DNA from: Minisyncoccota bacterium
GTDB taxonomy: Bacteria > Patescibacteriota > Minisyncoccia > UBA6257 > JAGOQP01
NCBI GenBank assembly: GCA_041661795.1
Contig: JBAZTS010000001.1
Location: 39,459 to 103,458 of the forward strand
Reading direction: 5' to 3'
DNA: 64,000 nucleotides
A model generated the notes under the pieces. That model made no database searches, had not been told where the DNA came from, and saw only the letters and a program-made list of their open reading frames with translations. This document shows, one piece after another, positions 1 through 64,000 of the stretch. The position numbers and the translations under genes were made by a program. The number at the start of each line of letters is the position of its first letter. The first letter of the stretch is position 1.

Positions 1-121
1 GGTTGTTTGACAATATACTAAGTGACGCACATTAATGCTTTTACGTCACATACATTATATATAACCCAAAAGGCGTGGTTTGTTTTACAACAGATAAAAC
101 ATACCTTGAATAAAACCAGTG

Positions 122-391
122 TTATTTAAACAATCCTCCCAACCAACTGAACACATCAATTAAAACATTAAAAAGAATTATAAAAAGTTCAATGATAAAT
201 TTAATCAATTTTATTATCAGTTTAAACACATCTCTAAGCACCACGTTGGCATTGAGCCAGTTAAAGGATATTATCAACCAATGGGATATAAAGTTATAAG
301 CGGATACAAGATAATTCCAAATATCCTCTTTTTTTAAGAACTCTATCACCGGATAAAAGAATTTATTAAAAAAATCCCCCAAATTATTCAT
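122..391 (-). CDS. small hydrophobic protein of unknown function
   Basis: 89-aa ORF, hydrophobic, co-directional and adjacent to the M23 peptidase gene; no recognisable domain. Confidence 0.3.
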   Translation of the reverse strand: MNNLGDFFNKFFYPVIEFLKKEDIWNYLVSAYNFISHWLIISFNWLNANVVLRDVFKLIIKLIKFIIELFIILFNVLIDVFSWLGGLFK

Positions 392-404
392 ATTTAATAT
401 TATA

Positions 405-1673
405 CTACAATGAAAGATAATTTCTTGGATTTAGGTCTCCACCAACGGGCATTTTAGGTCCGCAAGAAACACTTGGTCCGACTTTAAATGTTTCTGAGTC
501 ATAAACGGTAAAATGAAGATGAGGCCCAGTGGCATATCCGGTTTTACCTAAATATCCTATAATTTGTCCCCTACTGATTTTATCTCCTTCGTTGACTGTA
601 TACATGGAAAGATGAGCGTATAAAGTGGTTAATCCCATAAAATGTTTTATGGCCACATATTTTCCATAAGCGCCTTTATAGCAATACCTATCTTGGTTTT
701 CAACAGCTACAACTATTCCGTCAGCTGAAGCGTAAATTGGATCTCCAAGCGGACCTCCAAAATCCAAACCATTGTGCCATTTGCCTTTATAGGCCTTTTG
801 AGCGAACTTTGTTGCTCCGTGTTCTTGAGTAACCCTAACTGTATTAACAGGAAGCCCCAAAAGTCCGGGAAGGTTTTTAGGAAGATTTTTATAATTAATC
901 TGAGACCTAAGCTCTGTTTCCATCTTTTCTATTTCCAAAGCTATATCCAACTGCTTCTTTTCCAATTCTTTTAATGAATCTTGATACACTTTTTCTTTGT
1001 TTTTGGTTTCTTGTAAAAATTCATTTTTCTCGCTCTTTAGATCATCGGCTATTGTTTTTTTGTTCTGTAAAGTATTACGTTCAATCTCTTTGTTGTTTTT
1101 AGTAACGAAGGTTTTATCAAGAGATTTATTTAATTTTTCCTTAGAAACATTTAATTCTTCTATTTTAAGAATCAAGTTATTATTAAAATCTTGCAGTGAT
1201 TGAATCTCGGAAATACTTTCTGACAGAGTTTTATTTTTCAAAAGCAGAAATAAAATTCCATCTCTATCCTTGTCCTGAACTTGTCGTAAAACCTCTCCTA
1301 AAGCAGATTGTTTTACATCCACCTCTTCTTCCGATTTGGATATATCATCTTGTAAAGACACAACCTCTAAATCAAGTTTTTCAATGGTTATTTTGCTGGA
1401 TTTTATATTCAGGTCTATTGCTTTAATATTTGAGTCAATCTTTTTAACTTCATTTGCCAAAGAATTTTTCTGACTTTGGGTTTCTTCCAACTTCTTTTGT
1501 TGTTGGATGATTTCATTATTTATTTCTTTGAGCTCCTGACTTTTTGCTTCAATTTTGGCTTCAACTTCATCTTTATTCGTTTGTTGAGCCAAAACTAAGC
1601 CCGGAGAAGAGATTGATGTCAGCACTAAAGAAACAAAAAATATTCTTGTTATAAAAAATAATTTATTCTTCAT
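405..1673 (-). CDS. M23 family metallopeptidase with N-terminal signal peptide and long coiled-coil (EnvC-like murein hydrolase activator/peptidase)
   Basis: Signal peptide, about 250 aa heptad-rich coiled coil, C-terminal LytM/M23 domain with HxxxD and GPHLHF motifs. Confidence 0.75.
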   Translation of the reverse strand: MKNKLFFITRIFFVSLVLTSISSPGLVLAQQTNKDEVEAKIEAKSQELKEINNEIIQQQKKLEETQSQKNSLANEVKKIDSNIKAIDLNIKSSKITIEKLDLEVVSLQDDISKSEEEVDVKQSALGEVLRQVQDKDRDGILFLLLKNKTLSESISEIQSLQDFNNNLILKIEELNVSKEKLNKSLDKTFVTKNNKEIERNTLQNKKTIADDLKSEKNEFLQETKNKEKVYQDSLKELEKKQLDIALEIEKMETELRSQINYKNLPKNLPGLLGLPVNTVRVTQEHGATKFAQKAYKGKWHNGLDFGGPLGDPIYASADGIVVAVENQDRYCYKGAYGKYVAIKHFMGLTTLYAHLSMYTVNEGDKISRGQIIGYLGKTGYATGPHLHFTVYDSETFKVGPSVSCGPKMPVGGDLNPRNYLSL

Positions 1674-3132
1674 TTTTAGAAATTAAAGACGCTTTTGTTA
1701 TCGCTTCGTCAATTCTTTTCAATGATTCTTTTTCTCCTAGAACTTCCATGATTTCAAATGGTCCGGGAGAATTTTTCTTTCCAGAAAGAGCTACTCTTAG
1801 AGGCCAAAGCATCTCTCCCCTACCCAGAGCATCGGCAAGAGACATAAGCTTTTCTTCAAGGATTAACTTTGTAAAATCTTTTTCTTTAACTTTTTCAATT
1901 TCGGACTTGACGTTATTAAGATTGGTAACAACATTATTAAAGGACATTCCCTGCCATTTTAAAAGTTCTACGTCCAATTCCCCTCTTTCAAAAAAGAATT
2001 GAGCTAATTCTTTAAAATCGGAAAGTTTTACTAATCTGTCTCTCTCTACAGCTAACGCTCTTTTTAATTTTTCTTTATCTTCAAGCCATTCCTTTGGAAT
2101 AAAATCTTTTATTTTTTTAAATAATTCATTTAAGGGAATATTTTTTATGTACTGGGAATTAAACCAATCCAACTTTTCAACATTAAATATAGCTCCTCCT
2201 TTCTGGACTCTTCTTAAACTGAATTTGGATATTATCTCGTCTATATCCATGATCTCTTTATCGTCTTCTGGATGCCATCCCAATAATATCAAAAAGTTCA
2301 GAAGCGCTTGAGGTAAATATCCTTCTTTAAGGTATTCAACAAAAGATGTCTCCATTTTTCTTTTGGACATCTTGCTTCTGTCGGGAGCCAAAACCAAAGG
2401 CAAGTGGGCATATTTAATTTCTTCAAATCCAAAAGCTCTCTGAATTAAAATTTGTCTGGGAGTGTTGGGAATATGATCTTCGCCCCTGATAACATGGGAA
2501 ATTTTCATTAGATAGTCATCTATAACGACGGCCAGGTTGTACAAAGGTGATTGCAAGTCCTTGGCAATCACAAAATCATCTATCGTGTCCGAGCTGGTAG
2601 AAATTTTACCTCTAATAATATCGCTGAATTCAATATTTAACCCCGAAGGCACCGCCAATCTGATAATTCCATTATTTCCATCTTTTATATTTTGCTTAAT
2701 TTCATCTTCACTAAGAGATCTGCATTTTCCGCTGTATTTTGGAAAAATTCCGGAAGCTAACATGGCTTTTCTTTCTTCATCTAAATCCTCTTTACTGCAA
2801 AAACACCAGTAGGCCTGCTTGTTATCAACTAGTTTTTCTATATATTCTTTATAAATCTCACCTCTTTCGCTCTGCCTATAGGGAGCAAAATCACCTCCAA
2901 CGTCCGGTCCCTCATCCCAATCGATTCCAACCATCTTCAAGCCAGCTAAAATATCTTCCTCATAGATAGGTAAGGATCTGGAGGTATCCGTGTCTTCCAT
3001 TCTGACTATAAACTTACCACCCTCTTTCTTGGCAAAAACATAATTAACCAGGGCTGTTCTCATAGTCCCTAGATGCAAATAACCCGTAGGAGAGGGCGCT
3101 ATTCTCACTCTAATGTCATCATTTTCAGCCAT
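1663..3132 (-). CDS. gltX: glutamate--tRNA ligase
   Basis: Class I aaRS HIGH (PSPTGYLHLGT) and KMSKS (KMSKR) motifs; GluRS-like anticodon-binding C-terminus; overlaps the downstream gene by 11 nt. Confidence 0.9.
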   Translation of the reverse strand: MAENDDIRVRIAPSPTGYLHLGTMRTALVNYVFAKKEGGKFIVRMEDTDTSRSLPIYEEDILAGLKMVGIDWDEGPDVGGDFAPYRQSERGEIYKEYIEKLVDNKQAYWCFCSKEDLDEERKAMLASGIFPKYSGKCRSLSEDEIKQNIKDGNNGIIRLAVPSGLNIEFSDIIRGKISTSSDTIDDFVIAKDLQSPLYNLAVVIDDYLMKISHVIRGEDHIPNTPRQILIQRAFGFEEIKYAHLPLVLAPDRSKMSKRKMETSFVEYLKEGYLPQALLNFLILLGWHPEDDKEIMDIDEIISKFSLRRVQKGGAIFNVEKLDWFNSQYIKNIPLNELFKKIKDFIPKEWLEDKEKLKRALAVERDRLVKLSDFKELAQFFFERGELDVELLKWQGMSFNNVVTNLNNVKSEIEKVKEKDFTKLILEEKLMSLADALGRGEMLWPLRVALSGKKNSPGPFEIMEVLGEKESLKRIDEAITKASLISKNEE

Positions 3133-3160
3133 TTTTGTATTATATCACAAAAATAGCAGG
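3133..3160 (-). promoter_or_regulatory. extended -10 promoter (TGATATAAT) 6 nt upstream of gltX ATG, likely leaderless transcript
   Basis: Minus-strand reads TTTGTGATATAATACAAAA-ATG; no Shine-Dalgarno. Confidence 0.45.
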
Positions 3161-3172
3161 AATAAAGATCAA

Positions 3173-4321
3173 TTACTTAGAAACAGCCAATCTTACCAGT
3201 TCTTGGGCTATAACTAAGGCCGCTTGGGGCTTGGCAAAGCTTTCGGAGGCCTCCGACATTTTTTGACTCTTTTGCTTATTTAAAAGAATCATGTCCATCT
3301 GGATAAAAAATAATGATGGTTTGAGGTTGTCTTCCTCAATAACTAAAGCGGCTCCAGTTTTAGCGTATTCATATGCATTATATGACTGATGGTTTCTGGC
3401 CGATTCTTTAAGAGGAATTAGAATAGACGGTTTTCTAACCATGGCTATTTCAAATATAGAACTGCTTCCTGAACGAGATATTATTAAATCTGAAGCGATC
3501 ATGGCTTCTTTGATATCCTTTTTTAGAAAATCAACAATTTTGTATCTGGCTTTTTCCTCAGGAATCAAATTCTTGGTAGCCACAGCAATCTCTGCTTTAA
3601 AAGAGGCAAAATTTTCCATTCCCACCTGATGAAGAACTTGATATTTAGAAACAAGCTCTTTGATATTATCCAGGAGAAAATCGTTTATTCTGACAGCTCC
3701 TTGAGAACCTCCCAAAATCAATATCAATGGTAAATCGCTTTCAAAACCAAACATTCTTTTGGCTTTTTTCGGGTCTAAGTCCTTATCTTCTTCCAGAAAA
3801 AGAGATCTGACCGGATTTCCTACAACAGCCACTCGAGGACCGGAAATAAAATCAAGAGATTTGGAAAATGACAGAGCAATCCTTCTGGCCATCTTAAAAG
3901 ATAAAGAATTTGTCGCTCCCGGAATAGAATCTGACTCGTGGACAAATATGGGAACATTAAATATATAACAGGCAATAACTACCGACAAAGCTCCGGTGCC
4001 TCCTTTAGAAAAAATAACATCAGGCATTACTCTAAAAATTTTCCAAAGGGCTTGAAGAACCGAAAATGGAAATTTGATGATATCAATTATGTTTTCCAGT
4101 GAAAAATACCTCCTAATCTTAAAACCAATAATGGGCATGATTTTTATTCCCAAAGAAACAAAATCCGCTCTAAAAATTCCAGGGTCACCAAAATAAAAAA
4201 GTTCAAAGGTATTATCTTTTTGATAAGAAATGATTTTCCTAGCTTCTCCGGCTACAGCTAAAAGAGGATTTATATGTCCCCCACTCCCTCCTCCAGTAAA
4301 AGCTATTCTGATATTTCTCAT
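3173..4321 (-). CDS. murG: undecaprenyldiphospho-muramoylpentapeptide beta-N-acetylglucosaminyltransferase
   Basis: N-terminal GGGSGGH glycine loop, GT28 two-domain architecture, adjacent to ftsW. Confidence 0.9.
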   Translation of the reverse strand: MRNIRIAFTGGGSGGHINPLLAVAGEARKIISYQKDNTFELFYFGDPGIFRADFVSLGIKIMPIIGFKIRRYFSLENIIDIIKFPFSVLQALWKIFRVMPDVIFSKGGTGALSVVIACYIFNVPIFVHESDSIPGATNSLSFKMARRIALSFSKSLDFISGPRVAVVGNPVRSLFLEEDKDLDPKKAKRMFGFESDLPLILILGGSQGAVRINDFLLDNIKELVSKYQVLHQVGMENFASFKAEIAVATKNLIPEEKARYKIVDFLKKDIKEAMIASDLIISRSGSSSIFEIAMVRKPSILIPLKESARNHQSYNAYEYAKTGAALVIEEDNLKPSLFFIQMDMILLNKQKSQKMSEASESFAKPQAALVIAQELVRLAVSK

Positions 4322-4345
4322 GTTTAGATTATATCATAATTTAAG
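4322..4345 (-). promoter_or_regulatory. extended -10 promoter (TGATATAAT) 6 nt upstream of murG ATG
   Basis: Minus-strand reads TTATGATATAATCTAAAC-ATG. Confidence 0.45.
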
Positions 4346-4351
4346 CAGTTT

Positions 4352-4442
4352 CATAAAAGGTTTTGAGACCGTGCGGAGGCCGACGGGCTGAGCTTGAGGG
4401 ATTTTTTAGCAGAAAAATACCCGTGTCTCAAAACCCTTTATG
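4352..4442 (-). terminator. long-stem structured element between ftsW and murG (18-bp inverted arms enclosing about 55 nt GC-rich interior); probable ftsW terminator/attenuator or small RNA
   Basis: CATAAAAGGTTTTGAGAC ... GTCTCAAAACCCTTTATG arms pair with one mismatch; interior cgtgcggaggccgacgggctgagcttgaggg is GC-rich against an AT-rich background. Confidence 0.4.
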
Positions 4443-4450
4443 AAATAGCG

Positions 4451-5608
4451 TCATATCAACGAAGAACGTTTAGAAATACCCGCAATAATGCCAAACATAG
4501 TCAAGGTAACCGCCAGAGATGTTCCTCCATAACTAATAAGAGGCAAAGGAACTCCGGTAAATGGTAAAAGCCCTGAATTAGCCGCTATATGAATTATTGC
4601 CTGGATGGAAATAACCGAAATAAATCCTAAAACGCAAAGCTTAGCAAAATCATCATGGCTTTTTTTGACTATATAAGTTCCCTTCCAAAAAATAAGAGCG
4701 TAAAGAAAAATGATAAAAACAGAGCCGATAAACCCAAATTCTTCTCCAATAACGGCAAAAATTGAATCTCCCATGGGTTCAGGTAGAAGATTATATTTAC
4801 TGGTTGATTGCCCGAATCCGACCCCAGTGAGTCCTCCGCTACCTATAGCCATTTTTGACTGGTCAATATGAAAAGTATCAGTTGCCTCAATATTAATTTT
4901 AAAAGAAGGAACTGCGCCTCCGATAGTAGAATTCCAGAATGGAGCAAAACGATAAAATCTATATGGAGTGACTGCCACTAAAAAACCAATCAAAACAACA
5001 CCAATAAGACCAGTCAGTAAAAGTTGTTTTACGGGAGCTCCGCTGTAAATATACATAACTACTCCGGATGCCAAAATTATAACAGCCATGGTAGTTGCCG
5101 GTTGTAAGAATATTAGTCCTCCGGCAATAGCGCAAACAAAAACAAATAAAAAATAAGCTTTCCATCCCTGCTTTAGATTTTTCATATGTGAACTGGAAAG
5201 TAAGGAGGCCAGATAAATAATAAAAGTTATTTTTAAGAATTCCGAGGGTTGGAAAGAAAGTGGACCTAAATTAATCCATCTAAAAGACCCGTGGGCTTGA
5301 TAACCAAGCGGAGTAAAAACCGCCACCAAAAGAAATATGTTTATAAGAAAAAGAAAAGGGGCAAACTTTTTTAAATAGCGATAGTAGATAAAATAACCCA
5401 GAAGAAATCCGGCAACTCCGGGCAAAAATCCCTTTAAAAATTGTCCCTTAATGAAATGATAAGTGTCGTTGAATTTTATTTTACCCAAATCCGAAGAAGC
5501 AGAAGAAAGAATTAAAAAACCGGCCAACAACAAAAAAAATAACGCTCCTAGAATAATATAATCGGGATGATGGCCCGAGAGCAATGATTTTCTTTTCCTA
5601 AAAAACAT
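4451..5608 (-). CDS. ftsW: SEDS family peptidoglycan glycosyltransferase / lipid II flippase FtsW
   Basis: 10-TM SEDS protein with conserved GQSTSKYNLLPEPMGDSIFAVIGEEFGFIG segment; immediately upstream of murG. Confidence 0.8.
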   Translation of the reverse strand: MFFRKRKSLLSGHHPDYIILGALFFLLLAGFLILSSASSDLGKIKFNDTYHFIKGQFLKGFLPGVAGFLLGYFIYYRYLKKFAPFLFLINIFLLVAVFTPLGYQAHGSFRWINLGPLSFQPSEFLKITFIIYLASLLSSSHMKNLKQGWKAYFLFVFVCAIAGGLIFLQPATTMAVIILASGVVMYIYSGAPVKQLLLTGLIGVVLIGFLVAVTPYRFYRFAPFWNSTIGGAVPSFKINIEATDTFHIDQSKMAIGSGGLTGVGFGQSTSKYNLLPEPMGDSIFAVIGEEFGFIGSVFIIFLYALIFWKGTYIVKKSHDDFAKLCVLGFISVISIQAIIHIAANSGLLPFTGVPLPLISYGGTSLAVTLTMFGIIAGISKRSSLI

Positions 5609-5676
5609 AAATCAGCTAATATCTAATCTGTACTAATTTACTAATTATAAAATTCCTATTCGTTTATTTGTATCTA

Positions 5677-7197
5677 TTAGTTATTGGTTGATTTTCTCAA
5701 TACTTTTCCGCCTCCTTTGAAGTTTTTATTAAACTGACTATTCTCAACAGCCATCTGACCATTAATCATTACCATAGAAATATCAAAATCTTTATTCATT
5801 AAAACCAAATCGGCAAAATAACCACTACTAATAAAGCCCCTTCCGTCCAAGTTTAATATTTTGGCTGGAAGTCCCGAGACCTTTGAAACCGCCTTTTCAA
5901 TACTCAATCCAAACCCCGAGGCCTTCTTAAAAAACTCCGGAAATGTTTGATAAGATCTTTGGGGCTTAAAGGATAAAAGCGTATCGTCAAAATTAGGACT
6001 ATTTGAAGAAATTAAAGAACGAGGTGAAAGAATGGCCTTTTCTATCTCTTTTTGGTTGAGATTTTCATAGAATATTACTCCTCTCAACTTAGTTGCCTCC
6101 ATTAGGGAAACAATTGATTTAGATGCCGGAATATCTCTGTTTTGGGCAAATTCGTAAAGGGTCTTTCCATTTAGGAATTCAACTCCGGGAGCGTTTAATA
6201 TAATCACTTTCTGCGGGTCAATTTTTGGAAATTCATCAATAAATTTTTTAGCTATTTCTTTGTCTTTTATTTTTTCCAACACCAATCCCCTGTCTCTGTT
6301 TTTAAAAGAATCTGGGATAAAAGAATCAATGGGAACGGCGCTTGAGGAAAATGGGTTGGCGTCAAAATAAACTTGGGCGGTGGCAATATTTTCCTCTATA
6401 ATTTTTATTGATTCTTCAAATCCTTTTTCAAATCCAAAAAAGGGTCTTAAGTGACTGATAATTCCGGTTATTCCCAATTCACGACTCAGTTTAATAACTT
6501 CCTGAACAGAATCAACGATGGCCAGTTTTTCATTTTTTAAATGAACGGTAAAAAAACCTTTTGATTTCTTAACAGCGTCCAAAAGAGCTCTTATCTCATA
6601 ATAAGTAGTTTGTTGATAAGGAAAATATCCAAGACCAAATGATAAGCCGAAAGCTCCCTCGGACATGGCTTCCAAAACAACTGATCTAAAAACCCTAAGT
6701 TCATTAGCGGTAAGATTTCTAAACTCTTCCCGTTCTTTTATAATATCTTGCCTAATAACCATATGTCCGGCCATTGTTCCGATATTGACTCCGGGTTTTA
6801 TATTTTTTTCAAGAACATTTAAAAATTCTTTTACTTTCTTCCAGTTGATATTGACGTGATTTGTTTTTGACCAGCTCCAAAAATGGTCCAGTGAACCATA
6901 GAAAGATGGCGCCAAAGAAAATCCGCAATGACCAATAAGAGCGCTGGTTATACCTTGAGAAAGAAAATCTTTATGCAAAGGAGAAGAAAATAAAGTCATA
7001 TATCTATCAGAACTGGCATTCATGTCAATAAATCCGGGGAAAAGATACGACTCGTTTCCAAATATTATTTTATCGGCTTTGTATGAAGGAAAACTTCCAA
7101 TGGCCGCTATTTTTTCATCTCTTATTAAAACATCTCCTTTGAAAGGAGCTTTACCGCTTCCATCAACTAAAACTATGTTTTTGATTAAAGTGGTCAT
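5677..7197 (-). CDS. amidohydrolase superfamily protein, N-acyl-D-amino-acid deacylase (D-aminoacylase) family
   Basis: N-terminal small beta-domain (LVDGSG...DVLIRDEKIAAIG), conserved GHCGFSLAP Cys loop; the HxH metal site is replaced (PGFIDMNASSD). Confidence 0.6.
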   Translation of the reverse strand: MTTLIKNIVLVDGSGKAPFKGDVLIRDEKIAAIGSFPSYKADKIIFGNESYLFPGFIDMNASSDRYMTLFSSPLHKDFLSQGITSALIGHCGFSLAPSFYGSLDHFWSWSKTNHVNINWKKVKEFLNVLEKNIKPGVNIGTMAGHMVIRQDIIKEREEFRNLTANELRVFRSVVLEAMSEGAFGLSFGLGYFPYQQTTYYEIRALLDAVKKSKGFFTVHLKNEKLAIVDSVQEVIKLSRELGITGIISHLRPFFGFEKGFEESIKIIEENIATAQVYFDANPFSSSAVPIDSFIPDSFKNRDRGLVLEKIKDKEIAKKFIDEFPKIDPQKVIILNAPGVEFLNGKTLYEFAQNRDIPASKSIVSLMEATKLRGVIFYENLNQKEIEKAILSPRSLISSNSPNFDDTLLSFKPQRSYQTFPEFFKKASGFGLSIEKAVSKVSGLPAKILNLDGRGFISSGYFADLVLMNKDFDISMVMINGQMAVENSQFNKNFKGGGKVLRKSTNN

Positions 7198-7326
7198 TAA
7201 ATCGTATTCCGGTCACCGAATACCGTATACCGGATACAACATTTAGTATACAACATATAGAATAAAAATTTAACAATCAAAAAAACCGACGCCTAATTTT
7301 TTGTCAATAAAAGTTCAATAAATTAC

Positions 7327-8574
7327 TTAATTAGTACCAAAGCTATTTTCTATTATTTCAAATCCCGTGTATTTCTGTAAAGCTTTAGGAATTAAAACAC
7401 TTCCATCTTCTTGCTGATTGTTTTCTAGGATAGCTATTATTGTTCTTCCGATAACTATGCCAGTGGCGTTTAAGGCGTGGACATATTGATTCTTGTCACC
7501 TACCTTGATTTTTGCTCCTATTCCTCTGGTTTGATAATCAGTAGTGTTTGAACAGGAAGCCACCTCTCTATATGTTTTTTGCGAAGGAACCCAGGCCTCT
7601 ATATCAAACTGTCTGGCATCTGTCGGACCCATATCACCGGTACAGATTTCAACAACTCTGTAAGGTATATCCAATCCTCCCCATATCTTTTCCTGCATTG
7701 AAAGTAAAAACATATGTTCTTCTTCGGATTTTTCTGGATGTGAAAAAGAGTACATTTCAACTTTATCAAATTGGTGAACTCTTAAAATTCCTTTCACATC
7801 TTTTCCATAACTTCCCGCTTCCCTTCTAAAACAAGTTGAAAAACCAACGTATCTTTTGGGTAAATCCTCTTCTTTGAAAACTTTATCCATTCCCAACGGT
7901 CCCATGGTATGTTCGGCGCTTCCCACTAAATATACATCGTCTTTTTCCAGATAAAATCTTTCTTCTTTTTGATTTTCCGAAAGACGCCCCATTTTTTTAT
8001 AAACATCCGGTTTTATCATTACCGGAGGCACAACCGCCTCAAATCCTTCTTTAACCAAAAGATTAAGAGCGTATTGAATCAGAGCAAATTCCAAAAGAGC
8101 TCCTTGTTTTTTTAAATAAGCGAACCTACTTCCGGAAACTTGTGAGGCGGTTTTGGTATCAATAATATCCAACGCCTCTCCTATATCCAAATGGTCTTTG
8201 GGTTCAAAATCAAATTTAGGAATATCCCCCACTGTTTTTATTGATTTATTTTCAGATTCGTCTTTTCCTTTTAAAACATCACCAAAAGGAATATTGGGAA
8301 ATTCTAAAATTAATTCATATCTTCTTCCTTCAATCTGAGCGATTTCACTCTCTTTATCTTTTATTATTTCTTTATTTTTCTTGGCTTCCTCTATCTTTTT
8401 CTCGCTGGAAAGTTTGTTTTGAAGGGCTCTGGCCTCATCCAATTGGCTTGTTAATTTTCTCCAGTCCTCATCAACGGCCAAAAACTGATCAACTAGTTCT
8501 GTTTGCATATTTCGAGCCACAAGCATTTCTCTTATTTTGTCGGGATTTTTTCTAACAATTTCAATATCAATCAT
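7327..8574 (-). CDS. serS: serine--tRNA ligase
   Basis: N-terminal coiled-coil arm followed by class II aaRS core; typical SerS N-terminus MIDIEIVRKNPDKIRE. Confidence 0.9.
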   Translation of the reverse strand: MIDIEIVRKNPDKIREMLVARNMQTELVDQFLAVDEDWRKLTSQLDEARALQNKLSSEKKIEEAKKNKEIIKDKESEIAQIEGRRYELILEFPNIPFGDVLKGKDESENKSIKTVGDIPKFDFEPKDHLDIGEALDIIDTKTASQVSGSRFAYLKKQGALLEFALIQYALNLLVKEGFEAVVPPVMIKPDVYKKMGRLSENQKEERFYLEKDDVYLVGSAEHTMGPLGMDKVFKEEDLPKRYVGFSTCFRREAGSYGKDVKGILRVHQFDKVEMYSFSHPEKSEEEHMFLLSMQEKIWGGLDIPYRVVEICTGDMGPTDARQFDIEAWVPSQKTYREVASCSNTTDYQTRGIGAKIKVGDKNQYVHALNATGIVIGRTIIAILENNQQEDGSVLIPKALQKYTGFEIIENSFGTN

Positions 8575-8654
8575 ATAAATAGTAGCTAGTGTATAGTAGT
8601 TAGTATATAGGGTTGAGACATACTAATCAATATTCTAATACCAAATACTAATTC
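8575..8654. repeat. TAGTA-rich imperfect palindromic intergenic repeat upstream of serS (TAGTATATAGG...CCTATATACTA)
   Basis: Shares TAGTAGCTAGTATTTGGTAG-like core with intergenic regions at 41208-41283 and 48614-48699. Confidence 0.4.
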
Positions 8655-9215
8655 CTATATACTAATTTTAGCGGCTCCCTGTCTCAAGACCTCTATGTCC
8701 CCTTTCTTGTCCAGTTTTATGAGAGTTGAGGGAATATTCTTCGCTTCCTTGCCATCTACATAAAAATCAACTTTATCCCCAAAATATTTTATTGCCTCTT
8801 TTATGTTTGATGCCGGTTTTTGACCTTCCGGATTGGCGCTTGGAGCCGAAATTGGTCCAACTTTCTTTATCAAATCAATCAATTCTTTTTTGGCAGGCAT
8901 TCTAAATGCCAGTGTTTTTGTTCCACGATGAAGATAAGAGAATTTTTTATAGGGACATGGCAATATCACACTAACTTTGTTTGGCCAAATATTTTTCAAA
9001 ATGTTTTTTATCTTTACGTTTGGTTTTACATTAAAGAGTTTTAAATCGTTTATTGAAGATATAAGAATAATAAACGGTTTTTTTGGATTTCTTTTTCTTA
9101 ATTTATACAATTTTTCAACTGATTTTTTGTTAATAGCGGAGCAGACAATACCGTAGATGGTATCTGTTGGGATAACTCCAATTCCGCCATTTTTAAGAAT
9201 GTCAACGATTATCAT
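8655..9215 (-). CDS. tsaC: L-threonylcarbamoyladenylate synthase (YrdC/Sua5 family)
   Basis: YrdC fold motifs IPTDTIYGIVC, KLRKRNPKKPFIIL; overlaps dus by 4 nt. Confidence 0.8.
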   Translation of the reverse strand: MIIVDILKNGGIGVIPTDTIYGIVCSAINKKSVEKLYKLRKRNPKKPFIILISSINDLKLFNVKPNVKIKNILKNIWPNKVSVILPCPYKKFSYLHRGTKTLAFRMPAKKELIDLIKKVGPISAPSANPEGQKPASNIKEAIKYFGDKVDFYVDGKEAKNIPSTLIKLDKKGDIEVLRQGAAKISI

Positions 9216-10153
9216 GGTTTTAATATTTTTTTAACCTCCTTTGTATTTTTAGCGCTCATAAGATCTGAACGAATTTCTTTGGCTTGAGAAAATCCCGAGA
9301 TATATGAAGCCAAGTGTTTTCTTAAATGATGGAAATGTTTAACCCTCTTAAATGTCTTTTCAAAAAGAACAGAGTGTTTTATAGCCAGTCCCTTTCTTTC
9401 TTTTGGAGTTATTTTTTCTATTTCCTTTCCAGAAAATATCCAAGGATTTACCAGAGCTCCTCTTCCTATCATAATTCCGTCAAGATTATATTTTCTGGAT
9501 TTTTCTTGAGCTTCCTTTAATGTTTTTACATCTCCGTTGCCAATAGATATAATTCCGGCTTTTTTTATTATTTTACCAGCTTTTTCTATCTCATCCCAAT
9601 GGGCTGGTACTCTAGACATCTCTTTTTTAGTTCTTCCGTGGACTATAATCGCATCTGGCTTTGCTTTAACAAGTTCTTTTATCCATTTTGCCGTTATTAT
9701 TTTGTCATAACCAATCCTGGTTTTAACTGAAACAGGAAGTCCTCCTGCCCCCTCCTTTGTTCTTTTGATAATCTTTACAGCCAACTTTGGGTTTAATATC
9801 AATGCCGCTCCCCCTCCGTTTTTAACGACTGTTTTATCTGGACATCCCATATTTATATCAATTCCGTCAAATCCCAACTTTTTTATTATTCTGGCTGATT
9901 TATAGAACTTTTCAGGATCACTTCCCCAAATCTGGGCAATAATAGGTTTTTCTTTCTTGGAATACCTAAAATAATGTTCAATTATCTTTTTTTGTGATTT
10001 TGGGTTGCATATTCCGTCCACACAGATAAATTCAGTAAACAAAACATCGGGTTTACCGCATAAACAAATAATCTGCCGAAAAACTGTATCGGTAACGTCG
10101 TGCATTGGAGCCAGCGTCATTATCGGATTTTTTAACTTTTTCCAGGAAAACAT
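9212..10153 (-). CDS. dus: tRNA-dihydrouridine synthase
   Basis: TIM-barrel Dus motifs LAPMHDVTD, NMGCPDKTVVKNGGGAALI, catalytic Cys. Confidence 0.85.
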   Translation of the reverse strand: MFSWKKLKNPIMTLAPMHDVTDTVFRQIICLCGKPDVLFTEFICVDGICNPKSQKKIIEHYFRYSKKEKPIIAQIWGSDPEKFYKSARIIKKLGFDGIDINMGCPDKTVVKNGGGAALILNPKLAVKIIKRTKEGAGGLPVSVKTRIGYDKIITAKWIKELVKAKPDAIIVHGRTKKEMSRVPAHWDEIEKAGKIIKKAGIISIGNGDVKTLKEAQEKSRKYNLDGIMIGRGALVNPWIFSGKEIEKITPKERKGLAIKHSVLFEKTFKRVKHFHHLRKHLASYISGFSQAKEIRSDLMSAKNTKEVKKILKP

Positions 10154-10834
10154 TTATATAAACAAGACGGAAAGACCAAGATAGTTAACAATTATATTTC
10201 CAAACACTACACCGATTAAACCAGCCAAGACAAATGGAATTCCTAAAGTAGTATATTCTTCTTTAAAAATTATCTTTTTTACCAATGAGACAAGAATTAT
10301 CATAATAAAAAGAAAGACAAAGAAAACAACAAAAGCAGGCCACCCGCAACATAAACAGGCCAAAAATCCCAAATTGGTCTCTCCTTCATAAAAAAACCTT
10401 TCTTGGTATTTGACAAGATACTTTAATATAAAAAGCCAAACAAGAGAAAGGGCTAAAACTAATAAAGAATTAATCCAAAACCTGTTAAAAGCGTAAAAGA
10501 GAAAATATCCCATCTCTCCTCCAAATATCTTTTCCAAAACAGGACTTTGATTTATCTCATCAATATTTCCCAAAGAAGCCGAATTTTCCAAAAAGTTTTT
10601 GGCAAAATCATTAGACGACCAAAGACGATACTGTAGAAAACTTGTTACTAAAGGATAAGCAACGTAGAAAATAATTACAATCCAGCAAAATATCTTCAAA
10701 TACTTTACTGATTTTTTTATATCTTTGTTTTTATAAAAAAAGAATAAAAAAGATCCCAATAGCAACGCAATAAACAAAAAAAGATTGTAAGTGGTTATTT
10801 CAATCATTTCACTCAACCGTAGGGGCAGAAACAC
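10154..10834 (-). CDS. polytopic membrane protein of unknown function
   Basis: 226-aa ORF with at least 6 hydrophobic helices; the true start may be the internal Met at 10807, with a small 46-aa TM ORF at 10809-10949 upstream. Confidence 0.4.
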   Translation of the reverse strand: MFLPLRLSEMIEITTYNLFLFIALLLGSFLFFFYKNKDIKKSVKYLKIFCWIVIIFYVAYPLVTSFLQYRLWSSNDFAKNFLENSASLGNIDEINQSPVLEKIFGGEMGYFLFYAFNRFWINSLLVLALSLVWLFILKYLVKYQERFFYEGETNLGFLACLCCGWPAFVVFFVFLFIMIILVSLVKKIIFKEEYTTLGIPFVLAGLIGVVFGNIIVNYLGLSVLFI

Positions 10835-11187
10835 TGGGAAGCAATAGCCCTTGTTCTTTTACTTTATCTTTAATAGAAAGATACAAAGCGATAGCGACAA
10901 TAAAAACAACAACAAGAATTATTGTAAGCACAATTGATTTTTTTGACATATTACAGCCAAATAATTTTATTCGACAGTATCAATATTATAAATATAGCCA
11001 GCCAAGCAATGGTGGCAAAAATAACTCCGGCAATAAATCCAGAAAGAGAAGAAGCAATAAGCTTGCCTATTTTATATTTATATTCTCTTGGCTCATGGGA
11101 AATGAAATCTTGTAGCATATTTTTGTTTTTATTATTAGTCGATCTTTTGTATAATTATAGCATAGAAAAAATTAAAACAAATGGAAT

Positions 11188-11739
11188 ATGGGGATAATTA
11201 TATATATAATAATTTTATTACTTATGGTTTTGGTGCTAATAGGGTCCCTCCTTTATCAATGGAGTTTGATTTCAGAGGCGCCCTTTATTCCAACACCTCA
11301 AAAAGCCATAGAAAAGATAGCCAATTACGTGGAGATTAATGATAATGACGTTGTTTTTGACTTAGGATGCGGAGACGGGAGGTTTCTGGAAATTTGTTAT
11401 AAGAAAAACAGTAGAGCGTCTTATATCGGCATAGAGAAAAAGTTAGTCCCCTTTCTTCTGGCTAAACTAAGGGTATGGAGAATGAAAAGTCCTTTTAATA
11501 TCAAAATAGTCAAAGGCAATATTTTCAAGCAGGATTTTAGTAAAGCCACTTTCATATATACATATCTTTTCCCCGAGGTTATGGAAAAACTTGAACCAAA
11601 GTTGGAGAAAGAGTTAAAACCGGGAGCAGTTGTTATATCCTGTGATTTCAAGTTTAAAAATAAACAACCAGAAAAAATAATAAACTTAGGAAGAAATAAA
11701 AAACAATTGGCCAATAATTTAGTTTTTTACAGATTTTAA
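11188..11739 (+). CDS. class I SAM-dependent methyltransferase
   Basis: N-terminal TM helix then motif I VVFDLGCGDGRF and acidic loop; 183 aa. Confidence 0.6.
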   Translation: MGIIIYIIILLLMVLVLIGSLLYQWSLISEAPFIPTPQKAIEKIANYVEINDNDVVFDLGCGDGRFLEICYKKNSRASYIGIEKKLVPFLLAKLRVWRMKSPFNIKIVKGNIFKQDFSKATFIYTYLFPEVMEKLEPKLEKELKPGAVVISCDFKFKNKQPEKIINLGRNKKQLANNLVFYRF

Positions 11740-12204
11740 TATTGTTTCCAATCTCTCCAGAAACTGAATTTGAGATGGAAATATTTTTGTTTTGGCTTCT
11801 TTTGTATTAAAAAACTCTCCTCTATCAACTTCGGGCCATTCTTTCATAAAAAGAAACGGGATTTTGGCTTTAACCATATTGCTTTTGGTTCCAATTTTTT
11901 TATCTCCGTTTTTTAAAAAGTCAGAAGCTTCAACTCCCCAGGCATAAATTGTTTTTCCGCTTTTTGTAACAATATTTCCCAACTCAATGAAATTTCCATC
12001 AACTTCAAAACCAAGTTCCTCACGTGCTTCTCTTTTAGCTGCCGAAAAATATTCTTCTCCATCGTTAACACCGCCCTTGGGGATATCCCAAGAGCCAATA
12101 TCTTTCTTAGACCAAAAAGGTCCGCCGGGATGGACCAAGAGAAATTCAAGTTCTTTATTATTATTTCTTCTGTATATTAAAATTCCAGCACTTATTTTCT
12201 TCAT
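11719..12204 (-). CDS. NUDIX hydrolase
   Basis: Nudix box GGVNDGEEYFSAAKREAREELGFEV. Confidence 0.75.
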   Translation of the reverse strand: MKKISAGILIYRRNNNKELEFLLVHPGGPFWSKKDIGSWDIPKGGVNDGEEYFSAAKREAREELGFEVDGNFIELGNIVTKSGKTIYAWGVEASDFLKNGDKKIGTKSNMVKAKIPFLFMKEWPEVDRGEFFNTKEAKTKIFPSQIQFLERLETILKSVKN

Positions 12205-12372
12205 AATATTGACTGTATATATAAAAGTTTCGTTTCGCGAACCTCCGGAATCGTTTTGGCATGGTCTAAATTATGCTGTTTAGCATGATTTAGCAAAACG
12301 ATGAGGACAAGCAAGCGAGTCGCTGGTCAAAGCGAAGCGGGTTCAAGAAATGAAATTTTTATATAATAGGTG

Positions 12373-12768
12373 TTACTCAGTTGTCTTTCCGTCAAAATGC
12401 TCTTCCTGCGCCATCGCCTCCGCTTTTGTGACCCTCACTACTCCGTCTTGATGCTCTGGAGGAGAATAAATTGTGTAAAGTTTTAACGGTTTATCAGAAG
12501 AAGTGTTTATTATGTTGTGCTTGGCTCCGGCCGGAACCACAATAGCAAAACCATCGGATATTTCATGCTCCACTCCATCTAAAACCGCCTTTCCTACTCC
12601 TGCTTCAACTCTTAAAAATTGGTCTAACGTATGAACTTCTTCTCCAATGTCTTCTCCCGGTAAAAGAGACATCAAAACTAATTGACTATTTTTAGCAGTA
12701 TAAAGCACCTTTCTAAAATTTTCATTCTCCAGAGTCAACTTCTCTATATTATCAACGTATCCTTTCAT
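12373..12768 (-). CDS. cupin domain protein
   Basis: 131 aa, two-motif cupin barrel (G(X)5HxH-like GEEVHTLDQ...; VVPAGAKHNIIN). Confidence 0.55.
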   Translation of the reverse strand: MKGYVDNIEKLTLENENFRKVLYTAKNSQLVLMSLLPGEDIGEEVHTLDQFLRVEAGVGKAVLDGVEHEISDGFAIVVPAGAKHNIINTSSDKPLKLYTIYSPPEHQDGVVRVTKAEAMAQEEHFDGKTTE

Positions 12769-12809
12769 AATATTTTTTTTATTATTTTTTACGACAAATT
12801 AATTATACA

Positions 12810-12848
12810 GAAACAGCCCTCTTTTGGAAAGGGCTGTTTTATTTTTCG
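12810..12848 (-). terminator. rho-independent terminator downstream of the giant surface protein gene
   Basis: AACAGCCCT-cttttggaa-AGGGCTGTT 9-bp perfect stem flanked by A-run and T-run (bidirectional). Confidence 0.55.
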
Positions 12849-12869
12849 TAATATCTGCGATGTTTTTAT

Positions 12870-15800
12870 TTACATCTGTCCTTGACTTTGGTTGCCGTTC
12901 TTATTCTTTCTGTTTTTATACCAAGAATTAGCGGACTGCCAGATTCCATAAAGCGCCAAAAGAATTAAGAGAAGAACCAACCAACTTACCCAATTGTTTC
13001 CGCTTCCTAAACTTAAAATGTTAGCCATAAGCAAGCTACCGGCTGCCGGAGGATTTGGAAGAGCGCTCAATTCTGCCTGTTCTAACACATTGGCTTGTAA
13101 ATTATCTCCTCCAATTTCAGGATTTGGAGTTTCTGTTGGAGCTCCCGGAGTTAAAATTCCTTCTGGAGCCGGAATATTTCCACCTGCGCCTTCACCAGCT
13201 TCACCTCCAGTTGGTTCTATTACTCCTTGAGGAGCCAGAACAACTATTGGGGCAGGAACAAATTCTTTAGTGGTAACCACGTGCTCTTCAACTCCAAAAG
13301 CCAGTGAGCCGTGAGATACAGTCCTGTAGTAGTAAGTCGTACTCGGTTCAAGTCCTGTTATGGTTATAAAGTGAGCCAACACCGGAACGTCAACATTATA
13401 TTCAGGTGTAGTTCTGGCATATCCGTATTTTGGAGGAGTTCCGGAATTATCATTCAAATCAAGAGTATGAACCTCTCCTTCTCTAGCGTAAATTACTTGG
13501 CTGGTTGATTCATAACTGGTGTTCCAAGCAATACTAATAGAAGTGTCGGTAATTTCTCCAATTGATTCATTGGATACGGAAAGTTCCGGTCTTGTGTAAC
13601 CACCTCCGCCACCGCCACCTCCACCACCGCCTCCACCTTGCTGTTGTTGCTGAGCAATGTCGTCGTTAGTAATCGTACAAGTTTTATGCTGTCCAACGGT
13701 AATAGGACCGGAACAATTTTCACTCATTTGCGTAGTATACAGAGAATCAGCATCTTCAGTTACCGTGTAGTTTGTGGCACCGCGGAAATAGACCACGGTT
13801 CCTTCTTCATCCCCCAAGAATGTGGTAGGAGCAAATAAATGATCCAGAATCACTGTCGCATATGCCTTTGTGGTTCCAAAGAAGCTAAGAACACTGTTTA
13901 CAATTTTATTCAAAACAGTAAGTTCTTGCTGTGGAACATTTACATGAATAGTAAATTCTCTTGCGGTTTTTGTGCCTCCGTTATCATTTATAACGTGTTT
14001 TATCACCGTAATTGATGTCTGGTTTGTATTGTTGAAAGTACAGGTCACGGAATCGGCATTTCCAATGACTATATTTTCTCCATTCGGAATATCACTACCA
14101 ACACCTCTGTCGCCAGACAGACAAGACACGCCGGTTAAACTCCATCCTTCTAATGGATTCTCAGTCACATCATATGAACCGGCATTCAACATAATAATTT
14201 CAGTCTGAGCAGACCCTCCAATTGTCGTGACTTGAGGTGATATTTGAGTTCCGCTTATTGAGAAATTAAATGTTCCATCATCACCATCGGTATGTTTGAC
14301 GATAGTGAGTTCCGCCGGCTCTGCTGTGTTGGTAATCGAACAAGTTGCATTTTGTCCAAGATCCAAATGAATATAGCTTCCGTCGTTCTGAACACCTTCA
14401 CAATTCCATCCTCCAGGAGTGTATCCGGAAGGTCCTCCTGATTCAGAAAGAGTATAGGAACCGACATTTACACTTACATTCGTAACAGCTTCGCTTCCTG
14501 TAACACCTGAGATATCTGTCGGACCAGTGGCTGAAAGCGTCCATTGATCTGCGGTTGCAGACCCGACACCTTCTCTATTATTAACATTTTTTATAAGAGT
14601 GAGTTTTGGAGCAATATCATCGTTAGTGATCGTACAAACCCATGCCTGTTGGTCATCTACGTGAATAATTCCATCTGTATTATTTTGTTGTCCGCTCACA
14701 CAACTTATTCCGGTATTTTCATATCCAAGAGAAGTTGGATCATCTTCACTTACTGTGTAATCTCCCGGAGCAAGAAAGTTGGCTTGACCGCTCGAAACAC
14801 TACTCGGCTCGATTCCAACAGAAGTAATTTTTAGAGAAAAACTGCTTTGTGTAAGAGTTCCGCCGTTATCATTTATAACATTTTTTATAACCGTTATTGC
14901 TCCTTGTCCTACGGGAATATCACTGTTAGTAATGGTACAGCTTTCTGTTTTGTTGCTTGCAACCCCGATAATTGTACATGAACCTTCTTGAGAATCGGAA
15001 AATGAACCTGCATAACCTTCACGGCTTGGTTCAGACACCGCATAAGCGCCCGGATCAACATCAACGGTATTTTGGCCAGTCATCGCTCCTTCTTCTGCGG
15101 TAAATGGAGTTAATGGACCATCATTTAGATTAAACGAGAAATCGTTGGCATCCGCAGTACCAATGCCGTGATTTATGACGTTTTTTGTAATAACAAGATG
15201 ACCTGTTTTTTGCTGATTGGTAATTGTTATGTCGGTGTTTGTTCCGGCACCTACGGTAATCTGCGCTCCGTCTCCATTGTTCTGATTTTCATCAATACTG
15301 TACGACACAAATGTATAATCGTCATCCGGATTTTCTGTAATCGTGTATGTCTGACCGGGATCAAGATTAGAGTAAATGTCCGCTGAATTTTCTCCCACTC
15401 CGTGTTGGTTGGAGCCGTTAATCATTACATAGAACGTGTGTGAGTCGTTCGCATCACCTCCAGTCGGACCTACGACATCTTTATAAATTGTTATGGAACC
15501 GCGTTGAGTATTGTCAAAAACGCAGTGTATTTCTTCACCCGGATCAAGATCTATATAAGCAGTCATACCGTCTGTGGTAGTGCCCTGGTCTGGATCAATA
15601 CAAACCAAACTACTCATATCCCATCCGGTTTTTGTAAGTTCCGCAACGGTATATGGTCCTGGAGCCAGCCAAGCGCTGATATCCGTTTCCATATTATTTA
15701 GGAAGAAATTGGATTGATAACTTGCTGAAAATTCAAATTCAGTAGTTGTGTCATCGTTAGGAGTAGTTTGTTTTTCAATAACAATCTTCCCCATCTGTTG

Positions 15801-17141
15801 GTTTCCAAAATCCTTTGCTGTTTCATTATTTCCACCGCTGATTGTTGTATCGTGTCCGAATATTGAACCATCACAAGATGGTCCGGAACCGGGAGATATT
15901 TGTCTCCAACCGGATTGTAACGCTTCACAAACTTTGTAATTTCCATTTCCTAAACCGAGGAAAGAATAATTTCCGTTTAAATCAGTAGAAGTAGAAGTCG
16001 TTGCCGTTCCGGATAAGTTCATTGTCCATCCGGGGAGTCCGACTTCATCTTGGTCTTTTATTCCATTGCCGTTCAAGTCATTATACTTCTGACCAGAGAT
16101 AGAACCAGAACTTCCAATAACAATATCGTCTACTCTAAAGTTTTCATCTGTTTGACTTGCATTAGTTCTTAATCTAAGTGAAAAAGTTGAATTATTAACA
16201 GGAGCAGGAAAATTAAAATTCACTTGAGAACTCCATGATAAATTATTTAATGAGTGAGAATTTATATTTGTCCATGATGGACTTCCGCTTGTACAATCTC
16301 CCAAGCGATATTCCACAACTCCATAATCATTGGATTCAGCATCCGAATCTCCTTTCCAAAAATAACTTAGAGCAAAATTAGTATCATCAGAAGCGTCAAA
16401 GGTTCTACAAATTGAACCAGTATCTTCTATTTTTACAAATTTATTAGAAACATTGCTGTCTTGAGTTTGATCTTCTCCACTGGTAGTACCAGTAATTTGA
16501 GCTGGCTCACTCTCAACCCACCCTGAAACAGTAGCTGAATTAGTAGTACCAAATGTTTCTGTAAATGGAATTGGAGTTGGAGGAGTATAGTAAACTTTTA
16601 CTCGTAAATGATCTAGCCACGCAGAATCTCCTCCAGAAGTGGCATCCATTTGTACTCTAAAATTACTGCTATTTATTATACCCGTAGTCCAAGAACTATA
16701 TCCCCAATCATTTGTACTATTTCCAAGTGTTATAATACTATCACTAGTACTTAAGGCCCCAGTATTTTGTGGAGATGTCCAGTTGGTACCATTATTCCAT
16801 GACAAAGAAACATCCCAAGTTCTACTCGAACCACTATCTCTACGTCCTTCAACGCCAACTTCAATCCCATTAATAATAGAACCGGCGGGAATACTAAATC
16901 CAAAATTATAATAAGAGTTTCTATCACTACTTGAATTATATTCAGCTCTGCTATCGTTTGATGAATAAGCGTTTGCGGGACTACCAACAGAAGAACCGCC
17001 AAAATCAACATTACTTATTGGTGAATTCCATCCGCTATCCGCAGCCCAAGCTATTCCCGTAGGAAAAGCGATTCCGAAGACAAGAGTGATAATAGTTACA
17101 TAAGCCGACAACTGACCGAAAAACTTTTTTGTGTGATTCAT
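12870..17141 (-). CDS. giant cell-surface protein (1423 aa), signal peptide, multiple Cna-B/prealbumin-like and FN3-like repeat domains, polyQ/polyG linker, C-terminal TM anchor with basic tail
   Basis: N-terminal signal peptide; repeated (I/L)T(V/I)IKNVINDNGGT and LTLIKNVNN segments; QQQQGGGGGGGGGGGGG run; C-terminal ...LPNPPAAG-hydrophobic helix-KNRKNK. Confidence 0.8.
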   Translation of the reverse strand: MNHTKKFFGQLSAYVTIITLVFGIAFPTGIAWAADSGWNSPISNVDFGGSSVGSPANAYSSNDSRAEYNSSSDRNSYYNFGFSIPAGSIINGIEVGVEGRRDSGSSRTWDVSLSWNNGTNWTSPQNTGALSTSDSIITLGNSTNDWGYSSWTTGIINSSNFRVQMDATSGGDSAWLDHLRVKVYYTPPTPIPFTETFGTTNSATVSGWVESEPAQITGTTSGEDQTQDSNVSNKFVKIEDTGSICRTFDASDDTNFALSYFWKGDSDAESNDYGVVEYRLGDCTSGSPSWTNINSHSLNNLSWSSQVNFNFPAPVNNSTFSLRLRTNASQTDENFRVDDIVIGSSGSISGQKYNDLNGNGIKDQDEVGLPGWTMNLSGTATTSTSTDLNGNYSFLGLGNGNYKVCEALQSGWRQISPGSGPSCDGSIFGHDTTISGGNNETAKDFGNQQMGKIVIEKQTTPNDDTTTEFEFSASYQSNFFLNNMETDISAWLAPGPYTVAELTKTGWDMSSLVCIDPDQGTTTDGMTAYIDLDPGEEIHCVFDNTQRGSITIYKDVVGPTGGDANDSHTFYVMINGSNQHGVGENSADIYSNLDPGQTYTITENPDDDYTFVSYSIDENQNNGDGAQITVGAGTNTDITITNQQKTGHLVITKNVINHGIGTADANDFSFNLNDGPLTPFTAEEGAMTGQNTVDVDPGAYAVSEPSREGYAGSFSDSQEGSCTIIGVASNKTESCTITNSDIPVGQGAITVIKNVINDNGGTLTQSSFSLKITSVGIEPSSVSSGQANFLAPGDYTVSEDDPTSLGYENTGISCVSGQQNNTDGIIHVDDQQAWVCTITNDDIAPKLTLIKNVNNREGVGSATADQWTLSATGPTDISGVTGSEAVTNVSVNVGSYTLSESGGPSGYTPGGWNCEGVQNDGSYIHLDLGQNATCSITNTAEPAELTIVKHTDGDDGTFNFSISGTQISPQVTTIGGSAQTEIIMLNAGSYDVTENPLEGWSLTGVSCLSGDRGVGSDIPNGENIVIGNADSVTCTFNNTNQTSITVIKHVINDNGGTKTAREFTIHVNVPQQELTVLNKIVNSVLSFFGTTKAYATVILDHLFAPTTFLGDEEGTVVYFRGATNYTVTEDADSLYTTQMSENCSGPITVGQHKTCTITNDDIAQQQQQGGGGGGGGGGGGGYTRPELSVSNESIGEITDTSISIAWNTSYESTSQVIYAREGEVHTLDLNDNSGTPPKYGYARTTPEYNVDVPVLAHFITITGLEPSTTYYYRTVSHGSLAFGVEEHVVTTKEFVPAPIVVLAPQGVIEPTGGEAGEGAGGNIPAPEGILTPGAPTETPNPEIGGDNLQANVLEQAELSALPNPPAAGSLLMANILSLGSGNNWVSWLVLLLILLALYGIWQSANSWYKNRKNKNGNQSQGQM

Positions 17142-17336
17142 ATTTGTTTTTTTATCTTAATTTTTAATAATAAAAAACGAACAAGTTAAATAACCTGTTC
17201 GGTGTTTAAAAAGACGACCACTGCCTTGTTTTATTGTTATTTATGTTTTTGTAAACCAATCCGGCCTTTAATTAATAGACCTCATTTACCCAAAAACTAT
17301 ACAATACAACCTCAGATAAAGTCAAGTGGATAACAA

Positions 17337-17366
17337 AAAACCCCGTTATAGGGGTTTTTTGTTAGA
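17337..17366 (-). terminator. rho-independent terminator downstream of the cold-shock gene
   Basis: AAAAAACCCCGTTATAGGGGTTTTTTGTT; CCCC/GGGG stem with U-tract. Confidence 0.7.
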
Positions 17367-17389
17367 TTTACAAATCTATATTTTCATTC

Positions 17390-17599
17390 TTAAACGCGAG
17401 TTACACCGGTTGCGTTCATTCGTCCGTCTCCTTTGTCGGATTCGGTTTTTTCAAAAGATACTTTATCACCAACTTTGAGGTCTTCAAAGCTTACGCCTGT
17501 AACCCCATTTTTGTGAAAAAATAAATCTTTTTCTTCTCCTTCAATGGCAATGAATCCAAATTCTTTGCCTTCTGGGAGAGATTTTATTGTTCCTTCCAT
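17390..17599 (-). CDS. csp: cold-shock domain protein (CspA family)
   Basis: RNP1-like KGFGFI (here EFGFIAIEG) and CSD fold; 69 aa; long AT-rich 5' leader. Confidence 0.85.
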   Translation of the reverse strand: MEGTIKSLPEGKEFGFIAIEGEEKDLFFHKNGVTGVSFEDLKVGDKVSFEKTESDKGDGRMNATGVTRV

Positions 17600-17751
17600 A
17601 ATTATAAATTTAACTTTATTAATGTTTTAAGGTTTTACCCTAAAGCTTAGCTCCTTGAATAAACTCGACGAAATTTTTATTAAGTAACTATCTTAATTGC
17701 TATTGTTAATACTAGCACATAACAGTCAATAAGTCAATCTAAAAGATCTGA

Positions 17752-18195
17752 TTAAGATTTAGAGGCCTTTTTAACTGATTTTTTGGTTTTTATAACCGGA
17801 ACTGTTTTTACTAACGGTTTGACATTTGCCATAGCTTCTACCGCCTTAATGAGTCGGTCCATCTTTACATTCAACATCTCTAACTGATTCTTTACCTCAT
17901 TATTATCGGTTCTAACGGGAGCTGAAAATCTGTCATCTCTAAAATCTCTATTGCTTCCTGTCTCTTTTTTACCTCCAAAACAGGCGTTGCAATACACCGG
18001 TTTACCGCTACTTGGTCTAAAAGGCACTTCACATGGCTTTTTACATTCATCGCAAACCGCTTGGTGCATAGTGACTGGTCCACGATCTCTGCCTCCACCA
18101 AATCCACCTCTGCCTCCACTTCGTCCACCAAATCCTCCACCACGTCCCCCACCACCACCGAAACGTTTTCCACCGCCTTGTCTAAAATCTCCCAT
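17752..18195 (-). CDS. Gly/Arg-rich (RGG-box) zinc-ribbon protein, CxxC-x17-CxxC, probable RNA-binding
   Basis: N-terminal GGGRGGGFGGRSGGRGGFGGGRDRG, then CDECKKPCEVPFRPSSGKPVYCNAC, Lys-rich C-terminus. Confidence 0.55.
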   Translation of the reverse strand: MGDFRQGGGKRFGGGGGRGGGFGGRSGGRGGFGGGRDRGPVTMHQAVCDECKKPCEVPFRPSSGKPVYCNACFGGKKETGSNRDFRDDRFSAPVRTDNNEVKNQLEMLNVKMDRLIKAVEAMANVKPLVKTVPVIKTKKSVKKASKS

Positions 18196-18312
18196 ATGTT
18201 TATATATTAGTTATTGTAATAATAAACAAAGTATACACCGTTTCTATTCAAAAAGCAAAGGAGAGCTTCATTTTTTCGTGCATATTTCCCAAAAATAAGG
18301 TACTCTCACAAA

Positions 18313-19812
18313 ATGTTTAAAGAAGACACAATCCTCAGATTTAAAGACGTAAGCTTTGAATACGGAAATAATAAACAAATTCTAAACGAAATTAACTGTT
18401 CCGTGCGTCAAGGATTAAAAATAGCAATCATGGGTCAAAACGGTTCGGGCAAAACGACCATTTTTGATTTGATTACAGGAAAGTCAAAGCCAGAGTCGGG
18501 CACAATAAGCGTGAACAAAGACATAAGCATAGCAATCGCTCGCCAAGTTATCCCCCGTGATGAACTTAACCTCACTGTTCGGGAATTTTTTGTTAAGGCG
18601 TTTGATGATTCCGCGTCTGTTGGCTTACGTAAGGCCAGTGGGAAAATTTATGATATTGACCCGAGAATAGATAAAGCACTTGAGATAGTAAACTTGAGCG
18701 GTCACGAAAAGCTCCATGAGCGTATTATTAAGTCCTTTTCTGGTGGTCAGCAGGCTCGCATTCTTTTGGCGTCCGCTCTTATTCAAGAGCCCGACCTTCT
18801 TCTTCTTGATGAACCCACTAATAATCTTGACAAGGCCGGTATTGAGCACCTAAGACAATTTTTAATTGATTATAAAAAAACAGTCATTGTGATTTCTCAT
18901 GATGCAGAATTTCTTAATGCATTTACCGATGGCGTTTTATATCTTGATGTATTTACAAAGAAGCTTGAACAATATGTGGGAAACTATTTTGACGTGATGG
19001 AACAAATTACCGCCCGGGTAGAAAAAGAAAATAGAAAAAACGCTCAACTTGCCAAAATAATTCAAGAAAAAAAAGACAAGGCAAATTTCTTTGCTCACAA
19101 AGGCGGACAGATGCGTCTGGTTGCAAGACGTATGCGCGATAAAGCTCAAGAACTTGAAGAAAAAAAAGTAGATACACGCAGAGAAGATAAAACAATTCGG
19201 CCTTTTACTATTATGAATCAACCCGATTTATCCGGTGATATCGTAACCATTTCTTCATTAAAAATAATGGACCCAAAAACCAATAAATTTGTATCTAAAA
19301 AAGTTAAAATTGTTTTACGTCGCAATCAGCGCCTTCTTTTACAAGGTCCAAACGGTATTGGTAAAAGCACGTTACTTGAATCAATTGTAAAAGGTGAACT
19401 GGAAACTGCAAAAATTATGAAAGACATACGAGTAGGATATTATAGACAGGATTTTTCAACGCTTGATTTTGACGCTACGGTATATGAGGCCCTAATGTCG
19501 GTTATGGAAATAAAATCAGAAGAAGACATGCGTTCTGTTGCGGCCGGTTTTTTGATAACAGGCAATATAATCAACACAAAAATCGGCGATCTATCTGAAG
19601 GTCAGAAGGGACTGGTCGCCTTTGCTCAATTGGTGCTACAAAAGCCGGGATTACTCATTCTTGATGAACCGACAAATCATATAAATTTTCGCCATATTCC
19701 GGTTATCGCTCAATCTTTGAATACCTACGCTGGCGCGATGATTCTTGTAAGTCACGTTCCCGACTTTGTGAATAAAATAAGGATTGATGAGGTGCTTGAT
19801 TTGGGAAAGTAA
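18313..19812 (+). CDS. ABC-F family ATPase (tandem ABC domains, no TM domain)
   Basis: Two Walker A sites (GQNGSGKTT, GPNGIGKST), two signature motifs (LSGGQQ, LSEGQK), charged linker between the domains. Confidence 0.85.
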   Translation: MFKEDTILRFKDVSFEYGNNKQILNEINCSVRQGLKIAIMGQNGSGKTTIFDLITGKSKPESGTISVNKDISIAIARQVIPRDELNLTVREFFVKAFDDSASVGLRKASGKIYDIDPRIDKALEIVNLSGHEKLHERIIKSFSGGQQARILLASALIQEPDLLLLDEPTNNLDKAGIEHLRQFLIDYKKTVIVISHDAEFLNAFTDGVLYLDVFTKKLEQYVGNYFDVMEQITARVEKENRKNAQLAKIIQEKKDKANFFAHKGGQMRLVARRMRDKAQELEEKKVDTRREDKTIRPFTIMNQPDLSGDIVTISSLKIMDPKTNKFVSKKVKIVLRRNQRLLLQGPNGIGKSTLLESIVKGELETAKIMKDIRVGYYRQDFSTLDFDATVYEALMSVMEIKSEEDMRSVAAGFLITGNIINTKIGDLSEGQKGLVAFAQLVLQKPGLLILDEPTNHINFRHIPVIAQSLNTYAGAMILVSHVPDFVNKIRIDEVLDLGK

Positions 19813-19818
19813 TACAAT

Positions 19819-21096
19819 CTAAGATCGTAACTTTTTATTTTCTGCCACGCTCGTTCCCGCTACAAAACCAGTAGTCCAACATAACTGCAAACTATATCCT
19901 CCCGATGGACGATTGATATTAAGCGCATCACCGATGATATATATCTGTGGCACGATGCGTGATTGCATTGTTTTGAAATTTATTTCTTCAAGCGCAACTC
20001 CCCCAGAAGACACGATGGCTTTATGTGCCCCCAACAGTTCCTTGACGTGCATTGGGATTGATTTTAGACATTCAACAATTTTTATTCTGTCCTCATGTCG
20101 TATGCTGTGATTTTTTGTTTCACCATCTATGCCGGTTAATGTAAGAATTGTTGGAACAAGAGCTGATGTGACAAGTTCTCCCAATGTATTTTTTAATTTC
20201 TTGTTACTTTCGGAGATTAGAATTTTTTGAAGATTTTGCCTAAGCGCTCCATGGTCAAGTTTTGGGAATAAATCAAGAACAATAACCACTTCTCCGTTGT
20301 ATAATAACTCTCCAACATCTTTACTCATATTAAGCACCGTTGGCCCGCTTATTCCAAAATGCGTGAATAATAACTTTCCTTTTTGAACGCTTTGTTTTTT
20401 ACCATCTTGCAATACAGTGAGCTTAATATCATTAAGCGTTACTCCCGCCAATCTTTTTACCCATCCATTTTTTATTGCAATAGGAACAAGCGCGAAATTG
20501 TTTTCTGCAATCGTATGTCCCATTTTTCTAAGCCATCCAAACCCTTCTCCGGTTGAACCTGTTTCTGGGCGTGACGTGCCTCCCGTGGCGATAATACATG
20601 ATTTTACTGTCAATGCTTTTCTTTTTTTGAGTTGAAGCGTGACACGTTTTTTATTTTCATCAAGAGAAAAATCAACAACCGTTGCATTTGTTTTCACTTC
20701 TACTCCACCCTTATTCATATATTTAATCAACACATTCAACACCGATTCTGATTTATTTGAAGAAGGAAACATTCTTCCTTCCGCTTCTTCTTTTGTTTTC
20801 ATTCCTTTGTGATTAAAAAACGCAAGAGTTTTTATAACGTCAAATTGTGAGAATGCGGACATAAGAAATTGATCGCTCCCTTTGTATTGCGTGGCCAAAG
20901 TACGGATATCTTTTTTATTATTTGTCAGATTACATCGTCCCCCGCCGGTTATAAGCAATTTTTTTCCAAGTATCGGATTTTTTTCAAGCAACAAAACAGA
21001 GCAACCCAATTCAGCCGCTCTTCCTGCCGCCATCATTCCTGCCGGACCTCCGCCGATAACAACAACGTCATATTTATCTTTTTTTACCATAACCAA
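19819..21096 (-). CDS. NAD(P)/FAD-dependent oxidoreductase, HI0933/YhiN family
   Basis: N-terminal DVVVIGGGPAGMMAAGRAAE Rossmann motif, GGGRCNLTN motif typical of the HI0933 family. Confidence 0.8.
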   Translation of the reverse strand: MVMVKKDKYDVVVIGGGPAGMMAAGRAAELGCSVLLLEKNPILGKKLLITGGGRCNLTNNKKDIRTLATQYKGSDQFLMSAFSQFDVIKTLAFFNHKGMKTKEEAEGRMFPSSNKSESVLNVLIKYMNKGGVEVKTNATVVDFSLDENKKRVTLQLKKRKALTVKSCIIATGGTSRPETGSTGEGFGWLRKMGHTIAENNFALVPIAIKNGWVKRLAGVTLNDIKLTVLQDGKKQSVQKGKLLFTHFGISGPTVLNMSKDVGELLYNGEVVIVLDLFPKLDHGALRQNLQKILISESNKKLKNTLGELVTSALVPTILTLTGIDGETKNHSIRHEDRIKIVECLKSIPMHVKELLGAHKAIVSSGGVALEEINFKTMQSRIVPQIYIIGDALNINRPSGGYSLQLCWTTGFVAGTSVAENKKLRS

Positions 21097-22315
21097 AACG
21101 GCCCGATGACCTTCTCGTATTAAATTGCTGATTTGAATCGTATGGAAGATTGGGTAATTTTGAAACAGGCAAACGAAGCCTGGTTAATTTCTCTATTTCC
21201 CTGATTTTGGCTCCTTGCTCGGGCAGAACAAAAGAAATGGCTTTACCGCTCATGCCGGCTCTGCCGGTTCTTCCGATACGATGGACATAATCTTCTGAAT
21301 TTTCAGGAAGGTCAAAGTTAATAACCAACTCAATGCCTTTTACATCTATGCCTCGTGAAGCGATATCGGTTGCCACAAGCACTCTGTATCTGCCGAGTTT
21401 GAATCCTTCTAACGCTTCTTTTCTTTGCCCAAGTGATCTGTTTGAATGTATTTCTGTGGCAGAAATTCCAACATTACGCAACTCATTACAAATTTTTCTT
21501 GCGCCAAATTTGATTCTTAAAAAGACCAGAACGCTTCCTTTGTATTCTCCAAGTAATTTTATTAATAGTGAAACTTTTTGATTTTTTTTAACAACAAATA
21601 ATTCGTGCTCAATATTTTTAGCGGTAGTTCCAGATTTGGCTATCTCTACTCTAATAGGAAGCTTCATGTGGTTGCTGGCAATTTTTACAATACCTTCAGG
21701 CATGGTTGCCGAAAACAGCATGGTTTGCCTGTCTTTGGGCATTATTTGCAGTATTTTATTTATCTGCGGAGCAAAGCCCATATCAAACATTCTGTCGGCT
21801 TCATCAAGAACCAGGATTTTAACATCATTCAAGCTTAGAGTTCTTTGTTCAATATGGTCAATGATTCTTCCTGGAGTACCAATAATAACATGAGGATTGC
21901 CACGGATTGCCTGAATTTGAGGACGAATAGGAGACCCGCCAATTAGTACAACAGTTTTTATACCAAATCCCCTTCCTATTTTTTGTATGGATTCATTTAT
22001 TTGCAAAGCCAATTCACGAGTTGGCAATATAATCAGTCCTTTTCCCTGCCTACCGGCAGGCAGACCATTTCCTATTTTTAAAATCTGCTGAATTAAAGGA
22101 ATACCAAAAGCCAAGGTCTTACCCGTACCTGTTTGAGCTATACCAATAATGTCTTTGCCATCAATAGCTGCAGGAATTGCTTTATGTTGTATTGAGGTTG
22201 GGATTTTAAATCCTAATTTTAAAAGCACGTCAAGGATTTTGGGAGCTATTCCAAGACCACCAAAAGTCATTTCTGTCTCATTTAATAGAGGTTTATCCGT
22301 TTGTTTTGATATCAT
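21074..22315 (-). CDS. DEAD-box ATP-dependent RNA helicase
   Basis: Q motif, AQTGTGKT, PTRELA, DEAD (VLDEADRM), SAT, HRIGRTGRAG; basic RG-containing C-terminal tail. Confidence 0.9.
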   Translation of the reverse strand: MISKQTDKPLLNETEMTFGGLGIAPKILDVLLKLGFKIPTSIQHKAIPAAIDGKDIIGIAQTGTGKTLAFGIPLIQQILKIGNGLPAGRQGKGLIILPTRELALQINESIQKIGRGFGIKTVVLIGGSPIRPQIQAIRGNPHVIIGTPGRIIDHIEQRTLSLNDVKILVLDEADRMFDMGFAPQINKILQIMPKDRQTMLFSATMPEGIVKIASNHMKLPIRVEIAKSGTTAKNIEHELFVVKKNQKVSLLIKLLGEYKGSVLVFLRIKFGARKICNELRNVGISATEIHSNRSLGQRKEALEGFKLGRYRVLVATDIASRGIDVKGIELVINFDLPENSEDYVHRIGRTGRAGMSGKAISFVLPEQGAKIREIEKLTRLRLPVSKLPNLPYDSNQQFNTRRSSGRFGYGKKR

Positions 22316-22344
22316 AAAAATGCAACTAGTTTTGTGAGGTGATC

Positions 22345-22464
22345 TTATTTATGCCTTTTGTTTTTCTTTGCTTCCAACATCAGTCGTTTTACCGCCAACC
22401 GCTTCTTGGTTTTGTGGGAATGTGTTTTTTTAGGTTTACCCACGCCAGTGACTCTTTTTGCCAT
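22345..22464 (-). CDS. possible small highly basic protein (39 aa) upstream of the helicase
   Basis: ATG-initiated ORF MAKRVTGVGKPKKTHSHKTKKRLAVKRLMLEAKKNKRHK; about 45% Lys/Arg/His; below the ORF-track size cutoff; no homolog recognised. Confidence 0.3.
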   Translation of the reverse strand: MAKRVTGVGKPKKTHSHKTKKRLAVKRLMLEAKKNKRHK

Positions 22465-22523
22465 ATGCGTATTATATTGATTAGTTAATTATTCTTTGAG
22501 TGTATCAGAAAATAACAGCAAAA

Positions 22524-22554
22524 GAAAATAGCGCCAATAATATGGGCGCTATTT
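22524..22554 (-). terminator. rho-independent terminator downstream of the SWIB gene
   Basis: AAAATAGCGCC-aataatatg-GGCGCTATTTT; 11-bp perfect stem flanked by A/T runs. Confidence 0.6.
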
Positions 22555-22575
22555 TCTAGGTTACTGCTTTTGGTC

Positions 22576-22830
22576 CTAGGAAAGATGTTTTGAAACGAGT
22601 TTTGTCATCTCAAACATATTAACAGTCGCTTTGTCACCAAAAACTTTCTTTAGTTTTTCGTCGGCGTTGATATTTCGCTTGTTGGCTGGATCTTGGAGGT
22701 TATTCTCCTTGATGTATACCCACAGCTTTTTGACGACCTCTGACCTGGGCATTGGCCCCTTGCCGATTACAGCGGATAGCTCTTCGCTAACGTTCATCGG
22801 CTTCATGAACGCAGAATTTGTTTTTATCAT
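22576..22830 (-). CDS. SWIB/MDM2 domain protein
   Basis: 84-aa protein with ...SEELSAVIG...PRSEVVKKLWVYIKENNLQDP...KLKKVFG... pattern typical of SWIB domains. Confidence 0.65.
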   Translation of the reverse strand: MIKTNSAFMKPMNVSEELSAVIGKGPMPRSEVVKKLWVYIKENNLQDPANKRNINADEKLKKVFGDKATVNMFEMTKLVSKHLS

Positions 22831-22880
22831 TGGTTTAGTATACCAAATTCAATTTGAATTTACCAGAAGACAAGAGAAAG

Positions 22881-23387
22881 TTAAAATGCTTTAAATGTTT
22901 TTGTTATTTCTACCGCTTCGCCCTGTCCCAAGACATCAGTAAATCCTACCCAACGTGGAGGAAGGGCAAAAATATATTTTTGATTTTCGCCTAATTTGCT
23001 TGGACCAATCGGCGCAGCGCTAACAGCTAAATTCTCTGCTTTGATTAATTCCCACTCTGCCTTGGTGAAGATTAATATGGGAACATCCTGCCAGGATTGT
23101 TCTTTGGTCCATTGCGGACTTCTTATAATAATCTTTGGGCCATAAATAATTTCATCATTATTGGACAAAATTCTTCCTTCCCAAGATTCCGTTATAATCG
23201 AATATCCTTTCCAAATATAAGTCAGTGTCAACTCAAATCCATATTCATCATTTATATACTTTCTAATGAATTGGTCTGTAAGCACATCTGGAGCGAATTT
23301 TTTAGAAGACGAATCATACCACAACCATATTCCCCCACCAACTAATATTATTGCTATTACTAAGATTAAAATAATTTTTTTGTTCAT
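22881..23387 (-). CDS. hypothetical protein with N-terminal TM anchor
   Basis: 168-aa ORF, N-terminal hydrophobic helix, overlaps the next gene by 4 nt. Confidence 0.4.
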   Translation of the reverse strand: MNKKIILILVIAIILVGGGIWLWYDSSSKKFAPDVLTDQFIRKYINDEYGFELTLTYIWKGYSIITESWEGRILSNNDEIIYGPKIIIRSPQWTKEQSWQDVPILIFTKAEWELIKAENLAVSAAPIGPSKLGENQKYIFALPPRWVGFTDVLGQGEAVEITKTFKAF

Positions 23388-24217
23388 ATTTCTTTTTCTA
23401 CTGTGCCGGTCTTTTTATCTATAGTGTACCAGCCAAATGTTGCGGTATGAGACGAGCCATCTACCTCCTTCACTATTTCAAACACGTGCGCTCTCCAACT
23501 ATCATCTCCTTCTTCAATTTCAATCGTTGCTTTCTTATCAGATTGGGCGAGCATTGTTTCGTATTCTCTTATTTCTGGTAATAATTGCACTTTTATGCGG
23601 GCTGATTCGGCTCTATTTTTTGTCGGCCAATAACTTGAAATTATTTTGTCTAGAATCGGACCATATTCTTCTGCAAATTCAGCAAGAACATTGCTATCGT
23701 AGAAATATATTGTCCCATCTGGGATAAATACAACGATTTCTTTAAAAAGCCACTTAGTACCATTTTTATCATTAAAAGAACCGGTGGCCATATAACTATT
23801 CACATTACTTTCCGCATCTTCATACTTCCACTCAAATGTATTTATACTAAATTGTTTGTCTTCCGTTAATGATTTTTCCGCTTCCATCATTGCTACTGCT
23901 CGCGATGAAAAAACCTTAAGGCGTTCATCGTGTCCGGTTTGTATTCCAATAAAGGCCTTTCCTGACGGTTCAAGAATAAATTCAACAGGTCCCGATTTTT
24001 GGGAAGTATCTACTATCCAATCTTTTGGATAACTCATGGTAAAACCATATTCTGAACTAAATTCTGTGGTTTCATAATTTAACGGCTTTTCCATTTTGGA
24101 TTCATCACCGGAGCTGTTCATTGATACTTCAAAGGTTAAAATACCGCTAGCAAAAAGCGCTACCACAACAACCACAACAACACCCAAAACAATTAAGATA
24201 TTTTTTGATTTTTTCAT
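23384..24217 (-). CDS. hypothetical N-anchored exported protein
   Basis: 277-aa ORF, N-terminal signal/anchor (LIVLGVVVVVVVALFASG). Confidence 0.45.
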   Translation of the reverse strand: MKKSKNILIVLGVVVVVVVALFASGILTFEVSMNSSGDESKMEKPLNYETTEFSSEYGFTMSYPKDWIVDTSQKSGPVEFILEPSGKAFIGIQTGHDERLKVFSSRAVAMMEAEKSLTEDKQFSINTFEWKYEDAESNVNSYMATGSFNDKNGTKWLFKEIVVFIPDGTIYFYDSNVLAEFAEEYGPILDKIISSYWPTKNRAESARIKVQLLPEIREYETMLAQSDKKATIEIEEGDDSWRAHVFEIVKEVDGSSHTATFGWYTIDKKTGTVEKEI

Positions 24218-24433
24218 ATTTTTATTCTACCGCGCCCGTCAAAAGCTTGCAATTTGTAAATTTAGCTCAGAGTTGTCTTGTTTTTTATCACGCCCACAAT
24301 ACCGATAATAAACACCAAAAGTCCAAGCAATTGCCCTCCGGGACTATCGTCAATTTCACCATATACAAACATAAACACCCCAAATAATATGACTAGAATG
24401 AAGAATAATATTTTACCTTTATTCATTACAAAA

Positions 24434-25306
24434 CTAGATATTACTTTTTTTCACAGACAACCTACCTAACATTATTCCGACTAATAATAGAACAATCGCC
24501 ACAAACAATCCGATTAAATAATAATACATATTATTAGAGTCGCTATCAGTATTTTGGTTGGGTGTATTAGTGTTATTATTTTCAATATTGCTGTTTAGTT
24601 TGTCTGGCTCAAAAACAACTAAAGTGCCTTCGTTGGGCGCCAGAGCCCAGTCACCTTTGTAATAACCACCCGATATTGAGCTTTTATCTAAATTATCCAC
24701 TCCTCCAACAACGTACAAAGTTTCATATGTATAACCACTCTCCCAACAATCACCCTTGGTTGAAAGCAATAAAACTATTTTTTTATCAAAACCGGGTATC
24801 GCATATCCTGCAAAAGTGAAGGGTTGCTCTAAATTACATCCGGTCACAGGAAAATTGGTTACTTCTTTGCCGTCCTGATAAACTGAGGCCTTAAAATTAG
24901 CTAGAAGGATTTCGTCAGTATTAGGATCGTATTTTTTATAATCTACAAGATTTACATCAATAGAGATTCTGTTTTTGATTAAATTGATAGGAGTTAAATC
25001 CTTAAAACCGGAAGTGATATTACTGATGATTAAATTAACGGCAGAAACGTCATTTAATTTTTCTCCTTCGTCACAAGAATAAACCATTTGGGACTGACCG
25101 GTAGCCAATGACATTTTCATTAATTCCGGAGGACAACCTCTCCCACCTTGGTCAACTCGTATATAGTAGACCGATTCATCTACTGGATTATATTTAAATC
25201 CGTAAATAAAAGTGGGTCCTCCCACGGTAGCTTCCACGTCATTTACCAGAACACCCCCAAAAACCAATACTGCGAACATTGCCACTAAAATATATTTATA
25301 ATTCAT
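24434..25306 (-). CDS. hypothetical exported protein with C-terminal TM anchor
   Basis: 290 aa, signal peptide, Asn/Thr-rich linker, C-terminal hydrophobic helix plus KKSNI. Confidence 0.45.
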   Translation of the reverse strand: MNYKYILVAMFAVLVFGGVLVNDVEATVGGPTFIYGFKYNPVDESVYYIRVDQGGRGCPPELMKMSLATGQSQMVYSCDEGEKLNDVSAVNLIISNITSGFKDLTPINLIKNRISIDVNLVDYKKYDPNTDEILLANFKASVYQDGKEVTNFPVTGCNLEQPFTFAGYAIPGFDKKIVLLLSTKGDCWESGYTYETLYVVGGVDNLDKSSISGGYYKGDWALAPNEGTLVVFEPDKLNSNIENNNTNTPNQNTDSDSNNMYYYLIGLFVAIVLLLVGIMLGRLSVKKSNI

Positions 25307-25338
25307 ATTTAGTAATTTAATATTAATTATCGTTATTT

Positions 25339-25381
25339 CAATTATATCAAAGTTCTAACATCTTATCCAGATATAAAAAAC
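25339..25381 (-). promoter_or_regulatory. conserved promoter cassette copy A (GATGTTAGAAC-N5-TGATATAAT)
   Basis: 43-bp near-identical copy of 26960-27002; contains a perfect extended -10 TGATATAAT on the minus strand. Confidence 0.5.
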
Positions 25382-25418
25382 GCCATAAAGACGTTTTTTA
25401 TTCTGTCCCATTCTTCAA

Positions 25419-26954
25419 TTATTGCATTTGTGCTTTTAATGCGACAATTTGAGTTATTAAAGAATCTCGTGTTGCAGTATCAATGGTATTGTTTAATTGA
25501 TTCTGTAAAACACTGATTTGCTTTGATATGGCGTTAATTTTATCTCGGATTGCTTGTACTTGCGCTTCTAAAGTAGTAATTTGCGTTGTTAAATAATCTC
25601 GCGTTGCAGTATCGGTAGTATTATTTAATTTATAATATAAGGCGCTAATTTGCATCAATAAAGCGTTTATTTTTTCTTGATTAGTTGATGAAGCAGAAAT
25701 TACTGGGGTTTGACTCTGGGAGTGTAAGCCAAGACCGTTGGTATTTATTGATGTAGCTGAAATTACTGTGGTAGTAGTGTCGGAAGCGCCTTGAAGTATT
25801 TTCACTTGCGTTTTTAATGCGATAATTTGCGCTATCAAAGAATCTCGTGTTGCAGTATCAATAGTATTATTTAATTGATTCTGTAAGATACTAATTTGCG
25901 TCTGTATATTAGCTATTTTATCTTGAGTGGCAGACGTAGTCACAATTGTACCGTATCCTCCTCCGCTCGTTGTCGTAACAGGAGAAGATACCGAAATAGT
26001 AGGAGTGGTGACCTGAGTATTATTTTGTCCCGCTATAATACTAAATTCCGTATCGCTGAAATCGCCAATATAAGAAATCACATCACAAGAAGCATAAGAA
26101 CCCTCAACATAAATTGATATTGTATAATTGTTCCCCAGGCCAGGCCATGATTGAATGTTACTTGGAATCGTATACGTATAACTTTCCAAATTTGTGGTAA
26201 CTCCTATTAATTGACTGCTATTCACCCCCGTTTTAGTTGTCGGCGCGTCATATCCCTTGTTTAAATAAACCAACAAAGCTTTATTTCCGACAATATCTTT
26301 CGCAGAATATTTTATAGTATACGTTTCGCCAACCTGCCACTGCTCCCCTCCGTTCGGAGAAAGAATCTTAATAACAGTAGGAGTGAATGGAATTTGAACG
26401 CCCACTGGGGTTTTGCATGGCGTGGCTGGGGTTGTGGAAGAAAAATTTGATATCGATGTGATTGGTGTAGTAGATATAGCTGGTGTGGCTGAAGTTGCCG
26501 AAGTTGCTGGTATTCCTGTTCCGGAAGAAGGAGTGGCTGGTGTAGCGGGAATAGCGGCCACAAGAACATTTAATTTCTCTTGAGTTTTAGGTCCAACCAT
26601 TCCTACGGACTCGATACCGTTCTGCTCCTGAAACTTTTTAACAGCTACTTGAGTAAGTGGTCCATAATATCCAGTAATCAAGCCGTTGGGATAGCTACCT
26701 GTAAAGTTTTTTAAAAACTCCTGTAGTTTTTTTACATCGTCTCCAGTAGCTCCTTGTGCCAGGGCTCTACTAAACTTAAGTTCAATTTTTACAGTTTGAA
26801 CCTCAATTTGAAGATCTGCTATCTGTGATTGTAATGATTGTATCTGGGTTTGAAGTTGTTTAATTAAAGCTTGTAAATCAGCCGTTGAGTCAGTTGTTTG
26901 AGCGAACGTTAATAATGGAAACATTAGAGCTAGAACAAATAAATATTTTTTCAT
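25419..26954 (-). CDS. secreted coiled-coil protein with PG_binding_1 peptidoglycan-binding domain and three internal about 35-aa repeats
   Basis: Signal peptide; GATGDDVKKLQEFLK...GYYGPLTQVAVKKFQ (PG-binding); repeats LQNQLNNTIDTATRDSLIAQIIALKTQ x3 with corresponding about 75-bp DNA direct repeats. Confidence 0.6.
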   Translation of the reverse strand: MKKYLFVLALMFPLLTFAQTTDSTADLQALIKQLQTQIQSLQSQIADLQIEVQTVKIELKFSRALAQGATGDDVKKLQEFLKNFTGSYPNGLITGYYGPLTQVAVKKFQEQNGIESVGMVGPKTQEKLNVLVAAIPATPATPSSGTGIPATSATSATPAISTTPITSISNFSSTTPATPCKTPVGVQIPFTPTVIKILSPNGGEQWQVGETYTIKYSAKDIVGNKALLVYLNKGYDAPTTKTGVNSSQLIGVTTNLESYTYTIPSNIQSWPGLGNNYTISIYVEGSYASCDVISYIGDFSDTEFSIIAGQNNTQVTTPTISVSSPVTTTSGGGYGTIVTTSATQDKIANIQTQISILQNQLNNTIDTATRDSLIAQIIALKTQVKILQGASDTTTTVISATSINTNGLGLHSQSQTPVISASSTNQEKINALLMQISALYYKLNNTTDTATRDYLTTQITTLEAQVQAIRDKINAISKQISVLQNQLNNTIDTATRDSLITQIVALKAQMQ

Positions 26955-27002
26955 ATTTTCAATTATATCAAAATTCTAACATCCTATCCAGATATAAAAA
27001 AC
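26955..27002 (-). promoter_or_regulatory. conserved promoter cassette copy B; extended -10 TGATATAAT 7 nt from the ATG (leaderless)
   Basis: Minus strand reads GATGTTAGAATTTTGATATAATTGAAAAT-ATG. Confidence 0.5.
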
Positions 27003-27065
27003 AACCGCCTCGGGATAAACCTTAGCGGGAGCAGTGGAATCTGCTCAGTCCTAATGTGCTCGGTT

Positions 27066-27443
27066 CTACTGGTAGAAAGTCAACCGGAACTTGTTGCTGA
27101 TGTGATCGCTCACTCCTCCTCCCTTGGGACAAAACGTCATCCTCCGCCATTCACCCCACCCGCCTTGGAACTCCTTGGTTCCGTTGATGAGAAACTTCTC
27201 TCCGATCCTGACGATCACCCCTTCCGGATGAGACCGCCACTCGTTGAAGTTGCCTTCGTAGATCAAAGTTTTGCCGTTGAGGAGAAGCCTCCTACCCAGT
27301 CGAATGATCACTCCTTCGGTGTGCCACCAGAAAGAATCCCAGGGACCCTCGTAGAGGACAATGCTGTCCCCTGGTTGGACTTGGGAGAGTAACTCATCAA
27401 GAGTCTCTCCTGTTGCAACAGTAATTGTTCTCCTTAGTTGCAT
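27066..27443 (-). CDS. small tandem-repeat protein (3 x about 32-aa MORN-like repeats) in a GC-rich islet; candidate partner of the HicB-like gene
   Basis: Strong SD GGAAAGGAGAAAGCG-ATG; repeats hYEGxWxxWxxHxEGVIxRxGxxxLxNG; local GC about 50% against about 30% background. Confidence 0.55.
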   Translation of the reverse strand: MQLRRTITVATGETLDELLSQVQPGDSIVLYEGPWDSFWWHTEGVIIRLGRRLLLNGKTLIYEGNFNEWRSHPEGVIVRIGEKFLINGTKEFQGGWGEWRRMTFCPKGGGVSDHISNKFRLTFYQ

Positions 27444-27476
27444 CGCTTTCTCCTTTCCTTACAGAAGTTGATGCGT

Positions 27477-27641
27477 TCAGTGTTGCTTGTTCTCCTCCAC
27501 TGTGATCCCGAAAGCATCCTGGTGGTTGAGAATAAGATTTCCGATAGCTTCGTACAGGCTCTTGCCACATCCCCAGATTCCGTTGTGGTCATCCAGGCAG
27601 ACGTGATAGTCATCACTTCTGCGAGTTACGATGATCTTCAT
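27477..27641 (-). CDS. HicB-like (UPF0150/DUF1902) antitoxin-fold small protein, 54 aa
   Basis: Perfect SD GAGGAGGTGATC-ATG; MKIIVTRRSDDYHVCLDDHNGIWGCGKSLYEAIGNLILNHQDAFGI matches the Y-V-x-VPDLPGC-x-xG-T-EEA-x-N-x-EAI pattern of HicB-like proteins; below the ORF-track cutoff. Confidence 0.5.
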   Translation of the reverse strand: MKIIVTRRSDDYHVCLDDHNGIWGCGKSLYEAIGNLILNHQDAFGITVEENKQH

Positions 27642-27690
27642 GATCACCTCCTCTCAACAAAATAGCACATATAGTGCTATTGGTCAATCT
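27642..27690 (-). promoter_or_regulatory. promoter with palindromic operator upstream of the HicB-like gene
   Basis: Minus strand: TTGACC-AATAGCACTATATGTGCTATT-TTG...; 8-bp perfect inverted repeat AATAGCAC/GTGCTATT occupies the spacer. Confidence 0.45.
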
Positions 27691-27795
27691 TTTGCTCCGA
27701 CTGATGGACAATATTAGAACTTGTTTTTACAACTCCTGCATTATTTACCCAAAATAAATTTTATATTATTCATACTTATTGATAGAATATAGTTA

Positions 27796-28560
27796 ATGAC
27801 TAAAAAAATAGAGTGGTTAAAAATTTTAGGTCTCCTTGGCTATGTCTTGCTTGCTTGTATATTTATACTTATTTTCCGACCACCATATATTCTGACGATA
27901 ATAATAGTTTTGGTCCCACCAAGTATTGTTAATTTTTTATGGCTTAAAAATTCTAAAAAAAGAGTGTTGATATTTTCTATCGTTACCGCCCTGCTTTTTG
28001 GACCACCCATCGAACTCGCTCTTCGCCTCGCAAATGCGTGGGATGTTCAATCATTCTTTTTCCGCCCCCTCGGAATTATACCTTTAGAAAATATGCTTTT
28101 TGCTTTTTTAAATTTTTTCTGGGTAATAAGCTTTTATGAATATTTTATAGACCGATCCAAAGAGCAAAAGATATCAAGAAAATTCAAATTCCTTGTTGGA
28201 CTATATATTCTCTTATTAGTAATTGTATTCGGCACATTTATACACAATCCTACTTTAATTGCTATTAATTATGCAGTTGCTTCTATACCTATACTTATAA
28301 TCCCGTCCCTGATAATTTATTTTAAAAATCCAAAACTTCTTAAAAAAATAGTAATACCTATTCTTTTTTTCGCAATAGTATTTTTTGTCTATGAAGTAGT
28401 GGCATTAATAATTGGTAACTGGTGGTGGCCCGGTGAATATATTTATCCCGTAACAATATTTGGTAAAATATTTCCCCTTGACGACGCATTTATCTGGTAT
28501 TTCCTCTCAACTGCTACATTAATTGGTGGCTACGAATTTTTTGTTGATGATTTCAACTAA
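27796..28560 (+). CDS. lycopene cyclase domain (CrtYcd-like) polytopic membrane protein
   Basis: Two homologous halves, each with hPLE(N/D)xhF motif (IIPLENMLFAF; KIFPLDDAFIWYF), 7-8 TM helices; extended -10 TGATAGAAT 7 nt before the ATG. Confidence 0.45.
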   Translation: MTKKIEWLKILGLLGYVLLACIFILIFRPPYILTIIIVLVPPSIVNFLWLKNSKKRVLIFSIVTALLFGPPIELALRLANAWDVQSFFFRPLGIIPLENMLFAFLNFFWVISFYEYFIDRSKEQKISRKFKFLVGLYILLLVIVFGTFIHNPTLIAINYAVASIPILIIPSLIIYFKNPKLLKKIVIPILFFAIVFFVYEVVALIIGNWWWPGEYIYPVTIFGKIFPLDDAFIWYFLSTATLIGGYEFFVDDFN

Positions 28561-28590
28561 AAAATAACCAGTATTTAATCTGATTATTTT
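28558..28590 (-). terminator. bidirectional hairpin terminator (conserved module) between convergent genes
   Basis: AATAACCAG-tatttaat-CTGATTATT plus T-run; homologous to the module at 31795-31832. Confidence 0.5.
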
Positions 28591-28618
28591 CAAAGCTCCG
28601 ACTGATAGACGACATTAC

Positions 28619-29539
28619 TCAATTATTGCCAAGGACTTCAAAGGTTTCTGGATTGTAATAAATGCGATCATATATTTCAAATGGTTTTCCGATCAAGCCA
28701 TCTCTTTCAATTGGTACGTCTAGGTCCCATCTGTCCCAATAAGAAATGTAAGAACCATTTTTATCCTCCCCAGCGGAGATGACATAATTTTTCATAATCC
28801 ATTCGGCAAATCCGACACTGACAAACCAATCATCCCATTCGTAGATAGATTTTCCTTTATTCCTATGAGCGCCATCTACTAATCTTTTAATTGTTTCTGG
28901 GTTAAATTTAGATAATTTTTCTGAAAAACTGTTAATTTTGTAATAATAGATATCATCCTTGCTTTTGCTTGGTTTATAGTCAGAAATTCCGAATGTGTCG
29001 TTTCTTTGGGGTAAACCCAAGTAAAGACGCCAGGCGTCCTCGCGTCCGCCTTCCGCGTTCTCTGATATAGCTCTTCCCTCAATGAGATTCTTTAGGATAT
29101 CAGCGCCATGCGGTTTATAACCAAATGGATGAACTCCTCTATGCAGCACATTGCTCATGATCGGCTTATATGTTGCCGCTTGTTCGGAAGTAATTCCTTT
29201 TGTCGCCATCTCAATTTTTGCACGCTGAACCATCTCATCGAATGTCTCCGGTTTCTTATGAGGATTATCACTGGAAACATTAAGAGTCAACCCAGTAAGT
29301 ATAACGATACGAACGTAGGCGAATATCGCTTCCCTAAACTTGCGACCCAAAGACATGATCATTTTTTTCTTTGCTGGATCTAGTTCTTGGGAAATTTTAG
29401 CTTCAACGTCTTTATCTATGCTATCAATTTCTTCCACAGAAAGACCAACGAGATTCTTGATCTCGTCGGATACTACTTCCACTTCCGGTCTTTCGGCCAC
29501 CTTATTTGTTGGGCTTTTTATTTCTGGTGTTTCTCTCAT
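28619..29539 (-). CDS. hypothetical cytoplasmic protein
   Basis: 306-aa ORF, Trp/Tyr-rich C-terminal half, no recognisable domain. Confidence 0.5.
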   Translation of the reverse strand: MRETPEIKSPTNKVAERPEVEVVSDEIKNLVGLSVEEIDSIDKDVEAKISQELDPAKKKMIMSLGRKFREAIFAYVRIVILTGLTLNVSSDNPHKKPETFDEMVQRAKIEMATKGITSEQAATYKPIMSNVLHRGVHPFGYKPHGADILKNLIEGRAISENAEGGREDAWRLYLGLPQRNDTFGISDYKPSKSKDDIYYYKINSFSEKLSKFNPETIKRLVDGAHRNKGKSIYEWDDWFVSVGFAEWIMKNYVISAGEDKNGSYISYWDRWDLDVPIERDGLIGKPFEIYDRIYYNPETFEVLGNN

Positions 29540-29906
29540 CGTTAATAGTGATAATCTCGTCGTTATTTAGTTGATTAAGTTTTGCGACAAAAGAACGATA
29601 AAGTTCTTTAATTACCTTTTCTTTTTGCTTTAAGTCATTTTTTATTTCTTCGCTTAACGGCATAAATTAATTTAATCATAATTTATTTCCAGAGTCCATA
29701 TTGAGTTCAACCAAAAAGTCGGTTTTATCTGGTTATTTTTCAATGCTCCTCGGGTCCTACTTCGCACAAGGCTACGTACGGACACTGTGGAAACATTATT
29801 ATCTATTTTTTAAATACCTTTTTATATCTATAATTTTGCCACCAACCTCTGTATAACAATTTTTGCATAGAATGACGGGGCCATTTGATGCTTAGTAAAA
29901 ATTTGT

Positions 29907-30563
29907 CTACCCAGTTTTAACACCATCTCCCCTTAATTCATCTTCTACTTGTTTTAGGAATTTAATTAGAAACAAGTGCCGTTTCTTAGCTATTTTTTTA
30001 CCAGTTCCAGTCCGCATCAGATCATAGATTTTTAGTAATCTCAAAAAAAACAGATCTACATCAAATTCCGTGTGCGGAGGAATAGATTTTCTTCTAAACG
30101 GATCTATAGGATGATAGAAACCTCTATTCATTTGTCCACCAGAAGAAAAAGTTCTCAAGATAGAAATGGCTCCAGTTGATTCGATTCCATCGGCATCCTG
30201 CAACACTTTCCCTTCAATTGTTTTTGAAATAATTCCCTTTCTAAATGAACACTGCTGAATACAAGTTTTAACTAAGTCAATTTTAGTTTTTGGATACCAA
30301 GACAATGAAGATAGGACTTGTTCTGCCACCTTAGCACTTTCATCTGTTTCATTTAGGCTGTTGCTGGTATTTTTTTGATAAACAATAACATCATGAAAAA
30401 TCGCCGCAGGGATAACAACTTCTAAATCAGCTTTTTCTTTCTTTCCGATTTTTTCAGCAAGATGTAAAACACGTAAAACGTGATTGAAGTCATGAGAGGG
30501 ATCATTCTTGATTTGTTTTTCTTGAGCTATTTTGATTAATTGATCTTTGTACTTTTTTTGCAT
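29907..30563 (-). CDS. HD domain phosphohydrolase
   Basis: H...HD metal motif (FNHVLRVLHLA ... AAIFHDV) and downstream Asp. Confidence 0.7.
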   Translation of the reverse strand: MQKKYKDQLIKIAQEKQIKNDPSHDFNHVLRVLHLAEKIGKKEKADLEVVIPAAIFHDVIVYQKNTSNSLNETDESAKVAEQVLSSLSWYPKTKIDLVKTCIQQCSFRKGIISKTIEGKVLQDADGIESTGAISILRTFSSGGQMNRGFYHPIDPFRRKSIPPHTEFDVDLFFLRLLKIYDLMRTGTGKKIAKKRHLFLIKFLKQVEDELRGDGVKTG

Positions 30564-30648
30564 ATATCAATGTTCTGATTTTCTCTAAAAAGTTAGTATC
30601 TAGTTTATTTGCTCCGACTGATAGACGACATTAGAACCTGTTTATAAA

Positions 30649-31224
30649 CTAAAGAATATTAATACCAAACTTCTTAAGTTCTACGGATAATGAGAAAATG
30701 GGAAGGCCAATAATATTAAAATAATCTCCTTCTATTCTTTCGATAAATAAAGACGCTATGCCCTGCATAGCATAACCTCCACCTTTATCCAATGGTTCTC
30801 CAGAAGCAACATAAGCGTTTATTTCATAATCAGAAAGATTTTTGAAATAAACTTTTGTTTCTACTGATTTAGAAACTTGTTTATTGGTTTTGGTATCAAT
30901 TATAGCAAAACCGGTTATAACAGAATGCACTCTACCACTAAGTTTACTCAACATGGCCTTAGCTCGTTCTTCTGTTTTTGGTTTACCAAGAAATTCTCCA
31001 TCAAGAACACAAAATGTATCCGCTGCGATGATGATTGAATCTTTATGTTTCAAAGCTACATCTTTTGCCTTACCCAAAGACAAATATTCAGCTAATTTAC
31101 TTGGCTCCATTTTTAAGCTCATATCTTCTTGATAATTACTTGGATCTACTTCAAATTGTAAACCAACTTGTGAAAGTAATTCCTTTCTTCTTGGAGATGA
31201 TGATGCTAAAACTATTTTTTTCAT
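30649..31224 (-). CDS. maf: Maf-like nucleoside triphosphate pyrophosphatase (septum formation protein Maf)
   Basis: N-terminal LASSSPRRKELL, conserved AADTF and catalytic K/E positions; 191 aa. Confidence 0.85.
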   Translation of the reverse strand: MKKIVLASSSPRRKELLSQVGLQFEVDPSNYQEDMSLKMEPSKLAEYLSLGKAKDVALKHKDSIIIAADTFCVLDGEFLGKPKTEERAKAMLSKLSGRVHSVITGFAIIDTKTNKQVSKSVETKVYFKNLSDYEINAYVASGEPLDKGGGYAMQGIASLFIERIEGDYFNIIGLPIFSLSVELKKFGINIL

Positions 31225-31278
31225 ATTTTTATTCTATCAAAAAATCGCCACAAAGACGATTCCTTGAAAACATCCGCT
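31225..31278 (-). promoter_or_regulatory. conserved 5' cassette copy G (AGCGGATGTTTTCAAGGAATCGTCTTTGTGGCGATTTTTTGATAGAAT) upstream of maf
   Basis: 54/55 nt identical to 32372-32426; extended -10 TGATAGAAT 6 nt from the ATG; contains imperfect palindrome TCAAgGAATCG...CGATTtTTTGA. Confidence 0.5.
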
Positions 31279-31370
31279 CCCTGCCTACCAGCAGGCAGGC
31301 GACTAATAGACGACATTACTTGTCCGCCCGTAGCTTTATGCGAAGGAGGAGAACTTGTCTGAGATAAGTA

Positions 31371-31763
31371 TTATTGGAGTTTAAACTCTTCTTCTTTGTA
31401 TCGTTTAACCAATTTTTGATATTTATTTTTTGTGTCTTCACTAGAAAGAAGAAAAGCGCGGTCTCTTATTTCACCTTTTAAATTAGGTCTATTTTCTCCG
31501 AATTGGCTCTCAGAAAAATCAATTTCCTCACCGTTGGGTAAGCAATTCCAGTAATGATTACCAGACCAGCCAGTTCCCTCAAGAGATGCCCATAATATCT
31601 CTCCTTTTAAAATATCTTGAGCTAAAAGGGTTATTACTGCACAATGGCCCTGGAAAGGATTGTTAGGATTCCATTCTTTTCTAGATTGATGAGTATCTGC
31701 AGAACATATTTTCGGAAATATTTGTTTAAGAATTTTTATTTCTTCTGCGAATTCCATGAACAA
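31371..31763 (-). CDS. hypothetical protein
   Basis: 130 aa, Cys/His/Trp-containing (CSADTHQ...GHCAV...), promoter GTTAGAAC-N5-TAAAAT 6 nt upstream. Confidence 0.45.
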   Translation of the reverse strand: MFMEFAEEIKILKQIFPKICSADTHQSRKEWNPNNPFQGHCAVITLLAQDILKGEILWASLEGTGWSGNHYWNCLPNGEEIDFSESQFGENRPNLKGEIRDRAFLLSSEDTKNKYQKLVKRYKEEEFKLQ

Positions 31764-31794
31764 ATTTTACCAGAGTTCTAACGTCCAGCATAGG

Positions 31795-31832
31795 TATAAA
31801 AATAACCAGTGTTATGTCTGGTTATTTTCAAA
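31795..31832 (-). terminator. hairpin terminator downstream of the GNAT gene (conserved module)
   Basis: AATAACCAG-tgttatgt-CTGGTTATT 9-bp perfect stem plus TTTTCAAAG; preceded by GCTCCG...GATGTTAGAAAC. Confidence 0.55.
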
Positions 31833-31864
31833 GCTCCGCATGCTGAACGATGTTAGAAACTGTC

Positions 31865-32371
31865 TTAGGCAATAGCTAATTTACTTTTCTTCCAAGCACT
31901 CTTCATAAGCTCCATCATAATAACTTTTGAAAGATATTTATTATCTTTATAAAGTTTTATTCCCTTCTTATGAAAACCGAGCTTTTTATATGTACTAATA
32001 GCATTCTTGTTTTCTGGCCTGACTTCAAGATAAGCTTTTTTATAATTTAACTTTACAAACCCCATTTGAAGTATTTTTCTAAGAGCCCAAGTTCCAACCC
32101 CTTTTCCTCGATGCTTCCGTTCTCCTATAATTATGGGAGTCCTGAAAACGGTCTTACTTTTTCTCCTAACCATAATGTGTCCAATCGGTTTTGTGTCAGC
32201 TAAAATAATAAATTGAGGATTTTTTGACTTCAATAATTTTGGAAAGAATTTAGCAATTTTGACAGGATCTTCTTTTCTACCGCTTGTCATACTTATTAAA
32301 TAAGGATCAGTCCACCACTTAATAAAGTATTTTTTATCGGAAAGTTTTGGTGGTCGTAAATTTAAGTTCAT
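31865..32371 (-). CDS. GNAT family N-acetyltransferase
   Basis: Motif A RGKGVGTWALRKILQMGF (Q/RxxGxG/A), 168 aa. Confidence 0.75.
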   Translation of the reverse strand: MNLNLRPPKLSDKKYFIKWWTDPYLISMTSGRKEDPVKIAKFFPKLLKSKNPQFIILADTKPIGHIMVRRKSKTVFRTPIIIGERKHRGKGVGTWALRKILQMGFVKLNYKKAYLEVRPENKNAISTYKKLGFHKKGIKLYKDNKYLSKVIMMELMKSAWKKSKLAIA

Positions 32372-32426
32372 ATTTCTATTCTATCAAAAAACCGCCACAA
32401 AGACGATTCCTTGAAAACATCCGCTT
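32372..32426 (-). promoter_or_regulatory. conserved 5' cassette copy I upstream of the GNAT gene
   Basis: Near-identical to 31225-31278; extended -10 TGATAGAAT 6 nt from the ATG. Confidence 0.5.
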
Positions 32427-32496
32427 GGGCTGTTAGACCAAGTCATAATTTTATTCTTGAAATATTCAATTTTTTTTGTTAATCTCTTAAACGTAT

Positions 32497-32571
32497 TCCC
32501 CGGTAGCTCAATGGTAGAGCGGATCCCTGTTAAGGATAAGGTTGTAGGTTCGAGTCCTACCCGGGGAGCCA
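32497..32571 (+). tRNA. tRNA-Asn (anticodon GTT), CCA encoded
   Basis: Cloverleaf: acceptor TCCCCGG/CCGGGGA, D-arm GCTC-AATGGTA-GAGC, anticodon loop CTGTTAA, T-arm GTAGG-TTCGAGT-CCTAC, discriminator G plus CCA. Confidence 0.9.
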
Positions 32572-32577
32572 ATATAA

Positions 32578-32606
32578 AAAATACGTCAATACGGCGTATT
32601 TTTTAT
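32578..32606 (+). terminator. hairpin plus T-tract terminator downstream of tRNA-Asn
   Basis: AAAATACG-tcaatacgg-CGTATTTTTT. Confidence 0.45.
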
Positions 32607-32638
32607 ATTTATTCAAATATTAATGCTATAATAATATT

Positions 32639-33463
32639 ATGGATAAAAAAATTATTTTCCCAATAGTTGCCCTCTTGTTGTTAGTCGGGGCAGTTCTTAT
32701 TTTTCAAAGTCAACAAAAAGATACAGATAATGGAAACATAGCTTGTACTGAAGAAGCCAAGCTTTGTCCTGACGGATCCGCCGTTGGTCGCACTGGCCCT
32801 AATTGCGAGTTTGCCGCGTGTCCCCTAGTTGAAACTTCTGACAAACAAGAAAAGTTTAATAAATTAATCACTATGCGTGTAACCGACAAAATCTTTTTTC
32901 CTGATAATTTATCGCTTACTCTCAAAGAAATAAATGATTCTCGCTGCAAACCAGATGTTCAATGTATTTGGCAGGGAGAGCTTTCGGGTGTGTTTTCTCT
33001 ATATATGGAAGGTTCTTCAAGAGAAATCCAACTTGGTACTGTTAATAATAGAGAAATTGATTTAAAAGATTATACGCTTTCTTTAGAGGGCGCTACAGAA
33101 AATAGCATGACAATTATGATTTCTGTAAATCCGGTGAATAACAACATAGGCAGTATTAGCGGTTACATTCATGTGGGTCCGGTATGTCCAGTTCAAGAAT
33201 ATCCAGAAAATCTAAACTGCGCTGACAGACCATTTACTAACGCTCAAGTAAATATTCTGGTTAAAAGCAGTGGCACTTTGGCAACTAGTATTAAGTCCGA
33301 CACAAATGGTAATTTTAATGTCAATCTTTATTCAGGTACATATTTGGTTAAAGTTTTACCTGAGTCAAATGGTATTTTGCCGAGCTGTTTTGGAAAAGAG
33401 GCAATTGTAACGGCAAATAAGGTTACGAATTTGGATATTTCCTGCGACTCTGGGATCCGTTAA
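32639..33463 (+). CDS. exported Cys-containing protein with C-terminal carboxypeptidase-regulatory-like (prealbumin fold) domain
   Basis: N-terminal signal anchor; C-terminal VNILVKSSGTLATSIKSDTNGNFNVNLYSGTYLVKV beta-sandwich pattern. Confidence 0.45.
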   Translation: MDKKIIFPIVALLLLVGAVLIFQSQQKDTDNGNIACTEEAKLCPDGSAVGRTGPNCEFAACPLVETSDKQEKFNKLITMRVTDKIFFPDNLSLTLKEINDSRCKPDVQCIWQGELSGVFSLYMEGSSREIQLGTVNNREIDLKDYTLSLEGATENSMTIMISVNPVNNNIGSISGYIHVGPVCPVQEYPENLNCADRPFTNAQVNILVKSSGTLATSIKSDTNGNFNVNLYSGTYLVKVLPESNGILPSCFGKEAIVTANKVTNLDISCDSGIR

Positions 33464-33490
33464 TAAATTGAATAAAATAACCAAACTTTT

Positions 33491-34435
33491 ATGAAATCTT
33501 TCTGGGGCAAATTTTTTGTTACTATAATCATTATTTTGTTGTTCTTAGGTTTTGGTTACTACTACAAAGATAATATTAATTATCTTTTCCAAAGTTTCTT
33601 AAATAGGTTCCAACCTTGTCAACAACCAATAGCATATTCTATCGCAGATATCGATCCACGGTTTAATATAACAGAAGCAAAATTGTTAAATAATATCATG
33701 CAGGCCGAAAAAATATGGGAATCATCAATTGATAAGCAATTATTTGAATACTCCCCTACTGGAAACTTAAAAATAAATCTTATTTACGACTACAGGCAAA
33801 AAGCCGCGGATGCATTGAAAGAACTGGGAATAGTCATTAATGATGACGAATCTACTTATAACGCGGTAAAAGCTGAATATGATTCACTTGTTAATTTGTA
33901 TGATAAAGAAGAAGCGTATATAACTACTCTGATTAAAAGTTATGATTTAGATAGAAAAGTTTTTGAAAAAGATGTTGACTATTGGAATAGTCACACCAGA
34001 GCAACAAAAAAAGAATATGACGCATTGGAACAAAGAAGAATTGATTTAAATAATCAAATTGCCATTATCAATCAAAAACAAGAGTCACTTAACAAATCAG
34101 GTGATATTATAAATTCAACGGTAATAGTTCTTAATAAATTAATTGCTGAGCTCAATCTTCAGGTAAATACTTATAATACAATCGGCACGTCAACTGGCGA
34201 GGAATTCAGCGAAGGCAGTTATACAAGTGATACAAGCGGTACAGCAATTAATATTTTTCAATTCAATAATGAAGATAAACTTATAAAAATTCTTGCTCAT
34301 GAATTGGGTCACGCGCTAGGATTAGAACATCTTGATAATCCTAATGCTATAATGAATCGTTTAGATGCGGGCATAAATGAAAAACTAACGGCAGATGATA
34401 TTACAGCTTTGAAAGAGAAATGTAGAATAAAATAA
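33491..34435 (+). CDS. N-anchored zinc metalloprotease (zincin HExxHxxGxxH, metzincin/matrixin-like) with coiled-coil
   Basis: TM anchor, coiled-coil middle, C-terminal ILAHELGHALGLEHLDNPNAIM. Confidence 0.6.
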   Translation: MKSFWGKFFVTIIIILLFLGFGYYYKDNINYLFQSFLNRFQPCQQPIAYSIADIDPRFNITEAKLLNNIMQAEKIWESSIDKQLFEYSPTGNLKINLIYDYRQKAADALKELGIVINDDESTYNAVKAEYDSLVNLYDKEEAYITTLIKSYDLDRKVFEKDVDYWNSHTRATKKEYDALEQRRIDLNNQIAIINQKQESLNKSGDIINSTVIVLNKLIAELNLQVNTYNTIGTSTGEEFSEGSYTSDTSGTAINIFQFNNEDKLIKILAHELGHALGLEHLDNPNAIMNRLDAGINEKLTADDITALKEKCRIK

Positions 34436-34445
34436 ATGTTATACC

Positions 34446-35417
34446 ATGCTTATTGATGATGTAAAAATACGAGTAGCGGCGGGAAACGGAGGAGACGGAA
34501 CCGTGTCTTTTAATAAAAATTTGATGACCCTGGGTCCGGTTGGCGGAAGTGGAGGCAAAGGAGGAAATATTTATATTGAGGGCGTTTCCGACTTAAGCGC
34601 ATTAAACAAGTTTCGTTTCAGAAAAGAAATTCAAGCAGAAGACGGACAAATCGGACGTTCACAATTTAGAGACGGCAGTGATGGAAAAGATTTAGTATTG
34701 ATAGTTCCTGTGGGCACAGTGGCTCACAATCTAAACACTCAAGAAGATATTGAAATAACCAAAATTGGTCAAAAAGAAATAATCGCCAAAGGAGGAAGTG
34801 GAGGAAGAGGAAATTTTCATTTTCGCGGACCCCATAATACATCTCCAAAACAATTTGAAAACGGAAAACTGGGAGAGTTGTTTGAATTTCATTTTGAACT
34901 GAAACTAATTGCCGATGTGGGATTTATAGGACTTCCCAATGTGGGGAAAACAAGTTTGTTAAACGAACTGACCAATGCTAAGAGCAAAGTAGCCAACTAC
35001 CCTTTTACAACTTTAGAACCAAATTTGGGAGTTTATTATGAATTAATACTAGCCGATATTCCCGGGCTTATTGAGGGAGCTTCTGTGGGAAAAGGCCTCG
35101 GTATCAGATTTTTACGGCACATAGAACGCACTAACGTGTTGTTTCATTTCGTTGCCTCAGATTCTTCAAGTCCGGTGACTGACTATAAAACGGTCAGAAA
35201 AGAACTTGGAAAGTACAATAAATTGCTTCTCAAGAAAAAGGAATATCTTTTTGTCAGTAAGAAAGATAACGTCTCTGAGAAAGATGCAGTCAATATCGTT
35301 AAAAAACTTAAAAAGCTGAACAAAAATATAATACCCGTTTCCATATTGGACGAAGAGAGCATTGACTCGGTTAAAAAGATACTCAATGAACTAATTTTAG
35401 AGAAAACCGAGAGTTAA
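34446..35417 (+). CDS. obg: GTPase Obg
   Basis: Obg fold N-terminus (AGNGGDGTVSF, GGKGGNIY), G1 GLPNVGKTS, G3 DIPG. Confidence 0.9.
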   Translation: MLIDDVKIRVAAGNGGDGTVSFNKNLMTLGPVGGSGGKGGNIYIEGVSDLSALNKFRFRKEIQAEDGQIGRSQFRDGSDGKDLVLIVPVGTVAHNLNTQEDIEITKIGQKEIIAKGGSGGRGNFHFRGPHNTSPKQFENGKLGELFEFHFELKLIADVGFIGLPNVGKTSLLNELTNAKSKVANYPFTTLEPNLGVYYELILADIPGLIEGASVGKGLGIRFLRHIERTNVLFHFVASDSSSPVTDYKTVRKELGKYNKLLLKKKEYLFVSKKDNVSEKDAVNIVKKLKKLNKNIIPVSILDEESIDSVKKILNELILEKTES

Positions 35418-35427
35418 TATTCTTTAC

Positions 35428-36183
35428 ATGAATCTAGACAAATTATTATTGATATTTTCGGCTTTTGACAAGGATGTTCTTAAAAATAAAGTTGGATTTA
35501 AAAATCCTTTATTTAAAAAGGAATATTTTTGTGACAACTCTTCGGAGGCATATATATTACTTGGCCCTTGGCATGCCAATTCACAAACGTTTTATTTATT
35601 AAGAGATAAAATTATAAATTCCGGTTACTCATATATCCAGTATGATTTTATCCCCGACATCTTATCACCCGACATTAAAGGAACAAAAAAATATTTTGAA
35701 TATATATCAGAAAATATAAAAAAGGACATTGAGGAGATAAACAAAAAACACAAAATAGACAAATTTATCGTCATGGGATTTAGCTTAAGCTGCGTGACAG
35801 CAAGTATGATTTCTGGGTCCAACAAACTAGTCAAGGGAGTGATTTTAGTCGCTCCGGGAAACACCCTTGCCGAACCGATGTGGTATGGACTAAGAACCGC
35901 CAGCATCAGAAAAGTCATGGAGAAAAATAAAATTGACCTTCCGTATTTAAAGGAACAGTGGGAAAACTTAGCTCCCGAGAAATATGCTCCGGGTCTAAAG
36001 GGCAAAAAAGTCAAAATAATACTTTCGCAAAGCGACCTGATAATCCCCTATTCTTTTGGAAAAGAACTTGCCCAAAAAGTAAAAAAATACGTTCCCAATA
36101 TTGTAGTTAAAGAAAATAAGCATCTTGGGCACTATGGAACGATTATAAATTTCTGTTTTATATCAAAAGACATAAGCATATAG
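35428..36183 (+). CDS. alpha/beta hydrolase fold esterase
   Basis: Nucleophile elbow VMGFSLSC (GxSxG variant), C-terminal His (HLGHYG). Confidence 0.5.
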   Translation: MNLDKLLLIFSAFDKDVLKNKVGFKNPLFKKEYFCDNSSEAYILLGPWHANSQTFYLLRDKIINSGYSYIQYDFIPDILSPDIKGTKKYFEYISENIKKDIEEINKKHKIDKFIVMGFSLSCVTASMISGSNKLVKGVILVAPGNTLAEPMWYGLRTASIRKVMEKNKIDLPYLKEQWENLAPEKYAPGLKGKKVKIILSQSDLIIPYSFGKELAQKVKKYVPNIVVKENKHLGHYGTIINFCFISKDISI

Positions 36184-36293
36184 AAAGCTTGCTATTATGA
36201 TGGAAATAAGAGATAATCAGGTTTGGATGTAAGTTTCAAAGGAACGAATAGACAATTAGTCGACTTACTCAAGTAAATTATTAAAAAATAAAT

Positions 36294-36656
36294 ATGGCAA
36301 AAAAATTATTTGTCGGCGGATTGTCTTATGACACCACTGATGGGACCTTAAAAGACACTTTTGCAGAAGCCGGAACTGTTGAAACAGCAACTGTTATTAT
36401 TGACAGAATGACTGGACGCTCAAAAGGATTCGGATTCGTAGAAATGTCCACAGAGGAGGAAGCCCAAAAAGCTATTGAAATGTTCAATGGCAAAGATATT
36501 GATGGAAGAAATATTACCGTCAATGAAGCCAAACCAATGGAAGCTCGCCCCCCAAGAAGAGATGGAGGAGGGTTTAACAGAGGCGGAGGCGGAGGAGGCG
36601 GAAGAGACAGAGGAAGCCGAGGAGGATTTGGCGGAGGTAGCAGAAGAGATTACTAA
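36294..36656 (+). CDS. RRM-type RNA-binding protein with RGG-rich C-terminal tail
   Basis: RNP2 LFVGGL, RNP1 KGFGFVEM, tail RDGGGFNRGGGGGGGRDRGSRGGFGGG. Confidence 0.85.
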   Translation: MAKKLFVGGLSYDTTDGTLKDTFAEAGTVETATVIIDRMTGRSKGFGFVEMSTEEEAQKAIEMFNGKDIDGRNITVNEAKPMEARPPRRDGGGFNRGGGGGGGRDRGSRGGFGGGSRRDY

Positions 36657-36665
36657 ACGTAAATA

Positions 36666-36692
36666 AAAAGTCCCCTTCTATGGGGATTTTTT
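36666..36692 (+). terminator. rho-independent terminator
   Basis: AAAAAGTCCCC-ttctat-GGGGATTTTTT. Confidence 0.65.
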
Positions 36693-36730
36693 ATTTGTCA
36701 TTTAATTATAAACGTGATAGAATATAGCCA

Positions 36731-37126
36731 ATGACAAACAAGACAAAGAACGGACTAGACAAGACGTTCCAGAAGGTCCTAAAAACACCGGCTGGTTTTG
36801 ATTTTTTTATGGCAATTCATGACTTTATTGAGCATATTGAACTCAACGCCTCCCTTCTAAAAGACCTCTCATCCCGACTCAAAATAAACAAAGATTTGAA
36901 AATTCCGGGGAAATACGAGCATTTGAAGAAAATTTATCAGGGTTTAGAGGACATCAACAATAAATCCAAGTCCGATTTAGGACATAATAGATATGTTGTG
37001 ATTGTGGAGCTAAATAAAATCAAAAATAAGGACGTTTCGGAAAGTAATTTCTTTTGGAAAAAAAGAGAGTTGTTCAGAAAATCAGTGACTGAAATATATA
37101 ACCGACTAGTTCCGGAATTAGCATAG
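36731..37126 (+). CDS. hypothetical protein
   Basis: 131-aa ORF, charged, no recognisable domain. Confidence 0.4.
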   Translation: MTNKTKNGLDKTFQKVLKTPAGFDFFMAIHDFIEHIELNASLLKDLSSRLKINKDLKIPGKYEHLKKIYQGLEDINNKSKSDLGHNRYVVIVELNKIKNKDVSESNFFWKKRELFRKSVTEIYNRLVPELA

Positions 37127-37151
37127 ACAAATATAAATTGTATTAATAAAT

Positions 37152-37547
37152 ATGAAAAATAAAATAATTTATGTAGTTTTGACAGTTATTGTAGTTATAA
37201 TTGCCATTGTATTGTTCGCTGGTAAAAATAACAATCCTCAACCAGAAAATAATCAAACCAACGATCAGATAATAGAAAATATTCCCCAAGAAAATAACCC
37301 AGCCAAAATCAACGAATACACTCTTTTGCAGATATCGGGACATAAAGATGCTACAAGTTGCTGGAGCGCTGTTAATGGAGGAGTTTATGATTTAACTTTG
37401 TGGATTGCCAATCACCCTGGAGGACAGAAAGCCATATTAAAAATTTGTGGAAAAGATGGGTCAGCTGCTTTTAACAACCAGCACAGAGGGATGGCAAAGC
37501 AGGAAGCAACGTTAAAAACGTTTAGAATTGGAGATTTGGTTTTGTAA
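37152..37547 (+). CDS. membrane-anchored cytochrome b5-like heme-binding domain protein
   Basis: N-terminal TM, then HPGG motif (WIANHPGGQKAILKICGKDGSAAF) and second His. Confidence 0.7.
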   Translation: MKNKIIYVVLTVIVVIIAIVLFAGKNNNPQPENNQTNDQIIENIPQENNPAKINEYTLLQISGHKDATSCWSAVNGGVYDLTLWIANHPGGQKAILKICGKDGSAAFNNQHRGMAKQEATLKTFRIGDLVL

Positions 37548-37552
37548 ATAGA

Positions 37553-37646
37553 CAAGCTAAACAGGCATTTGTGTCCATCGGGGGCTTGTCCTCGTTCCGA
37601 TAAGTCGAAACTGCGGGGCCCCACTCAAAACACAAATGCCTGTTTT
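37553..37646 (+). terminator. long-stem structured element (16-bp inverted arms AAACAGGCATTTGTGT/ACACAAATGCCTGTTT around a 55-nt GC-rich core) followed by a T-run; terminator or small RNA
   Basis: Perfect 16-bp arms; interior contains GGGGCCCC and CCG...CGG sub-stems; followed by TTTTTTATAT. Confidence 0.45.
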
Positions 37647-37836
37647 TTATATAGATAGAATTACGGAATTGACTTTTGTGGCGGAATAATTTAGTATCTT
37701 AATAATGCAAGTAAATCCATCACAACCTAAACAACTGTTAGGTGTGAGGATAAATTGGTTTTCTCCCTCTTTACACAAATAAATAAGTGTAAGTGGTCAA
37801 GTAGAAAAATTATTAAGTCGGCTTGCTAAAAAATTT

Positions 37837-38106
37837 GTGCAAAGAATGGCTAAGAAATTATATGTAGGAAATCTTTCCTACGAAACGACTGATGAAAAAT
37901 TGAAAGAAATTTTTTCTGAAGTTGGAGCCGTTGATTCCGCTTCTGTCCTTGTGGACAGAATGACCGGAAGATCAAGAGGATTTGGATTCGTCGAAATGTC
38001 TTCAGATGACGAAGCTCAAACCGCTATTGACACACTCAACGGAAAAGATGTTGACGGAAGAAAATTGACCGTTAACGAAGCTAGACCTCAGGAACCAAGA
38101 AGATAA
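37837..38106 (+). CDS. RRM-type RNA-binding protein (second copy; probable true start at 37846, MAKKLYVGNL)
   Basis: RNP2 LYVGNL, RNP1 RGFGFVEM; 190-nt structured leader with CACAACCTAA-ACAACTG-TTAGGTGTG hairpin. Confidence 0.85.
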   Translation: MQRMAKKLYVGNLSYETTDEKLKEIFSEVGAVDSASVLVDRMTGRSRGFGFVEMSSDDEAQTAIDTLNGKDVDGRKLTVNEARPQEPRR

Positions 38107-38173
38107 GAGGTTTGGAAATCAAAAAGAGCTCGAAAGGGCTTTTTTTGATTTGTTTTTATTTTGAATATATAAT

Positions 38174-38668
38174 ATGACCATGGATACACAATATAAAAGA
38201 CCCTCTTGGGATGAGTACTTTATGGAAATAGCCCAAGTTGTAGGCAAAAGATCAACTTGCGACAGAGGTAAAAGAGGTTGCGTTATTACTCGCGACAAAC
38301 AAATTTTAGTAACCGGATATGCTGGATCACCCAAAGGATTACCGCACTGTGATGATATGGGGCATCTTTTTAATGAAACAACACACGAAGACGGATCTAA
38401 AACACAACATTGCGTCAGGACAACTCATGCCGAACAAAATGCCATAGCTCAAGCAGCAAAATTGGGAATAGCCATTAATGAGGGAACTTTGTATTGTACC
38501 GTAACTCCTTGTTTTATTTGTGCAAAGTTGCTTATAAACTCTGGAATAAAAAGAATCGTTTGTGCTAAAAAATACCAAGCGGCTATAGAGTCAGAAAATA
38601 TGTTTAGACAAGTAGGAATAGAACTCAGTTATTTTGATGAATCAGTTGAACAATACGAAAAACAATAA
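38174..38668 (+). CDS. deoxycytidylate (dCMP) deaminase
   Basis: CDA fold motifs HAEQNA and PCxxC (VTPCFICAKLL). Confidence 0.85.
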   Translation: MTMDTQYKRPSWDEYFMEIAQVVGKRSTCDRGKRGCVITRDKQILVTGYAGSPKGLPHCDDMGHLFNETTHEDGSKTQHCVRTTHAEQNAIAQAAKLGIAINEGTLYCTVTPCFICAKLLINSGIKRIVCAKKYQAAIESENMFRQVGIELSYFDESVEQYEKQ

Positions 38669-38681
38669 AACTGAAATAATA

Positions 38682-39215
38682 TCACAAAGGATCTTTTATT
38701 TTTTCGGGAGAATTTCTTGATTTTTCTATTTTTTTTGCCAACATAGAAGTTATTTGCTCAATATCTTTGTCGGGCAAAAGAACAATAAATTCGTGTGATA
38801 TTCTATTAAGACAATTTAATATTTGTTCCGAATCGCTACCCAATGTATATGTCTCATCCACATGAAGATGAAGAGAGCTGATTCTTAGTATTTTTTCCAA
38901 TCTATTTTTAGTAACATAAACCGAATCTACTTTGTGGTAAGGAACGGCATCGCTTTTGGTTGATGTAGTTCCGCATTCAATAACAAATTCGGAATCTAAA
39001 AATTCATACCCGGAAAACTTTGACCTTAAAAGAGCGACAAAAAGTCCGGATACAAAAACAGCCAGCCACAAAAGAATAAATATGTAACTGGCTTTAACTA
39101 TAAAAAGAAAGATAATCCCTACGATAAAGACAAAAGCGAGTCGAATTAGAACATCCAAAAAGTAGAAGCATTTGGCCTTATAACACAATCTATGGATGTG
39201 TTGGAATAGAACCAT
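38682..39215 (-). CDS. membrane protein with two N-terminal TM helices and PH-like domain (YdbS/YdbT-like)
   Basis: 177 aa, two adjacent hydrophobic helices then soluble beta-rich domain. Confidence 0.4.
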   Translation of the reverse strand: MVLFQHIHRLCYKAKCFYFLDVLIRLAFVFIVGIIFLFIVKASYIFILLWLAVFVSGLFVALLRSKFSGYEFLDSEFVIECGTTSTKSDAVPYHKVDSVYVTKNRLEKILRISSLHLHVDETYTLGSDSEQILNCLNRISHEFIVLLPDKDIEQITSMLAKKIEKSRNSPEKIKDPL

Positions 39216-39501
39216 AATAATAAGGAGTGTAGTAATATTCTTTTACAGAACTAAAATCATTATACCAGTAGTTCCTAAAAGAACAATCATTGGACTCAAA
39301 AGCCCCCGGATAATTTGATTGGTTCTGAGAGCAAATATCAACCCCGTTTTGACCAACTACTGTATCAAAACCTAATGTATAATTGGGATTATAGATTGAG
39401 GCGTATTGATATCCACCTCCAAAATTACCACCAAAAACAATGGCCAAAAAAGCAACTAACGCAATTAAGGCGAATATTCCAAATTTATGTCTGTTTTGCA
39501 T
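39190..39501 (-). CDS. small secreted Tyr/Asn-rich protein
   Basis: 103 aa, signal peptide, YxxYYY-rich. Confidence 0.4.
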   Translation of the reverse strand: MQNRHKFGIFALIALVAFLAIVFGGNFGGGYQYASIYNPNYTLGFDTVVGQNGVDICSQNQSNYPGAFESNDCSFRNYWYNDFSSVKEYYYTPYYYGSIPTHP

Positions 39502-39568
39502 AGTGATATTATTCTAAATACTGCCTTTATATAATATCACAAATGGAATGGATATGCAATACCACTTG

Positions 39569-39964
39569 TTATTTCTTTTTAGAAAGGATTTTTTTGATAT
39601 CTACTACGTCTTTATGAATTTCTTCAATGTTTGACATAATCTTTTTCAAACGAAGATCTTCCTCTCTTATTTCTTTCTCAGTTTTTTCGTCCGTTTTCTT
39701 TTCTTCTTTTAATCCGGAGATTAAAAGCTGTTCTCCAATAAAGAAAGAAACCAACGTTCCAGTAAGAAGCATAATAACCACACTAACAACAATAGCAATC
39801 CAAGGAGTTATAAAACTAGACGAGCTTACCAACCCCTCCACTCCGCTCCAAAACAAAACTATTCCAAAACCGCCTATTAAAGCATAAAAAATAGGATGCT
39901 TACTTAAGTTGTGTCTTATTTTATCTTCTAACTTATCAAAAAATCTTACAATGAATTTAAACAT
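39569..39964 (-). CDS. small membrane protein with charged coiled-coil tail
   Basis: 131 aa, two TM helices then KEEKKTDEKTEKEIREEDLRLKK. Confidence 0.4.
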   Translation of the reverse strand: MFKFIVRFFDKLEDKIRHNLSKHPIFYALIGGFGIVLFWSGVEGLVSSSSFITPWIAIVVSVVIMLLTGTLVSFFIGEQLLISGLKEEKKTDEKTEKEIREEDLRLKKIMSNIEEIHKDVVDIKKILSKKK

Positions 39965-39981
39965 AAAATACTATTATTTTG

Positions 39982-40054
39982 TCCGCCCACCAGGATTCGA
40001 ACCTGGGACCCTCTCCTTAAAAGGGAGTTGCTCTACCAACTGAGCTATGGGCGG
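39982..40054 (-). tRNA. tRNA-Lys (anticodon TTT), CCA not encoded
   Basis: Minus strand CCGCCCA-TA-GCTC-AGTTGGT-AGAGC...CTCC-CTTTTAA-GGAG...CCAGG-TTCGAAT-CCTGG-TGGGCGG-A. Confidence 0.85.
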
Positions 40055-40076
40055 ATATTTAGAAATATACCACCCT

Positions 40077-41207
40077 TTACTCTTCCTTTTCAAGTTCTTT
40101 GGCCAGTTCCTTGGCTATCTTTTGGGCCTGGTGGTTTATTTTTCTAGGCGTCTTAAGAGAGATTTTGACTATTAGATCCCCTCTTTTGGATAACCCAAAA
40201 GAACCGCCTGATTTTTTATACATACCCTCTCCTTTGGCTATGATTTCTCCACCGATAACAAAGCTCTGAGGAATTTCTATTTTAGTCTTTTCTCCGCTTA
40301 TAGTTTCTATCTCTATTTTATTCTCCAATAAAATATCGGATACAGAAACAGTTTTTTTAATAATTAAATTATCACCATCCAATTCAAAATTTTTATCAGG
40401 CAATATGTTTATTTTAATATAAAGATTACCACCTCCAACACCTCTTAATCCGGCCTCCCCTTCTCCATCAATTTTTATCATCTGCCCATTATATATTCCC
40501 GGCTTTATTTCAACGATAATCTTTTTCTGAGACATAATTCTTCCGGCTCCGGAGCATTCACTGCAAACTTTATTTGGTGCCTCACCAGTTCCAAAACATT
40601 CCTGACATTCCCTAACCTGAACAAAATTCCCAAAAAAAGACCTGCGCTCTTCTTTTATTTTTCCAGAACCATTGCAATTTTGACAAGTTTTTGTTCCGGC
40701 TGACTTATCATATCCGGCGCCAAAGCATTTTTTACAAGAAACAAATGTCTTAAAAGATATTTCTTTTTTCATTCCAAAAAACGCCTCTTTTAGAGATATG
40801 TCTAATATTGCCTGGATATCATTTCCCTTTGTTTTAGCTCCTGATTTTCTGTCTCCACCAAAAAAACTTCCAAATATATCCCCGATATCTCCGAAATCAT
40901 CGAGGTCATTAAAAGAAAAATTATTAAAGTCAAAGCCACTACCGGAGGAAAAACCTCCAAAAGGACCCCCTGCTCCAAACGGATCGCCACCCATCCCCGA
41001 GTCAGAGAATCCTTTTCCAAATCTATCATATTGGCTTCTTTTCTTTTTATCTGAAAGAACCTGATAGGCCTCGTTTATCTCCTTAAACTTCTTTTCATCA
41101 CCCCCTTGTTTGTCAGGGTGATATTTATGAGCCAATTTCCTGAAGGCCTTTTTTATTTCATCTTCAGATGAGTTTTTGGTAATTCCTAAAATTTCGTAGT
41201 AATCCAT
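40077..41207 (-). CDS. dnaJ: chaperone DnaJ (Hsp40)
   Basis: J-domain MDYYEILGI...HPD, G/F region, four CxxCxGxG zinc-finger repeats; the ORF-track start (41249) extends into the upstream repeat, true start likely Met at 41207. Confidence 0.9.
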
Positions 41208-41283
41208 AAAATTAGTAGCTAGTATTTGGTAGCTCGTATTCAGTATCATACAAGATACACGCTACAAACTACAAGATACAAAA

Positions 41284-42345
41284 TTACGGCAGAGATATTG
41301 TTTCTTTGCTTCTGTTTTCAAAAACTACCGCTCCAAAACCGATAGCTAAAAGTACTTGATAAATTACAAGACCAAAAAACGAAGCGACTATTCTAATTAA
41401 AGGGGAAACCGCTTGGACAGCTAAGAAAAGAAGAACCGCCAACACCGTTAAAACTGAGGATTTAGACGACCCACCCAAAGAATTAAATTTATTAATTATT
41501 CCCTGATAAATAGCTAAAGAAAGTTTGATATTGGGGTCTAAATTAATTCCCAACATGGAAGAAAATTGTTTTTGATAAGCGTCGGTGCTTTTTTTTATTA
41601 AATCATTTTTTATGGCAGGAGGAATACTCTGGTCAACAAGTTTAGCGGTAATTTCGTTTAAAGATAGAGAAAAATCAACGTCTCCTAAGAACTTACCTAT
41701 AATCCCAGATATTCCCCTAAAACTTGATTCAAAAACGTTTTGAGGAAGAAAAGGATTATTATTATCCAAAGGACGCGTAAGAAAACTGTTATAAACCAAA
41801 AAAGAGGAAAAAATAGCTATTCCGATTATGACTCTGGACATTATTGGTTTTACTATTCTAAAAAATTTTATTTTTAAACATCCGTCTATTTCATTTCTTC
41901 CCATAATGACCGAAACCATTAAAAACCCAGCCAGAATTAATCCGGCTATTGCTATTCTCTGATTTAGATCCGGTAAGAAAACAACAAAAATAAAAACAGC
42001 GGAAAGAAAAGCTATGAGCGTCATAAAACTATTTCTTGACACAAACAGCGAAGTAACGGAAAAAAAAGATAAAAAAATTAGTAGAAAAATAAGAAGGAAA
42101 AAACTGTCACCTGTCATATTATTTGACAGTCCAAAGAGAACTTTTTTAAGAAAAAAACCAAAAGCAAGAGCCGAAACGCAGGTAAACAATCCCAATAAAG
42201 ATGCTTTCCAATAGGAAAATCTACCCTCATAAACACTAAAAGATTCTTCCTTGGGAGGAGATGAGTTTTCAATCATAAGAATAGGGGTTAGGGTAAAGAG
42301 GTTAGGGTATATAAAATAGAAATTAGGAATCAGAATTTTTATCAC
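41284..42345 (-). CDS. polytopic membrane protein of unknown function inserted between dnaK and dnaJ
   Basis: 353 aa, at least 8 TM helices, overlaps the dnaK stop by 23 nt. Confidence 0.45.
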
Positions 42346-44182
42346 CTTCTCCCGTTCCCTTATCCTGATTATACATCGTTTGCCCTATTTTTTGAAGCTC
42401 CGAAGAAAGCTCCGAAGAAGAAGATTTTATTTCTTCAACATTTTCTCCTTTGAGAGTTTCTTTAAGTTTTTCTATCTTTCCAGATATGGAATCTTTTATT
42501 TCCTGAGATATCTTTTCTTTCCATTCTCCCAAATTTTTCTCGGCTAAATAAACAAGTTGCTCCCCTTGGTTTTTTGATTCTATCAACTCTTTTTTCTTTT
42601 TGTCTTCTTCCGCATGAATAGCCGCTTCATTTTTTAACTTTTCAACTTCATCTTTAGAAAGCTGGGTAGAGGCCTCAATTCTTACGGTCTGAACTTTTCC
42701 AGAGGCCTTGTCTTTGGCAGAAACGTTTAAAATTCCATCGGCATTAATATCCAAAGAAACTTCAATCTGAGGAACACCTCTTGAAGACGGTGGAATGCCG
42801 TCTAAAATAAATCTTCCTAAAGTTTTATTGTCAGTGGCCATGGGTCTTTCTCCTTGTAAGATGTGGATTTCAACCGAGGTCTGATTGTCAGCGGCGGTGG
42901 AAAATATTTGGGATTTAGACGTGGGGATGGTTGTATTTTTTTCTATAATCGGAGTAAAGACGCCACCCAATGTTTCTATACCCAAAGACAAAGGAATGAC
43001 ATCCAAAAGTAAAACATCTTTTACATCTCCCTGAAATATTCCAGCTTGAACTGCCGCTCCAATAGCAACCACCTCATCAGGGTTTATCCCTTGGTGAGGA
43101 TCTTTGCCAAAAAGTTTTTTAACTTCCTGTTGGATAAGAGGCATTCTGGTCTGACCCCCAACTAAAATCACCTCGTTGATATCGGAAATTGAGATTTTGG
43201 AATCCTTAATAACCTGTTTAACCAAATTAATTGATTTTGTAACCAGATCTCCTATTAAATCTTCCAATTTAGCCCTGGTCATTTTCATAAGAAAATGTTT
43301 TGGACCGTTGGCATCAGAACTTACATAGGGAATATTAATTTCAGTTTCCATAACGGTAGAAAGCTCATGTTTAGCTTTTTCAGCCGCTTCTTTTAATCTC
43401 TGGGTCGCTAAAGGATCTTTAGATAAATCAACTCCTTCGGATTTTTTATATTCACTGACTAAATAATCCATCACAATTTTATCTATGTCATCTCCTCCCA
43501 AGTGAGTATCTCCTCCCGTTGCTTTTACTTCAACCGTCTGTTCTTTTGTTTCCGAATCATATCCAATTTCAAGCACCGAGATATCAAAAGTTCCTCCTCC
43601 AAAATCGTACACCGCAATTTTCTCGTTTTTCATCTTATTTGCCCCGTATGCAAATGCCGCTGCGGTAGGTTCGTTGATAATTCTGCGAACCTTTAAACCG
43701 GCGATTTCTCCGGCATTTTTTGTCGCCTGTCTTTGAGCGTCATCAAAATACGCGGGAACGGTAATAACCGCCTCTTCTATTTTCTCTCCGGTTTTGGCTT
43801 CGGCATCGGCTTTGAGCTTGGCTAAAATCATAGCCGAGATTTCCTCCGGTTTATACCATTTATCAGCCATATTTATTTCCACTCCTCCGGAAGAAGATTC
43901 TTTCATGTCAAAAGGAAGCCACTTAGCATCATGCTGGACCTCACTGTCGGAAAATTTTCTCCCAATCAAACGTTTAACAGAAAAAATAGTGTTTTTGGGA
44001 TTTACCACCGACTGGCGTTTAGCCAAAAGTCCCACTAATCTTTCTTGCGCTTTGTTAATAGCCACAACCGATGGAGTAGTTCTATTGCCGTCGGTGTTTT
44101 CTAAAACCTTAGGTTCTCCTCCCTCAACAATCGCCATTGCTGAATTAGTTGTACCCAAATCAATACCTAGTATTTTTGACAT
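42323..44182 (-). CDS. dnaK: chaperone DnaK (Hsp70)
   Basis: [26 protein letters not shown] signatures; 619 aa. Confidence 0.95.
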
Positions 44183-44210
44183 AATGATTAAAAATATTAA
44201 TTTATAAAAA

Positions 44211-44789
44211 TTATTTTGCTACTTTTACTCGAGACGGTCTTACTAATCTTCCATTGAGAGTATATCCCTTTTCTATTTCTTCAATAATGGTTCCGGAAGG
44301 TTTATCCGACTCTATGGAAATAACAGCTTCTTGCAGAGCGGGATCAAAATTTTGTCCGGTTGAAACGACAACTCTTTCCAATCCGTATCTTTTTAAAACA
44401 TCCTCCAGTTGGGCCCTGATAAGAAAAACTCCTTTTTCCACCCCAGTAGTAGAACTTTGTTCACTACCGGGCTTCGCTTCGCTTGCTTTGTTCATATCCG
44501 TATCAATCCGCGCTTCAGAATCTGTGTTAATCCGCGTTTGGCGTTCCAACGCCAAAATGGCTAAATCAAAACTATCAAGAACCAAAACGGCATCTCTAAT
44601 TATTTGTTCATTGGCAAACTTTAGAACCGCTTCAAATCTTTTAGATTCATCTTTCTTATAATTAGCCAAATCCGCCTTGGCCCTCTTCCAGCCATCCAGA
44701 TATTCCTCGGCCTGTTTTGCAATATCCTGACCTTGAGTTGGCTGGTCTTGTTGATTTGAGTTATTTTTGTCTTGTTCGTCTTGTGGCAT
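44211..44789 (-). CDS. grpE: nucleotide exchange factor GrpE
   Basis: Coiled-coil N-terminus and C-terminal beta-domain ending in [18 protein letters not shown]; 28-nt gap to dnaK. Confidence 0.85.
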
Positions 44790-44798
44790 ACCAGTAGA

Positions 44799-44826
44799 AT
44801 TTTAGTGATTTTGAGGCCATTGTCAA
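44799..44826 (-). promoter_or_regulatory. sigma70-type promoter for grpE-dnaK (TTGACA-16-TAAAAT), bracketed by inverted repeat TTAGTGATTT/AAATCACTCT
   Basis: Minus strand: TTGACA ATGGCCTCAAAATCAC TAAAAT tctactggt ATG; the inverted repeat (44803-44812 / 44842-44851) is a possible HrcA-like operator but not canonical CIRCE. Confidence 0.45.
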
Positions 44827-44836
44827 CAGGCGCTTT

Positions 44837-44865
44837 TTGTTAAATCACTCTTATCCATGTATAAT
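44837..44865 (+). promoter_or_regulatory. divergent promoter for the CorA-like gene (TTGTTA-17-TATAAT with TG extension)
   Basis: TTGTTA aatcactcttatccaTG TATAAT. Confidence 0.45.
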
Positions 44866-44900
44866 TAGGTAATTAATATTTAACCATAAAAATCATAAAT

Positions 44901-45812
44901 ATGATTATAAAAAAAGGGAAAGTTCAATGGATCAACCTGGTAAAACCGACAGAAAAGGAATTAATATCCTTAAAAAAAGAGTATGGTTTTCACCCTATTA
45001 TAGTAGATGAGTTAAGAACCACTTCAGCCAGATCCAGAGTAGAGATATACGATGATTATATGTACATCATCTACCATATGCCGATATTTGACTTACAGGA
45101 AAAGGTTTCTCGTAAAGCAGAGATAGATTTTCTTATCACTAAAAAATCAGTTATTTCGGTAACTTATGAAGATTTGGAACCAATAGAGTTAATTTCCAAA
45201 AAAATAGAAACCGACAACAACTACAAAGAAAGAATTTTAAACGGAGATACCGCTCGTTTGCTTTATTATCTTTTAGAGGCCTGCTTAATCAACGGACTAA
45301 GACAGCTAAGACACGTAGATGAAAAAATAGAGGATATTAGAAATAAAATATTTAATCATCAAGAAAAAGAACTTTTAGAAAAAATCTCATATGTGAAAAG
45401 AGATTTGTTGAGTTATTTTTTGATTACCAAATCCCAAATCAGTATATTCAATTCTTTAAACAAAGTCGGCCCTGATTTTTTTGGAGAAAAATCTACCGTG
45501 TATTTGTCCGACCTTGAGGGAGATTTCTTAAAAAACATTCAACTTTGTGAAAATTACAAAGAAACAATTGAGGCCTTTGAAAGCACCAACACCCAGCTCC
45601 TGACAATAAAAATGACCAAAGTTATGCAAAGATTTTCGGTCTTGGCATTCTTAACTTTCCCCATAATGGTCTTTTTGGCTCTCTTTACCATAGATTCCAA
45701 TTCTCGACCGATTATTGGACATATTCAGAACGACTTTTGGGTTATGGCGGGAATAGTAGTTCTGGCAATCGTCGTAATGGTGACTATATTCAGGAAAAAG
45801 GATTGGCTGTAA
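44901..45812 (+). CDS. CorA-like (MIT superfamily) divalent cation transporter with degenerate GMN motif
   Basis: Cytoplasmic alpha/beta N-domain plus two C-terminal TM helices; loop reads FTIDSN instead of YGMNF. Confidence 0.5.
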   Translation: MIIKKGKVQWINLVKPTEKELISLKKEYGFHPIIVDELRTTSARSRVEIYDDYMYIIYHMPIFDLQEKVSRKAEIDFLITKKSVISVTYEDLEPIELISKKIETDNNYKERILNGDTARLLYYLLEACLINGLRQLRHVDEKIEDIRNKIFNHQEKELLEKISYVKRDLLSYFLITKSQISIFNSLNKVGPDFFGEKSTVYLSDLEGDFLKNIQLCENYKETIEAFESTNTQLLTIKMTKVMQRFSVLAFLTFPIMVFLALFTIDSNSRPIIGHIQNDFWVMAGIVVLAIVVMVTIFRKKDWL

Positions 45813-45870
45813 AACAGTATACCGGGTACCGTATAACGTATACCGTATATTAAATGCAAGAATACTAATT

Positions 45871-47253
45871 ATGCGAATATTAGACACATTGACTGGTAAA
45901 AAGGTTGGAATAAAAAAAACGGCTAAACCGCTTAAGTTGTTTGTCTGTGGACCAACCGTTTATGATTATCCTCACATAGGAAACGCCAGAGTTTTTGTCT
46001 TTTTTGATATTTTTGTCAGATATTTAAAATCGTTAGGCTGGAAGATTTTCTATCTCCAAAACATAACCGATATAAACGACAAAATTATAGATAGAGCCAA
46101 AAGAGACGGAATGAGATGGTCCGAAGTTTCAATAAAATTTGAAAAGATATACCATAAAAACGAGGAGAGTTTAGGAATAAATTCGGTTACCAAATACGCC
46201 AGAGCCACCGATTATATACCTCAAATAATAAAACAGTTAAAAGCCCTAATAAACAAAGAGTACGCTTACAAAATAGAGAGAGATGGATATTATTTTGACG
46301 TTTCCAAATTCAAGGACTACGGAAAATTATCAAAGAGAAATTACTTGTCGGCCGAGGATGCCACTTCAAGGATTGATGAAAGTATAAAAAAAAGAAATAA
46401 AGGAGATTTTTGTTTGTGGAAATTTTCAAAAGCTGGCGAGCCCTCCTGGGACTCTGATTTCGGCAATGGAATGCCTGGCTGGCATATAGAAGATACAGCT
46501 ATAACCGAATATCATTTTGGACCTCAATATGATATTCATGGCGGAGCGGTTGATTTAAAGTTTCCTCATCATGAAGCGGAAATTGCCCAACAAGAAGCGG
46601 CCTCCGGCAAAAAACCATTGGTAAAAATCTGGATGCATCCCGGGTTCCTTTTGGTTGATGGTAAGAAAATGTCAAAAAGTTTGGGAAACTTTATAACCAT
46701 AGATGATTTTTTAAAGACACACAGCGCCGATGTTTTTAGATATATTGTTCTTTCTCATTACTACCGCTCCCCCATTGATTACAGTGACAAATTAGCCAAT
46801 CAATCAAAAAATTCACTACACAATTTACAAAACTTCATATTAAAACTTGGGATGTTAAAGACCAACGGAAACGTATCCAAAAAAATAAAAAATGCGATTC
46901 TGCTGTCATCTAAAAAATATGCCAAGGCCATAGATGATGATTTTAATACTCCACTGGCTTTATCAGAAATATTTACCCTAATAAAAAATACTGAGAAAAT
47001 TATATGGAAAATGAACGCCAAAGAAAGCCAGTTGGTTAGGGACTTTATATTGAAGAACCTTGGTATTTTGGGAATAAACATAGAAAAAAGCATCAGAATA
47101 CCTCAAAAAATAAAGGATTTGACCAAGGCAAGAGAGTTATTAAGAGGAAATGAACAGTTTGTCCAGTCAGACGTATTGCGTCAAAAGATAAATGAGTTAG
47201 GATACAATGTAGAAGATACTCCGCTTGGTCAACTAGTTACCAGAAAATCTTAA
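45871..47253 (+). CDS. cysS: cysteine--tRNA ligase
   Basis: HIGH (YPHIGNAR) and KMSKS (KMSKSLGN) motifs, Zn-binding Cys, DALR-like C-terminus. Confidence 0.9.
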   Translation: MRILDTLTGKKVGIKKTAKPLKLFVCGPTVYDYPHIGNARVFVFFDIFVRYLKSLGWKIFYLQNITDINDKIIDRAKRDGMRWSEVSIKFEKIYHKNEESLGINSVTKYARATDYIPQIIKQLKALINKEYAYKIERDGYYFDVSKFKDYGKLSKRNYLSAEDATSRIDESIKKRNKGDFCLWKFSKAGEPSWDSDFGNGMPGWHIEDTAITEYHFGPQYDIHGGAVDLKFPHHEAEIAQQEAASGKKPLVKIWMHPGFLLVDGKKMSKSLGNFITIDDFLKTHSADVFRYIVLSHYYRSPIDYSDKLANQSKNSLHNLQNFILKLGMLKTNGNVSKKIKNAILLSSKKYAKAIDDDFNTPLALSEIFTLIKNTEKIIWKMNAKESQLVRDFILKNLGILGINIEKSIRIPQKIKDLTKARELLRGNEQFVQSDVLRQKINELGYNVEDTPLGQLVTRKS

Positions 47254-47263
47254 ATTTTAAATT

Positions 47264-48613
47264 ATGCCCATAGCTAAACTTCCTCCACAAGACACAGATT
47301 CGGAGAAATCAGTTTTAGGTTCTCTGATGATAGATAAAAATGCCATCACTAAAGTGGCCGATGTTTTGTCTTATAAAGATTTTTATTCCACCGCTCATCA
47401 AAAGATTTATCAGGCCGTTACCGATCTTTTTAATAAAAACGAACCGATAGATATTTTGAGCGTCACTAATGTTTTAAAAAATAAAAAACATTTGAATGAT
47501 ATCGGAGGATCTTCATATTTGGCCGACCTTATAAATACAGTTCCCTCTTCGGCCCATATCGCCCACTATGCCAAGATAATCAGAGAAAAAAGAATATTAA
47601 GAGATTTAGTCACTATATCGGCCGAAATCAGCGAATCGGTATTTGAAAAACAAGGAGCGGTAGAAAATTTGATAGACCAGATAGAACAGAAAATATTTTC
47701 CGTTTCAGTACAATCGGCCAATAAAAATTTTGTCCACGTCAAAGATGAGTTAAAAGCCGCTTACGAACGCATAGAAAAACTCCACCAAGGAGAAAAGGGC
47801 TTAAGAGGAGTAACCACTGGTTTTGACGATTTAGACAATTATCTTTCCGGATTTCAGGAATCGGATCTAATTATTTTGGGAGCCAGACCTTCTTTAGGAA
47901 AAACCACATTGGCTCTGGACATGGCAAGAGGCGCCGCTTCCAAAGGAGGTGTCTCGGTTGGAATATTCTCAATAGAAATGTCGAAGGATCAGATAGTTGA
48001 CCGTCTTATCGCTTCAGAAGCTCAAGTTCCGTTGTGGAAATTGAGAACCGGAAGATTGAGTACCGAAGAAGAATTTGAGCTCATACAAGGGGCCTTAGAC
48101 CGACTTTCTAAAATGTCAATCTACATAGACGACTCTCCTTCTCCCAATGTTATGCAGATACGCTCCATTGCCAGACGCCTTCAATCAGAGCATGGCTTAG
48201 GACTTCTAATTATTGACTATGTCCAGCTGATACAACCGCTCACCTCTTCTGATAATGTCGTGCAACAATTTACCGAAATCAGCCATCAATTAAAGGCCCT
48301 GGCTAAAGAATTAAATATTCCGGTTTTAGCCATTTCCCAGTTAAATAGATCGGTTGACCAAAGAGAAATAAAAGTCCCCCGACTTTCCGACCTTAGAGAA
48401 ACCGGGTCTTGGGAACAAGACGCTGATGTGGTTTTATTAATTTACAGAAAAGACAGAGACAGATTAGAACCTTCTTTGGAAGAAGACAATACGGCATCAA
48501 TTATTATCGCCAAACACAGAAACGGCCCAATAGGAACCGTTGATCTAAAGTTTGACCAAGAGAAAGTGACATTCAGAGCCATAGAGAAAAAAAGAACGGT
48601 GGAGGAATTCTAG
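47264..48613 (+). CDS. dnaB: replicative DNA helicase DnaB
   Basis: N-terminal DnaB domain (LPPQDTDSEKSVLGSLM), RecA-like core with Walker A GARPSLGKT and Walker B LLIIDYVQL. Confidence 0.9.
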   Translation: MPIAKLPPQDTDSEKSVLGSLMIDKNAITKVADVLSYKDFYSTAHQKIYQAVTDLFNKNEPIDILSVTNVLKNKKHLNDIGGSSYLADLINTVPSSAHIAHYAKIIREKRILRDLVTISAEISESVFEKQGAVENLIDQIEQKIFSVSVQSANKNFVHVKDELKAAYERIEKLHQGEKGLRGVTTGFDDLDNYLSGFQESDLIILGARPSLGKTTLALDMARGAASKGGVSVGIFSIEMSKDQIVDRLIASEAQVPLWKLRTGRLSTEEEFELIQGALDRLSKMSIYIDDSPSPNVMQIRSIARRLQSEHGLGLLIIDYVQLIQPLTSSDNVVQQFTEISHQLKALAKELNIPVLAISQLNRSVDQREIKVPRLSDLRETGSWEQDADVVLLIYRKDRDRLEPSLEEDNTASIIIAKHRNGPIGTVDLKFDQEKVTFRAIEKKRTVEEF

Positions 48614-48699
48614 AACTAGTAGATAGTATTTGGTAGTTAGTATTTAGTAAAAACTTCCGAATCCTATATACTATATACAATATACCAACTACTAATTTC

Positions 48700-49299
48700 A
48701 TGTTGCCAGAAGAAATAAAAAAATTTATAGAGGTTTTTGAGAAACTTCCTTCTATAGGACCACGCCAAGCTACGCGACTGGCTTTTAAGATGGTTGGAGG
48801 AGGAGTGGCTCAACTGGAAGAAACCGCCAGAGCCATACTGGGCTTGAAGAAAATAAAAAACTGCCCGAGGTGTTTTTTTATTTATTCTGGGCAATCATTA
48901 ACCTGTGAAAGATGTTCTGATGTAAACAGAGTAAAGGATGTCTTTATGATAGTTGAAAAAGAAACCGATTTAATAACCATAGAAAGAACCAGAAAATACA
49001 ACGGAATGTACTTAGTGCTCGGAGAATTAACCAAGAGCGGCAATCTAGAAATTCATCAAAAATTAAGAATTGGACTTCTTAAAAAGATTATAGAAGAACT
49101 CCCAGATAAAAGAGCCAAGGAAATAATCATCGCTCTTAACCCAACCACTTACGGAGACCTAAATGCTTCTATTATTGAGAGAGATTTAAAAGATTATTCG
49201 CAAAAAATAAGCCGTTTAGGAAGAGGAATCCCAACCGGCGGAGAAATAGAGTTTGCGGACGAGGATACGTTGTCGCATTCGCTCCAACGCAGAGAATAA
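48700..49299 (+). CDS. recR: recombination protein RecR
   Basis: HhH (LPSIGPRQATRLAF), C4 zinc finger CPRC...CERC, Toprim domain. Confidence 0.9.
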   Translation: MLPEEIKKFIEVFEKLPSIGPRQATRLAFKMVGGGVAQLEETARAILGLKKIKNCPRCFFIYSGQSLTCERCSDVNRVKDVFMIVEKETDLITIERTRKYNGMYLVLGELTKSGNLEIHQKLRIGLLKKIIEELPDKRAKEIIIALNPTTYGDLNASIIERDLKDYSQKISRLGRGIPTGGEIEFADEDTLSHSLQRRE

Positions 49300-49300
49300 A

Positions 49301-49612
49301 TTATTTTACTAAAGTAATCTTAACTTCGGTGAAATGCTGGCGGTGGCCCTTAGTTTTTCTTACTCTGGCTTTGGAATGATACTTAAAAACAATCACTTTT
49401 TTATCTCTGGCTTGTCTTATAATTTCTCCTTCAACTTTAGCTCCATCAACTACAGGTTTTCCCACTTTAACCTGGGAGTCGTCAAAAACGGCCAGAATGT
49501 TATCAAAGGAAACTTTGTCCCCTGCTTGGCCTTCAATTTTTTCAATTTTTAATTTGTCACCAGAAGAAACTATAAATTGCTTTCCACCGGTCTTTATAAC
49601 AGCAAAATTCAT
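49301..49612 (-). CDS. rplU: 50S ribosomal protein bL21
   Basis: MNFAVIKTGGKQF...KVSFDNILAV...VIVFKYHSKARVRKTKGHRQHFTEVKI; the ORF-track start (49648) is probably 12 codons too long. Confidence 0.85.
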   Translation of the reverse strand: MNFAVIKTGGKQFIVSSGDKLKIEKIEGQAGDKVSFDNILAVFDDSQVKVGKPVVDGAKVEGEIIRQARDKKVIVFKYHSKARVRKTKGHRQHFTEVKITLVK

Positions 49613-49678
49613 TGAATCCAGAGTATCAAATAAAAAAGGAATTGTCAAAAATACCAGTTAATGTATAATTAAATTGAG

Positions 49679-50629
49679 ATGTTAAATAAAAATCAGAAAA
49701 AGTTTTTTATCATACTTTTTATTTTTGGCCTTGTGGCCCTGTTACCAACTTTAATAGTTTCAATTCTAAACATAGCCAATCAGAGAGAGATGATTAAATC
49801 ATCAATAGAGAATGAAGCGTTCAGATTAGCTAAAACCATGGCTTCTCAAGAACAAAAGAATCTTGATACAATCAAAAACGTTTTAATTAGCTTATCCAAA
49901 TATGCAGAGATTAGCGATAAAAACAACAACGATTGCAATAGATCAATGAAAACTCTCCTTGATTATTTTAATGAACCGTTTCCTCTTTATTTTAATTTAA
50001 CAGTGGCTAATATCAATGGAGATGTTATATGCTCAGCTCTGGATGCATCAGGAAATGTCAATCTTTCAGACAGGTATTATTTTAGGCAAACGATAGAAAC
50101 AGAAGATATGTCTTTCAGCGGATATTCAATAGGAAGAATAACAAAGAAACCGGCCTTACTCTTTTCTTATCCTATTAAAGACGAATCCGGCAGAATAAAT
50201 CTTGTCGCAGTCATTTCTATAAACATTGAAATGTTAAATAAGCAGGCAACAAATTTAAATTTATTAAATAACGACCCATCAATGACAATGACTTTATTGG
50301 ACGACAAAAATTATATAATTATAAGACAACCTGAAAATGAAGACCTCATAGGAACTATCTGGCCAGAAGGTAAGATAAGTAACTTTAAAGAAACTCAAGA
50401 AGGGGTCGGAGAAGGAGTGGATTTGGATGGAGTCAAAAGAATATTTGGATTTACCACTATACCTCAAGAGTCGGGACCAAGTCACTTCAATTTATTAGTA
50501 GGGCTGTCTCAAGACAAGATTAATAAGGAAATTATAGAAAACAAGAAAATAGACATTATTATATTTGTGGCTGGAATAATAATAGCCGTTCTATCATCCT
50601 GGTTAGTAGGGAAAAAATATTTTGAATAA
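49679..50629 (+). CDS. bitopic membrane protein with extracytoplasmic Cache-like sensor domain and no output domain
   Basis: TM1 (aa 8-30), about 250-aa extracellular domain, TM2 near the C-terminus, ends 12 aa after TM2. Confidence 0.45.
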   Translation: MLNKNQKKFFIILFIFGLVALLPTLIVSILNIANQREMIKSSIENEAFRLAKTMASQEQKNLDTIKNVLISLSKYAEISDKNNNDCNRSMKTLLDYFNEPFPLYFNLTVANINGDVICSALDASGNVNLSDRYYFRQTIETEDMSFSGYSIGRITKKPALLFSYPIKDESGRINLVAVISINIEMLNKQATNLNLLNNDPSMTMTLLDDKNYIIIRQPENEDLIGTIWPEGKISNFKETQEGVGEGVDLDGVKRIFGFTTIPQESGPSHFNLLVGLSQDKINKEIIENKKIDIIIFVAGIIIAVLSSWLVGKKYFE

Positions 50630-50925
50630 ACCCACACACCTAATGAACTTTTAATGACTGGCTTATTCTCTGCTTGAGCTGACTAAGTGCATTAGCTCTT
50701 AATTTGAGATTGTGTTCTCTGTGGCGAGCATCGCTTTCATCAGCATAAGCTTCATAATAAATCAACATAAATGGATGACGTGATTTTGTTGAAAAAACTT
50801 TTCCGGAATTATGTTCATTAAACCTTTTGACCAGATTATTTGTCGAACCAGTGTATAACTCGTCATCCTTTTTACTTTTTAAAATATAGACGTAATACAT
50901 AAGTCCATTAGGTGTGGGGGTAAAC
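50628..50925. mobile_element. GIY-YIG gene cassette bounded by about 19-bp imperfect terminal inverted repeats (ACCCACACACCTAATGAAC / GTCCATTAGGTGTGGGGGT)
   Basis: Inverted repeats at 50628-50648 and 50903-50925 share the perfect core CACACCTAATG in inverted orientation and abut the ORF ends; no target-site duplication was verified. Confidence 0.35.
50640..50900 (-). CDS. GIY-YIG nuclease family protein (YhbQ/UPF0213-like)
   Basis: MYYVYILKS...ELYTGSTNNLVKRFNEHN (GIY-x10-YIG, R, E, N catalytic residues); 86 aa. Confidence 0.7.
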   Translation of the reverse strand: MYYVYILKSKKDDELYTGSTNNLVKRFNEHNSGKVFSTKSRHPFMLIYYEAYADESDARHREHNLKLRANALSQLKQRISQSLKVH

Positions 50926-52644
50926 TTATTCTTCTATCTTCTCTATATCCGACTTAATTTTCTTTTCTGCCTGGTAAAGATATTTTTTGAATTTATTTAA
51001 GATAATCTCCTCTTCTTTTGTGAGCTCTCTTTTTGACTTAGTTTTTTCAAGAACCATAATTTGATCTCTTAAATCCTCTTTAAGTTCATCAAAAATCTTA
51101 TGAACGTCTTCTTCTGCCAATCTGATGCTTGATTTCATTCTTCTTCTAAAAGAATTTATTTTGTACCAGAAATACCAAAATATAATAACAATCAAAACAA
51201 TTGCTCCAATAATAGGAACTATAATATTCAATGTATTAATAGCCGATAATCCTAATTTAAAGACCTTAGGTTGTTCAATTAGTAAGTTAAATTTTTCGCT
51301 TGGCAGACTCTTTAAACCTGAGTCATCTATGGCTCTTACCCAAATTTTATAATTTCCAGGGTCAATCTTTTCTTCACTGACAAAAATAAAATTTCCGTTT
51401 TCATCGCTTCTGGTGTTATAAAATATAGGAATTTCATTAGCTCCTTTTTCAATCCAAAGAGTCAAGGTAAGATTAGGTTGAGACGTCCCTCTAACTATTA
51501 GAGGTTCTCCGGGAGACAACGTTTGAGGATAACTGGTTATTTTGGGAGCTTCTTGTGATTCAATACTAAATTCAGTTAAAGAAGTTTCATAATTACCAGC
51601 CCTGTCAAAGGCCTGAACCAGAACAGAATATTTTCCGCTTTCCTCTTGATCTAAGGTGTAGGGATTGCTTTTTACTTTATCGCTGGTAACGATAACAAAA
51701 TTTCCATTTCCAACCTTAACTTTATAATATTCAACCCCCGAAGAATTGTCAGTGGTATTAAAGAGCACAACCGGTTTTTTATTTTTAACAGCGTTTTCAT
51801 CTAAACGAACAATAAACTTATCAGGAGGAGTTGTGTCTATTTGAATCCTAAAATGTGAAACCGCTCCCCAGCCGTTTTTATTTCTAAATTGAACATGAAA
51901 ATACCAAACACCATCATCAAGATCTTTTATATCTTTTGAGCTAATAACAGGAATATAGCCAACGGTAGGAGTAGCGTTAGGAATCTTTCCGATTAAGGTC
52001 TTGACCTCTAAAACGTCACTAGGGACCTGCCAAGACAGAGAAACATCTCCGGATGAATACCATTTATTTGGATCAATGTGAGTAGAAGAAAATATTTGCG
52101 GAGCCACGGGAGTCCCAACAACTATAGATGGAGAGGTTGATTGAGAAATTGATTCTCCGGAAAGATTAAAATTTAGAGCAAGAGGTATTAGATTTTTCAG
52201 AACGTTAGTCCCGGTTCCATCATTGGCCAGAATAGAACCGGAAGAAAAATTAAAGTTAGCTGTTCCGGGGTTTTTTGATTTAAAGTTGATTGTTAATATT
52301 TTTCCTTTGGCTCCTATAAAACCGGGATTTAAAATAATTCCTTCAAAATCAACTTTTCCTGTTTGATTAGAAAAAGACGGTTCTTGAACCCAAAAACTTA
52401 TAAGCGACCCTGATTTTGATACCGAGCTAACATTAACTTTGTCATTGTCGAAAGAAACCGATCCGGAGACGGCGTTAACAGATTGATCAGGGCTGGCAAC
52501 ATAAACATCTACAGAAAATGAAGAATCAACTGAATAGTTAGATGAAGAAGATTGCAAAATTAAATCGGCCGCCAATGCTCCAGAAGTTCCTGCAACAAAA
52601 AAAATAAAAGTTAAGAATAAATTCTTCCAGCTATTTTTCATCAT
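50926..52644 (-). CDS. cell-surface protein: signal peptide, cohesin-like domain, Ig/FN3-like domains, C-terminal TM anchor and cytoplasmic coiled-coil tail
   Basis: N-domain paralogous to that of 52631-53530 (SLISFWVQEPSF...GIILNPGF...KGKILTINFKSK...ILANDGTGTNVL); C-terminal hydrophobic helix then KINSFRRRMK plus charged tail. Confidence 0.55.
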   Translation of the reverse strand: MMKNSWKNLFLTFIFFVAGTSGALAADLILQSSSSNYSVDSSFSVDVYVASPDQSVNAVSGSVSFDNDKVNVSSVSKSGSLISFWVQEPSFSNQTGKVDFEGIILNPGFIGAKGKILTINFKSKNPGTANFNFSSGSILANDGTGTNVLKNLIPLALNFNLSGESISQSTSPSIVVGTPVAPQIFSSTHIDPNKWYSSGDVSLSWQVPSDVLEVKTLIGKIPNATPTVGYIPVISSKDIKDLDDGVWYFHVQFRNKNGWGAVSHFRIQIDTTPPDKFIVRLDENAVKNKKPVVLFNTTDNSSGVEYYKVKVGNGNFVIVTSDKVKSNPYTLDQEESGKYSVLVQAFDRAGNYETSLTEFSIESQEAPKITSYPQTLSPGEPLIVRGTSQPNLTLTLWIEKGANEIPIFYNTRSDENGNFIFVSEEKIDPGNYKIWVRAIDDSGLKSLPSEKFNLLIEQPKVFKLGLSAINTLNIIVPIIGAIVLIVIIFWYFWYKINSFRRRMKSSIRLAEEDVHKIFDELKEDLRDQIMVLEKTKSKRELTKEEEIILNKFKKYLYQAEKKIKSDIEKIEE

Positions 52645-53530
52645 TTTTATTTAAAATAAACTTTCTTGCCAAAATAATCGCCAAAACAAGTATCACTATA
52701 ATTATAAACCAAATAACATAATTTTGGTAATAAAATCCTCTGGGTAATGGTTTTACCAAAGCCAATCTTTCATTGCCTGATTTATCAACCGCCTTAATGT
52801 AGATAAAATTTGATAAACTCTGGTCTTTAGGGATATAAGGACTTTCTGTTTCTTGCCATTTGTCAGAGGGTATTTTCTCTGGATTATTTCTTGATTCAAA
52901 AACAAAGTATTTATCAATCCCCGACTGTTTATCCTGAGTATCAAAAACAATGAAGTATTTTCCATTTAAAAATCCATCCTGTTGTGATATAAGAGGATAA
53001 AATATTTCCGGAGGAGTGGAATCATCGTCTTCTAGTGTTTTAACAACTGAAGCGTCAAAAACTGAATCCAAGAAGAGATTTGAAAAAACTTCCAATTTAC
53101 TTCCGTCTCCGTCATTAGCCAAAAACTCTGCTTTATCTACATGAAAATTTATCAAACCGATTTCTTTAGGTATAAATGTAATTGATAATATCTCACCTCT
53201 TTTGCCACTAAATCCTCCGGGAATTATTCCGGAAAAAGTAAAATATCCCTGTTTATTTATGAAAGATGGCTTGTTAATCCAGAAATTAATTAGAGAGTTT
53301 CCTTCGTTTATTTCCTTTATAATTATTTTGTCTTCGGGATAATAAATTTTAATATCTATGGCATTGAACGGCTTTTGGCTGTCCACCACAAGAAAAACTC
53401 GGCTCTCTTGTCCGACATATACCTTATCGGTAGAAAAATAAAGATTTACATCCTGAGCCCTGGCCAGCTTAAAACCAAGCAACAAAAATAAAGATATAAA
53501 TAAGAGTAAAATTTTTATGTGGCCTTTCAT
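52631..53530 (-). CDS. cell-surface protein: signal peptide, cohesin-like domain, C-terminal TM anchor
   Basis: SLINFWINKPSF...GIIPGGF...RGEILSITFIPK...FLANDGDGSKLEV; C-terminal helix plus KFILNKNDEK. Confidence 0.5.
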   Translation of the reverse strand: MKGHIKILLLFISLFLLLGFKLARAQDVNLYFSTDKVYVGQESRVFLVVDSQKPFNAIDIKIYYPEDKIIIKEINEGNSLINFWINKPSFINKQGYFTFSGIIPGGFSGKRGEILSITFIPKEIGLINFHVDKAEFLANDGDGSKLEVFSNLFLDSVFDASVVKTLEDDDSTPPEIFYPLISQQDGFLNGKYFIVFDTQDKQSGIDKYFVFESRNNPEKIPSDKWQETESPYIPKDQSLSNFIYIKAVDKSGNERLALVKPLPRGFYYQNYVIWFIIIVILVLAIILARKFILNKNDEK

Positions 53531-53554
53531 ATTATCTTTTGTGTTATGTGACTA

Positions 53555-54631
53555 TTACCCTGTCCAATAAAAAGCTAAAATACTAAAATCAACCAAACTT
53601 ACTTTACCATCTTTGTTTAAATCAATATTAGCCGGAGGAGAAGATCTCTTATACCAATAAGCGGCGACCGAAAAATCTATCAAATTAACTTTTCTATCGT
53701 TATTGATATCCCCTTTTGCCGGAGTTTTGGTTTGTAAAACCTGAGCTAAAATATTTTGGCTTCCTACTTTGAATCCAATGGATTTGCTGAATATACTTAT
53801 TTCATCCTCATTGGATGCTTTTGACCTAGTAGTATGGTCCCCTAAAGAAATAAAAGAGGTGTCTAATTTATAAAGATAGGCACCTTGATTATCAGCGTTA
53901 GTTTTAAAAAATAAATCTTCTTCAGAATTTACAGAAATTATTACCTCGCTTTGAGGAAATGTTTTTCCAAAAATTGTTAGATTGTCCCCTTTTTTAACCT
54001 CTGTTTTATCAACCCCAATAGTAGGAGAGACAAATATTCCACTAATTCTTGTTACTATTCCTGAAGTTACGCTGATGGGGAAAGTTAAAGATGAAGAGCG
54101 ATTGCCATTACTATCCTCTCCGTATATAGAAAAAATATAGTTTCCTCCAGAAATTCCAGATAAAGATACTTGGAAATTAGCATCGGCTCCGGCTAAGGTA
54201 GTGGCTGCCACTTGAGCGTCTTTAAGAAGAATTACCGTGCTGTTGGGATAGGCCTTTCCATAAAAAATAACTTCGGTTTGAACTGTTGGAGGAGGAGTAT
54301 ACGTGCCTCCTCCACTACCCCCACTACCCCCACTGCCTCCACTACCTCCACTACCTCCGCTTCCGCCACTTCCAGCAACACACGAGGTGGTTACAAAAGA
54401 ACAGGCAGGATTACAACTTAAAGACCCACCTCCAGCAAAACCCAAGGTGTAGCAACTTTGACTATTTAAGTCGGAACCATCGCAACTTTCCGAATTTTCT
54501 CTGATACCATTTCCACACCCAGGAACTATCGCAACTATATCAACATTTCCCGAAATAGATAAAACCGCTTGAGTAAAAAATACCGTCAAAACTATACAAA
54601 GTATCAAATAGGGTAAAAATAACTTTTTCAT
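53555..54631 (-). CDS. secreted dockerin-containing protein with N-terminal 8-Cys module and (GGS)n linker
   Basis: C-terminal duplicated Ca-binding dockerin repeats DINNDRKVNLIDFSVAAYW / DLNKDGKVSLVDFSILAFYW; GSGGSGGSGGSGGSGGSGG linker. Confidence 0.6.
   Translation of the reverse strand: MKKLFLPYLILCIVLTVFFTQAVLSISGNVDIVAIVPGCGNGIRENSESCDGSDLNSQSCYTLGFAGGGSLSCNPACSFVTTSCVAGSGGSGGSGGSGGSGGSGGSGGGTYTPPPTVQTEVIFYGKAYPNSTVILLKDAQVAATTLAGADANFQVSLSGISGGNYIFSIYGEDSNGNRSSSLTFPISVTSGIVTRISGIFVSPTIGVDKTEVKKGDNLTIFGKTFPQSEVIISVNSEEDLFFKTNADNQGAYLYKLDTSFISLGDHTTRSKASNEDEISIFSKSIGFKVGSQNILAQVLQTKTPAKGDINNDRKVNLIDFSVAAYWYKRSSPPANIDLNKDGKVSLVDFSILAFYWTG
54298..54366. repeat. 9-bp tandem repeat (cca cta ccN)n encoding the GGS linker
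   Basis: cctccactacccccactacccccactgcctccactacctccactacctccgcttccgccacttcc. Confidence 0.5.
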
Positions 54632-54650
54632 CCATTTTATCTGTTTTGTG

Positions 54651-55655
54651 CTATGTGTTATGTGTTTTGTGTCTGGAAATAATCCAATGATTATATCTTT
54701 TCAGACCAAAAACAAGAATGAGAATAATGATTAAGACAATTAACAAAAGTTGCCAAGGAATTACAAAAAATAAAAATTTCTTTTGAACCGTCTGCTGATC
54801 TGATCCATAAATAAGATTTAATTGAGCTGTATATGGACCTAACGCAAAGTTGCTGACTTGATTTCCAACTGTTTCAAAAAAACCCAACTCTTCTTCATTA
54901 TTAGGCAATGAAGGATTAGTTGATTTTTCTTGATTCTTGGTTAGCCAGACGACGTCAAATTTTCTTATACTTTTTGGAAGAACATTTCCATCTCTTGAGT
55001 TGGCCTGTAATTTTACTACTTCTCCTCCAAAAACATTTTTTACAATTATTTCACCGTCCGGTTTGATTCTCACCGCTCCATCATTGGAAAAACGATAAGA
55101 AAAAATCATCGGAAAACCAGTGGTTACTTTTTTATTTTCCGCAAGAGAAAAGCTTAAAAGACCCCCGCCTTGTTCCGTTTCTCCAGAAACAGTTAGAAGA
55201 ACCAAAATCCCTAATTTTCCTCCGATTGATACCTGACCCCCATCTTGCGACTCCGGAGGTGAGGTTCCCCAAAAGATTGCGGCAAAGTATCCCCCTGGTT
55301 CCACATTTTGAGGGATATTAATGGAATAAGGAACAACCATCCTTTCTCCTGAATCAAGAATAATACTCGGCTGAGTGGTTATCCAAGTGGATAATCCGCT
55401 TTTTTCAGAAAGAAAATAAGGAGACCCTGATTCTCCTCTGGCTTCAAAATTGGCAAATGAAGAATATAGAGTTTTTGTCTCTTTCTCTTCGTTGAATAAC
55501 TCAAATTCTCCTGTAATAGCACTACCAGGATCACCTGAAAGTTCTAATTTTACAGGCGAAATAGTTAAGGCGTTAACAAAACCAACAGATCCCAATAAAC
55601 AGATAAAGGTTACAGCAATACGTATGTTGCGTGTGTATTTCATATTATTCGCCAA
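54651..55655 (-). CDS. exported protein with C-terminal TM anchor (DUF916/CscA-like topology)
   Basis: Signal peptide, about 290-aa beta-rich ectodomain, C-terminal hydrophobic helix plus KRYNHW. Confidence 0.5.
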   Translation of the reverse strand: MANNMKYTRNIRIAVTFICLLGSVGFVNALTISPVKLELSGDPGSAITGEFELFNEEKETKTLYSSFANFEARGESGSPYFLSEKSGLSTWITTQPSIILDSGERMVVPYSINIPQNVEPGGYFAAIFWGTSPPESQDGGQVSIGGKLGILVLLTVSGETEQGGGLLSFSLAENKKVTTGFPMIFSYRFSNDGAVRIKPDGEIIVKNVFGGEVVKLQANSRDGNVLPKSIRKFDVVWLTKNQEKSTNPSLPNNEEELGFFETVGNQVSNFALGPYTAQLNLIYGSDQQTVQKKFLFFVIPWQLLLIVLIIILILVFGLKRYNHWIISRHKTHNT

Positions 55656-55682
55656 GATATCAAACGGTAAGCAAAAAGCAAG

Positions 55683-56807
55683 TTAGAAGTTAGCTGTAGC
55701 AGCGTAAGTTAATGTGGCAGAATAACTTCCAGCTTCAGTGTTAGGAGCAATGTTAGCCAAATAACGTAATGAGTAAGTTGTGTTGGCCGATGTTCCAGCA
55801 GAAGAAGCTAACTCATCAGGAAAAGCGGCTGTGTCAAAAGCAAATCCCGCAGCTAAATAAGGAGCGCTGACAGTTCCACTTCCACCAGAAGAGTTGGCTC
55901 TTAGACCAAACTGTTCTGTCCCAACAGCAGAAGCTGTGTTAGAAGGACCAATGGCATTAATTGAATATGTTGAAAATGTAAGAGTAGTTCCTGTGGCAGT
56001 CAAAGTATATCCATTAGCAGCATTGGTGCCAACAATAATATTATGAGATTCTACTTCCGATGCAGAACCAAGAGCATCACCTGTCGCATATCTTGCATTT
56101 GCCGAATCCAAAGTTCCAAAACCAATAGAGACATCAGAAATAGAAAAACTAATTGACTCGGTAACGGCAGCGGTAACAGAAACTTGGTCATCAGGAATAA
56201 TTTGAACAGCTACGTCTCCCGAGTCACCAATAACTCCAGCCACGGCAATTATGTAAGAAGCGGCTACAGTTATATCTGGATTTGTAATTTGTTGATCTCC
56301 AGTTGTTCCGGTTGATGCGTGAGTACCAATTTTTACTCTGACACAAGCGTTAGCGGCAATAGCAGCTACGCCAACTCCATCAGTTGGAGGGGTAAGAGTT
56401 ATTGTGTCTGTTCCGGTAACTACGCCGACTCCCCAATCAGAAGCTGTAGCAGTAGCTGCCAGAACTTCATCGTTGGTATAAGTTGGACTGGTACAGTTCG
56501 CTTGAGCTCCAGCGGAGTGAGCCAAGTCAAGATCGGTATAATCTAAAGAACCAGGAGTTGTAAAAGCAGTTCCCGCTCCTTTATCAAATTCAATTGTAAT
56601 AGTATCGGTTAATTCAGCCGCTCCAGTGGGAGTTCTAAAAACAATTGTGTGATTGGAAGCGGTATTGTCTTTAGACGAAGACATTGTGTCCGACTTGTTT
56701 AACAACGAAGCCGCATAAGCGACATTGATAAAACTTGAAAGACCGCCAAAACCCAAGAGAAAAGCTACTGCCAAAAACAAACTAACTAACTTGTATGACT
56801 TAAACAT
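55683..56807 (-). CDS. secreted Thr/Ala/Gly-rich protein, paralog 1, conserved C-terminal about 150-aa domain ending ...YSATLTYAATANF
   Basis: Sec signal (AYA/AS); shares ISFSISDxxIGFG, EVExHNII, ANGYxxTxxGTTLT, EQFGLR, GTVSAPYLAxGFxFDTAxFPDExAS, TYSxRYLxNIxxNTExGxYSAxLxYxAxAxF with 56925-58226. Confidence 0.55.
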   Translation of the reverse strand: MFKSYKLVSLFLAVAFLLGFGGLSSFINVAYAASLLNKSDTMSSSKDNTASNHTIVFRTPTGAAELTDTITIEFDKGAGTAFTTPGSLDYTDLDLAHSAGAQANCTSPTYTNDEVLAATATASDWGVGVVTGTDTITLTPPTDGVGVAAIAANACVRVKIGTHASTGTTGDQQITNPDITVAASYIIAVAGVIGDSGDVAVQIIPDDQVSVTAAVTESISFSISDVSIGFGTLDSANARYATGDALGSASEVESHNIIVGTNAANGYTLTATGTTLTFSTYSINAIGPSNTASAVGTEQFGLRANSSGGSGTVSAPYLAAGFAFDTAAFPDELASSAGTSANTTYSLRYLANIAPNTEAGSYSATLTYAATANF

Positions 56808-56924
56808 ATTTTTTATTTTTTGAAACGACTATTATTTATTAATTTAAATACAAAAGAGATTTTTATCTCCAATGGTTATATTATATATCATTTAGCATAT
56901 TAAAACCATATAAGTTATCCACAG

Positions 56925-64000: not shown

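What the first reader, a model, noticed from the sequence alone, without database searches (positions are those of the whole stretch)
27003..27720. Roughly 650-bp GC-rich islet encoding a HicB-like small protein plus a novel tandem-repeat protein, both with strong Shine-Dalgarno sites
GC rises from about 30% to about 50% between 27003 and 27665. Two minus-strand genes sit here. A 54-aa HicB-like (UPF0150) protein has GGAGG 5 nt upstream of its ATG, and a 125-aa protein of three 32-aa repeats has AGGAGA. SD sequences are essentially absent from every housekeeping gene in the window. The promoter upstream (TTGACC-17-TATTTT) has an 8-bp perfect palindrome AATAGCAC/GTGCTATT in its spacer, as expected for an autoregulated antitoxin operator. 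No HicA-like toxin is present. The repeat protein would therefore be a new partner, either toxin or effector, of a HicB-fold regulator. This looks like a recently acquired TA-like or defence-like module.
Basis: partly seen in the sequence, partly recalled or inferred. Interest (0 to 1): 0.75.

Follow-up and report, generated by a model that had tools for sequence, protein, structure and literature searches.

The report
Foreign two-gene islet in a CPR genome
A 0.7-kb GC-rich stretch in a tiny-genome (Paceibacterota) bacterium is a horizontally acquired two-gene operon: one small protein only marginally resembles HicB antitoxins, the other belongs to an unnamed repeat-protein family. There is no evidence that the two form a toxin-antitoxin pair.

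Summary
Window 27003-27665 has GC 0.505, the highest of all 6,334 same-size windows (mean 0.362). It carries two minus-strand ORFs of 54 and 125 aa. Their GC3 is 0.63, against 0.19-0.42 for 60 host ORFs. Both have strong Shine-Dalgarno sites, which host genes lack. A TTGACC-17-TATTTT promoter contains a perfect 8-bp palindrome, and a terminator-like hairpin follows the second ORF. Several samples and assemblers recover the islet with the same flanks, so it is not a chimera.

- The 54-aa protein matches no HicB model in Pfam. It has a confident predicted beta-beta-beta-alpha fold and a marginal 27-residue match to a HicB-family profile (hhalign probability 36%, P 3.8e-4).
- The 125-aa protein belongs to an unnamed family of 31-aa repeats with at least 179 clusters, absent from Pfam, NCBIfam, PHROGs and PADLOC. 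Most named members are Patescibacteria. Its N-terminal cap resembles the start of PL6 beta-helix lyases.
- No relative of the 54-aa ORF lies near the family gene in about 70 other loci. No HicA or other toxin fold is present.

Best reading: an acquired accessory operon of unknown function, not a demonstrated TA or defence module.

The parts
27682..27687 (-). -35 hexamer TTGACC of the islet promoter
   Evidence: Consensus scan, 9 of 12 matches, 17-nt spacer, TG before the -10 box. Sequence read.
27659..27664 (-). -10 hexamer TATTTT
   Evidence: Lies 19 nt upstream of the ATG of the 54-aa ORF.
27661..27681 (.). Perfect 8-bp inverted repeat AATAGCAC-N5-GTGCTATT, overlapping the promoter spacer and the -10 box (operator-like)
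   Evidence: Sequence. There are 34 such repeats in 64 kb, so about 0.016 are expected per 30-bp promoter. Function is inferred only.
27647..27651 (-). Shine-Dalgarno GGAGG (within AGGAGGTG), 5 nt before the ATG
27477..27641 (-). 54-aa ORF (stop included): small beta-beta-beta-alpha protein, possible HicB-fold protein without a DNA-binding domain
   Evidence: GC by codon position is 0.54/0.30/0.63. AF2 single-sequence pLDDT is 78.6. hhalign to the HicB-family profile gives probability 36% and P 3.8e-4 over residues 11-37. There is no Pfam hit. Gene callers did not call this ORF.
27449..27454 (-). Shine-Dalgarno AGGAGA (within AAGGAGA), 5 nt before the ATG of the 125-aa ORF
27066..27443 (-). 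125-aa ORF (stop included): member of an unnamed family of 31-aa beta-repeat proteins
   Evidence: phmmer found 179 relatives at E<=1e-3 and 98 at E<=1e-10. Alignment A1. Family HMM E 8e-45. Identical to NCBI 'hypothetical protein WC705_00395, Candidatus Paceibacterota bacterium'.
27363..27443 (-). N-terminal cap (aa 1-27, ...TLDELLSQVQPGDSIV...) of the repeat protein
   Evidence: Conserved across small family members. The cap profile hits the extreme N-terminus of PL6 alginate lyases: 5gkd at E 2.3e-4, and 7o77, 8bwk, 7dmk and 6kfn more weakly.
27177..27362 (-). Repeats 1 and 2 (aa 28-58 and 59-89), period 31 aa, motif LYEGxW..W..HxEGVI.R.G..LL.NGK
   Evidence: The 93-nt spacing recurs in family loci.
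27069..27176 (-). Degenerate third repeat plus C-terminal strand (aa 90-125)
   Evidence: Alignment A1. The HPxGVVI core is replaced by CPKGGGVSDHIS, while the NKFxL..Y end is kept.
26996..27046 (-). Two hairpins (27029-27046 and 27005-27028) followed by UUGUUUUUU: terminator-like 3' end of the islet
   Evidence: RNAfold. The strict consensus scan did not call it, because the stem is interrupted. Inferred.

Best explanation
The islet (about 26996-27690) is a horizontally acquired, self-contained bicistronic transcription unit. It sits in the divergent intergenic region between two native genes of a Paceibacterota (CPR) genome.

Shown:
- The islet is extreme in composition (GC and GC3).
- Translation signals are SD-led, unlike the host's apparently leaderless or non-SD genes.
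- It has its own sigma-70-type promoter.
- Gene 2 belongs to an unnamed family of 31-aa beta-repeat proteins. The family is centred on Patescibacteria and is compositionally discordant with its neighbours in about a third of the loci examined, which suggests frequent transfer.

Inferred:
- The donor was another, GC-richer lineage that uses SD sites, probably also Patescibacteria. The family was not found in viral or plasmid collections.
- The 125-aa protein is a cytoplasmic, non-enzymatic short right-handed beta-helix (solenoid). It has an N-terminal cap helix and about three coils, each with three strands, an Asn ladder and an aromatic stack. It probably acts as a binding or scaffold module, as in the larger proteins that carry the same repeats at their C-terminus and in the AAA_5-repeat-VWA operons.
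- The 54-aa protein is a small beta3-alpha protein. It is possibly a DBD-less HicB-fold relic or a small partner that happens to be co-transcribed.
- The palindrome is bound, if at all, by some other factor.

Overall this is an accessory 'cargo' operon of unknown physiological role, not a demonstrated toxin-antitoxin or defence system.
For: Composition and signals.

Promoter, palindrome and terminator.

Not an assembly artefact: the same islet and flanks appear in 4-5 contigs from ENA, Logan, NCBI and JGI assemblies of different samples. The two loci compared base by base are 100% identical.

Family membership.

Family names: Paceibacterota, Patescibacteria and Parcubacteria, plus one 724-bp 'Desulfobacterales' contig.

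Family contexts:
- stand-alone genes between housekeeping genes (S13/S11/S4, the atp operon, RRF/SecDF, TGT/GluRS);
- tandem arrays of up to six paralogues;
- six loci with the order AAA_5 ATPase, family gene, CobT-like VWA protein.

GC3 of the family gene versus its neighbours in 36 loci: it exceeds the neighbour mean by more than 0.1 in nine loci and falls well below it in several others. The window has one of the two largest differences (0.63 vs 0.30; one other locus has 0.62 vs 0.23).

No viral or plasmid carriage.

Beta-helix cap: six of the top eight PDB hits of the cap profile are PL6 alginate lyases. They match at their N-terminus, and in two-domain enzymes also at the start of the second beta-helix domain.

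The 54-aa ORF is coding: it has codon-position GC periodicity, an SD site and a confident single-sequence fold.
Against: No empty site in a sister genome was found, so the insertion is inferred from composition alone.

No mobility gene, tRNA or flanking direct repeat marks the borders.

The beta-helix fold is not modelled. AF2 on the single sequence gave pLDDT 38, and the PL6 similarity covers only about 26-32 residues.

The function of both proteins is unknown.

The palindrome (chance about 0.016) and the tight bicistronic layout are what a regulated two-component module would also show.
Confidence: 0.55

Rival explanations
1. New TA-like or defence module. The 54-aa HicB-fold protein would neutralise and/or regulate the 125-aa repeat protein, which would act as toxin or effector. 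The palindrome would be the autoregulatory operator.
For: The layout is a tight bicistronic operon, with the small gene first, 33 nt between the genes and a palindrome in the promoter. The 54-aa ORF shows marginal HicB-family similarity. Small HicB proteins without a DNA-binding domain, placed upstream of the toxin, are a common class (PMC10865869; PMC11594946). The islet is mobile and foreign, as TA modules often are.
Against: The pair does not recur. There is no 54-aa relative and no HicB-profile hit near the family gene in about 70 loci. Family genes usually stand alone, form paralogue arrays or have other partners. The repeat protein has no known toxin fold and no PADLOC hit. The 54-aa protein has no DNA-binding domain for the operator. 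No Pfam HicB model matches it.
Confidence: 0.12
2. Relic of a compact hicBA module. The small HicB-like gene and its operator-bearing promoter would be what is left of a class-2-type hicBA operon. Its hicA was replaced by, or fused next to, an unrelated mobile repeat-protein gene. The two products would then have no functional link.
For: The promoter has a palindrome overlapping the -10 box, as described for hicAB promoters (PMC11594946). The gene order, with small HicB first, matches class 2 (PMC10865869). The family gene is otherwise an autonomous unit with its own promoter and SD site.
Against: HicB homology itself is only marginal (probability 36%). No hicA remnant exists in any frame. Both ORFs share the same GC3 (0.63), which suggests one donor and one transfer event.
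Confidence: 0.15
3. Only the 125-aa gene is real. The 54-codon ORF would be an untranslated leader or a chance ORF within the 5' region of the acquired gene.
For: Gene callers never called the ORF. It has no homologue in 5.8 billion proteins by word search, nor in IMG/VR, phages or plasmids.
Against: It has a perfect AGGAGGTG motif at ideal spacing to the ATG. Its codon-position GC is 0.54/0.30/0.63, like that of the neighbouring real gene. AF2 gives pLDDT 78.6 from the single sequence. Its score against the HicB profile is well above all 300 shuffles.
Confidence: 0.13
4. The islet is an assembly chimera, contamination, or a GC-rich structured-RNA gene.
For: GC-rich islands in low-GC genomes are often RNA genes, and MAGs can be chimeric.
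Against: Rfam finds nothing in the islet at gathering threshold or at E<=10. The 125-aa ORF is conserved at the protein level. The islet and its flanks are recovered by different assemblers from different samples.
Confidence: 0.02

Closest known systems
HicB-family antitoxins without a DNA-binding domain (small HicB of class 1/2 hicAB/hicBA modules; T. thermophilus TTHA0281, PDB 2dsy; Pfam PF21748/PF15919)
   Same: Small size. Predicted beta-beta-beta-alpha core. Local motif D-x-x-G-[IV]-W-x-x-G-K-S-L-x-E-x-x-x-N-L, with 41% identity over 27 residues to TTHA0281. First gene of a bicistronic operon behind a promoter that carries a palindrome.
Right-handed parallel beta-helix proteins, specifically the N-terminal cap of PL6 alginate lyases (AlyGC 5gkd; 7o77; 8bwk; 7dmk; 6kfn)
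   Same: Cap motif L-x-x-L-L-x-x-A-x-x-G-D-x-I-x-L-x-x-G-x-W at the very start of the solenoid. About three beta-strands per repeat, with an invariant Asn and Gly residues and stacked aromatic residues.
   Different: The repeat is 31 aa rather than about 22-28 aa. The protein has only two to seven coils. It has no signal peptide and no lyase catalytic region. The similarity covers only about 30 residues. The fold has not been modelled.
MORN / YwqK-type repeat proteins (recalled from memory only)
   Same: Repeats begin Y-E-G-E-W and end N-G-K. The proteins are small, repeat-only and often occur as paralogue arrays.
   Different: The period is 31 aa rather than 23 aa. No Pfam MORN or MORN_2 hit was found for any family member tested.
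Ordinary genomic islets or 'morons' acquired by HGT
   Same: Compositionally foreign, with its own promoter and terminator, inserted between native genes, and carrying cargo of unknown function.
   Different: There is no integrase, tRNA target or flanking repeat. The cargo family was not found in viral or plasmid collections.

Membership tests
HicB antitoxin family (Pfam PF15919 / PF21748 and relatives) | Significant match to a curated HicB profile | tested here: not met
   Pfam at E<=10 returned only DUF5514 (E 0.1). NCBIfam and PADLOC returned nothing. A self-built PF21748-type profile (A3) gave hhalign probability 36%, P 3.8e-4, 27 columns, and 0 of 300 shuffles reached the score. This is marginal.
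HicB antitoxin family (Pfam PF15919 / PF21748 and relatives) | N-terminal partial RNase H fold (beta-beta-beta-alpha, with or without a fourth strand) | tested here: inconclusive
HicB antitoxin family (Pfam PF15919 / PF21748 and relatives) | Adjacent hicA toxin gene | tested here: not met
   No HicA match in any alternative ORF of the islet. tblastn with E. coli HicA found nothing in the window.
HicB antitoxin family (Pfam PF15919 / PF21748 and relatives) | C-terminal HTH/RHH DNA-binding domain (classical classes only; commonly absent in small HicBs according to PMC10865869) | tested here: not met
   The protein ends 15 residues after the helix. This feature is not obligatory for the family.
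Type II toxin-antitoxin module | Two small, adjacent, co-oriented genes in one operon | tested here: met
   There are 33 nt between the genes, a single upstream promoter and a terminator-like end.
Type II toxin-antitoxin module | The pair recurs as a unit in other genomes | tested here: not met
   No 54-aa relative by tblastn or phmmer in about 70 distinct family loci. None in IMG/VR, phages or plasmids.
Type II toxin-antitoxin module | One product is toxic and the other neutralises it | not testable with these tools
   Needs expression and rescue assays. The 125-aa protein has no known toxin domain.
Type II toxin-antitoxin module | Antitoxin binds an operator in its own promoter | tested here: inconclusive
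   A perfect 8-bp palindrome is present (chance about 0.016), but neither product has a recognisable DNA-binding domain.
Unnamed 31-aa repeat family (LLYEGxWDxWxSHPxGVVIRxGNxLLLNGK) | Significant sequence match to family members | tested here: met
   phmmer E 6e-61 to P0002, with 98 hits at E<=1e-10. Family HMM E 8e-45; this HMM was built from an alignment that includes the window protein.
Unnamed 31-aa repeat family (LLYEGxWDxWxSHPxGVVIRxGNxLLLNGK) | N-terminal cap M.L.R......L.ELL..A..GD.I.LYEG as in the small stand-alone members | tested here: met
   Alignments A1 and A4.
Unnamed 31-aa repeat family (LLYEGxWDxWxSHPxGVVIRxGNxLLLNGK) | All repeats intact and C-terminal ...LLVVYK strand present | tested here: inconclusive
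   Repeats 1 and 2 are canonical. Repeat 3 has lost the HPxGVVI core and has an insertion. The end is NKFRLTFYQ.
Right-handed parallel beta-helix (pectate-lyase-like, PL6 type) | N-terminal cap motif at the start of the solenoid | tested here: met
   The A4 profile against PDB gives AlyGC at E 2.3e-4. Four other PL6 lyases follow at E 0.024-0.43, all matching at residues 8-49 of the enzymes.
Right-handed parallel beta-helix (pectate-lyase-like, PL6 type) | Solenoid three-dimensional fold | tested here: inconclusive
   Single-sequence AF2 gave pLDDT 38, which is not usable.
Horizontally acquired genomic islet | Composition and translation signals differ from the host | tested here: met
   GC 0.505 vs 0.362. 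GC3 0.63 vs 0.19-0.42. SD sites are present only in the islet.
Horizontally acquired genomic islet | Absent from the same site in close relatives; mobility genes or target duplications at the borders | tested here: inconclusive
   All contigs that carry the flanking gene also carry the islet, and the two loci compared are identical. No sister genome was found. No tRNA, integrase or direct repeat lies at the borders.

The most novel reading that the evidence does not exclude
The islet could be a working two-component module of a new kind. A minimal HicB-fold protein would control a short beta-helix repeat protein instead of a HicA RNase. More broadly, the unnamed 31-aa repeat family could be a conflict or immunity-type protein family specific to CPR bacteria. 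The pointers are that the family is prone to HGT, forms paralogue arrays, is fused to varied N-terminal domains, and is embedded between MoxR-like AAA_5 and VWA genes.
Probability: 0.1. Interest if true: 0.6.

Novelty: new member of a known kind. Interest (0 to 1): 0.3.

Why it matters
As it stands, this is a clean example of recent gene acquisition in an ultra-small CPR genome. It is easy to recognise because the host appears to use leaderless or non-SD initiation while the incoming genes bring strong SD sites. The useful by-product is the delineation of an unannotated repeat-protein family. It has at least 179 clusters at 50% identity and no Pfam, NCBIfam, PHROG or PADLOC model. It is largely Patescibacteria-associated, with a probable mini beta-helix architecture and signs of frequent transfer and paralogue expansion. 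If the HicB-like protein really partners with it, HicB-fold antitoxins would be shown to pair with something other than HicA. Nothing found here demonstrates that.

Tried and rejected
1. Structured-RNA explanation. Rfam gave nothing in the islet at gathering threshold or at E<=10.

2. Word-indexed protein search. The 125-aa protein found only itself, and the 54-aa protein found nothing. The exhaustive phmmer search was needed to reveal the family.

3. AF2 of the 125-aa protein from a single sequence gave pLDDT 38, which is unusable.

I replaced it with a hand-made IUPAC pattern.

6. In GTDB genomes the first version of that pattern (HP fixed) gave only two hits, both chance matches antisense to an ABC ATPase in Thermoproteota. 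A slightly different version (HP relaxed, three consecutive V/I) gave 68 loci in JGI metagenomes, 63 of them real family loci. The same version gave none in IMG/VR.

7. Phage or plasmid origin: no tblastn hit for either protein.

8. Empty-site search through the exact flanking protein. All contigs carry the islet, and the two loci compared are identical.

9. The Cpl-7 lysozyme PDB hit (E 3e-4) for the 54-aa ORF was rejected. It is a sum of three weak repeat matches, each with an individual E of 55-98.

10. DUF5514 and Phage_ProQ_C_like are sub-threshold Pfam hits and were not pursued.

Full report
**1. The observation**

Window 27003-27665 has GC 0.505. This is the maximum of all 6,334 sliding 663-bp windows of the 64-kb window (mean 0.362, sd 0.034).

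Two minus-strand ORFs lie in it: 27477..27641 (54 aa from ATG) and 27066..27443 (125 aa).
- GC3 is 0.63 for both. Sixty long host ORFs have GC3 of 0.19-0.42.
- The first ATG is preceded by AGGAGGTG, with GGAGG 5 nt upstream. The second is preceded by AAGGAGA, also 5 nt upstream.
- Host genes essentially lack such motifs. Many carry a TAnAAT box a few nt before the ATG, which suggests leaderless mRNAs.

The promoter TTGACC-17-TATTTT lies at 27687..27659. The perfect palindrome AATAGCAC-N5-GTGCTATT (27661-27681) spans the spacer and the -10 box. Only 34 such repeats occur in the 64 kb, so about 0.016 are expected in any given promoter.

Downstream of the second stop codon are two hairpins followed by UUGUUUUUU. 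The islet is therefore a complete transcription unit of about 0.7 kb. It sits between the promoters of two divergent native genes.

It is not an assembly artefact. The same islet and flanks occur in 4-5 contigs from independent assemblies and samples, and the two loci compared are 100% identical. The organism is a 'Candidatus Paceibacterota' MAG.

Rfam finds no RNA family in the islet.

**2. The 54-aa ORF**

No gene caller called this ORF. It has no relatives in the word-indexed 5.8-billion-protein search. It has none in IMG/VR and none in phage or plasmid records.

It nevertheless looks coding:
- codon-position GC is 0.54/0.30/0.63;
- the SD site is ideal;
- single-sequence AF2 gives pLDDT 78.6 with a beta-beta-beta-alpha fold.

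Evidence on HicB-likeness:
- Pfam, NCBIfam, PADLOC and PHROGs give no HicB hit, even at E 10.
- The best genuine PDB sequence hit is TTHA0281 (2dsy) at E 1.1, over the motif DDYHVCLDDHNGIWGCGKSLYEAIGNL.
- TTHA0281 relatives are annotated as HicB-family antitoxins (PF21748, with or without PF15919).
- As a calibration, TTHA0281 itself matches a bona fide HicB (6g1c) only at E 0.39.
- A 40-sequence profile of that family aligned to the ORF gives hhalign probability 36%, P 3.8e-4 and score 23.6. Three hundred shuffles give 9.3 +/- 1.9 with a maximum of 15.5.
- Among 3,935 ORFs from all fetched loci, the same profile's best hit is this ORF, at E 0.05.

HicB-fold homology is therefore plausible but unproven. 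The profile was also chosen because TTHA0281 was the top hit, so the P-value is somewhat optimistic.

The protein has no DNA-binding domain. According to the literature, small HicBs without one are common and how they are regulated is unknown (PMC10865869; PMC11594946).

**3. The 125-aa ORF**

An exhaustive phmmer search of 1.84 billion representatives gave 179 hits at E<=1e-3 and 98 at E<=1e-10.

The family has these features:
- a 31-aa repeat, consensus LLYEGEWDDWxSHPxGVVIRxGNxLLLNGK;
- in the small members, an N-terminal cap (M.L.R......L.ELL..A..GD.I.LYEG) and a ...LLVVYK end;
- sizes from 85 to 1,568 aa.

No Pfam, NCBIfam, PHROG or PADLOC model covers it.

In the window protein, repeats 1 and 2 are canonical and repeat 3 is degenerate.

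A profile of the cap plus the first coil hits the extreme N-terminus of PL6 alginate lyases. AlyGC scores E 2.3e-4 and four others score E 0.024-0.43. In two-domain enzymes it also hits the start of the second beta-helix domain. Each repeat has about three predicted strands and an invariant Asn and Gly residues. I infer a short right-handed beta-helix. The fold could not be modelled, because AF2 gave pLDDT 38.

**4. Distribution and context of the family**

Named members are Paceibacterota, Patescibacteria or Parcubacteria MAGs, plus one 724-bp 'Desulfobacterales' contig.

A family-specific DNA pattern behaved as follows:
- One version gave only two hits, both chance matches, in 185,579 GTDB species genomes.
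- A slightly different version gave none in IMG/VR.
- That second version gave 68 loci in JGI metagenomes, 63 of which contain real family ORFs.

The contexts are:
- single genes between housekeeping genes;
- tandem paralogue arrays of up to six genes;
- six loci with the order AAA_5 ATPase, family gene, CobT-like VWA protein.

In 36 loci with enough flanking sequence, the family gene's GC3 exceeds the neighbour mean by more than 0.1 in nine. It is clearly lower in several others. In the loci where I read the upstream sequence, the gene usually has its own SD site in otherwise SD-poor surroundings. This suggests repeated horizontal transfer. The window has one of the two largest GC3 differences.

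**5. Co-occurrence of the two genes**

No relative of the 54-aa ORF and no HicB-profile hit lies in any of the roughly 70 other family loci. Where a neighbouring SD-led gene exists, it differs from locus to locus: a 137-aa membrane protein plus a 34-aa peptide in L005, a 154-aa protein in L011, and 131-aa and 237-aa proteins in L013. The islet contains no HicA-like ORF.

**6. Verdict**

'Recently acquired' is supported by composition, though no empty site was found.

'HicB-like' is marginal. The 'novel' repeat protein is a member of an unannotated but sizeable family. 'TA-like or defence module' is not supported, because the pair does not recur, no toxin fold is present and no DNA-binding domain is available for the palindrome.

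The most likely reading (about 0.55) is an acquired accessory operon. Its main cargo would be a small cytoplasmic beta-solenoid binding protein. The upstream small protein may be a DBD-less HicB-fold relic or an incidental partner.

The rivals are:
- a genuine new TA-like pair (about 0.12);
- a hicBA relic with hicA replaced (about 0.15);
- the 54-codon ORF not being a gene (about 0.13);
- an artefact or RNA gene (about 0.02).

Noticed in passing
window 39981-40054 (-): ARAGORN labels this tRNA 'Stop, anticodon tta', and Rfam scores it as tRNA at 70.6 bits. Read by hand, the anticodon loop is CUUUUAA after the stem ACUCC/GGAGA, the canonical tRNA-Lys(UUU) loop. The suppressor call is probably a register artefact.
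   Followed up: partly
window, upstream of most long ORFs (e.g. 3173..4321, 25419..26954, 27796..28560, 30649..31224, 31865..32371): Host genes have no Shine-Dalgarno site. They often have a GATAnAAT or TAGAAT box ending about 5-9 nt before the ATG, which suggests widespread leaderless or very short-leader mRNAs in this Paceibacterota genome.
   Followed up: partly
window 25419-26954 (-), left neighbour of the islet: This is a 511-aa protein. By eye (not tested) it has a signal-peptide-like N-terminus. It has a PG_binding_1 domain (E 5e-13). It also has three coiled-coil-like repeats that pass the Pfam cut-off for 'Effector-associated domain 9' (EAD9, 42 bits vs 25). These may be low-complexity matches.
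   Followed up: no
L057 5508-10097 (JGI contig Ga0265296_1002708); also L050 and L020: There are six tandem paralogues of the repeat family in one array. Arrays of three occur in L050 and L020, and pairs in several other loci.
   Followed up: partly
L018 3379-5714; L048 1-3421; also L031, L068, L072, L079: A recurrent arrangement is AAA_5 (MoxR/CobS-like) ATPase followed by a repeat-family protein with an extra helical N-terminus. A CobT-like VWA protein lies downstream in L048.
   Followed up: partly
L005 2903-3930: In a 30%-GC contig next to infA-rpsM-rpsK-rpsD, the family gene sits in a three-gene block. All three genes are SD-led: a 137-aa protein with a hydrophobic N-terminal segment, the family gene, and a 34-aa hydrophobic peptide. 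Their GC3 is above that of the ribosomal-protein genes.
   Followed up: no
L026 674-1367 and L038 9198-10844: Near family genes there is a RelE/ParE(Gp49)-like plus HTH pair (L026) and what looks like a serine recombinase (L038). Both were judged by eye from the sequences and were not checked against Pfam.
   Followed up: no
window 27054-27392 (+): A 112-aa antisense ORF lies inside the 125-aa gene. One gene caller called it instead of the real gene in an identical contig (L087). It has no Pfam hit and is an annotation trap.
   Followed up: yes

Follow-up and report, generated by a model that had tools for sequence, protein, structure and literature searches.

Repeats resembling the 3′ end of tRNA-Asn as probable att cores between one-gene modules of a Paceibacterota genome

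Results

Accessory region and repeat family

The window, a 64-kb stretch of genomic DNA from a member of the Paceibacterota, which are candidate-phyla-radiation (CPR) bacteria, harbours a region in which small genes of accessory type lie between copies of a 27-bp repeat, hereafter the unit. Over all loci with units, the cargo genes comprise GNAT, YunG, Maf, HD, MBL-fold, DUF7670 and NUDIX. The region is built of modules in the order terminator, promoter, gene and unit, with one gene each, and since extended −10 promoters and terminators are present inside the modules, these cassettes are not promoterless. The base composition of most of the cargo genes was host-like. The intact tRNA-Asn(GTT) gene, 45 nt from the last unit, borders the region. 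The features are as follows.

17259–17297 (approximate), minus strand: decayed unit downstream of csp, the orthologue of which is intact in the related contig L030
17760–17790 (approximate), minus strand: unit, truncated and decayed, on the upstream side of the csp promoter
25327–25381, minus strand: module A, before a 290-aa gene, with a T2 hairpin resembling a tRNA terminator, a partial unit in inverted orientation (GATGTTAGAAC) and the promoter TGGATA-17-TATAAT
26948–27002, minus strand: module B, the same module as A, before a 511-aa gene
27691–27729, minus strand: unit C, similar to a partial tRNA-Asn 3′ end (GTTCTAATATTGTCCATCAGTCGGAGC; repeat and profile searches), lying between divergent genes, ahead of the promoter that serves a small GC-rich minus-strand gene
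28560–28593, unstranded: T1 hairpin and T-run (AATAATCAG..CTGGTTATTTTTT) with the TTTGAAAAT linker (repeat family, fold)
28594–28621, minus strand: unit D, abutting the TGA stop of a 306-aa gene (profile search, alignment)
29745–29803, minus strand: unit E, a GC-rich variant, then a decayed T1 module at 29717–29744
30608–30646, minus strand: unit F, the canonical copy, right after the maf stop codon
31220–31278, minus strand: T2 terminator and P2 promoter module (AATCGTCTTTGTGGCGATTTTTTGATAGAATAAAAATATG), before maf
31276–31326, minus strand: unit G, downstream of YunG
31775–31831, unstranded: T1 terminator and inverted partial unit (GTTCTAACGTCCAGCATAGG)
31830–31866, minus strand: unit H, a variant copy (GTTTCTAACATCGTTCAGCATGCGGAGC) that follows the GNAT stop codon directly
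32367–32425, minus strand: second copy of the T2-P2 module, before GNAT
32423–32452, minus strand: unit I, degenerate and alone not significant, beside the upstream flank of tRNA-Asn
32497–32571, plus strand: tRNA-Asn(GTT), the probable source and target of the repeat
32577–32606, plus strand: terminator after tRNA-Asn (AAAAAATACGTCAATACGGCGTATTTTTT), built like the T2 hairpins

The repeat is real, with five clear and two degenerate copies in one 5-kb stretch (27.7–32.5 kb), and the initial annotation, which had first described it, placed the copies accurately to within 1–2 nt. Searches for the 27-mer returned an exact match at 30611–30637 (0 mismatches, in both the exact and the 3-mismatch search) and a match with 3 mismatches at 27694–27720, where shuffles of the window gave 0 expected chance matches. 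An nhmmer profile search added copies at 28594–28623, 31300–31319 and 31832–31864 and found no further units in the 64-kb window; a further 20 kb flanking it in the same genome contained none either, which brings the total covered to 84 kb. All units of the array are oriented like the flanking minus-strand genes, and in the sense of these genes the unit reads ACAGGTTCTAAT[GTCGT]CTATCAGTCGGAGC(C)A. Three copies had been described as lying immediately downstream of minus-strand stop codons, and this is borne out by distances of 0 nt (306-aa gene), about 2–12 nt (maf) and about 0–5 nt (GNAT). Across four genomes the distance from stop codon to unit was 0–12 nt, with 7 of 19 units abutting or overlapping the stop codon upstream, and every unit had the same sense as the genes beside it.

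Individual copies have diverged in different ways. Units D and G share a 3-nt deletion (TCT), which lies at the head of unit D, and unit G is a full unit split by a 20-nt GC-rich hairpin (CCTGCCTGCTGGTAGGCAGG) and preceded by a GC-rich insertion of ~32 nt. Unit F and a copy in L030 agree at 100% over ~30 nt. The copy previously noted as a GC-rich relative, unit E, retains TAATGT...GGAGC and the common linker and hairpin but nothing more of the unit, and its acceptor-like end ACCCGAGGAGCA is nearer to the native tRNA-Asn end ACCCGGGGAGCCA. Unit H combines with the preceding 31775–31831 element into an 86-nt imperfect palindrome (fold −38.2 kcal/mol, z −7.9), the inverted half of which bears the YunG promoter.

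The sequences that accompany the units are also repeated. The linker TTTGAAAAT followed by a AATAACCAG/CTGGTTATT hairpin and a T-run was found, as earlier described, at both 28560–28617 and 31798–31855 (79% identity over 58 nt), with a decayed copy at ~29717–29744. The T1 element at 28560–28593, located where the 254-aa and 306-aa genes converge, is predicted to terminate transcription in both directions. The two T2-P2 modules, before maf (31220–31278) and before GNAT (32367–32425), are 97% identical. The core GTTAGAAC, which had been said to recur in promoters, does so in inverted form within promoter modules at 25327–25381, 26948–27002 and 31775–31795.

Similarity of the unit to tRNA-Asn

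The unit aligns with the part of the adjoining tRNA-Asn(GTT) that runs from the T-arm to the CCA end, as AGGTTC(T/G)A[AT]GTC[GT]CTA.C.G[T].GGAGC(C)AATA. For units F and L30a the alignment score with tRNA-Asn was reached by 0–14 of 1000–2000 shuffles, and unit L044d scored 30 against the tRNA-Asn of contig L043, a value reached by 0 of 500 shuffles. Units scored higher against tRNA-Asn than against three other tRNAs, the maximum being obtained with the allele of the sister strain L034. The homology has its left limit at the CCA end of the tRNA. The 27-bp repeat is, by this homology, a tRNA-Asn(GTT) 3′ fragment that has diverged; it covers about the final 30 nt, with T-arm and acceptor end, together with a few flanking bases. 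The units carry a 5-nt insertion in the T-arm region and are therefore unable to rebuild a working T-arm. As a partial tRNA-Asn gene, the unit is to be grouped with the att repeats of tRNA-linked islands and not with REP elements or RNA-binding sites.

Related contigs and strains

The sister strain L034 matched the window at 99.98% identity as far as the tRNA-Asn 3′ end (window position 32574), after which an unrelated island of higher GC content follows. Just 3 mismatches were present, all of them in the 3′ acceptor strand of the tRNA (CGCCGGA versus CCGGGGA), and they make the tRNA-Asn end of L034 unit-like, the last ~10 nt having been replaced by unit-type sequence. The strains appear to differ by presence or absence exactly where tRNA-Asn ends, and the tRNA end itself is a hybrid. 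Two more units lie inside the L034 island in direct orientation relative to the tRNA. No gain or loss of single modules was seen between strains, the modules of the array being identical in all four assemblies.

Contig L037 contains a homologous unit (17104–17142) that has a GACGAC insertion in common with the units of the window. The first 9 nt of this unit equal the end of a tRNA-Gln gene located at a distance of 2.6 kb in direct orientation, a match reached by 0 of 2000 shuffles, and a gene of the excisionase-type HTH_17 family lies between the two. In this relative the acceptor part of the unit co-varies with the local tRNA. This match to the local tRNA (Asn or Gln) and the strain difference at the tRNA end fit recombination at tRNA genes better than transposition.

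A second place of comparison is the region upstream of csp. In L043 the tRNA-Asn immediately upstream of csp is intact and split by an intron, L044 and L030 have at the same place a unit whose flank is homologous, and the window has the decayed unit at 17760–17790, which is orthologous to the L030 and L044 units and to the intact 3′ end of the L043 tRNA-Asn. A unit or an intact tRNA is placed orthologously upstream of csp in four lineages. The module of unit, terminator and promoter recurs before different genes in three genera.

Discussion

We consider it probable that the units are att cores left by site-specific recombination at tRNA-Asn and that they bound modules of one gene each. A mobile element with an attP mimicking the 3′ end of a tRNA gene would recombine with that gene, and every such event would yield one more copy of the shared core. 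The array at 27.7–32.5 kb would then be a stack of small, self-contained modules bounded by cores, each consisting of a tRNA-style terminator, an extended −10 promoter, one cargo gene and a core right after the stop codon, and the terminator and promoter modules would be arms travelling with the core. We infer that an integrase acting in trans built the array and that single modules are mobile or were so in the past, and the order of events in array formation is to be read in the same way. What the comparisons show directly is the homology of the unit to tRNA-Asn, the change of its acceptor end with the local tRNA, the polymorphism at the tRNA-Asn 3′ end and the orthologous placement upstream of csp. 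Neither integrase, recombinase nor transposase was found in the 64-kb window (about 70 ORFs), the 20-kb flanks, 8.6 kb of the L034 island or the related loci.

Some observations run counter to this explanation. The array of the window lies on the 5′ side of tRNA-Asn with its units inverted relative to the tRNA; only the two units of the L034 island and the L037 unit with tRNA-Gln are in direct orientation on the 3′ side. Simple integration at tRNA-Asn does not predict an inverted array on the 5′ side, so inversion or re-insertion must be assumed. Furthermore, the period-3, coding-like conservation of the units is not predicted by an att site alone, and the unit upstream of csp, long kept in one place, also suggests a function in situ. 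The missing integrase, the host-like composition of most cargo genes, the T-arm that the units cannot rebuild and the lack of strain differences in single modules likewise speak against it.

One of the closest known likenesses is to the partial-tRNA att repeats of tRNA-seeded islands, such as the tycheposon islands of Prochlorococcus, where partial tRNAs spread through the islands are described as traces of serial integration (bioRxiv 10.1101/2020.12.28.424599). There too the repeats are the 3′ part of a tRNA, an intact tRNA stands at the border, copies are stacked with the older ones decayed and the cargo is accessory; the strains compared here likewise appear to differ exactly at the tRNA end. 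The present locus differs in having no visible integrase, a main array that is inverted on the 5′ side of the tRNA, one gene per repeat, a 5-nt insertion with period-3 conservation, and a CPR host. An att core would be under coding-type constraint where attP is embedded in an ORF and integration splits that ORF. The SSV-type ('suicidal') archaeal integrases have attP inside their own ORF (PMC7253208), and our units would resemble them in that a tRNA-like att core is also under coding-type constraint. Compared with these integrases, the ORF here is tiny (about 30–45 codons) and not an integrase, the host is bacterial, and the overlap is deduced from substitution patterns only. The coding-type periodicity spans the core, and the flanking ORFs are only 16–60 codons long with no family match.

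More tentatively, these Paceibacterota may possess an integron-like system of gene capture that is not built on attC. Its cassettes would be circular, each with one gene, a tRNA-Asn-like att core, a tRNA-style terminator and an extended −10 promoter; a trans-acting recombinase would insert and shuffle them at tRNA-Asn or at existing cores, and a micro-ORF would span attP. Such a system is possible rather than probable, and it would explain the one-gene spacing, the conserved arms before different cargo in three genera and the period-3 conservation.

An unlikely alternative is that the unit is a small, non-autonomous, tRNA-derived mobile element (MITE- or SINE-like) copying itself into intergenic DNA just past stop codons, the genes in between being residents and not cargo. 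The close spacing to stop codons in four genomes would fit, as would the L044 units that lie among core genes (Obg, csp) with no tRNA within 13 kb, the identical copies at non-orthologous sites in two species and the presence of decayed copies. An inverted partner reminiscent of terminal inverted repeats accompanies unit H and, in weaker form, F and L044a, but most copies lack one, only H is palindromic, and target-site duplications were seen at no copy, on which grounds a MITE was rejected. The copies are moreover few and clustered, no transposase was found, and neither the acceptor part following the local tRNA (Asn or Gln) nor the strain difference exactly at the tRNA end is in keeping with such an element.

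The initial annotation had proposed a REP/BIME-like element or a protein-binding site. What stands of this is a genuine, locally dense and oriented intergenic family, often at the 3′ ends of genes, the likeliest reader of which is a dedicated DNA-binding protein, namely a recombinase; as the unit is not a generic terminator consensus, the family is neither a terminator motif common everywhere nor lacking in enrichment. REP/BIME elements are imperfect palindromes of 20–40 nt, with high copy numbers genome-wide and an associated RAYT transposase. Like them and like ERIC sequences, the units are short and intergenic and are dispersed over transcribed 3′ regions close to terminators; their tRNA origin sets them apart, and a REP/BIME identity was discarded given the absence of a conserved palindrome or hairpin, the 5–7 copies in 84 kb, all in one 5-kb stretch, and the failure to find a transposase, including one of RAYT type. 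The partial tRNA-Asn identity of the unit was not visible to the initial annotation.

A related reading, which we regard as quite unlikely, holds that the unit is a functional 3′-UTR or intergenic signal, a sequence-specific site for RNA or DNA binding comparable to REP/BIME or ERIC elements, through which the accessory genes would be regulated in their termination, mRNA stability or antisense transcription. The fixed sense orientation, the position between stop codon and terminator, and a between-species identity that is higher in units than in flanks are consistent with such a role, and a −10-like box often follows the unit on the antisense strand. In the sense RNA, and only there, the two conserved 7-mers GTTCTAA and TCGGAGC can form a duplex that includes G-U pairs. 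However, the resulting hairpin is weak, disrupted in D and G, and without consistent covariation; RNA folding, suggested at the outset as a check, revealed no conserved internal hairpin, 6 of 8 copies folding no better than shuffles, and no Rfam match was obtained. This reading also leaves the tRNA homology, the hybrid L034 tRNA end and the period-3 pattern unaccounted for.

The period-3 pattern itself invites the reading that the units are relics or live copies of a tiny antisense protein-coding gene, (W/L)LR-hydrophobic-hydrophobic-D/N-D/N-I/V-R-T-C/Y-hydrophobic, with the tRNA likeness secondary. Second codon positions are nearly invariant, the mean pairwise differences at codon positions 1/2/3 being 0.33/0.03/0.35 (reached by 16 of 5000 column shuffles). 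Synonymous changes (CGA/CGG/CGC/CGT, AGA/AGG/CGA, GAC/GAT) and conservative replacements occur also in the new L044 and L043 copies, and the deletion common to D and G is in frame on the antisense reading. The island and L037 copies remain protein-like for 20–25 further codons, and in L037 a 45-aa gene is called there. Against this, the start codon is not conserved (TTG, TGG, AAG or CCG at the same place), the open frames reach only 16–60 codons, and first and third positions are equally variable, which is unusual for coding sequence. No Pfam, NCBIfam or PHROGs match and no homologue was found, and the left border of homology is the CCA end of the tRNA. We hold a coding origin to be highly unlikely.

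That the region is a decayed classical integron array (CALIN, an attC cluster without an integron integrase) with the units as attC sites is scarcely credible, despite unrelated small genes in one direction that are each closely trailed by the same site, and despite the folding of unit H as an imperfect palindrome with the outer boxes TTCTAAC / GTTAGAA, which we take to resemble the R''/R' boxes of attC sites: no IntI gene or attI was found, both arms are present at only 1 of about 8 junctions (unit H) with one arm at the others, the cassettes have their own promoters and terminators, and the site has its homologue in tRNA-Asn. Integron cassettes do typically carry cargo of GNAT type, and the likeness extends on paper to a recombination site within a few bases of co-oriented genes and to cassettes without a recombinase.

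CPR bacteria have tiny genomes, and knowledge of the ways in which they acquire genes is very limited. With the units as att cores, tRNA-Asn would be a recombination hot spot in one lineage of the Paceibacterota, where accessory genes are held in uniform modules bounded by tRNA-derived cores. Should the modules move singly, they would represent a second, independent invention of the gene-cassette principle, and the unit would offer a simple sequence handle by which to find the flexible genes of CPR genomes assembled from metagenomes. In practical terms, tRNA fragments like these can lead tRNA annotation astray and cause assemblies to break.

Repeat units and shared modules

The window derives from a Candidatus Paceibacterota (CPR) genome, and its Obg protein is 100% identical to that of an NCBI assembly with this annotation. 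The 27-bp repeat described in the initial annotation was recovered by exact search, by profile and by inspecting intergenic DNA on the gene-sense strand, and the terminator module noted beside it likewise proved real. The 27-mer GCTCCGACTGATAGACGACATTAGAAC, for which shuffled sequences predict 0 chance matches, was found once exactly and once with three mismatches. A profile made from the unit copies added three sites in the 64-kb window and revealed no further unit in the rest of the window, nor in another 20 kb of flanking sequence from the same genome. Read on the strand of the flanking genes, all units conform to GTTCTAATGTCGTCTATCAGTCGGAGC.

Units C to I of the window
27694-27720 (-), 27-mer with three mismatches
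28594-28623 (-), added by the profile
29745-29803 (-), the "GC-rich relative" of the initial annotation, both unit ends retained
30611-30637 (-), exact 27-mer
31300-31319 (-), added by the profile; in gene orientation an entire unit with a 20-nt GC hairpin inside it
31832-31864 (-), added by the profile
32423-32452 (-), degenerate unit

Two modules are shared between junctions, namely T1, composed of TTTGAAAAT, a hairpin and a T-run, and T2-P2, a terminator hairpin joined to an extended -10 promoter, whose two window copies are 97% identical. The T2 hairpin is alike in form to the terminator of tRNA-Asn itself. The pattern that recurs along the gene-sense strand is unit, short linker, hairpin with T-run, extended -10 promoter (TTTTTTGRTAGAAT), 6-9 nt and ATG, after which come one gene, its stop codon and the next unit. 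Six consecutive inter-unit segments of the window hold one main gene each (a 254-aa membrane protein, a 306-aa protein accompanied by a 53-aa ORF, HD, Maf, YunG and GNAT), and T2-P2 stands before different genes in several contigs.

T2-P2 modules and the genes that follow them
Window: 31220-31278 and 32367-32425, before maf and GNAT
L044: 60-105, 825-870, 2975-3020 and 3830-3875, before DUF7670, an MBL-fold gene, a methyltransferase and a cupin
L043: ~7010-7050 and ~14470-14520, before NUDIX and Gmad2
L045: ~4870-4915, before an MFS transporter

The module consists of a conserved hairpin (AATCGCC..GGCGATT), T6, GRTAGAAT, 6-9 nt and ATG, and across several genera it precedes many accessory genes of small size; the start codon lies so near the -10 box that the corresponding mRNAs may be leaderless. 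Short GC-rich insertions occur within the otherwise AT-rich units G and E (31281-31299, ~31327-31358 and 29750-29795), one of them a perfect hairpin, and similar GC-rich stretches lie between genes at ~3790-3830 of L044.

Homology to tRNA-Asn

The gene-sense unit aligns with the end of tRNA-Asn(GTT), located at 32497-32571 (+) next to the array, as AGGTTC(T/G)A[AT]GTC[GT]CTA.C.G[T].GGAGC(C)AATA. The scores of units F and L30a against this tRNA were reached by 0-14 of 1000-2000 shuffles, and unit scores were higher against tRNA-Asn than against tRNA-Glu, tRNA-Gln or the UUA tRNA, and highest against the allele carried by contig L034. In one unit of L044 the acceptor part is identical to that of the L043 tRNA (0/500 shuffles). 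The repeat is specific and constitutes a fragment of the tRNA-Asn gene; it is neither the REP/BIME-like element proposed in the initial annotation nor a generic terminator nor an attC site.

Contig L034, from the same population as the window, is 99.98% identical to it as far as the tRNA-Asn 3' end at base 32574, beyond which it enters an unrelated, GC-richer island containing two diverged units. Its tRNA-Asn differs from the window allele at exactly three bases, all in the 3' acceptor strand (CGCCGGA vs CCGGGGA), and these substitutions make the tRNA end unit-like. They should break three of the seven acceptor pairs, and the hybrid end is what a crossover within the last ~10 nt would leave. 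The strain-specific island (1-8650 and 8654-8729 of L034) adjoins the tRNA-Asn 3' end and has repeat families of its own, including a tRNA-T-arm-like sequence, TTAGTTCGAGTCCCA, in three copies; its motifs GTAAAACTATAGGG and CGTTACACTATAG resemble the promoters of phage single-subunit RNA polymerases. A 435-aa ORF of the island contains an HExxH motif and has no Pfam match.

Distribution in related genomes

When 185,579 species-representative genomes were scanned with a 19-mer, single chance matches alone appeared, with flanks that are not conserved, and the source genome apparently lies outside the GTDB representative set; a viral scan likewise returned only chance matches without conserved flanks. 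The array is identical in contigs of three other assemblies from the same population, and exact-protein look-ups of Maf, GNAT and HD found the arrangement always the same, with no other contexts for the modules. True units were found in the 4.1-kb metagenome contig L030, where three copies lie 500-730 nt apart; one of them equals window copy F over ~30 nt, although identity across the csp region common to both is no more than 78%. In L037, whose Obg is 82% identical to that of the window, a weak profile match, TGGCTGGGGGCATTGGACGACGTTCGAACC, has the part GACGAC..TT.GAACC in common with the window units. Its first nine bases are identical to those that end a tRNA-Gln gene, which is directly oriented and 2.6 kb distant, and an HTH_17 (excisionase-type) gene lies in between.

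The more distant relatives L043 and L044 (Obg 74-76% identical to that of the window) harbour one unit and five units in 5.4 kb, respectively, all in gene sense and several touching the upstream stop codon. Upstream of csp, L043 carries an intact tRNA-Asn(GTT) at 7113-7692, whose anticodon loop is interrupted by a ~500-nt group I intron (Rfam 44.8 bits, E 5.5e-10) with an HNH endonuclease ORF inside; spliced in silico, the gene is called tRNA-Asn by ARAGORN. In L044 and L030 the csp promoter and leader are instead preceded by a unit whose downstream flank is homologous, and the window has a truncated unit relic at the same place. Since tRNA-Asn, units or a relic hold one and the same position, the ancestral layout was probably tRNA-Asn followed by csp, and DNA would since have been inserted between the tRNA-Asn body and its displaced 3' end.

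Period-three conservation on the antisense strand

An ungapped alignment of nine unit copies displays period-three conservation, with pairwise differences of 0.33, 0.03 and 0.35 at antisense codon positions 1, 2 and 3, so that the second position is near-invariant; the pattern was reached by 16 of 5000 column shuffles. All 14 copies from the window, L030, L034, L037, L043 and L044, new ones included, preserve the peptide pattern (W/L)LR..(D/N)(D/N)(I/V)RT(C/Y) over 12 codons. Unit codons vary synonymously, and units D and G have an in-frame 3-nt deletion in common. The antisense frames span 16-60 codons without a conserved start and match no family in Pfam, NCBIfam or PHROGs. For the parent gene of the peptide, no candidates emerged from an alignment search of a protein database (a method limited to shared 5-mers), from tblastn against phages or from the back-translated pattern in viral contigs. 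An attP located inside a small ORF would account for the periodicity, and an att site within an ORF is a logic known for SSV-type archaeal integrases (PMC7253208).

Probable attachment cores and alternative readings

The evidence best supports reading the units as att cores that derive from the tRNA-Asn 3' end and were left behind by site-specific recombination. In tRNA-seeded islands, scattered partial tRNAs mark older integrations (bioRxiv 10.1101/2020.12.28.424599), and the partial tRNA cores with terminator and promoter arms proposed here correspond to that description. On this reading the conserved sequences carrying terminator and promoter would form the arms beside the att core, and an element that rebuilds a tRNA end would have reason to bring along both a tRNA terminator and a promoter for its cargo. 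The homology to the tRNA, together with the strain difference at that gene, justifies filing the units with the att-type partial tRNAs of genomic islands, an assignment towards which we lean; as two defining features of the class, direct orientation and an integrase, were not observed for the window array, we claim this membership with moderate confidence. No integrase or transposase family was detected among the ~70 window ORFs, nor a recombinase in any locus examined. Most of the cargo genes are host-like in composition, and no module-level polymorphism was found among the compared assemblies. The window array lies on the 5' side of tRNA-Asn, inverted to it, with degenerate unit I directly against the tRNA promoter. 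An assumed inversion would produce this orientation, as would excision followed by re-insertion with inverted cores as the end points, and the inverted layout may predate the window genome, since in L043 a T2-P2-gene module is also divergent from the tRNA.

The one-gene spacing, together with the conserved arms, would also admit a more novel reading, which we consider less likely: CPR bacteria would have a cassette system that is integron-like and tRNA-based. A classical attC site was a serious first candidate because unit H, with its TTCTAAC...GTTAGAA boxes, forms with an inverted partner across its terminator an 86-nt imperfect palindrome (-38 kcal/mol, z -7.9), and was rejected since IntI is absent, most junctions are one-armed and the cassettes have promoters of their own. 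A REP hairpin or structured RNA fails on folding: in single-sequence folds most copies, those other than H being without an inverted partner, do no better than shuffles, and Rfam matched only two tRNAs in the window and no unit. An antisense sigma-70 promoter (TTGCTC-17-TAGAAC) is weak and destroyed in copy D. Consensus sequences from the literature for a dif/Xer site, Ter site, DNA uptake sequence, sigma-54 or ECF promoter did not fit when compared by eye, an approach that provides leads and not tests.

L047 (window 31249-32422), a contig of 1174 nt that comes from a different sample, contains GNAT and YunG only, and its ends overlap by 27 nt. Most likely the assembly was broken by the 59-nt repeat; a circular two-gene molecule is the less probable alternative.

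Other features of the window

Adjacent to the array, 27054-27650 is GC-richer than the window (about 44-50% vs 35%) and carries, on the minus strand, two short ORFs preceded by strong Shine-Dalgarno sites; the ORF of 56 aa resembles a HicB antitoxin by eye. Gene callers disagree on the coding strand of the segment (125 aa minus vs 112 aa plus), and no protein similarity was found between this segment (27.0-27.65 kb) and the L034 island. At 25426-25939, a 511-aa PG_binding/coiled-coil gene contains three internal ~136-nt repeats (69-74% identity). A well-scoring tRNA at 39981-40054 (-; Rfam 70.6 bits) has the anticodon TTA according to ARAGORN; it would decode the stop codon UAA and is a possible suppressor tRNA. 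Read with the standard bacterial code, the window genes appear normal. Another repeat family, of 42 nt (AATCATA.AATAGTAGCTAGT.T..GTAG.TAGTAT), occupies four sites near gene starts or ends.

Sites of the 42-nt repeat family
8569-8610
41202-41243
42271-42312
48606-48647

Follow-up and report, generated by a model that had tools for sequence, protein, structure and literature searches.

We describe here a 290-bp unit, consisting of a small GIY-YIG nuclease gene enclosed by inverted repeats, that lies in a 64-kb stretch of patescibacterial DNA (the window). It is probably one copy of a miniature foldback transposon family that is found throughout the CPR/Patescibacteria and encodes a nuclease recognising its own ends. 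Elements of this family are made up of paired terminal inverted repeats (TIRs), a 4-bp target-site duplication (TSD) and a gene for a stand-alone, Ssn-related GIY-YIG protein of 84-86 aa. They are present as discrete insertions in unrelated contexts, as several near-identical copies per genome and as ORF-less derivatives, and the mobility of the family is well supported; we infer that the nuclease acts on the arms or drives movement. The initial annotation of the window had proposed a minimal mobile cassette bounded by TIRs, and this proposal is borne out by the TSD, by the arms at other loci and by the presence and absence of the element in a relative. As far as we have found, the family has not been described as a type of transposon. 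To our knowledge no insertion-sequence (IS) family uses a GIY-YIG nuclease, and a full-text literature search for one found none. The earlier remark that the unit is not a described IS type thus stands as far as checked, with the qualification that the related Ssn layout has already been called IS-like (PMC11893778).

The element and its nuclease

Table 1. Positions of the element, its parts and the adjoining host genes in the 64-kb window
Feature	Position	Strand	Basis or remark
Whole element	50631-50920	-	290 bp; between stop codons of two convergent genes
Left TSD copy, TAAA	50627-50630	none	Read from sequence; TSD script
Left TIR, CCCACACACCTAATGAACTT	50631-50650	+	Repeat search; covers final three codons and stop of the ORF
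GIY-YIG nuclease gene, 86 aa, single domain	50640-50900	-	Pfam PF01541
Right TIR, AAGTCCATTAGGTGTGGGGG	50901-50920	+	Repeat search; abuts minus-strand ATG of the ORF
Right TSD copy, TAAA	50921-50924	none	Read from sequence; TSD script
Upstream host gene, 316-aa membrane protein, dCache_1-like	49679-50629	+	Outside element
Host surface-protein gene, 572 aa, Big_13 domain	50926-52644	-	Outside element

The positions of the element and its parts are given in Table 1. The ORF and the inverted repeat around it are where the initial annotation had placed them, but the limits of the unit had to be redrawn. As first called by the repeat search, the arms (50630-50650 and 50901-50921) were 21 nt long, 90% complementary and 250 nt apart. 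Their outermost A/T, which had been counted as TIR, belongs to a TAAA/TAAA direct repeat flanking the element that the initial annotation had missed, and this leaves TIRs of 20 nt each, with two mismatches, and an ORF that takes up 90% of the element. The claim of zero spacing to the neighbouring genes is likewise not exact, as TAAA intervenes or overlaps a stop codon: the left copy holds the TAA stop (50627-50629) of the dCache-like gene and the right copy sits one base short of the stop codon (50926-50928) that ends the 572-aa gene. Both arms were also said to overlap the ORF termini; this is true of the left arm, which contains the TAG stop (50640-50642), but the right arm only adjoins the ATG (50898-50900). 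If the element and one TAAA are deleted, the pre-insertion site would read ...TTTGAATAAACTTATTC...; empty-site reconstruction of this kind agreed with real empty sites for a relative. The dCache_1-like assignment of the 316-aa protein (PF02743) comes from a score of 44.4 bits, slightly below the 45-bit cut-off. The surface-protein gene lies directly upstream of the GIY-YIG ORF in the same orientation and no promoter-like site was called between the two; the nuclease gene therefore probably depends for its transcription on read-through from the surface-protein operon upstream.

A chance inverted repeat beside an ordinary GIY-YIG gene would be in keeping with the single occurrence in the window. 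However, the 19-nt arm pattern has only its two sites in the 64 kb, where 0.01 matches are expected and none of 100 shuffles gave two, and the same bracket recurs at dozens of independent loci. A chance origin is refuted by these comparative data. The rest of the window contains neither another element nor another pair of its arms. The search for further arm copies that had been suggested initially succeeded only outside the window, where arms bracket homologous GIY-YIG genes and ORF-less miniatures. The single copy and the two mismatches in its arms count against our favored reading.

The protein matches Pfam GIY-YIG with an E of 2.2e-18 and 66.8 bits (cut-off 22.6) and has this as its sole Pfam domain, with no accessory domain. 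It contains all of the residues that are invariant in the family (Y3, Y5, Y16, G18, R26, H30, E50, R61 and E62), including the catalytic Y5, Y16 and R26 and the metal-binding E50, which, like H30, are invariant across 36 sequences. The secondary structure of its AF2 model (pLDDT 94.5), with strands at 2-9, 15-20 and 44-52 and helices at 23-32, 36-41 and 55-85, fits the beta-beta-alpha-alpha-beta-alpha fold of GIY-YIG domains, and Foldseek matched the model to UPF0213, Slx1, I-TevI and UvrC, with UPF0213 BH0048 and Slx1 as the top PDB matches. Homologues fill 6830 clusters at 50% identity (E <= 1e-3), and the nuclease is under clear constraint, with 70-79% identity across CPR classes. Kinship with Ssn was assessed with an Azospirillum Ssn-type protein as a proxy for the Ssn criterion (cd10448 as top CDD match, or a BLASTP match to SsnA CAX49033.1 of N. 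meningitidis with E < 1e-10 and a coverage of 75% or more). This protein and the window protein share 38% identity (E 2e-13) along residues 2-66 of the query, which make up 76% of its length, and hhalign against the SRM-flanked Azospirillum homologue gave a probability of 98%. A tblastn search of plasmids gave four weak matches, one of which is a canonical SRM-flanked Ssn gene.

Insertion sites, copies and miniatures

The presence/absence comparison that had been suggested as a check proved possible in a relative, at an orthologous murJ/ABC-transporter site that occurs in four states. At the murJ stop codon the site is empty, reading GAGCTTTAAAATTATGG, in five loci (L164-L167 and L169); occupied, reading GAGCTTTGA, the element and then TTTGAAATATGG, in L026 and L163; occupied by a flipped element in L028; and footprint-like in L168 (CTTTAG-CCGGGG-CTTTA). 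There is also a second polymorphism, in which an ORF-less element with the 4-bp TSD TGGA sits at the ABC-transporter start codon in L169 and the site is empty in L166 and L167. The TSDs at this locus were thus checked against real empty sites. For the window site itself, no orthologous empty counterpart was found among relatives located through RecR, which retain DnaB-RecR-L21 without the dCache and surface genes; genomes that are syntenic with the window over DnaB-RecR-L21 differ in where the cassette lies. An exact-protein look-up for the three window genes returned no record.

A search for TSDs had also been recommended, and it found TAAA in the window and a family-wide peak at 4 bp. Of 72 elements, 24 (33%) were flanked by an exact direct repeat of 4 bp or more, as opposed to 3% in mismatched flanks, with a modal length of 4 bp (22 cases). 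About half of the 72 lacked a clean TSD and 25 lacked any; decay and adjacent elements account for some of these. Elements in tandem were spaced by exactly 4 nt. There was a modest enrichment at gene ends, with 10 of 65 elements lying directly against the end of an ORF of 80 aa or more, compared with 3.6% of random positions. For element counts the G-first orientation served as the meaningful control (5 vs 88), the block shuffle being uninformative because conserved arms outlast it.

Further evidence for movement comes from copies within and between genomes. Two contigs that MAG binning assigns to one genome (L029 and L032) carry 327-bp elements that are ~97% identical, and on the 5' side their homology stops exactly at the terminus. 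Among core-A loci, 251 of 253 pairs have no common flanking homologue. ORF-less miniatures with matching ends are present in the same genomes, their non-coding inserts ranging from 4 to 130 nt.

These observations bear on the possibility that the gene is a domesticated, Ssn-like host nuclease living amid its own target repeats (compare NTS-ssnA-NTS and RAYT/REP), with the hairpins working for the host in termination, or in the control of recombination and DNA uptake, and with the window copy fixed. The homology to Ssn fits such a scenario, as do the single copy in the window, the domestication already put forward by the Ssn authors, and the short-loop hairpins followed by T-rich tracts that relatives have at convergent gene ends (for example, L082 5936-5963). 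We nevertheless regard it as unlikely, as several findings point to ongoing or recent movement: (i) TSDs are intact; (ii) near-identical copies occupy separate loci; (iii) the murJ/ABC-transporter site exists in empty, occupied, flipped and footprint-like states; (iv) flanks are unrelated in nearly all core-A pairs and (v) the gene lies within a single split hairpin and not between complete hairpins.

Arms that diverge but stay paired

At homologous CPR loci the terminal core CCCC[C/G](A)CACC...GGTG..GGGG is kept, and the window core CCC(C/A)CACACC is common to homologous elements. The arms are 13-30 nt long, opening with a C-run and closing with a G-run, and although their inner sequence varies by locus it is complementary within every locus. 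By hand count, arms bracket the GIY-YIG gene in ~38 of the 48 closest homologue loci; a scripted call was positive at 35 of 80 scored loci. In 28 arm pairs, 88% of cells were paired compared with 64% in shuffles, 20 of 23 pairs had changes on both sides, and the covariation score of 0.61 (vs 0.17) collapsed on sliding the partner by one column; this arm set was picked because the arms pair and so carries an ascertainment bias. Three arm types were found, each tied to a protein subclade: core ACCCCCACACC goes with REHNLKLR proteins, ACCCCGCACC with LKxFGKxYSQLKR proteins and ACCCCGTTAGA with YLKxGxGKRYLKNRL proteins. The association of arms with the GIY-YIG gene spans hundreds of genomes. Co-divergence of arm type and protein subclade is also expected for a passenger gene.

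Pairing of this kind could reflect a role in RNA, in which the arms would form a long-range stem of the GIY-YIG message for processing (of the RNase III type), stability or translational control, the DNA features being secondary. The window arms do pair in the minimum-energy and centroid folds of RNA as well as of ssDNA, with z about -5 (-5.2 for RNA), the 5' arm in the window abuts the start codon, and the covariation is strong. However, ssDNA of the opposite strand folds equally well, and G.T wobbles show no bias toward the sense strand (7 vs 5, p 0.77). Arms also enclose the non-coding inserts of the miniatures, and the spacing between 5' arm and ATG is inconstant (0 to ~30 nt among elements). 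One subgroup has a -10-like (TATAAT-like) box in this spacer, and an arm so placed would not be transcribed from that box. An Rfam scan of the region gave chance-level matches only and no family. As an RNA stem would also leave the TSDs and empty sites unexplained, we consider this account very improbable, and the regulatory RNA hairpin offered in the initial annotation receives no specific support.

A different alternative accepts mobility but assigns it to other machinery: a conventional transposase, for instance a DDE enzyme that duplicates 4 bp, may move a MITE-like unit in trans, with the GIY-YIG gene as a long-standing passenger. TIRs with a 4-bp TSD are the textbook mark of DDE transposition, there are ORF-less miniatures that share these ends, and strand transfer is not known for GIY-YIG nucleases. 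Nonetheless, in the ~965 kb scanned no other protein-coding gene was found between such termini, and the GIY-YIG gene has kept company with the arms across hundreds of genomes in all three of their types. It also fills most of the element and is constrained across CPR classes, and the arms drift while staying complementary, as expected for a paired stem and not for independent transposase-binding sites. Within the element, whose sole ORF encodes the GIY-YIG protein, there is no recognised transposase (DDE, HUH or serine/tyrosine recombinase). A search for larger elements with the same ends that might hide a transposase gave only composites of neighbouring small elements. We think it improbable, therefore, that the nuclease gene is a mere passenger.

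Related systems and a working model

There is precedent for GIY-YIG nucleases associated with hairpin repeats. Chenal et al. (Nat Commun 2025) described Ssn GIY-YIG nucleases and their NTS/SRM hairpin repeats; these enzymes cut ssDNA beside the hairpin, a few nt 5' of it, and still do so if its two halves are provided separately (PMC11893778). The authors pointed out the IS-like 'repeat-gene-repeat' layout of Ssn loci and proposed domestication of the system, but transposition is not reported, the words 'duplication' and 'direct repeat' do not appear and CPR bacteria go unmentioned (PMC11893778). Like Ssn, the CPR protein consists of a lone GIY-YIG domain of ~90 aa and lacks a DNA-binding domain; in both systems the gene is enclosed by G+C-rich inverted repeats, which have a CCCCGC-like stem and further copies elsewhere in the genome. 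The differences are that: (i) the published SRM pattern (HGTCWY..YYVSBRH..WNVSBRG..RNCYNB) was found within 500 bp on either side at none of 81 loci, the window included, even though the same pattern finds four SRMs around the Azospirillum gene; (ii) the CPR gene lies within one split hairpin, its halves ~250 nt apart, whereas the Ssn gene lies between complete local hairpins; (iii) the C-terminal ~20 residues are unlike and (iv) the 4-bp TSDs, empty sites and near-identical copies of the CPR family denote transposition.

Other systems share single features with the element. RAYT/REPIN (REPtron) and IS200/IS605 systems also place a small nuclease or transposase gene between hairpin-forming repeats; their enzymes act on these repeats as ssDNA, and gene-less hairpins are scattered between genes. 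However, these enzymes are transposases of the HUH/Y1 type, which work through covalent intermediates, and the systems have no TSD and no true TIRs, whereas the CPR element has a GIY-YIG hydrolase, TIRs and a 4-bp TSD. As regards the initial suggestion of a MITE-like element, small size, TIRs, short TSDs, intergenic placement at gene ends and ORF-less copies are all shared with MITEs and foldback elements such as Correia elements. On the other hand, MITEs are non-coding and depend on a parent IS, whereas the ORF of the window copy is intact and conserved, and ~965 kb yielded no parent IS that shares its ends. A homing element had been suggested as well. I-TevI and Seg homing endonucleases are likewise encoded by selfish GIY-YIG genes within their own target region and have a related catalytic fold, but these enzymes bind DNA through a separate domain, rely on double-strand-break repair to spread from allele to allele and lack TIRs and TSDs; the window protein has no added domain and scores only 20.9 bits against NCBIfam TIGR01453, the group-I-intron GIY-YIG endonuclease model (cut-off 56). 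Finally, the best sequence and fold matches are UPF0213/Slx1-like proteins (PDB 1zg2 and 1ywl), although identity is only about 35% and no mobile-element context is recorded for them. These proteins correspond to the stand-alone minimal GIY-YIG domain of Dunin-Horkawicz et al. 2006.

In our working model of a transposon with its own nuclease, the ends of the element would pair in single-stranded DNA, such as arises at a replication fork or in DNA uptake, and the element-encoded nuclease would recognise the paired stem and nick just outside it, much as Ssn does 5' of its hairpin. Cuts with a 4-nt stagger at donor and target, followed by host repair and ligation, could then yield excision, insertion beside existing ends and the 4-bp duplication. 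The window element inserted on the stop codon of the dCache-like gene, and the duplication restored that stop. GIY-YIG enzymes act on DNA by hydrolysis; strand transfer is not known for them, and joining would therefore need host functions. We put forward more tentatively, as a possibility that we do not hold to be the probable one, that these elements represent a new class of prokaryotic transposon, and the smallest autonomous one known (~290-330 bp), mobilised by its sole protein, an 86-residue GIY-YIG hydrolase, through an ssDNA stem and 4-nt-staggered cuts.

If such an element is moved by an 86-residue hydrolase alone, the question becomes how cutting and joining are split between element and host. 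Should the model be true, the Ssn/NTS systems of Neisseria, Wolbachia and others would be domesticated forms that either descend from such elements or are their cousins. The recently found Ssn enzymes, which attract interest as ssDNA tools, would thereby gain a natural history in mobile elements, and the family would add a large reservoir of new enzyme/hairpin specificity pairs. CPR genomes are small and are considered poor in mobile DNA. The elements described here insert at gene ends, where they restore stop or start codons; they also form arrays and are able to flip. In CPR they may thus be one of the main sources of intergenic hairpins and micro-rearrangement.

The window element and its nuclease

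The unit that encloses the GIY-YIG ORF in the window is mobile DNA with terminal inverted repeats (TIRs) and a 4-bp target-site duplication (TSD). The initial annotation had raised the possibility of a mobile cassette, and this reading is supported by the TIRs, by the TSDs and by evidence of movement among relatives. The inverted repeat around the gene was confirmed by a repeat search, and the 19-nt arm pattern occurs in the window at those two sites only (0.01 chance matches expected). Both arms had been said to overlap the ORF termini; this holds for the left arm, which spans the final three codons and the stop codon, and not for the right arm, which abuts the start codon. The flanking TAAA duplication had been missed. 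It is perfect, the ORF is intact and the arms are mismatched at 2 of 20 positions. Through the duplication the dCache-like gene keeps its stop codon, and we infer a pre-insertion target of the form ...TTTGAATAAACTTATTC..., in which a 2-nt gap separated convergent stop codons. Neither further relatives of the protein nor further copies of the unit were found in the 64-kb window.

Features of the window element and of compared loci (L-numbers)
Feature	Location	Strand	Remarks
GIY-YIG ORF	window 50640-50900	-	86 aa; Pfam GIY-YIG match, E 2.2e-18
Arms as computed by repeat search	window 50630-50650 / 50901-50921		21 nt, 90% complementary
Element proper	window 50631-50920		290 bp; termini CCC...GGG; 4-bp duplication
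TAAA, left copy	window 50627-50630		codon hit: includes stop codon (TAA) of upstream dCache-like gene
TAAA, right copy	window 50921-50924		1 base before stop codon of 572-aa surface-protein gene
RecR-L21 junction	window 49299-49301		convergent, without spacer
RecR-L21 junction	L082 5600-5968		368 nt; two adjoining hairpin elements
ORF-less unit	L019 545-581		loop 6 nt
ORF-less unit	L040 3768-3797		loop 4 nt
98-nt units	L029 and L032		in tandem
Codon hit	L169 about 2975-3078		ABC-transporter ATG
Codon hit	L026 3274-3278		murJ TGA
murJ site, empty	L164, L165, L166, L167, L169		...GAGCTTTAAAATTATGG...
murJ site, occupied	L026, L163		...GAGCTTTGA / CCCCC..319 bp..GGGGG / TTTGAAATATGG...
murJ site, occupied, opposite orientation	L028		...GGGCTTTAG / CCCC...GGGG / CTTTAAAAAC...
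murJ site, footprint-like remnant	L168 about 2900-2925		...GGGCTTTAG-CCGGGG-CTTTAAAAC...
ORFs continuing past 3' arm	L041 3001-3762; L043 3001-3633
End of distant-clade GIY-YIG ORFs	about 3240-3280 in each locus
tRNA gene	window 39981-40054	-	tRNA-Lys(UUU)

Given that the interval from the upstream surface-protein gene to the GIY-YIG ORF has no promoter-like site, and that no Shine-Dalgarno-like sequence is visible for the ORF in the window, its expression would depend on read-through. A long-range stem appears in both the minimum-energy and the centroid folds of the window unit, as sense RNA and as opposite-strand ssDNA (z about -5).

Across 36 family members, residues Y3, Y5, Y16, G18, R26, H30, E50, R61 and E62 are invariant, and the window copy has them all. 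The AF2 model (pLDDT 94.5) consists of a GIY-YIG core and then a long C-terminal helix (55-85), and the closest solved structures, by sequence and by fold, are bacterial UPF0213 proteins and Slx1, matches that place the protein in the minimal stand-alone GIY-YIG group of Dunin-Horkawicz et al. (2006). No specific NCBIfam model was found for the window protein. The family is large, with 6830 clusters (50% identity) at E <= 1e-3, of which 792 reach E <= 1e-10. In two relatives the ORF continues past the 3' arm; apparent read-through products of this kind (200-370 aa, nuclease domain N-terminal) also occur among the homologue-search matches, and may be either true fusions or the product of stop-codon loss.

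Arms, miniatures and target duplications in relatives

Close relatives of the window protein (70-79% identity) are numerous in CPR/Patescibacteria of several classes. When sequence upstream of the ATG was compared with that around the stop codon in 80 genomic loci encoding relatives, the inverted-repeat bracket lay above the 99th percentile of a mismatched-pair null in 35; it is present in most of the 48 closest homologues (about 38 by hand count). The outer 10-12 nt of the arms are conserved (ACCCCCACACC...GGTGTGGGGGT, or ACCCCGCACC, or ACCCCGTTAGA), and the inner 8-15 nt vary between loci yet are complementary inside each locus. In an alignment of 28 arm pairs, a set selected for having arms and thus informative about arm evolution rather than arm frequency, we found that: (i) paired cells amounted to 88% versus 64% in shuffles; (ii) both sides had changed in 20 of 23 pairs; (iii) the covariation score was 0.61 versus 0.17 in shuffles and (iv) the pairing and covariation signal vanished once the partner column was slid by one. 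Arm cores differ with protein subclade, and the subclades differ chiefly in the C-terminal helix. It might be supposed that the arms act purely as RNA; however, G.T wobbles have no coding-strand bias (7 versus 5), which is evidence against an exclusively RNA-level role and agrees with one in DNA.

A scan of all retrieved DNA (~965 kb) for C-run...G-run pairs complementary at 13 or more positions returned 88, versus 5 in the opposite (G-first) orientation. Every element of ~280-330 nt holds a GIY-YIG ORF, and those of 27 to ~140 nt are ORF-less. Less probably, an unseen transposase mobilises the element in trans, but nothing besides the GIY-YIG ORF was found between such ends in the DNA scanned. 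The miniatures have 10-18 terminal nt in common with the resident GIY-YIG element of the same genome, and are present even in loci retrieved for an unrelated reason, for example in the RecR-L21 spacer of L082 (73% RecR identity). The two arm types that stand side by side in that spacer indicate that the hairpin repeats cluster, like REP/BIME elements.

Target duplication proved to be family-wide. Comparing the nucleotides directly before the C-run with those directly after the G-run in 72 non-composite elements, we found perfect direct repeats of 4 nt or more in 24 (exactly 4 nt in 22), against a null, with flanks paired across different loci, in which 3% reach 4 nt. Because the repeats vary (TAAA, TTTA, TAGA, TATA, TTGA, TCAA, ATAA, CCGA and others), they are duplications of the target, outside the element itself. 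Neighbouring elements lie exactly 4 nt apart (for example GGGGG-TCCA-CCCCC, GGGGG-CCGA-CCCCC, GGGG-TCAA-CCCC), and 10 of 65 elements directly adjoin an ORF end (ORFs of 80 aa or more), versus 3.6% of random positions. Start and stop codons are often hit, the duplication and terminal nucleotide restoring the codon.

Split-hairpin arms are absent in more distant small GIY-YIG clades (L049, L055, L061, L063-L067, L075, L077, L078, L080). There the ORF runs up to a tRNA gene (Cys, Ser, Trp, Tyr, Lys, His or Thr), its stop codon either overlapping the tRNA 5' end or preceding it by 2-25 nt, and just upstream of the ORF is a partial 5' copy of the adjoining tRNA, split by a short CCCCGC...GCGGGG hairpin. 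This arrangement suggests a second mode of insertion, aimed at tRNA genes. Separately, ARAGORN called the tabulated window tRNA gene a 'tRNA-Stop' with anticodon TTA. The Rfam tRNA alignment (70.6 bits) instead sets the loop as C-U-[UUU]-A-A and identifies the gene as a standard tRNA-Lys; a register shift of one base probably explains the suppressor call.

Evidence of movement

Two contigs of one MAG (L029 and L032) carry 327-bp elements that are ~97% identical, and on the 5' side homology breaks off precisely where the terminus begins, at its first C. In 251 of 253 locus pairs of the same arm type, no homologous ORF is common to the 3-kb flanks. Where the DnaB-RecR-L21 order is kept, a GIY-YIG cassette lies between DnaB and RecR (L081, L093) or beside a tRNA gene beyond L21 (L155), positions at which the window and the other ~75 loci of that comparison have none. 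L026 and L028 have orthologous flanks but carry the cassette in opposite orientations, with breakpoints at the outer arm ends.

The initial annotation had proposed looking for presence or absence at orthologous sites. Among contigs of close homologues of the MurJ that flanks the L026 element, compared at orthologous or MurJ-adjacent sites, empty, occupied, flipped and footprint-like states were all seen. When the element and one copy of the repeat are taken out of L163, the remaining sequence can be aligned to the empty sites. The L168 remnant at the murJ stop codon (CTTTAG-CCGGGG-CTTTA) retains both duplication copies and a few terminal nucleotides; this short sequence, from one contig, looks like an excision footprint of the element intact in L028. 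At the ABC-transporter start codon, L169 carries an inserted ORF-less element (TCCCGTACGAAGT...ACTTCGTACGGGA) flanked by duplicated TGGA, and the empty form of that site in L166 and L167 is ATATGGAAAAAG. These comparisons show discrete insertion with a 4-5-bp duplication, and suggest either that one site was used repeatedly or excision. Such recent movement argues against a domesticated host system for the family; the same evidence leaves the single window copy compatible with either state.

A working model and the relation to Ssn nucleases

We favor a model in which the arms would work through mutual pairing, given that they stay complementary even as their sequence drifts. The nuclease would recognise the paired stem and nick directly outside it. 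Cutting and insertion would occur at the edge of an end already in place, as the 4-nt spacing of tandem copies suggests, and host ligation and repair would finish the reaction.

The Ssn proteins, 94-aa single-domain GIY-YIG enzymes, bind ssDNA at a hairpin repeat (NTS/SRM) and cleave it immediately upstream of that repeat (PMC11893778). Their genes have NTS/SRM repeats on either side, in which the authors remarked a likeness to insertion sequences; target duplications and CPR bacteria receive no mention in that paper (PMC11893778). The window protein matches an Azospirillum plasmid protein (38% identity over 66 residues, E 2e-13; hhalign probability 98%), and the CPR proteins are thus Ssn-type homologues. 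The published SRM pattern was found in 0 of 81 loci; as a control, it detected four canonical SRMs around the GIY-YIG gene on the Azospirillum plasmid. That gene (L161; A. lipoferum 4B plasmid AZO_p3, NC_016623.1 254518-256715) is of canonical Ssn type and lies between sufB and sufC, with an inverted SRM pair (CGTCATCCCCGCGAAGGCGGGGATCCAG) per side, each pair itself an ~85-nt foldback. The CPR elements differ from Ssn systems in C-terminus, repeat and layout, the gene forming the loop of a single hairpin, with ~250 nt between the two halves. As cleavage by Ssn persists when the hairpin is given as two separate halves (PMC11893778), the split stem would be a plausible substrate. A full-text literature search found no account of a prokaryotic GIY-YIG element of this kind, with TIRs and a TSD. 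The element is a version of the Ssn-type 'nuclease plus hairpin repeat' theme with transposon hallmarks unreported for that family.
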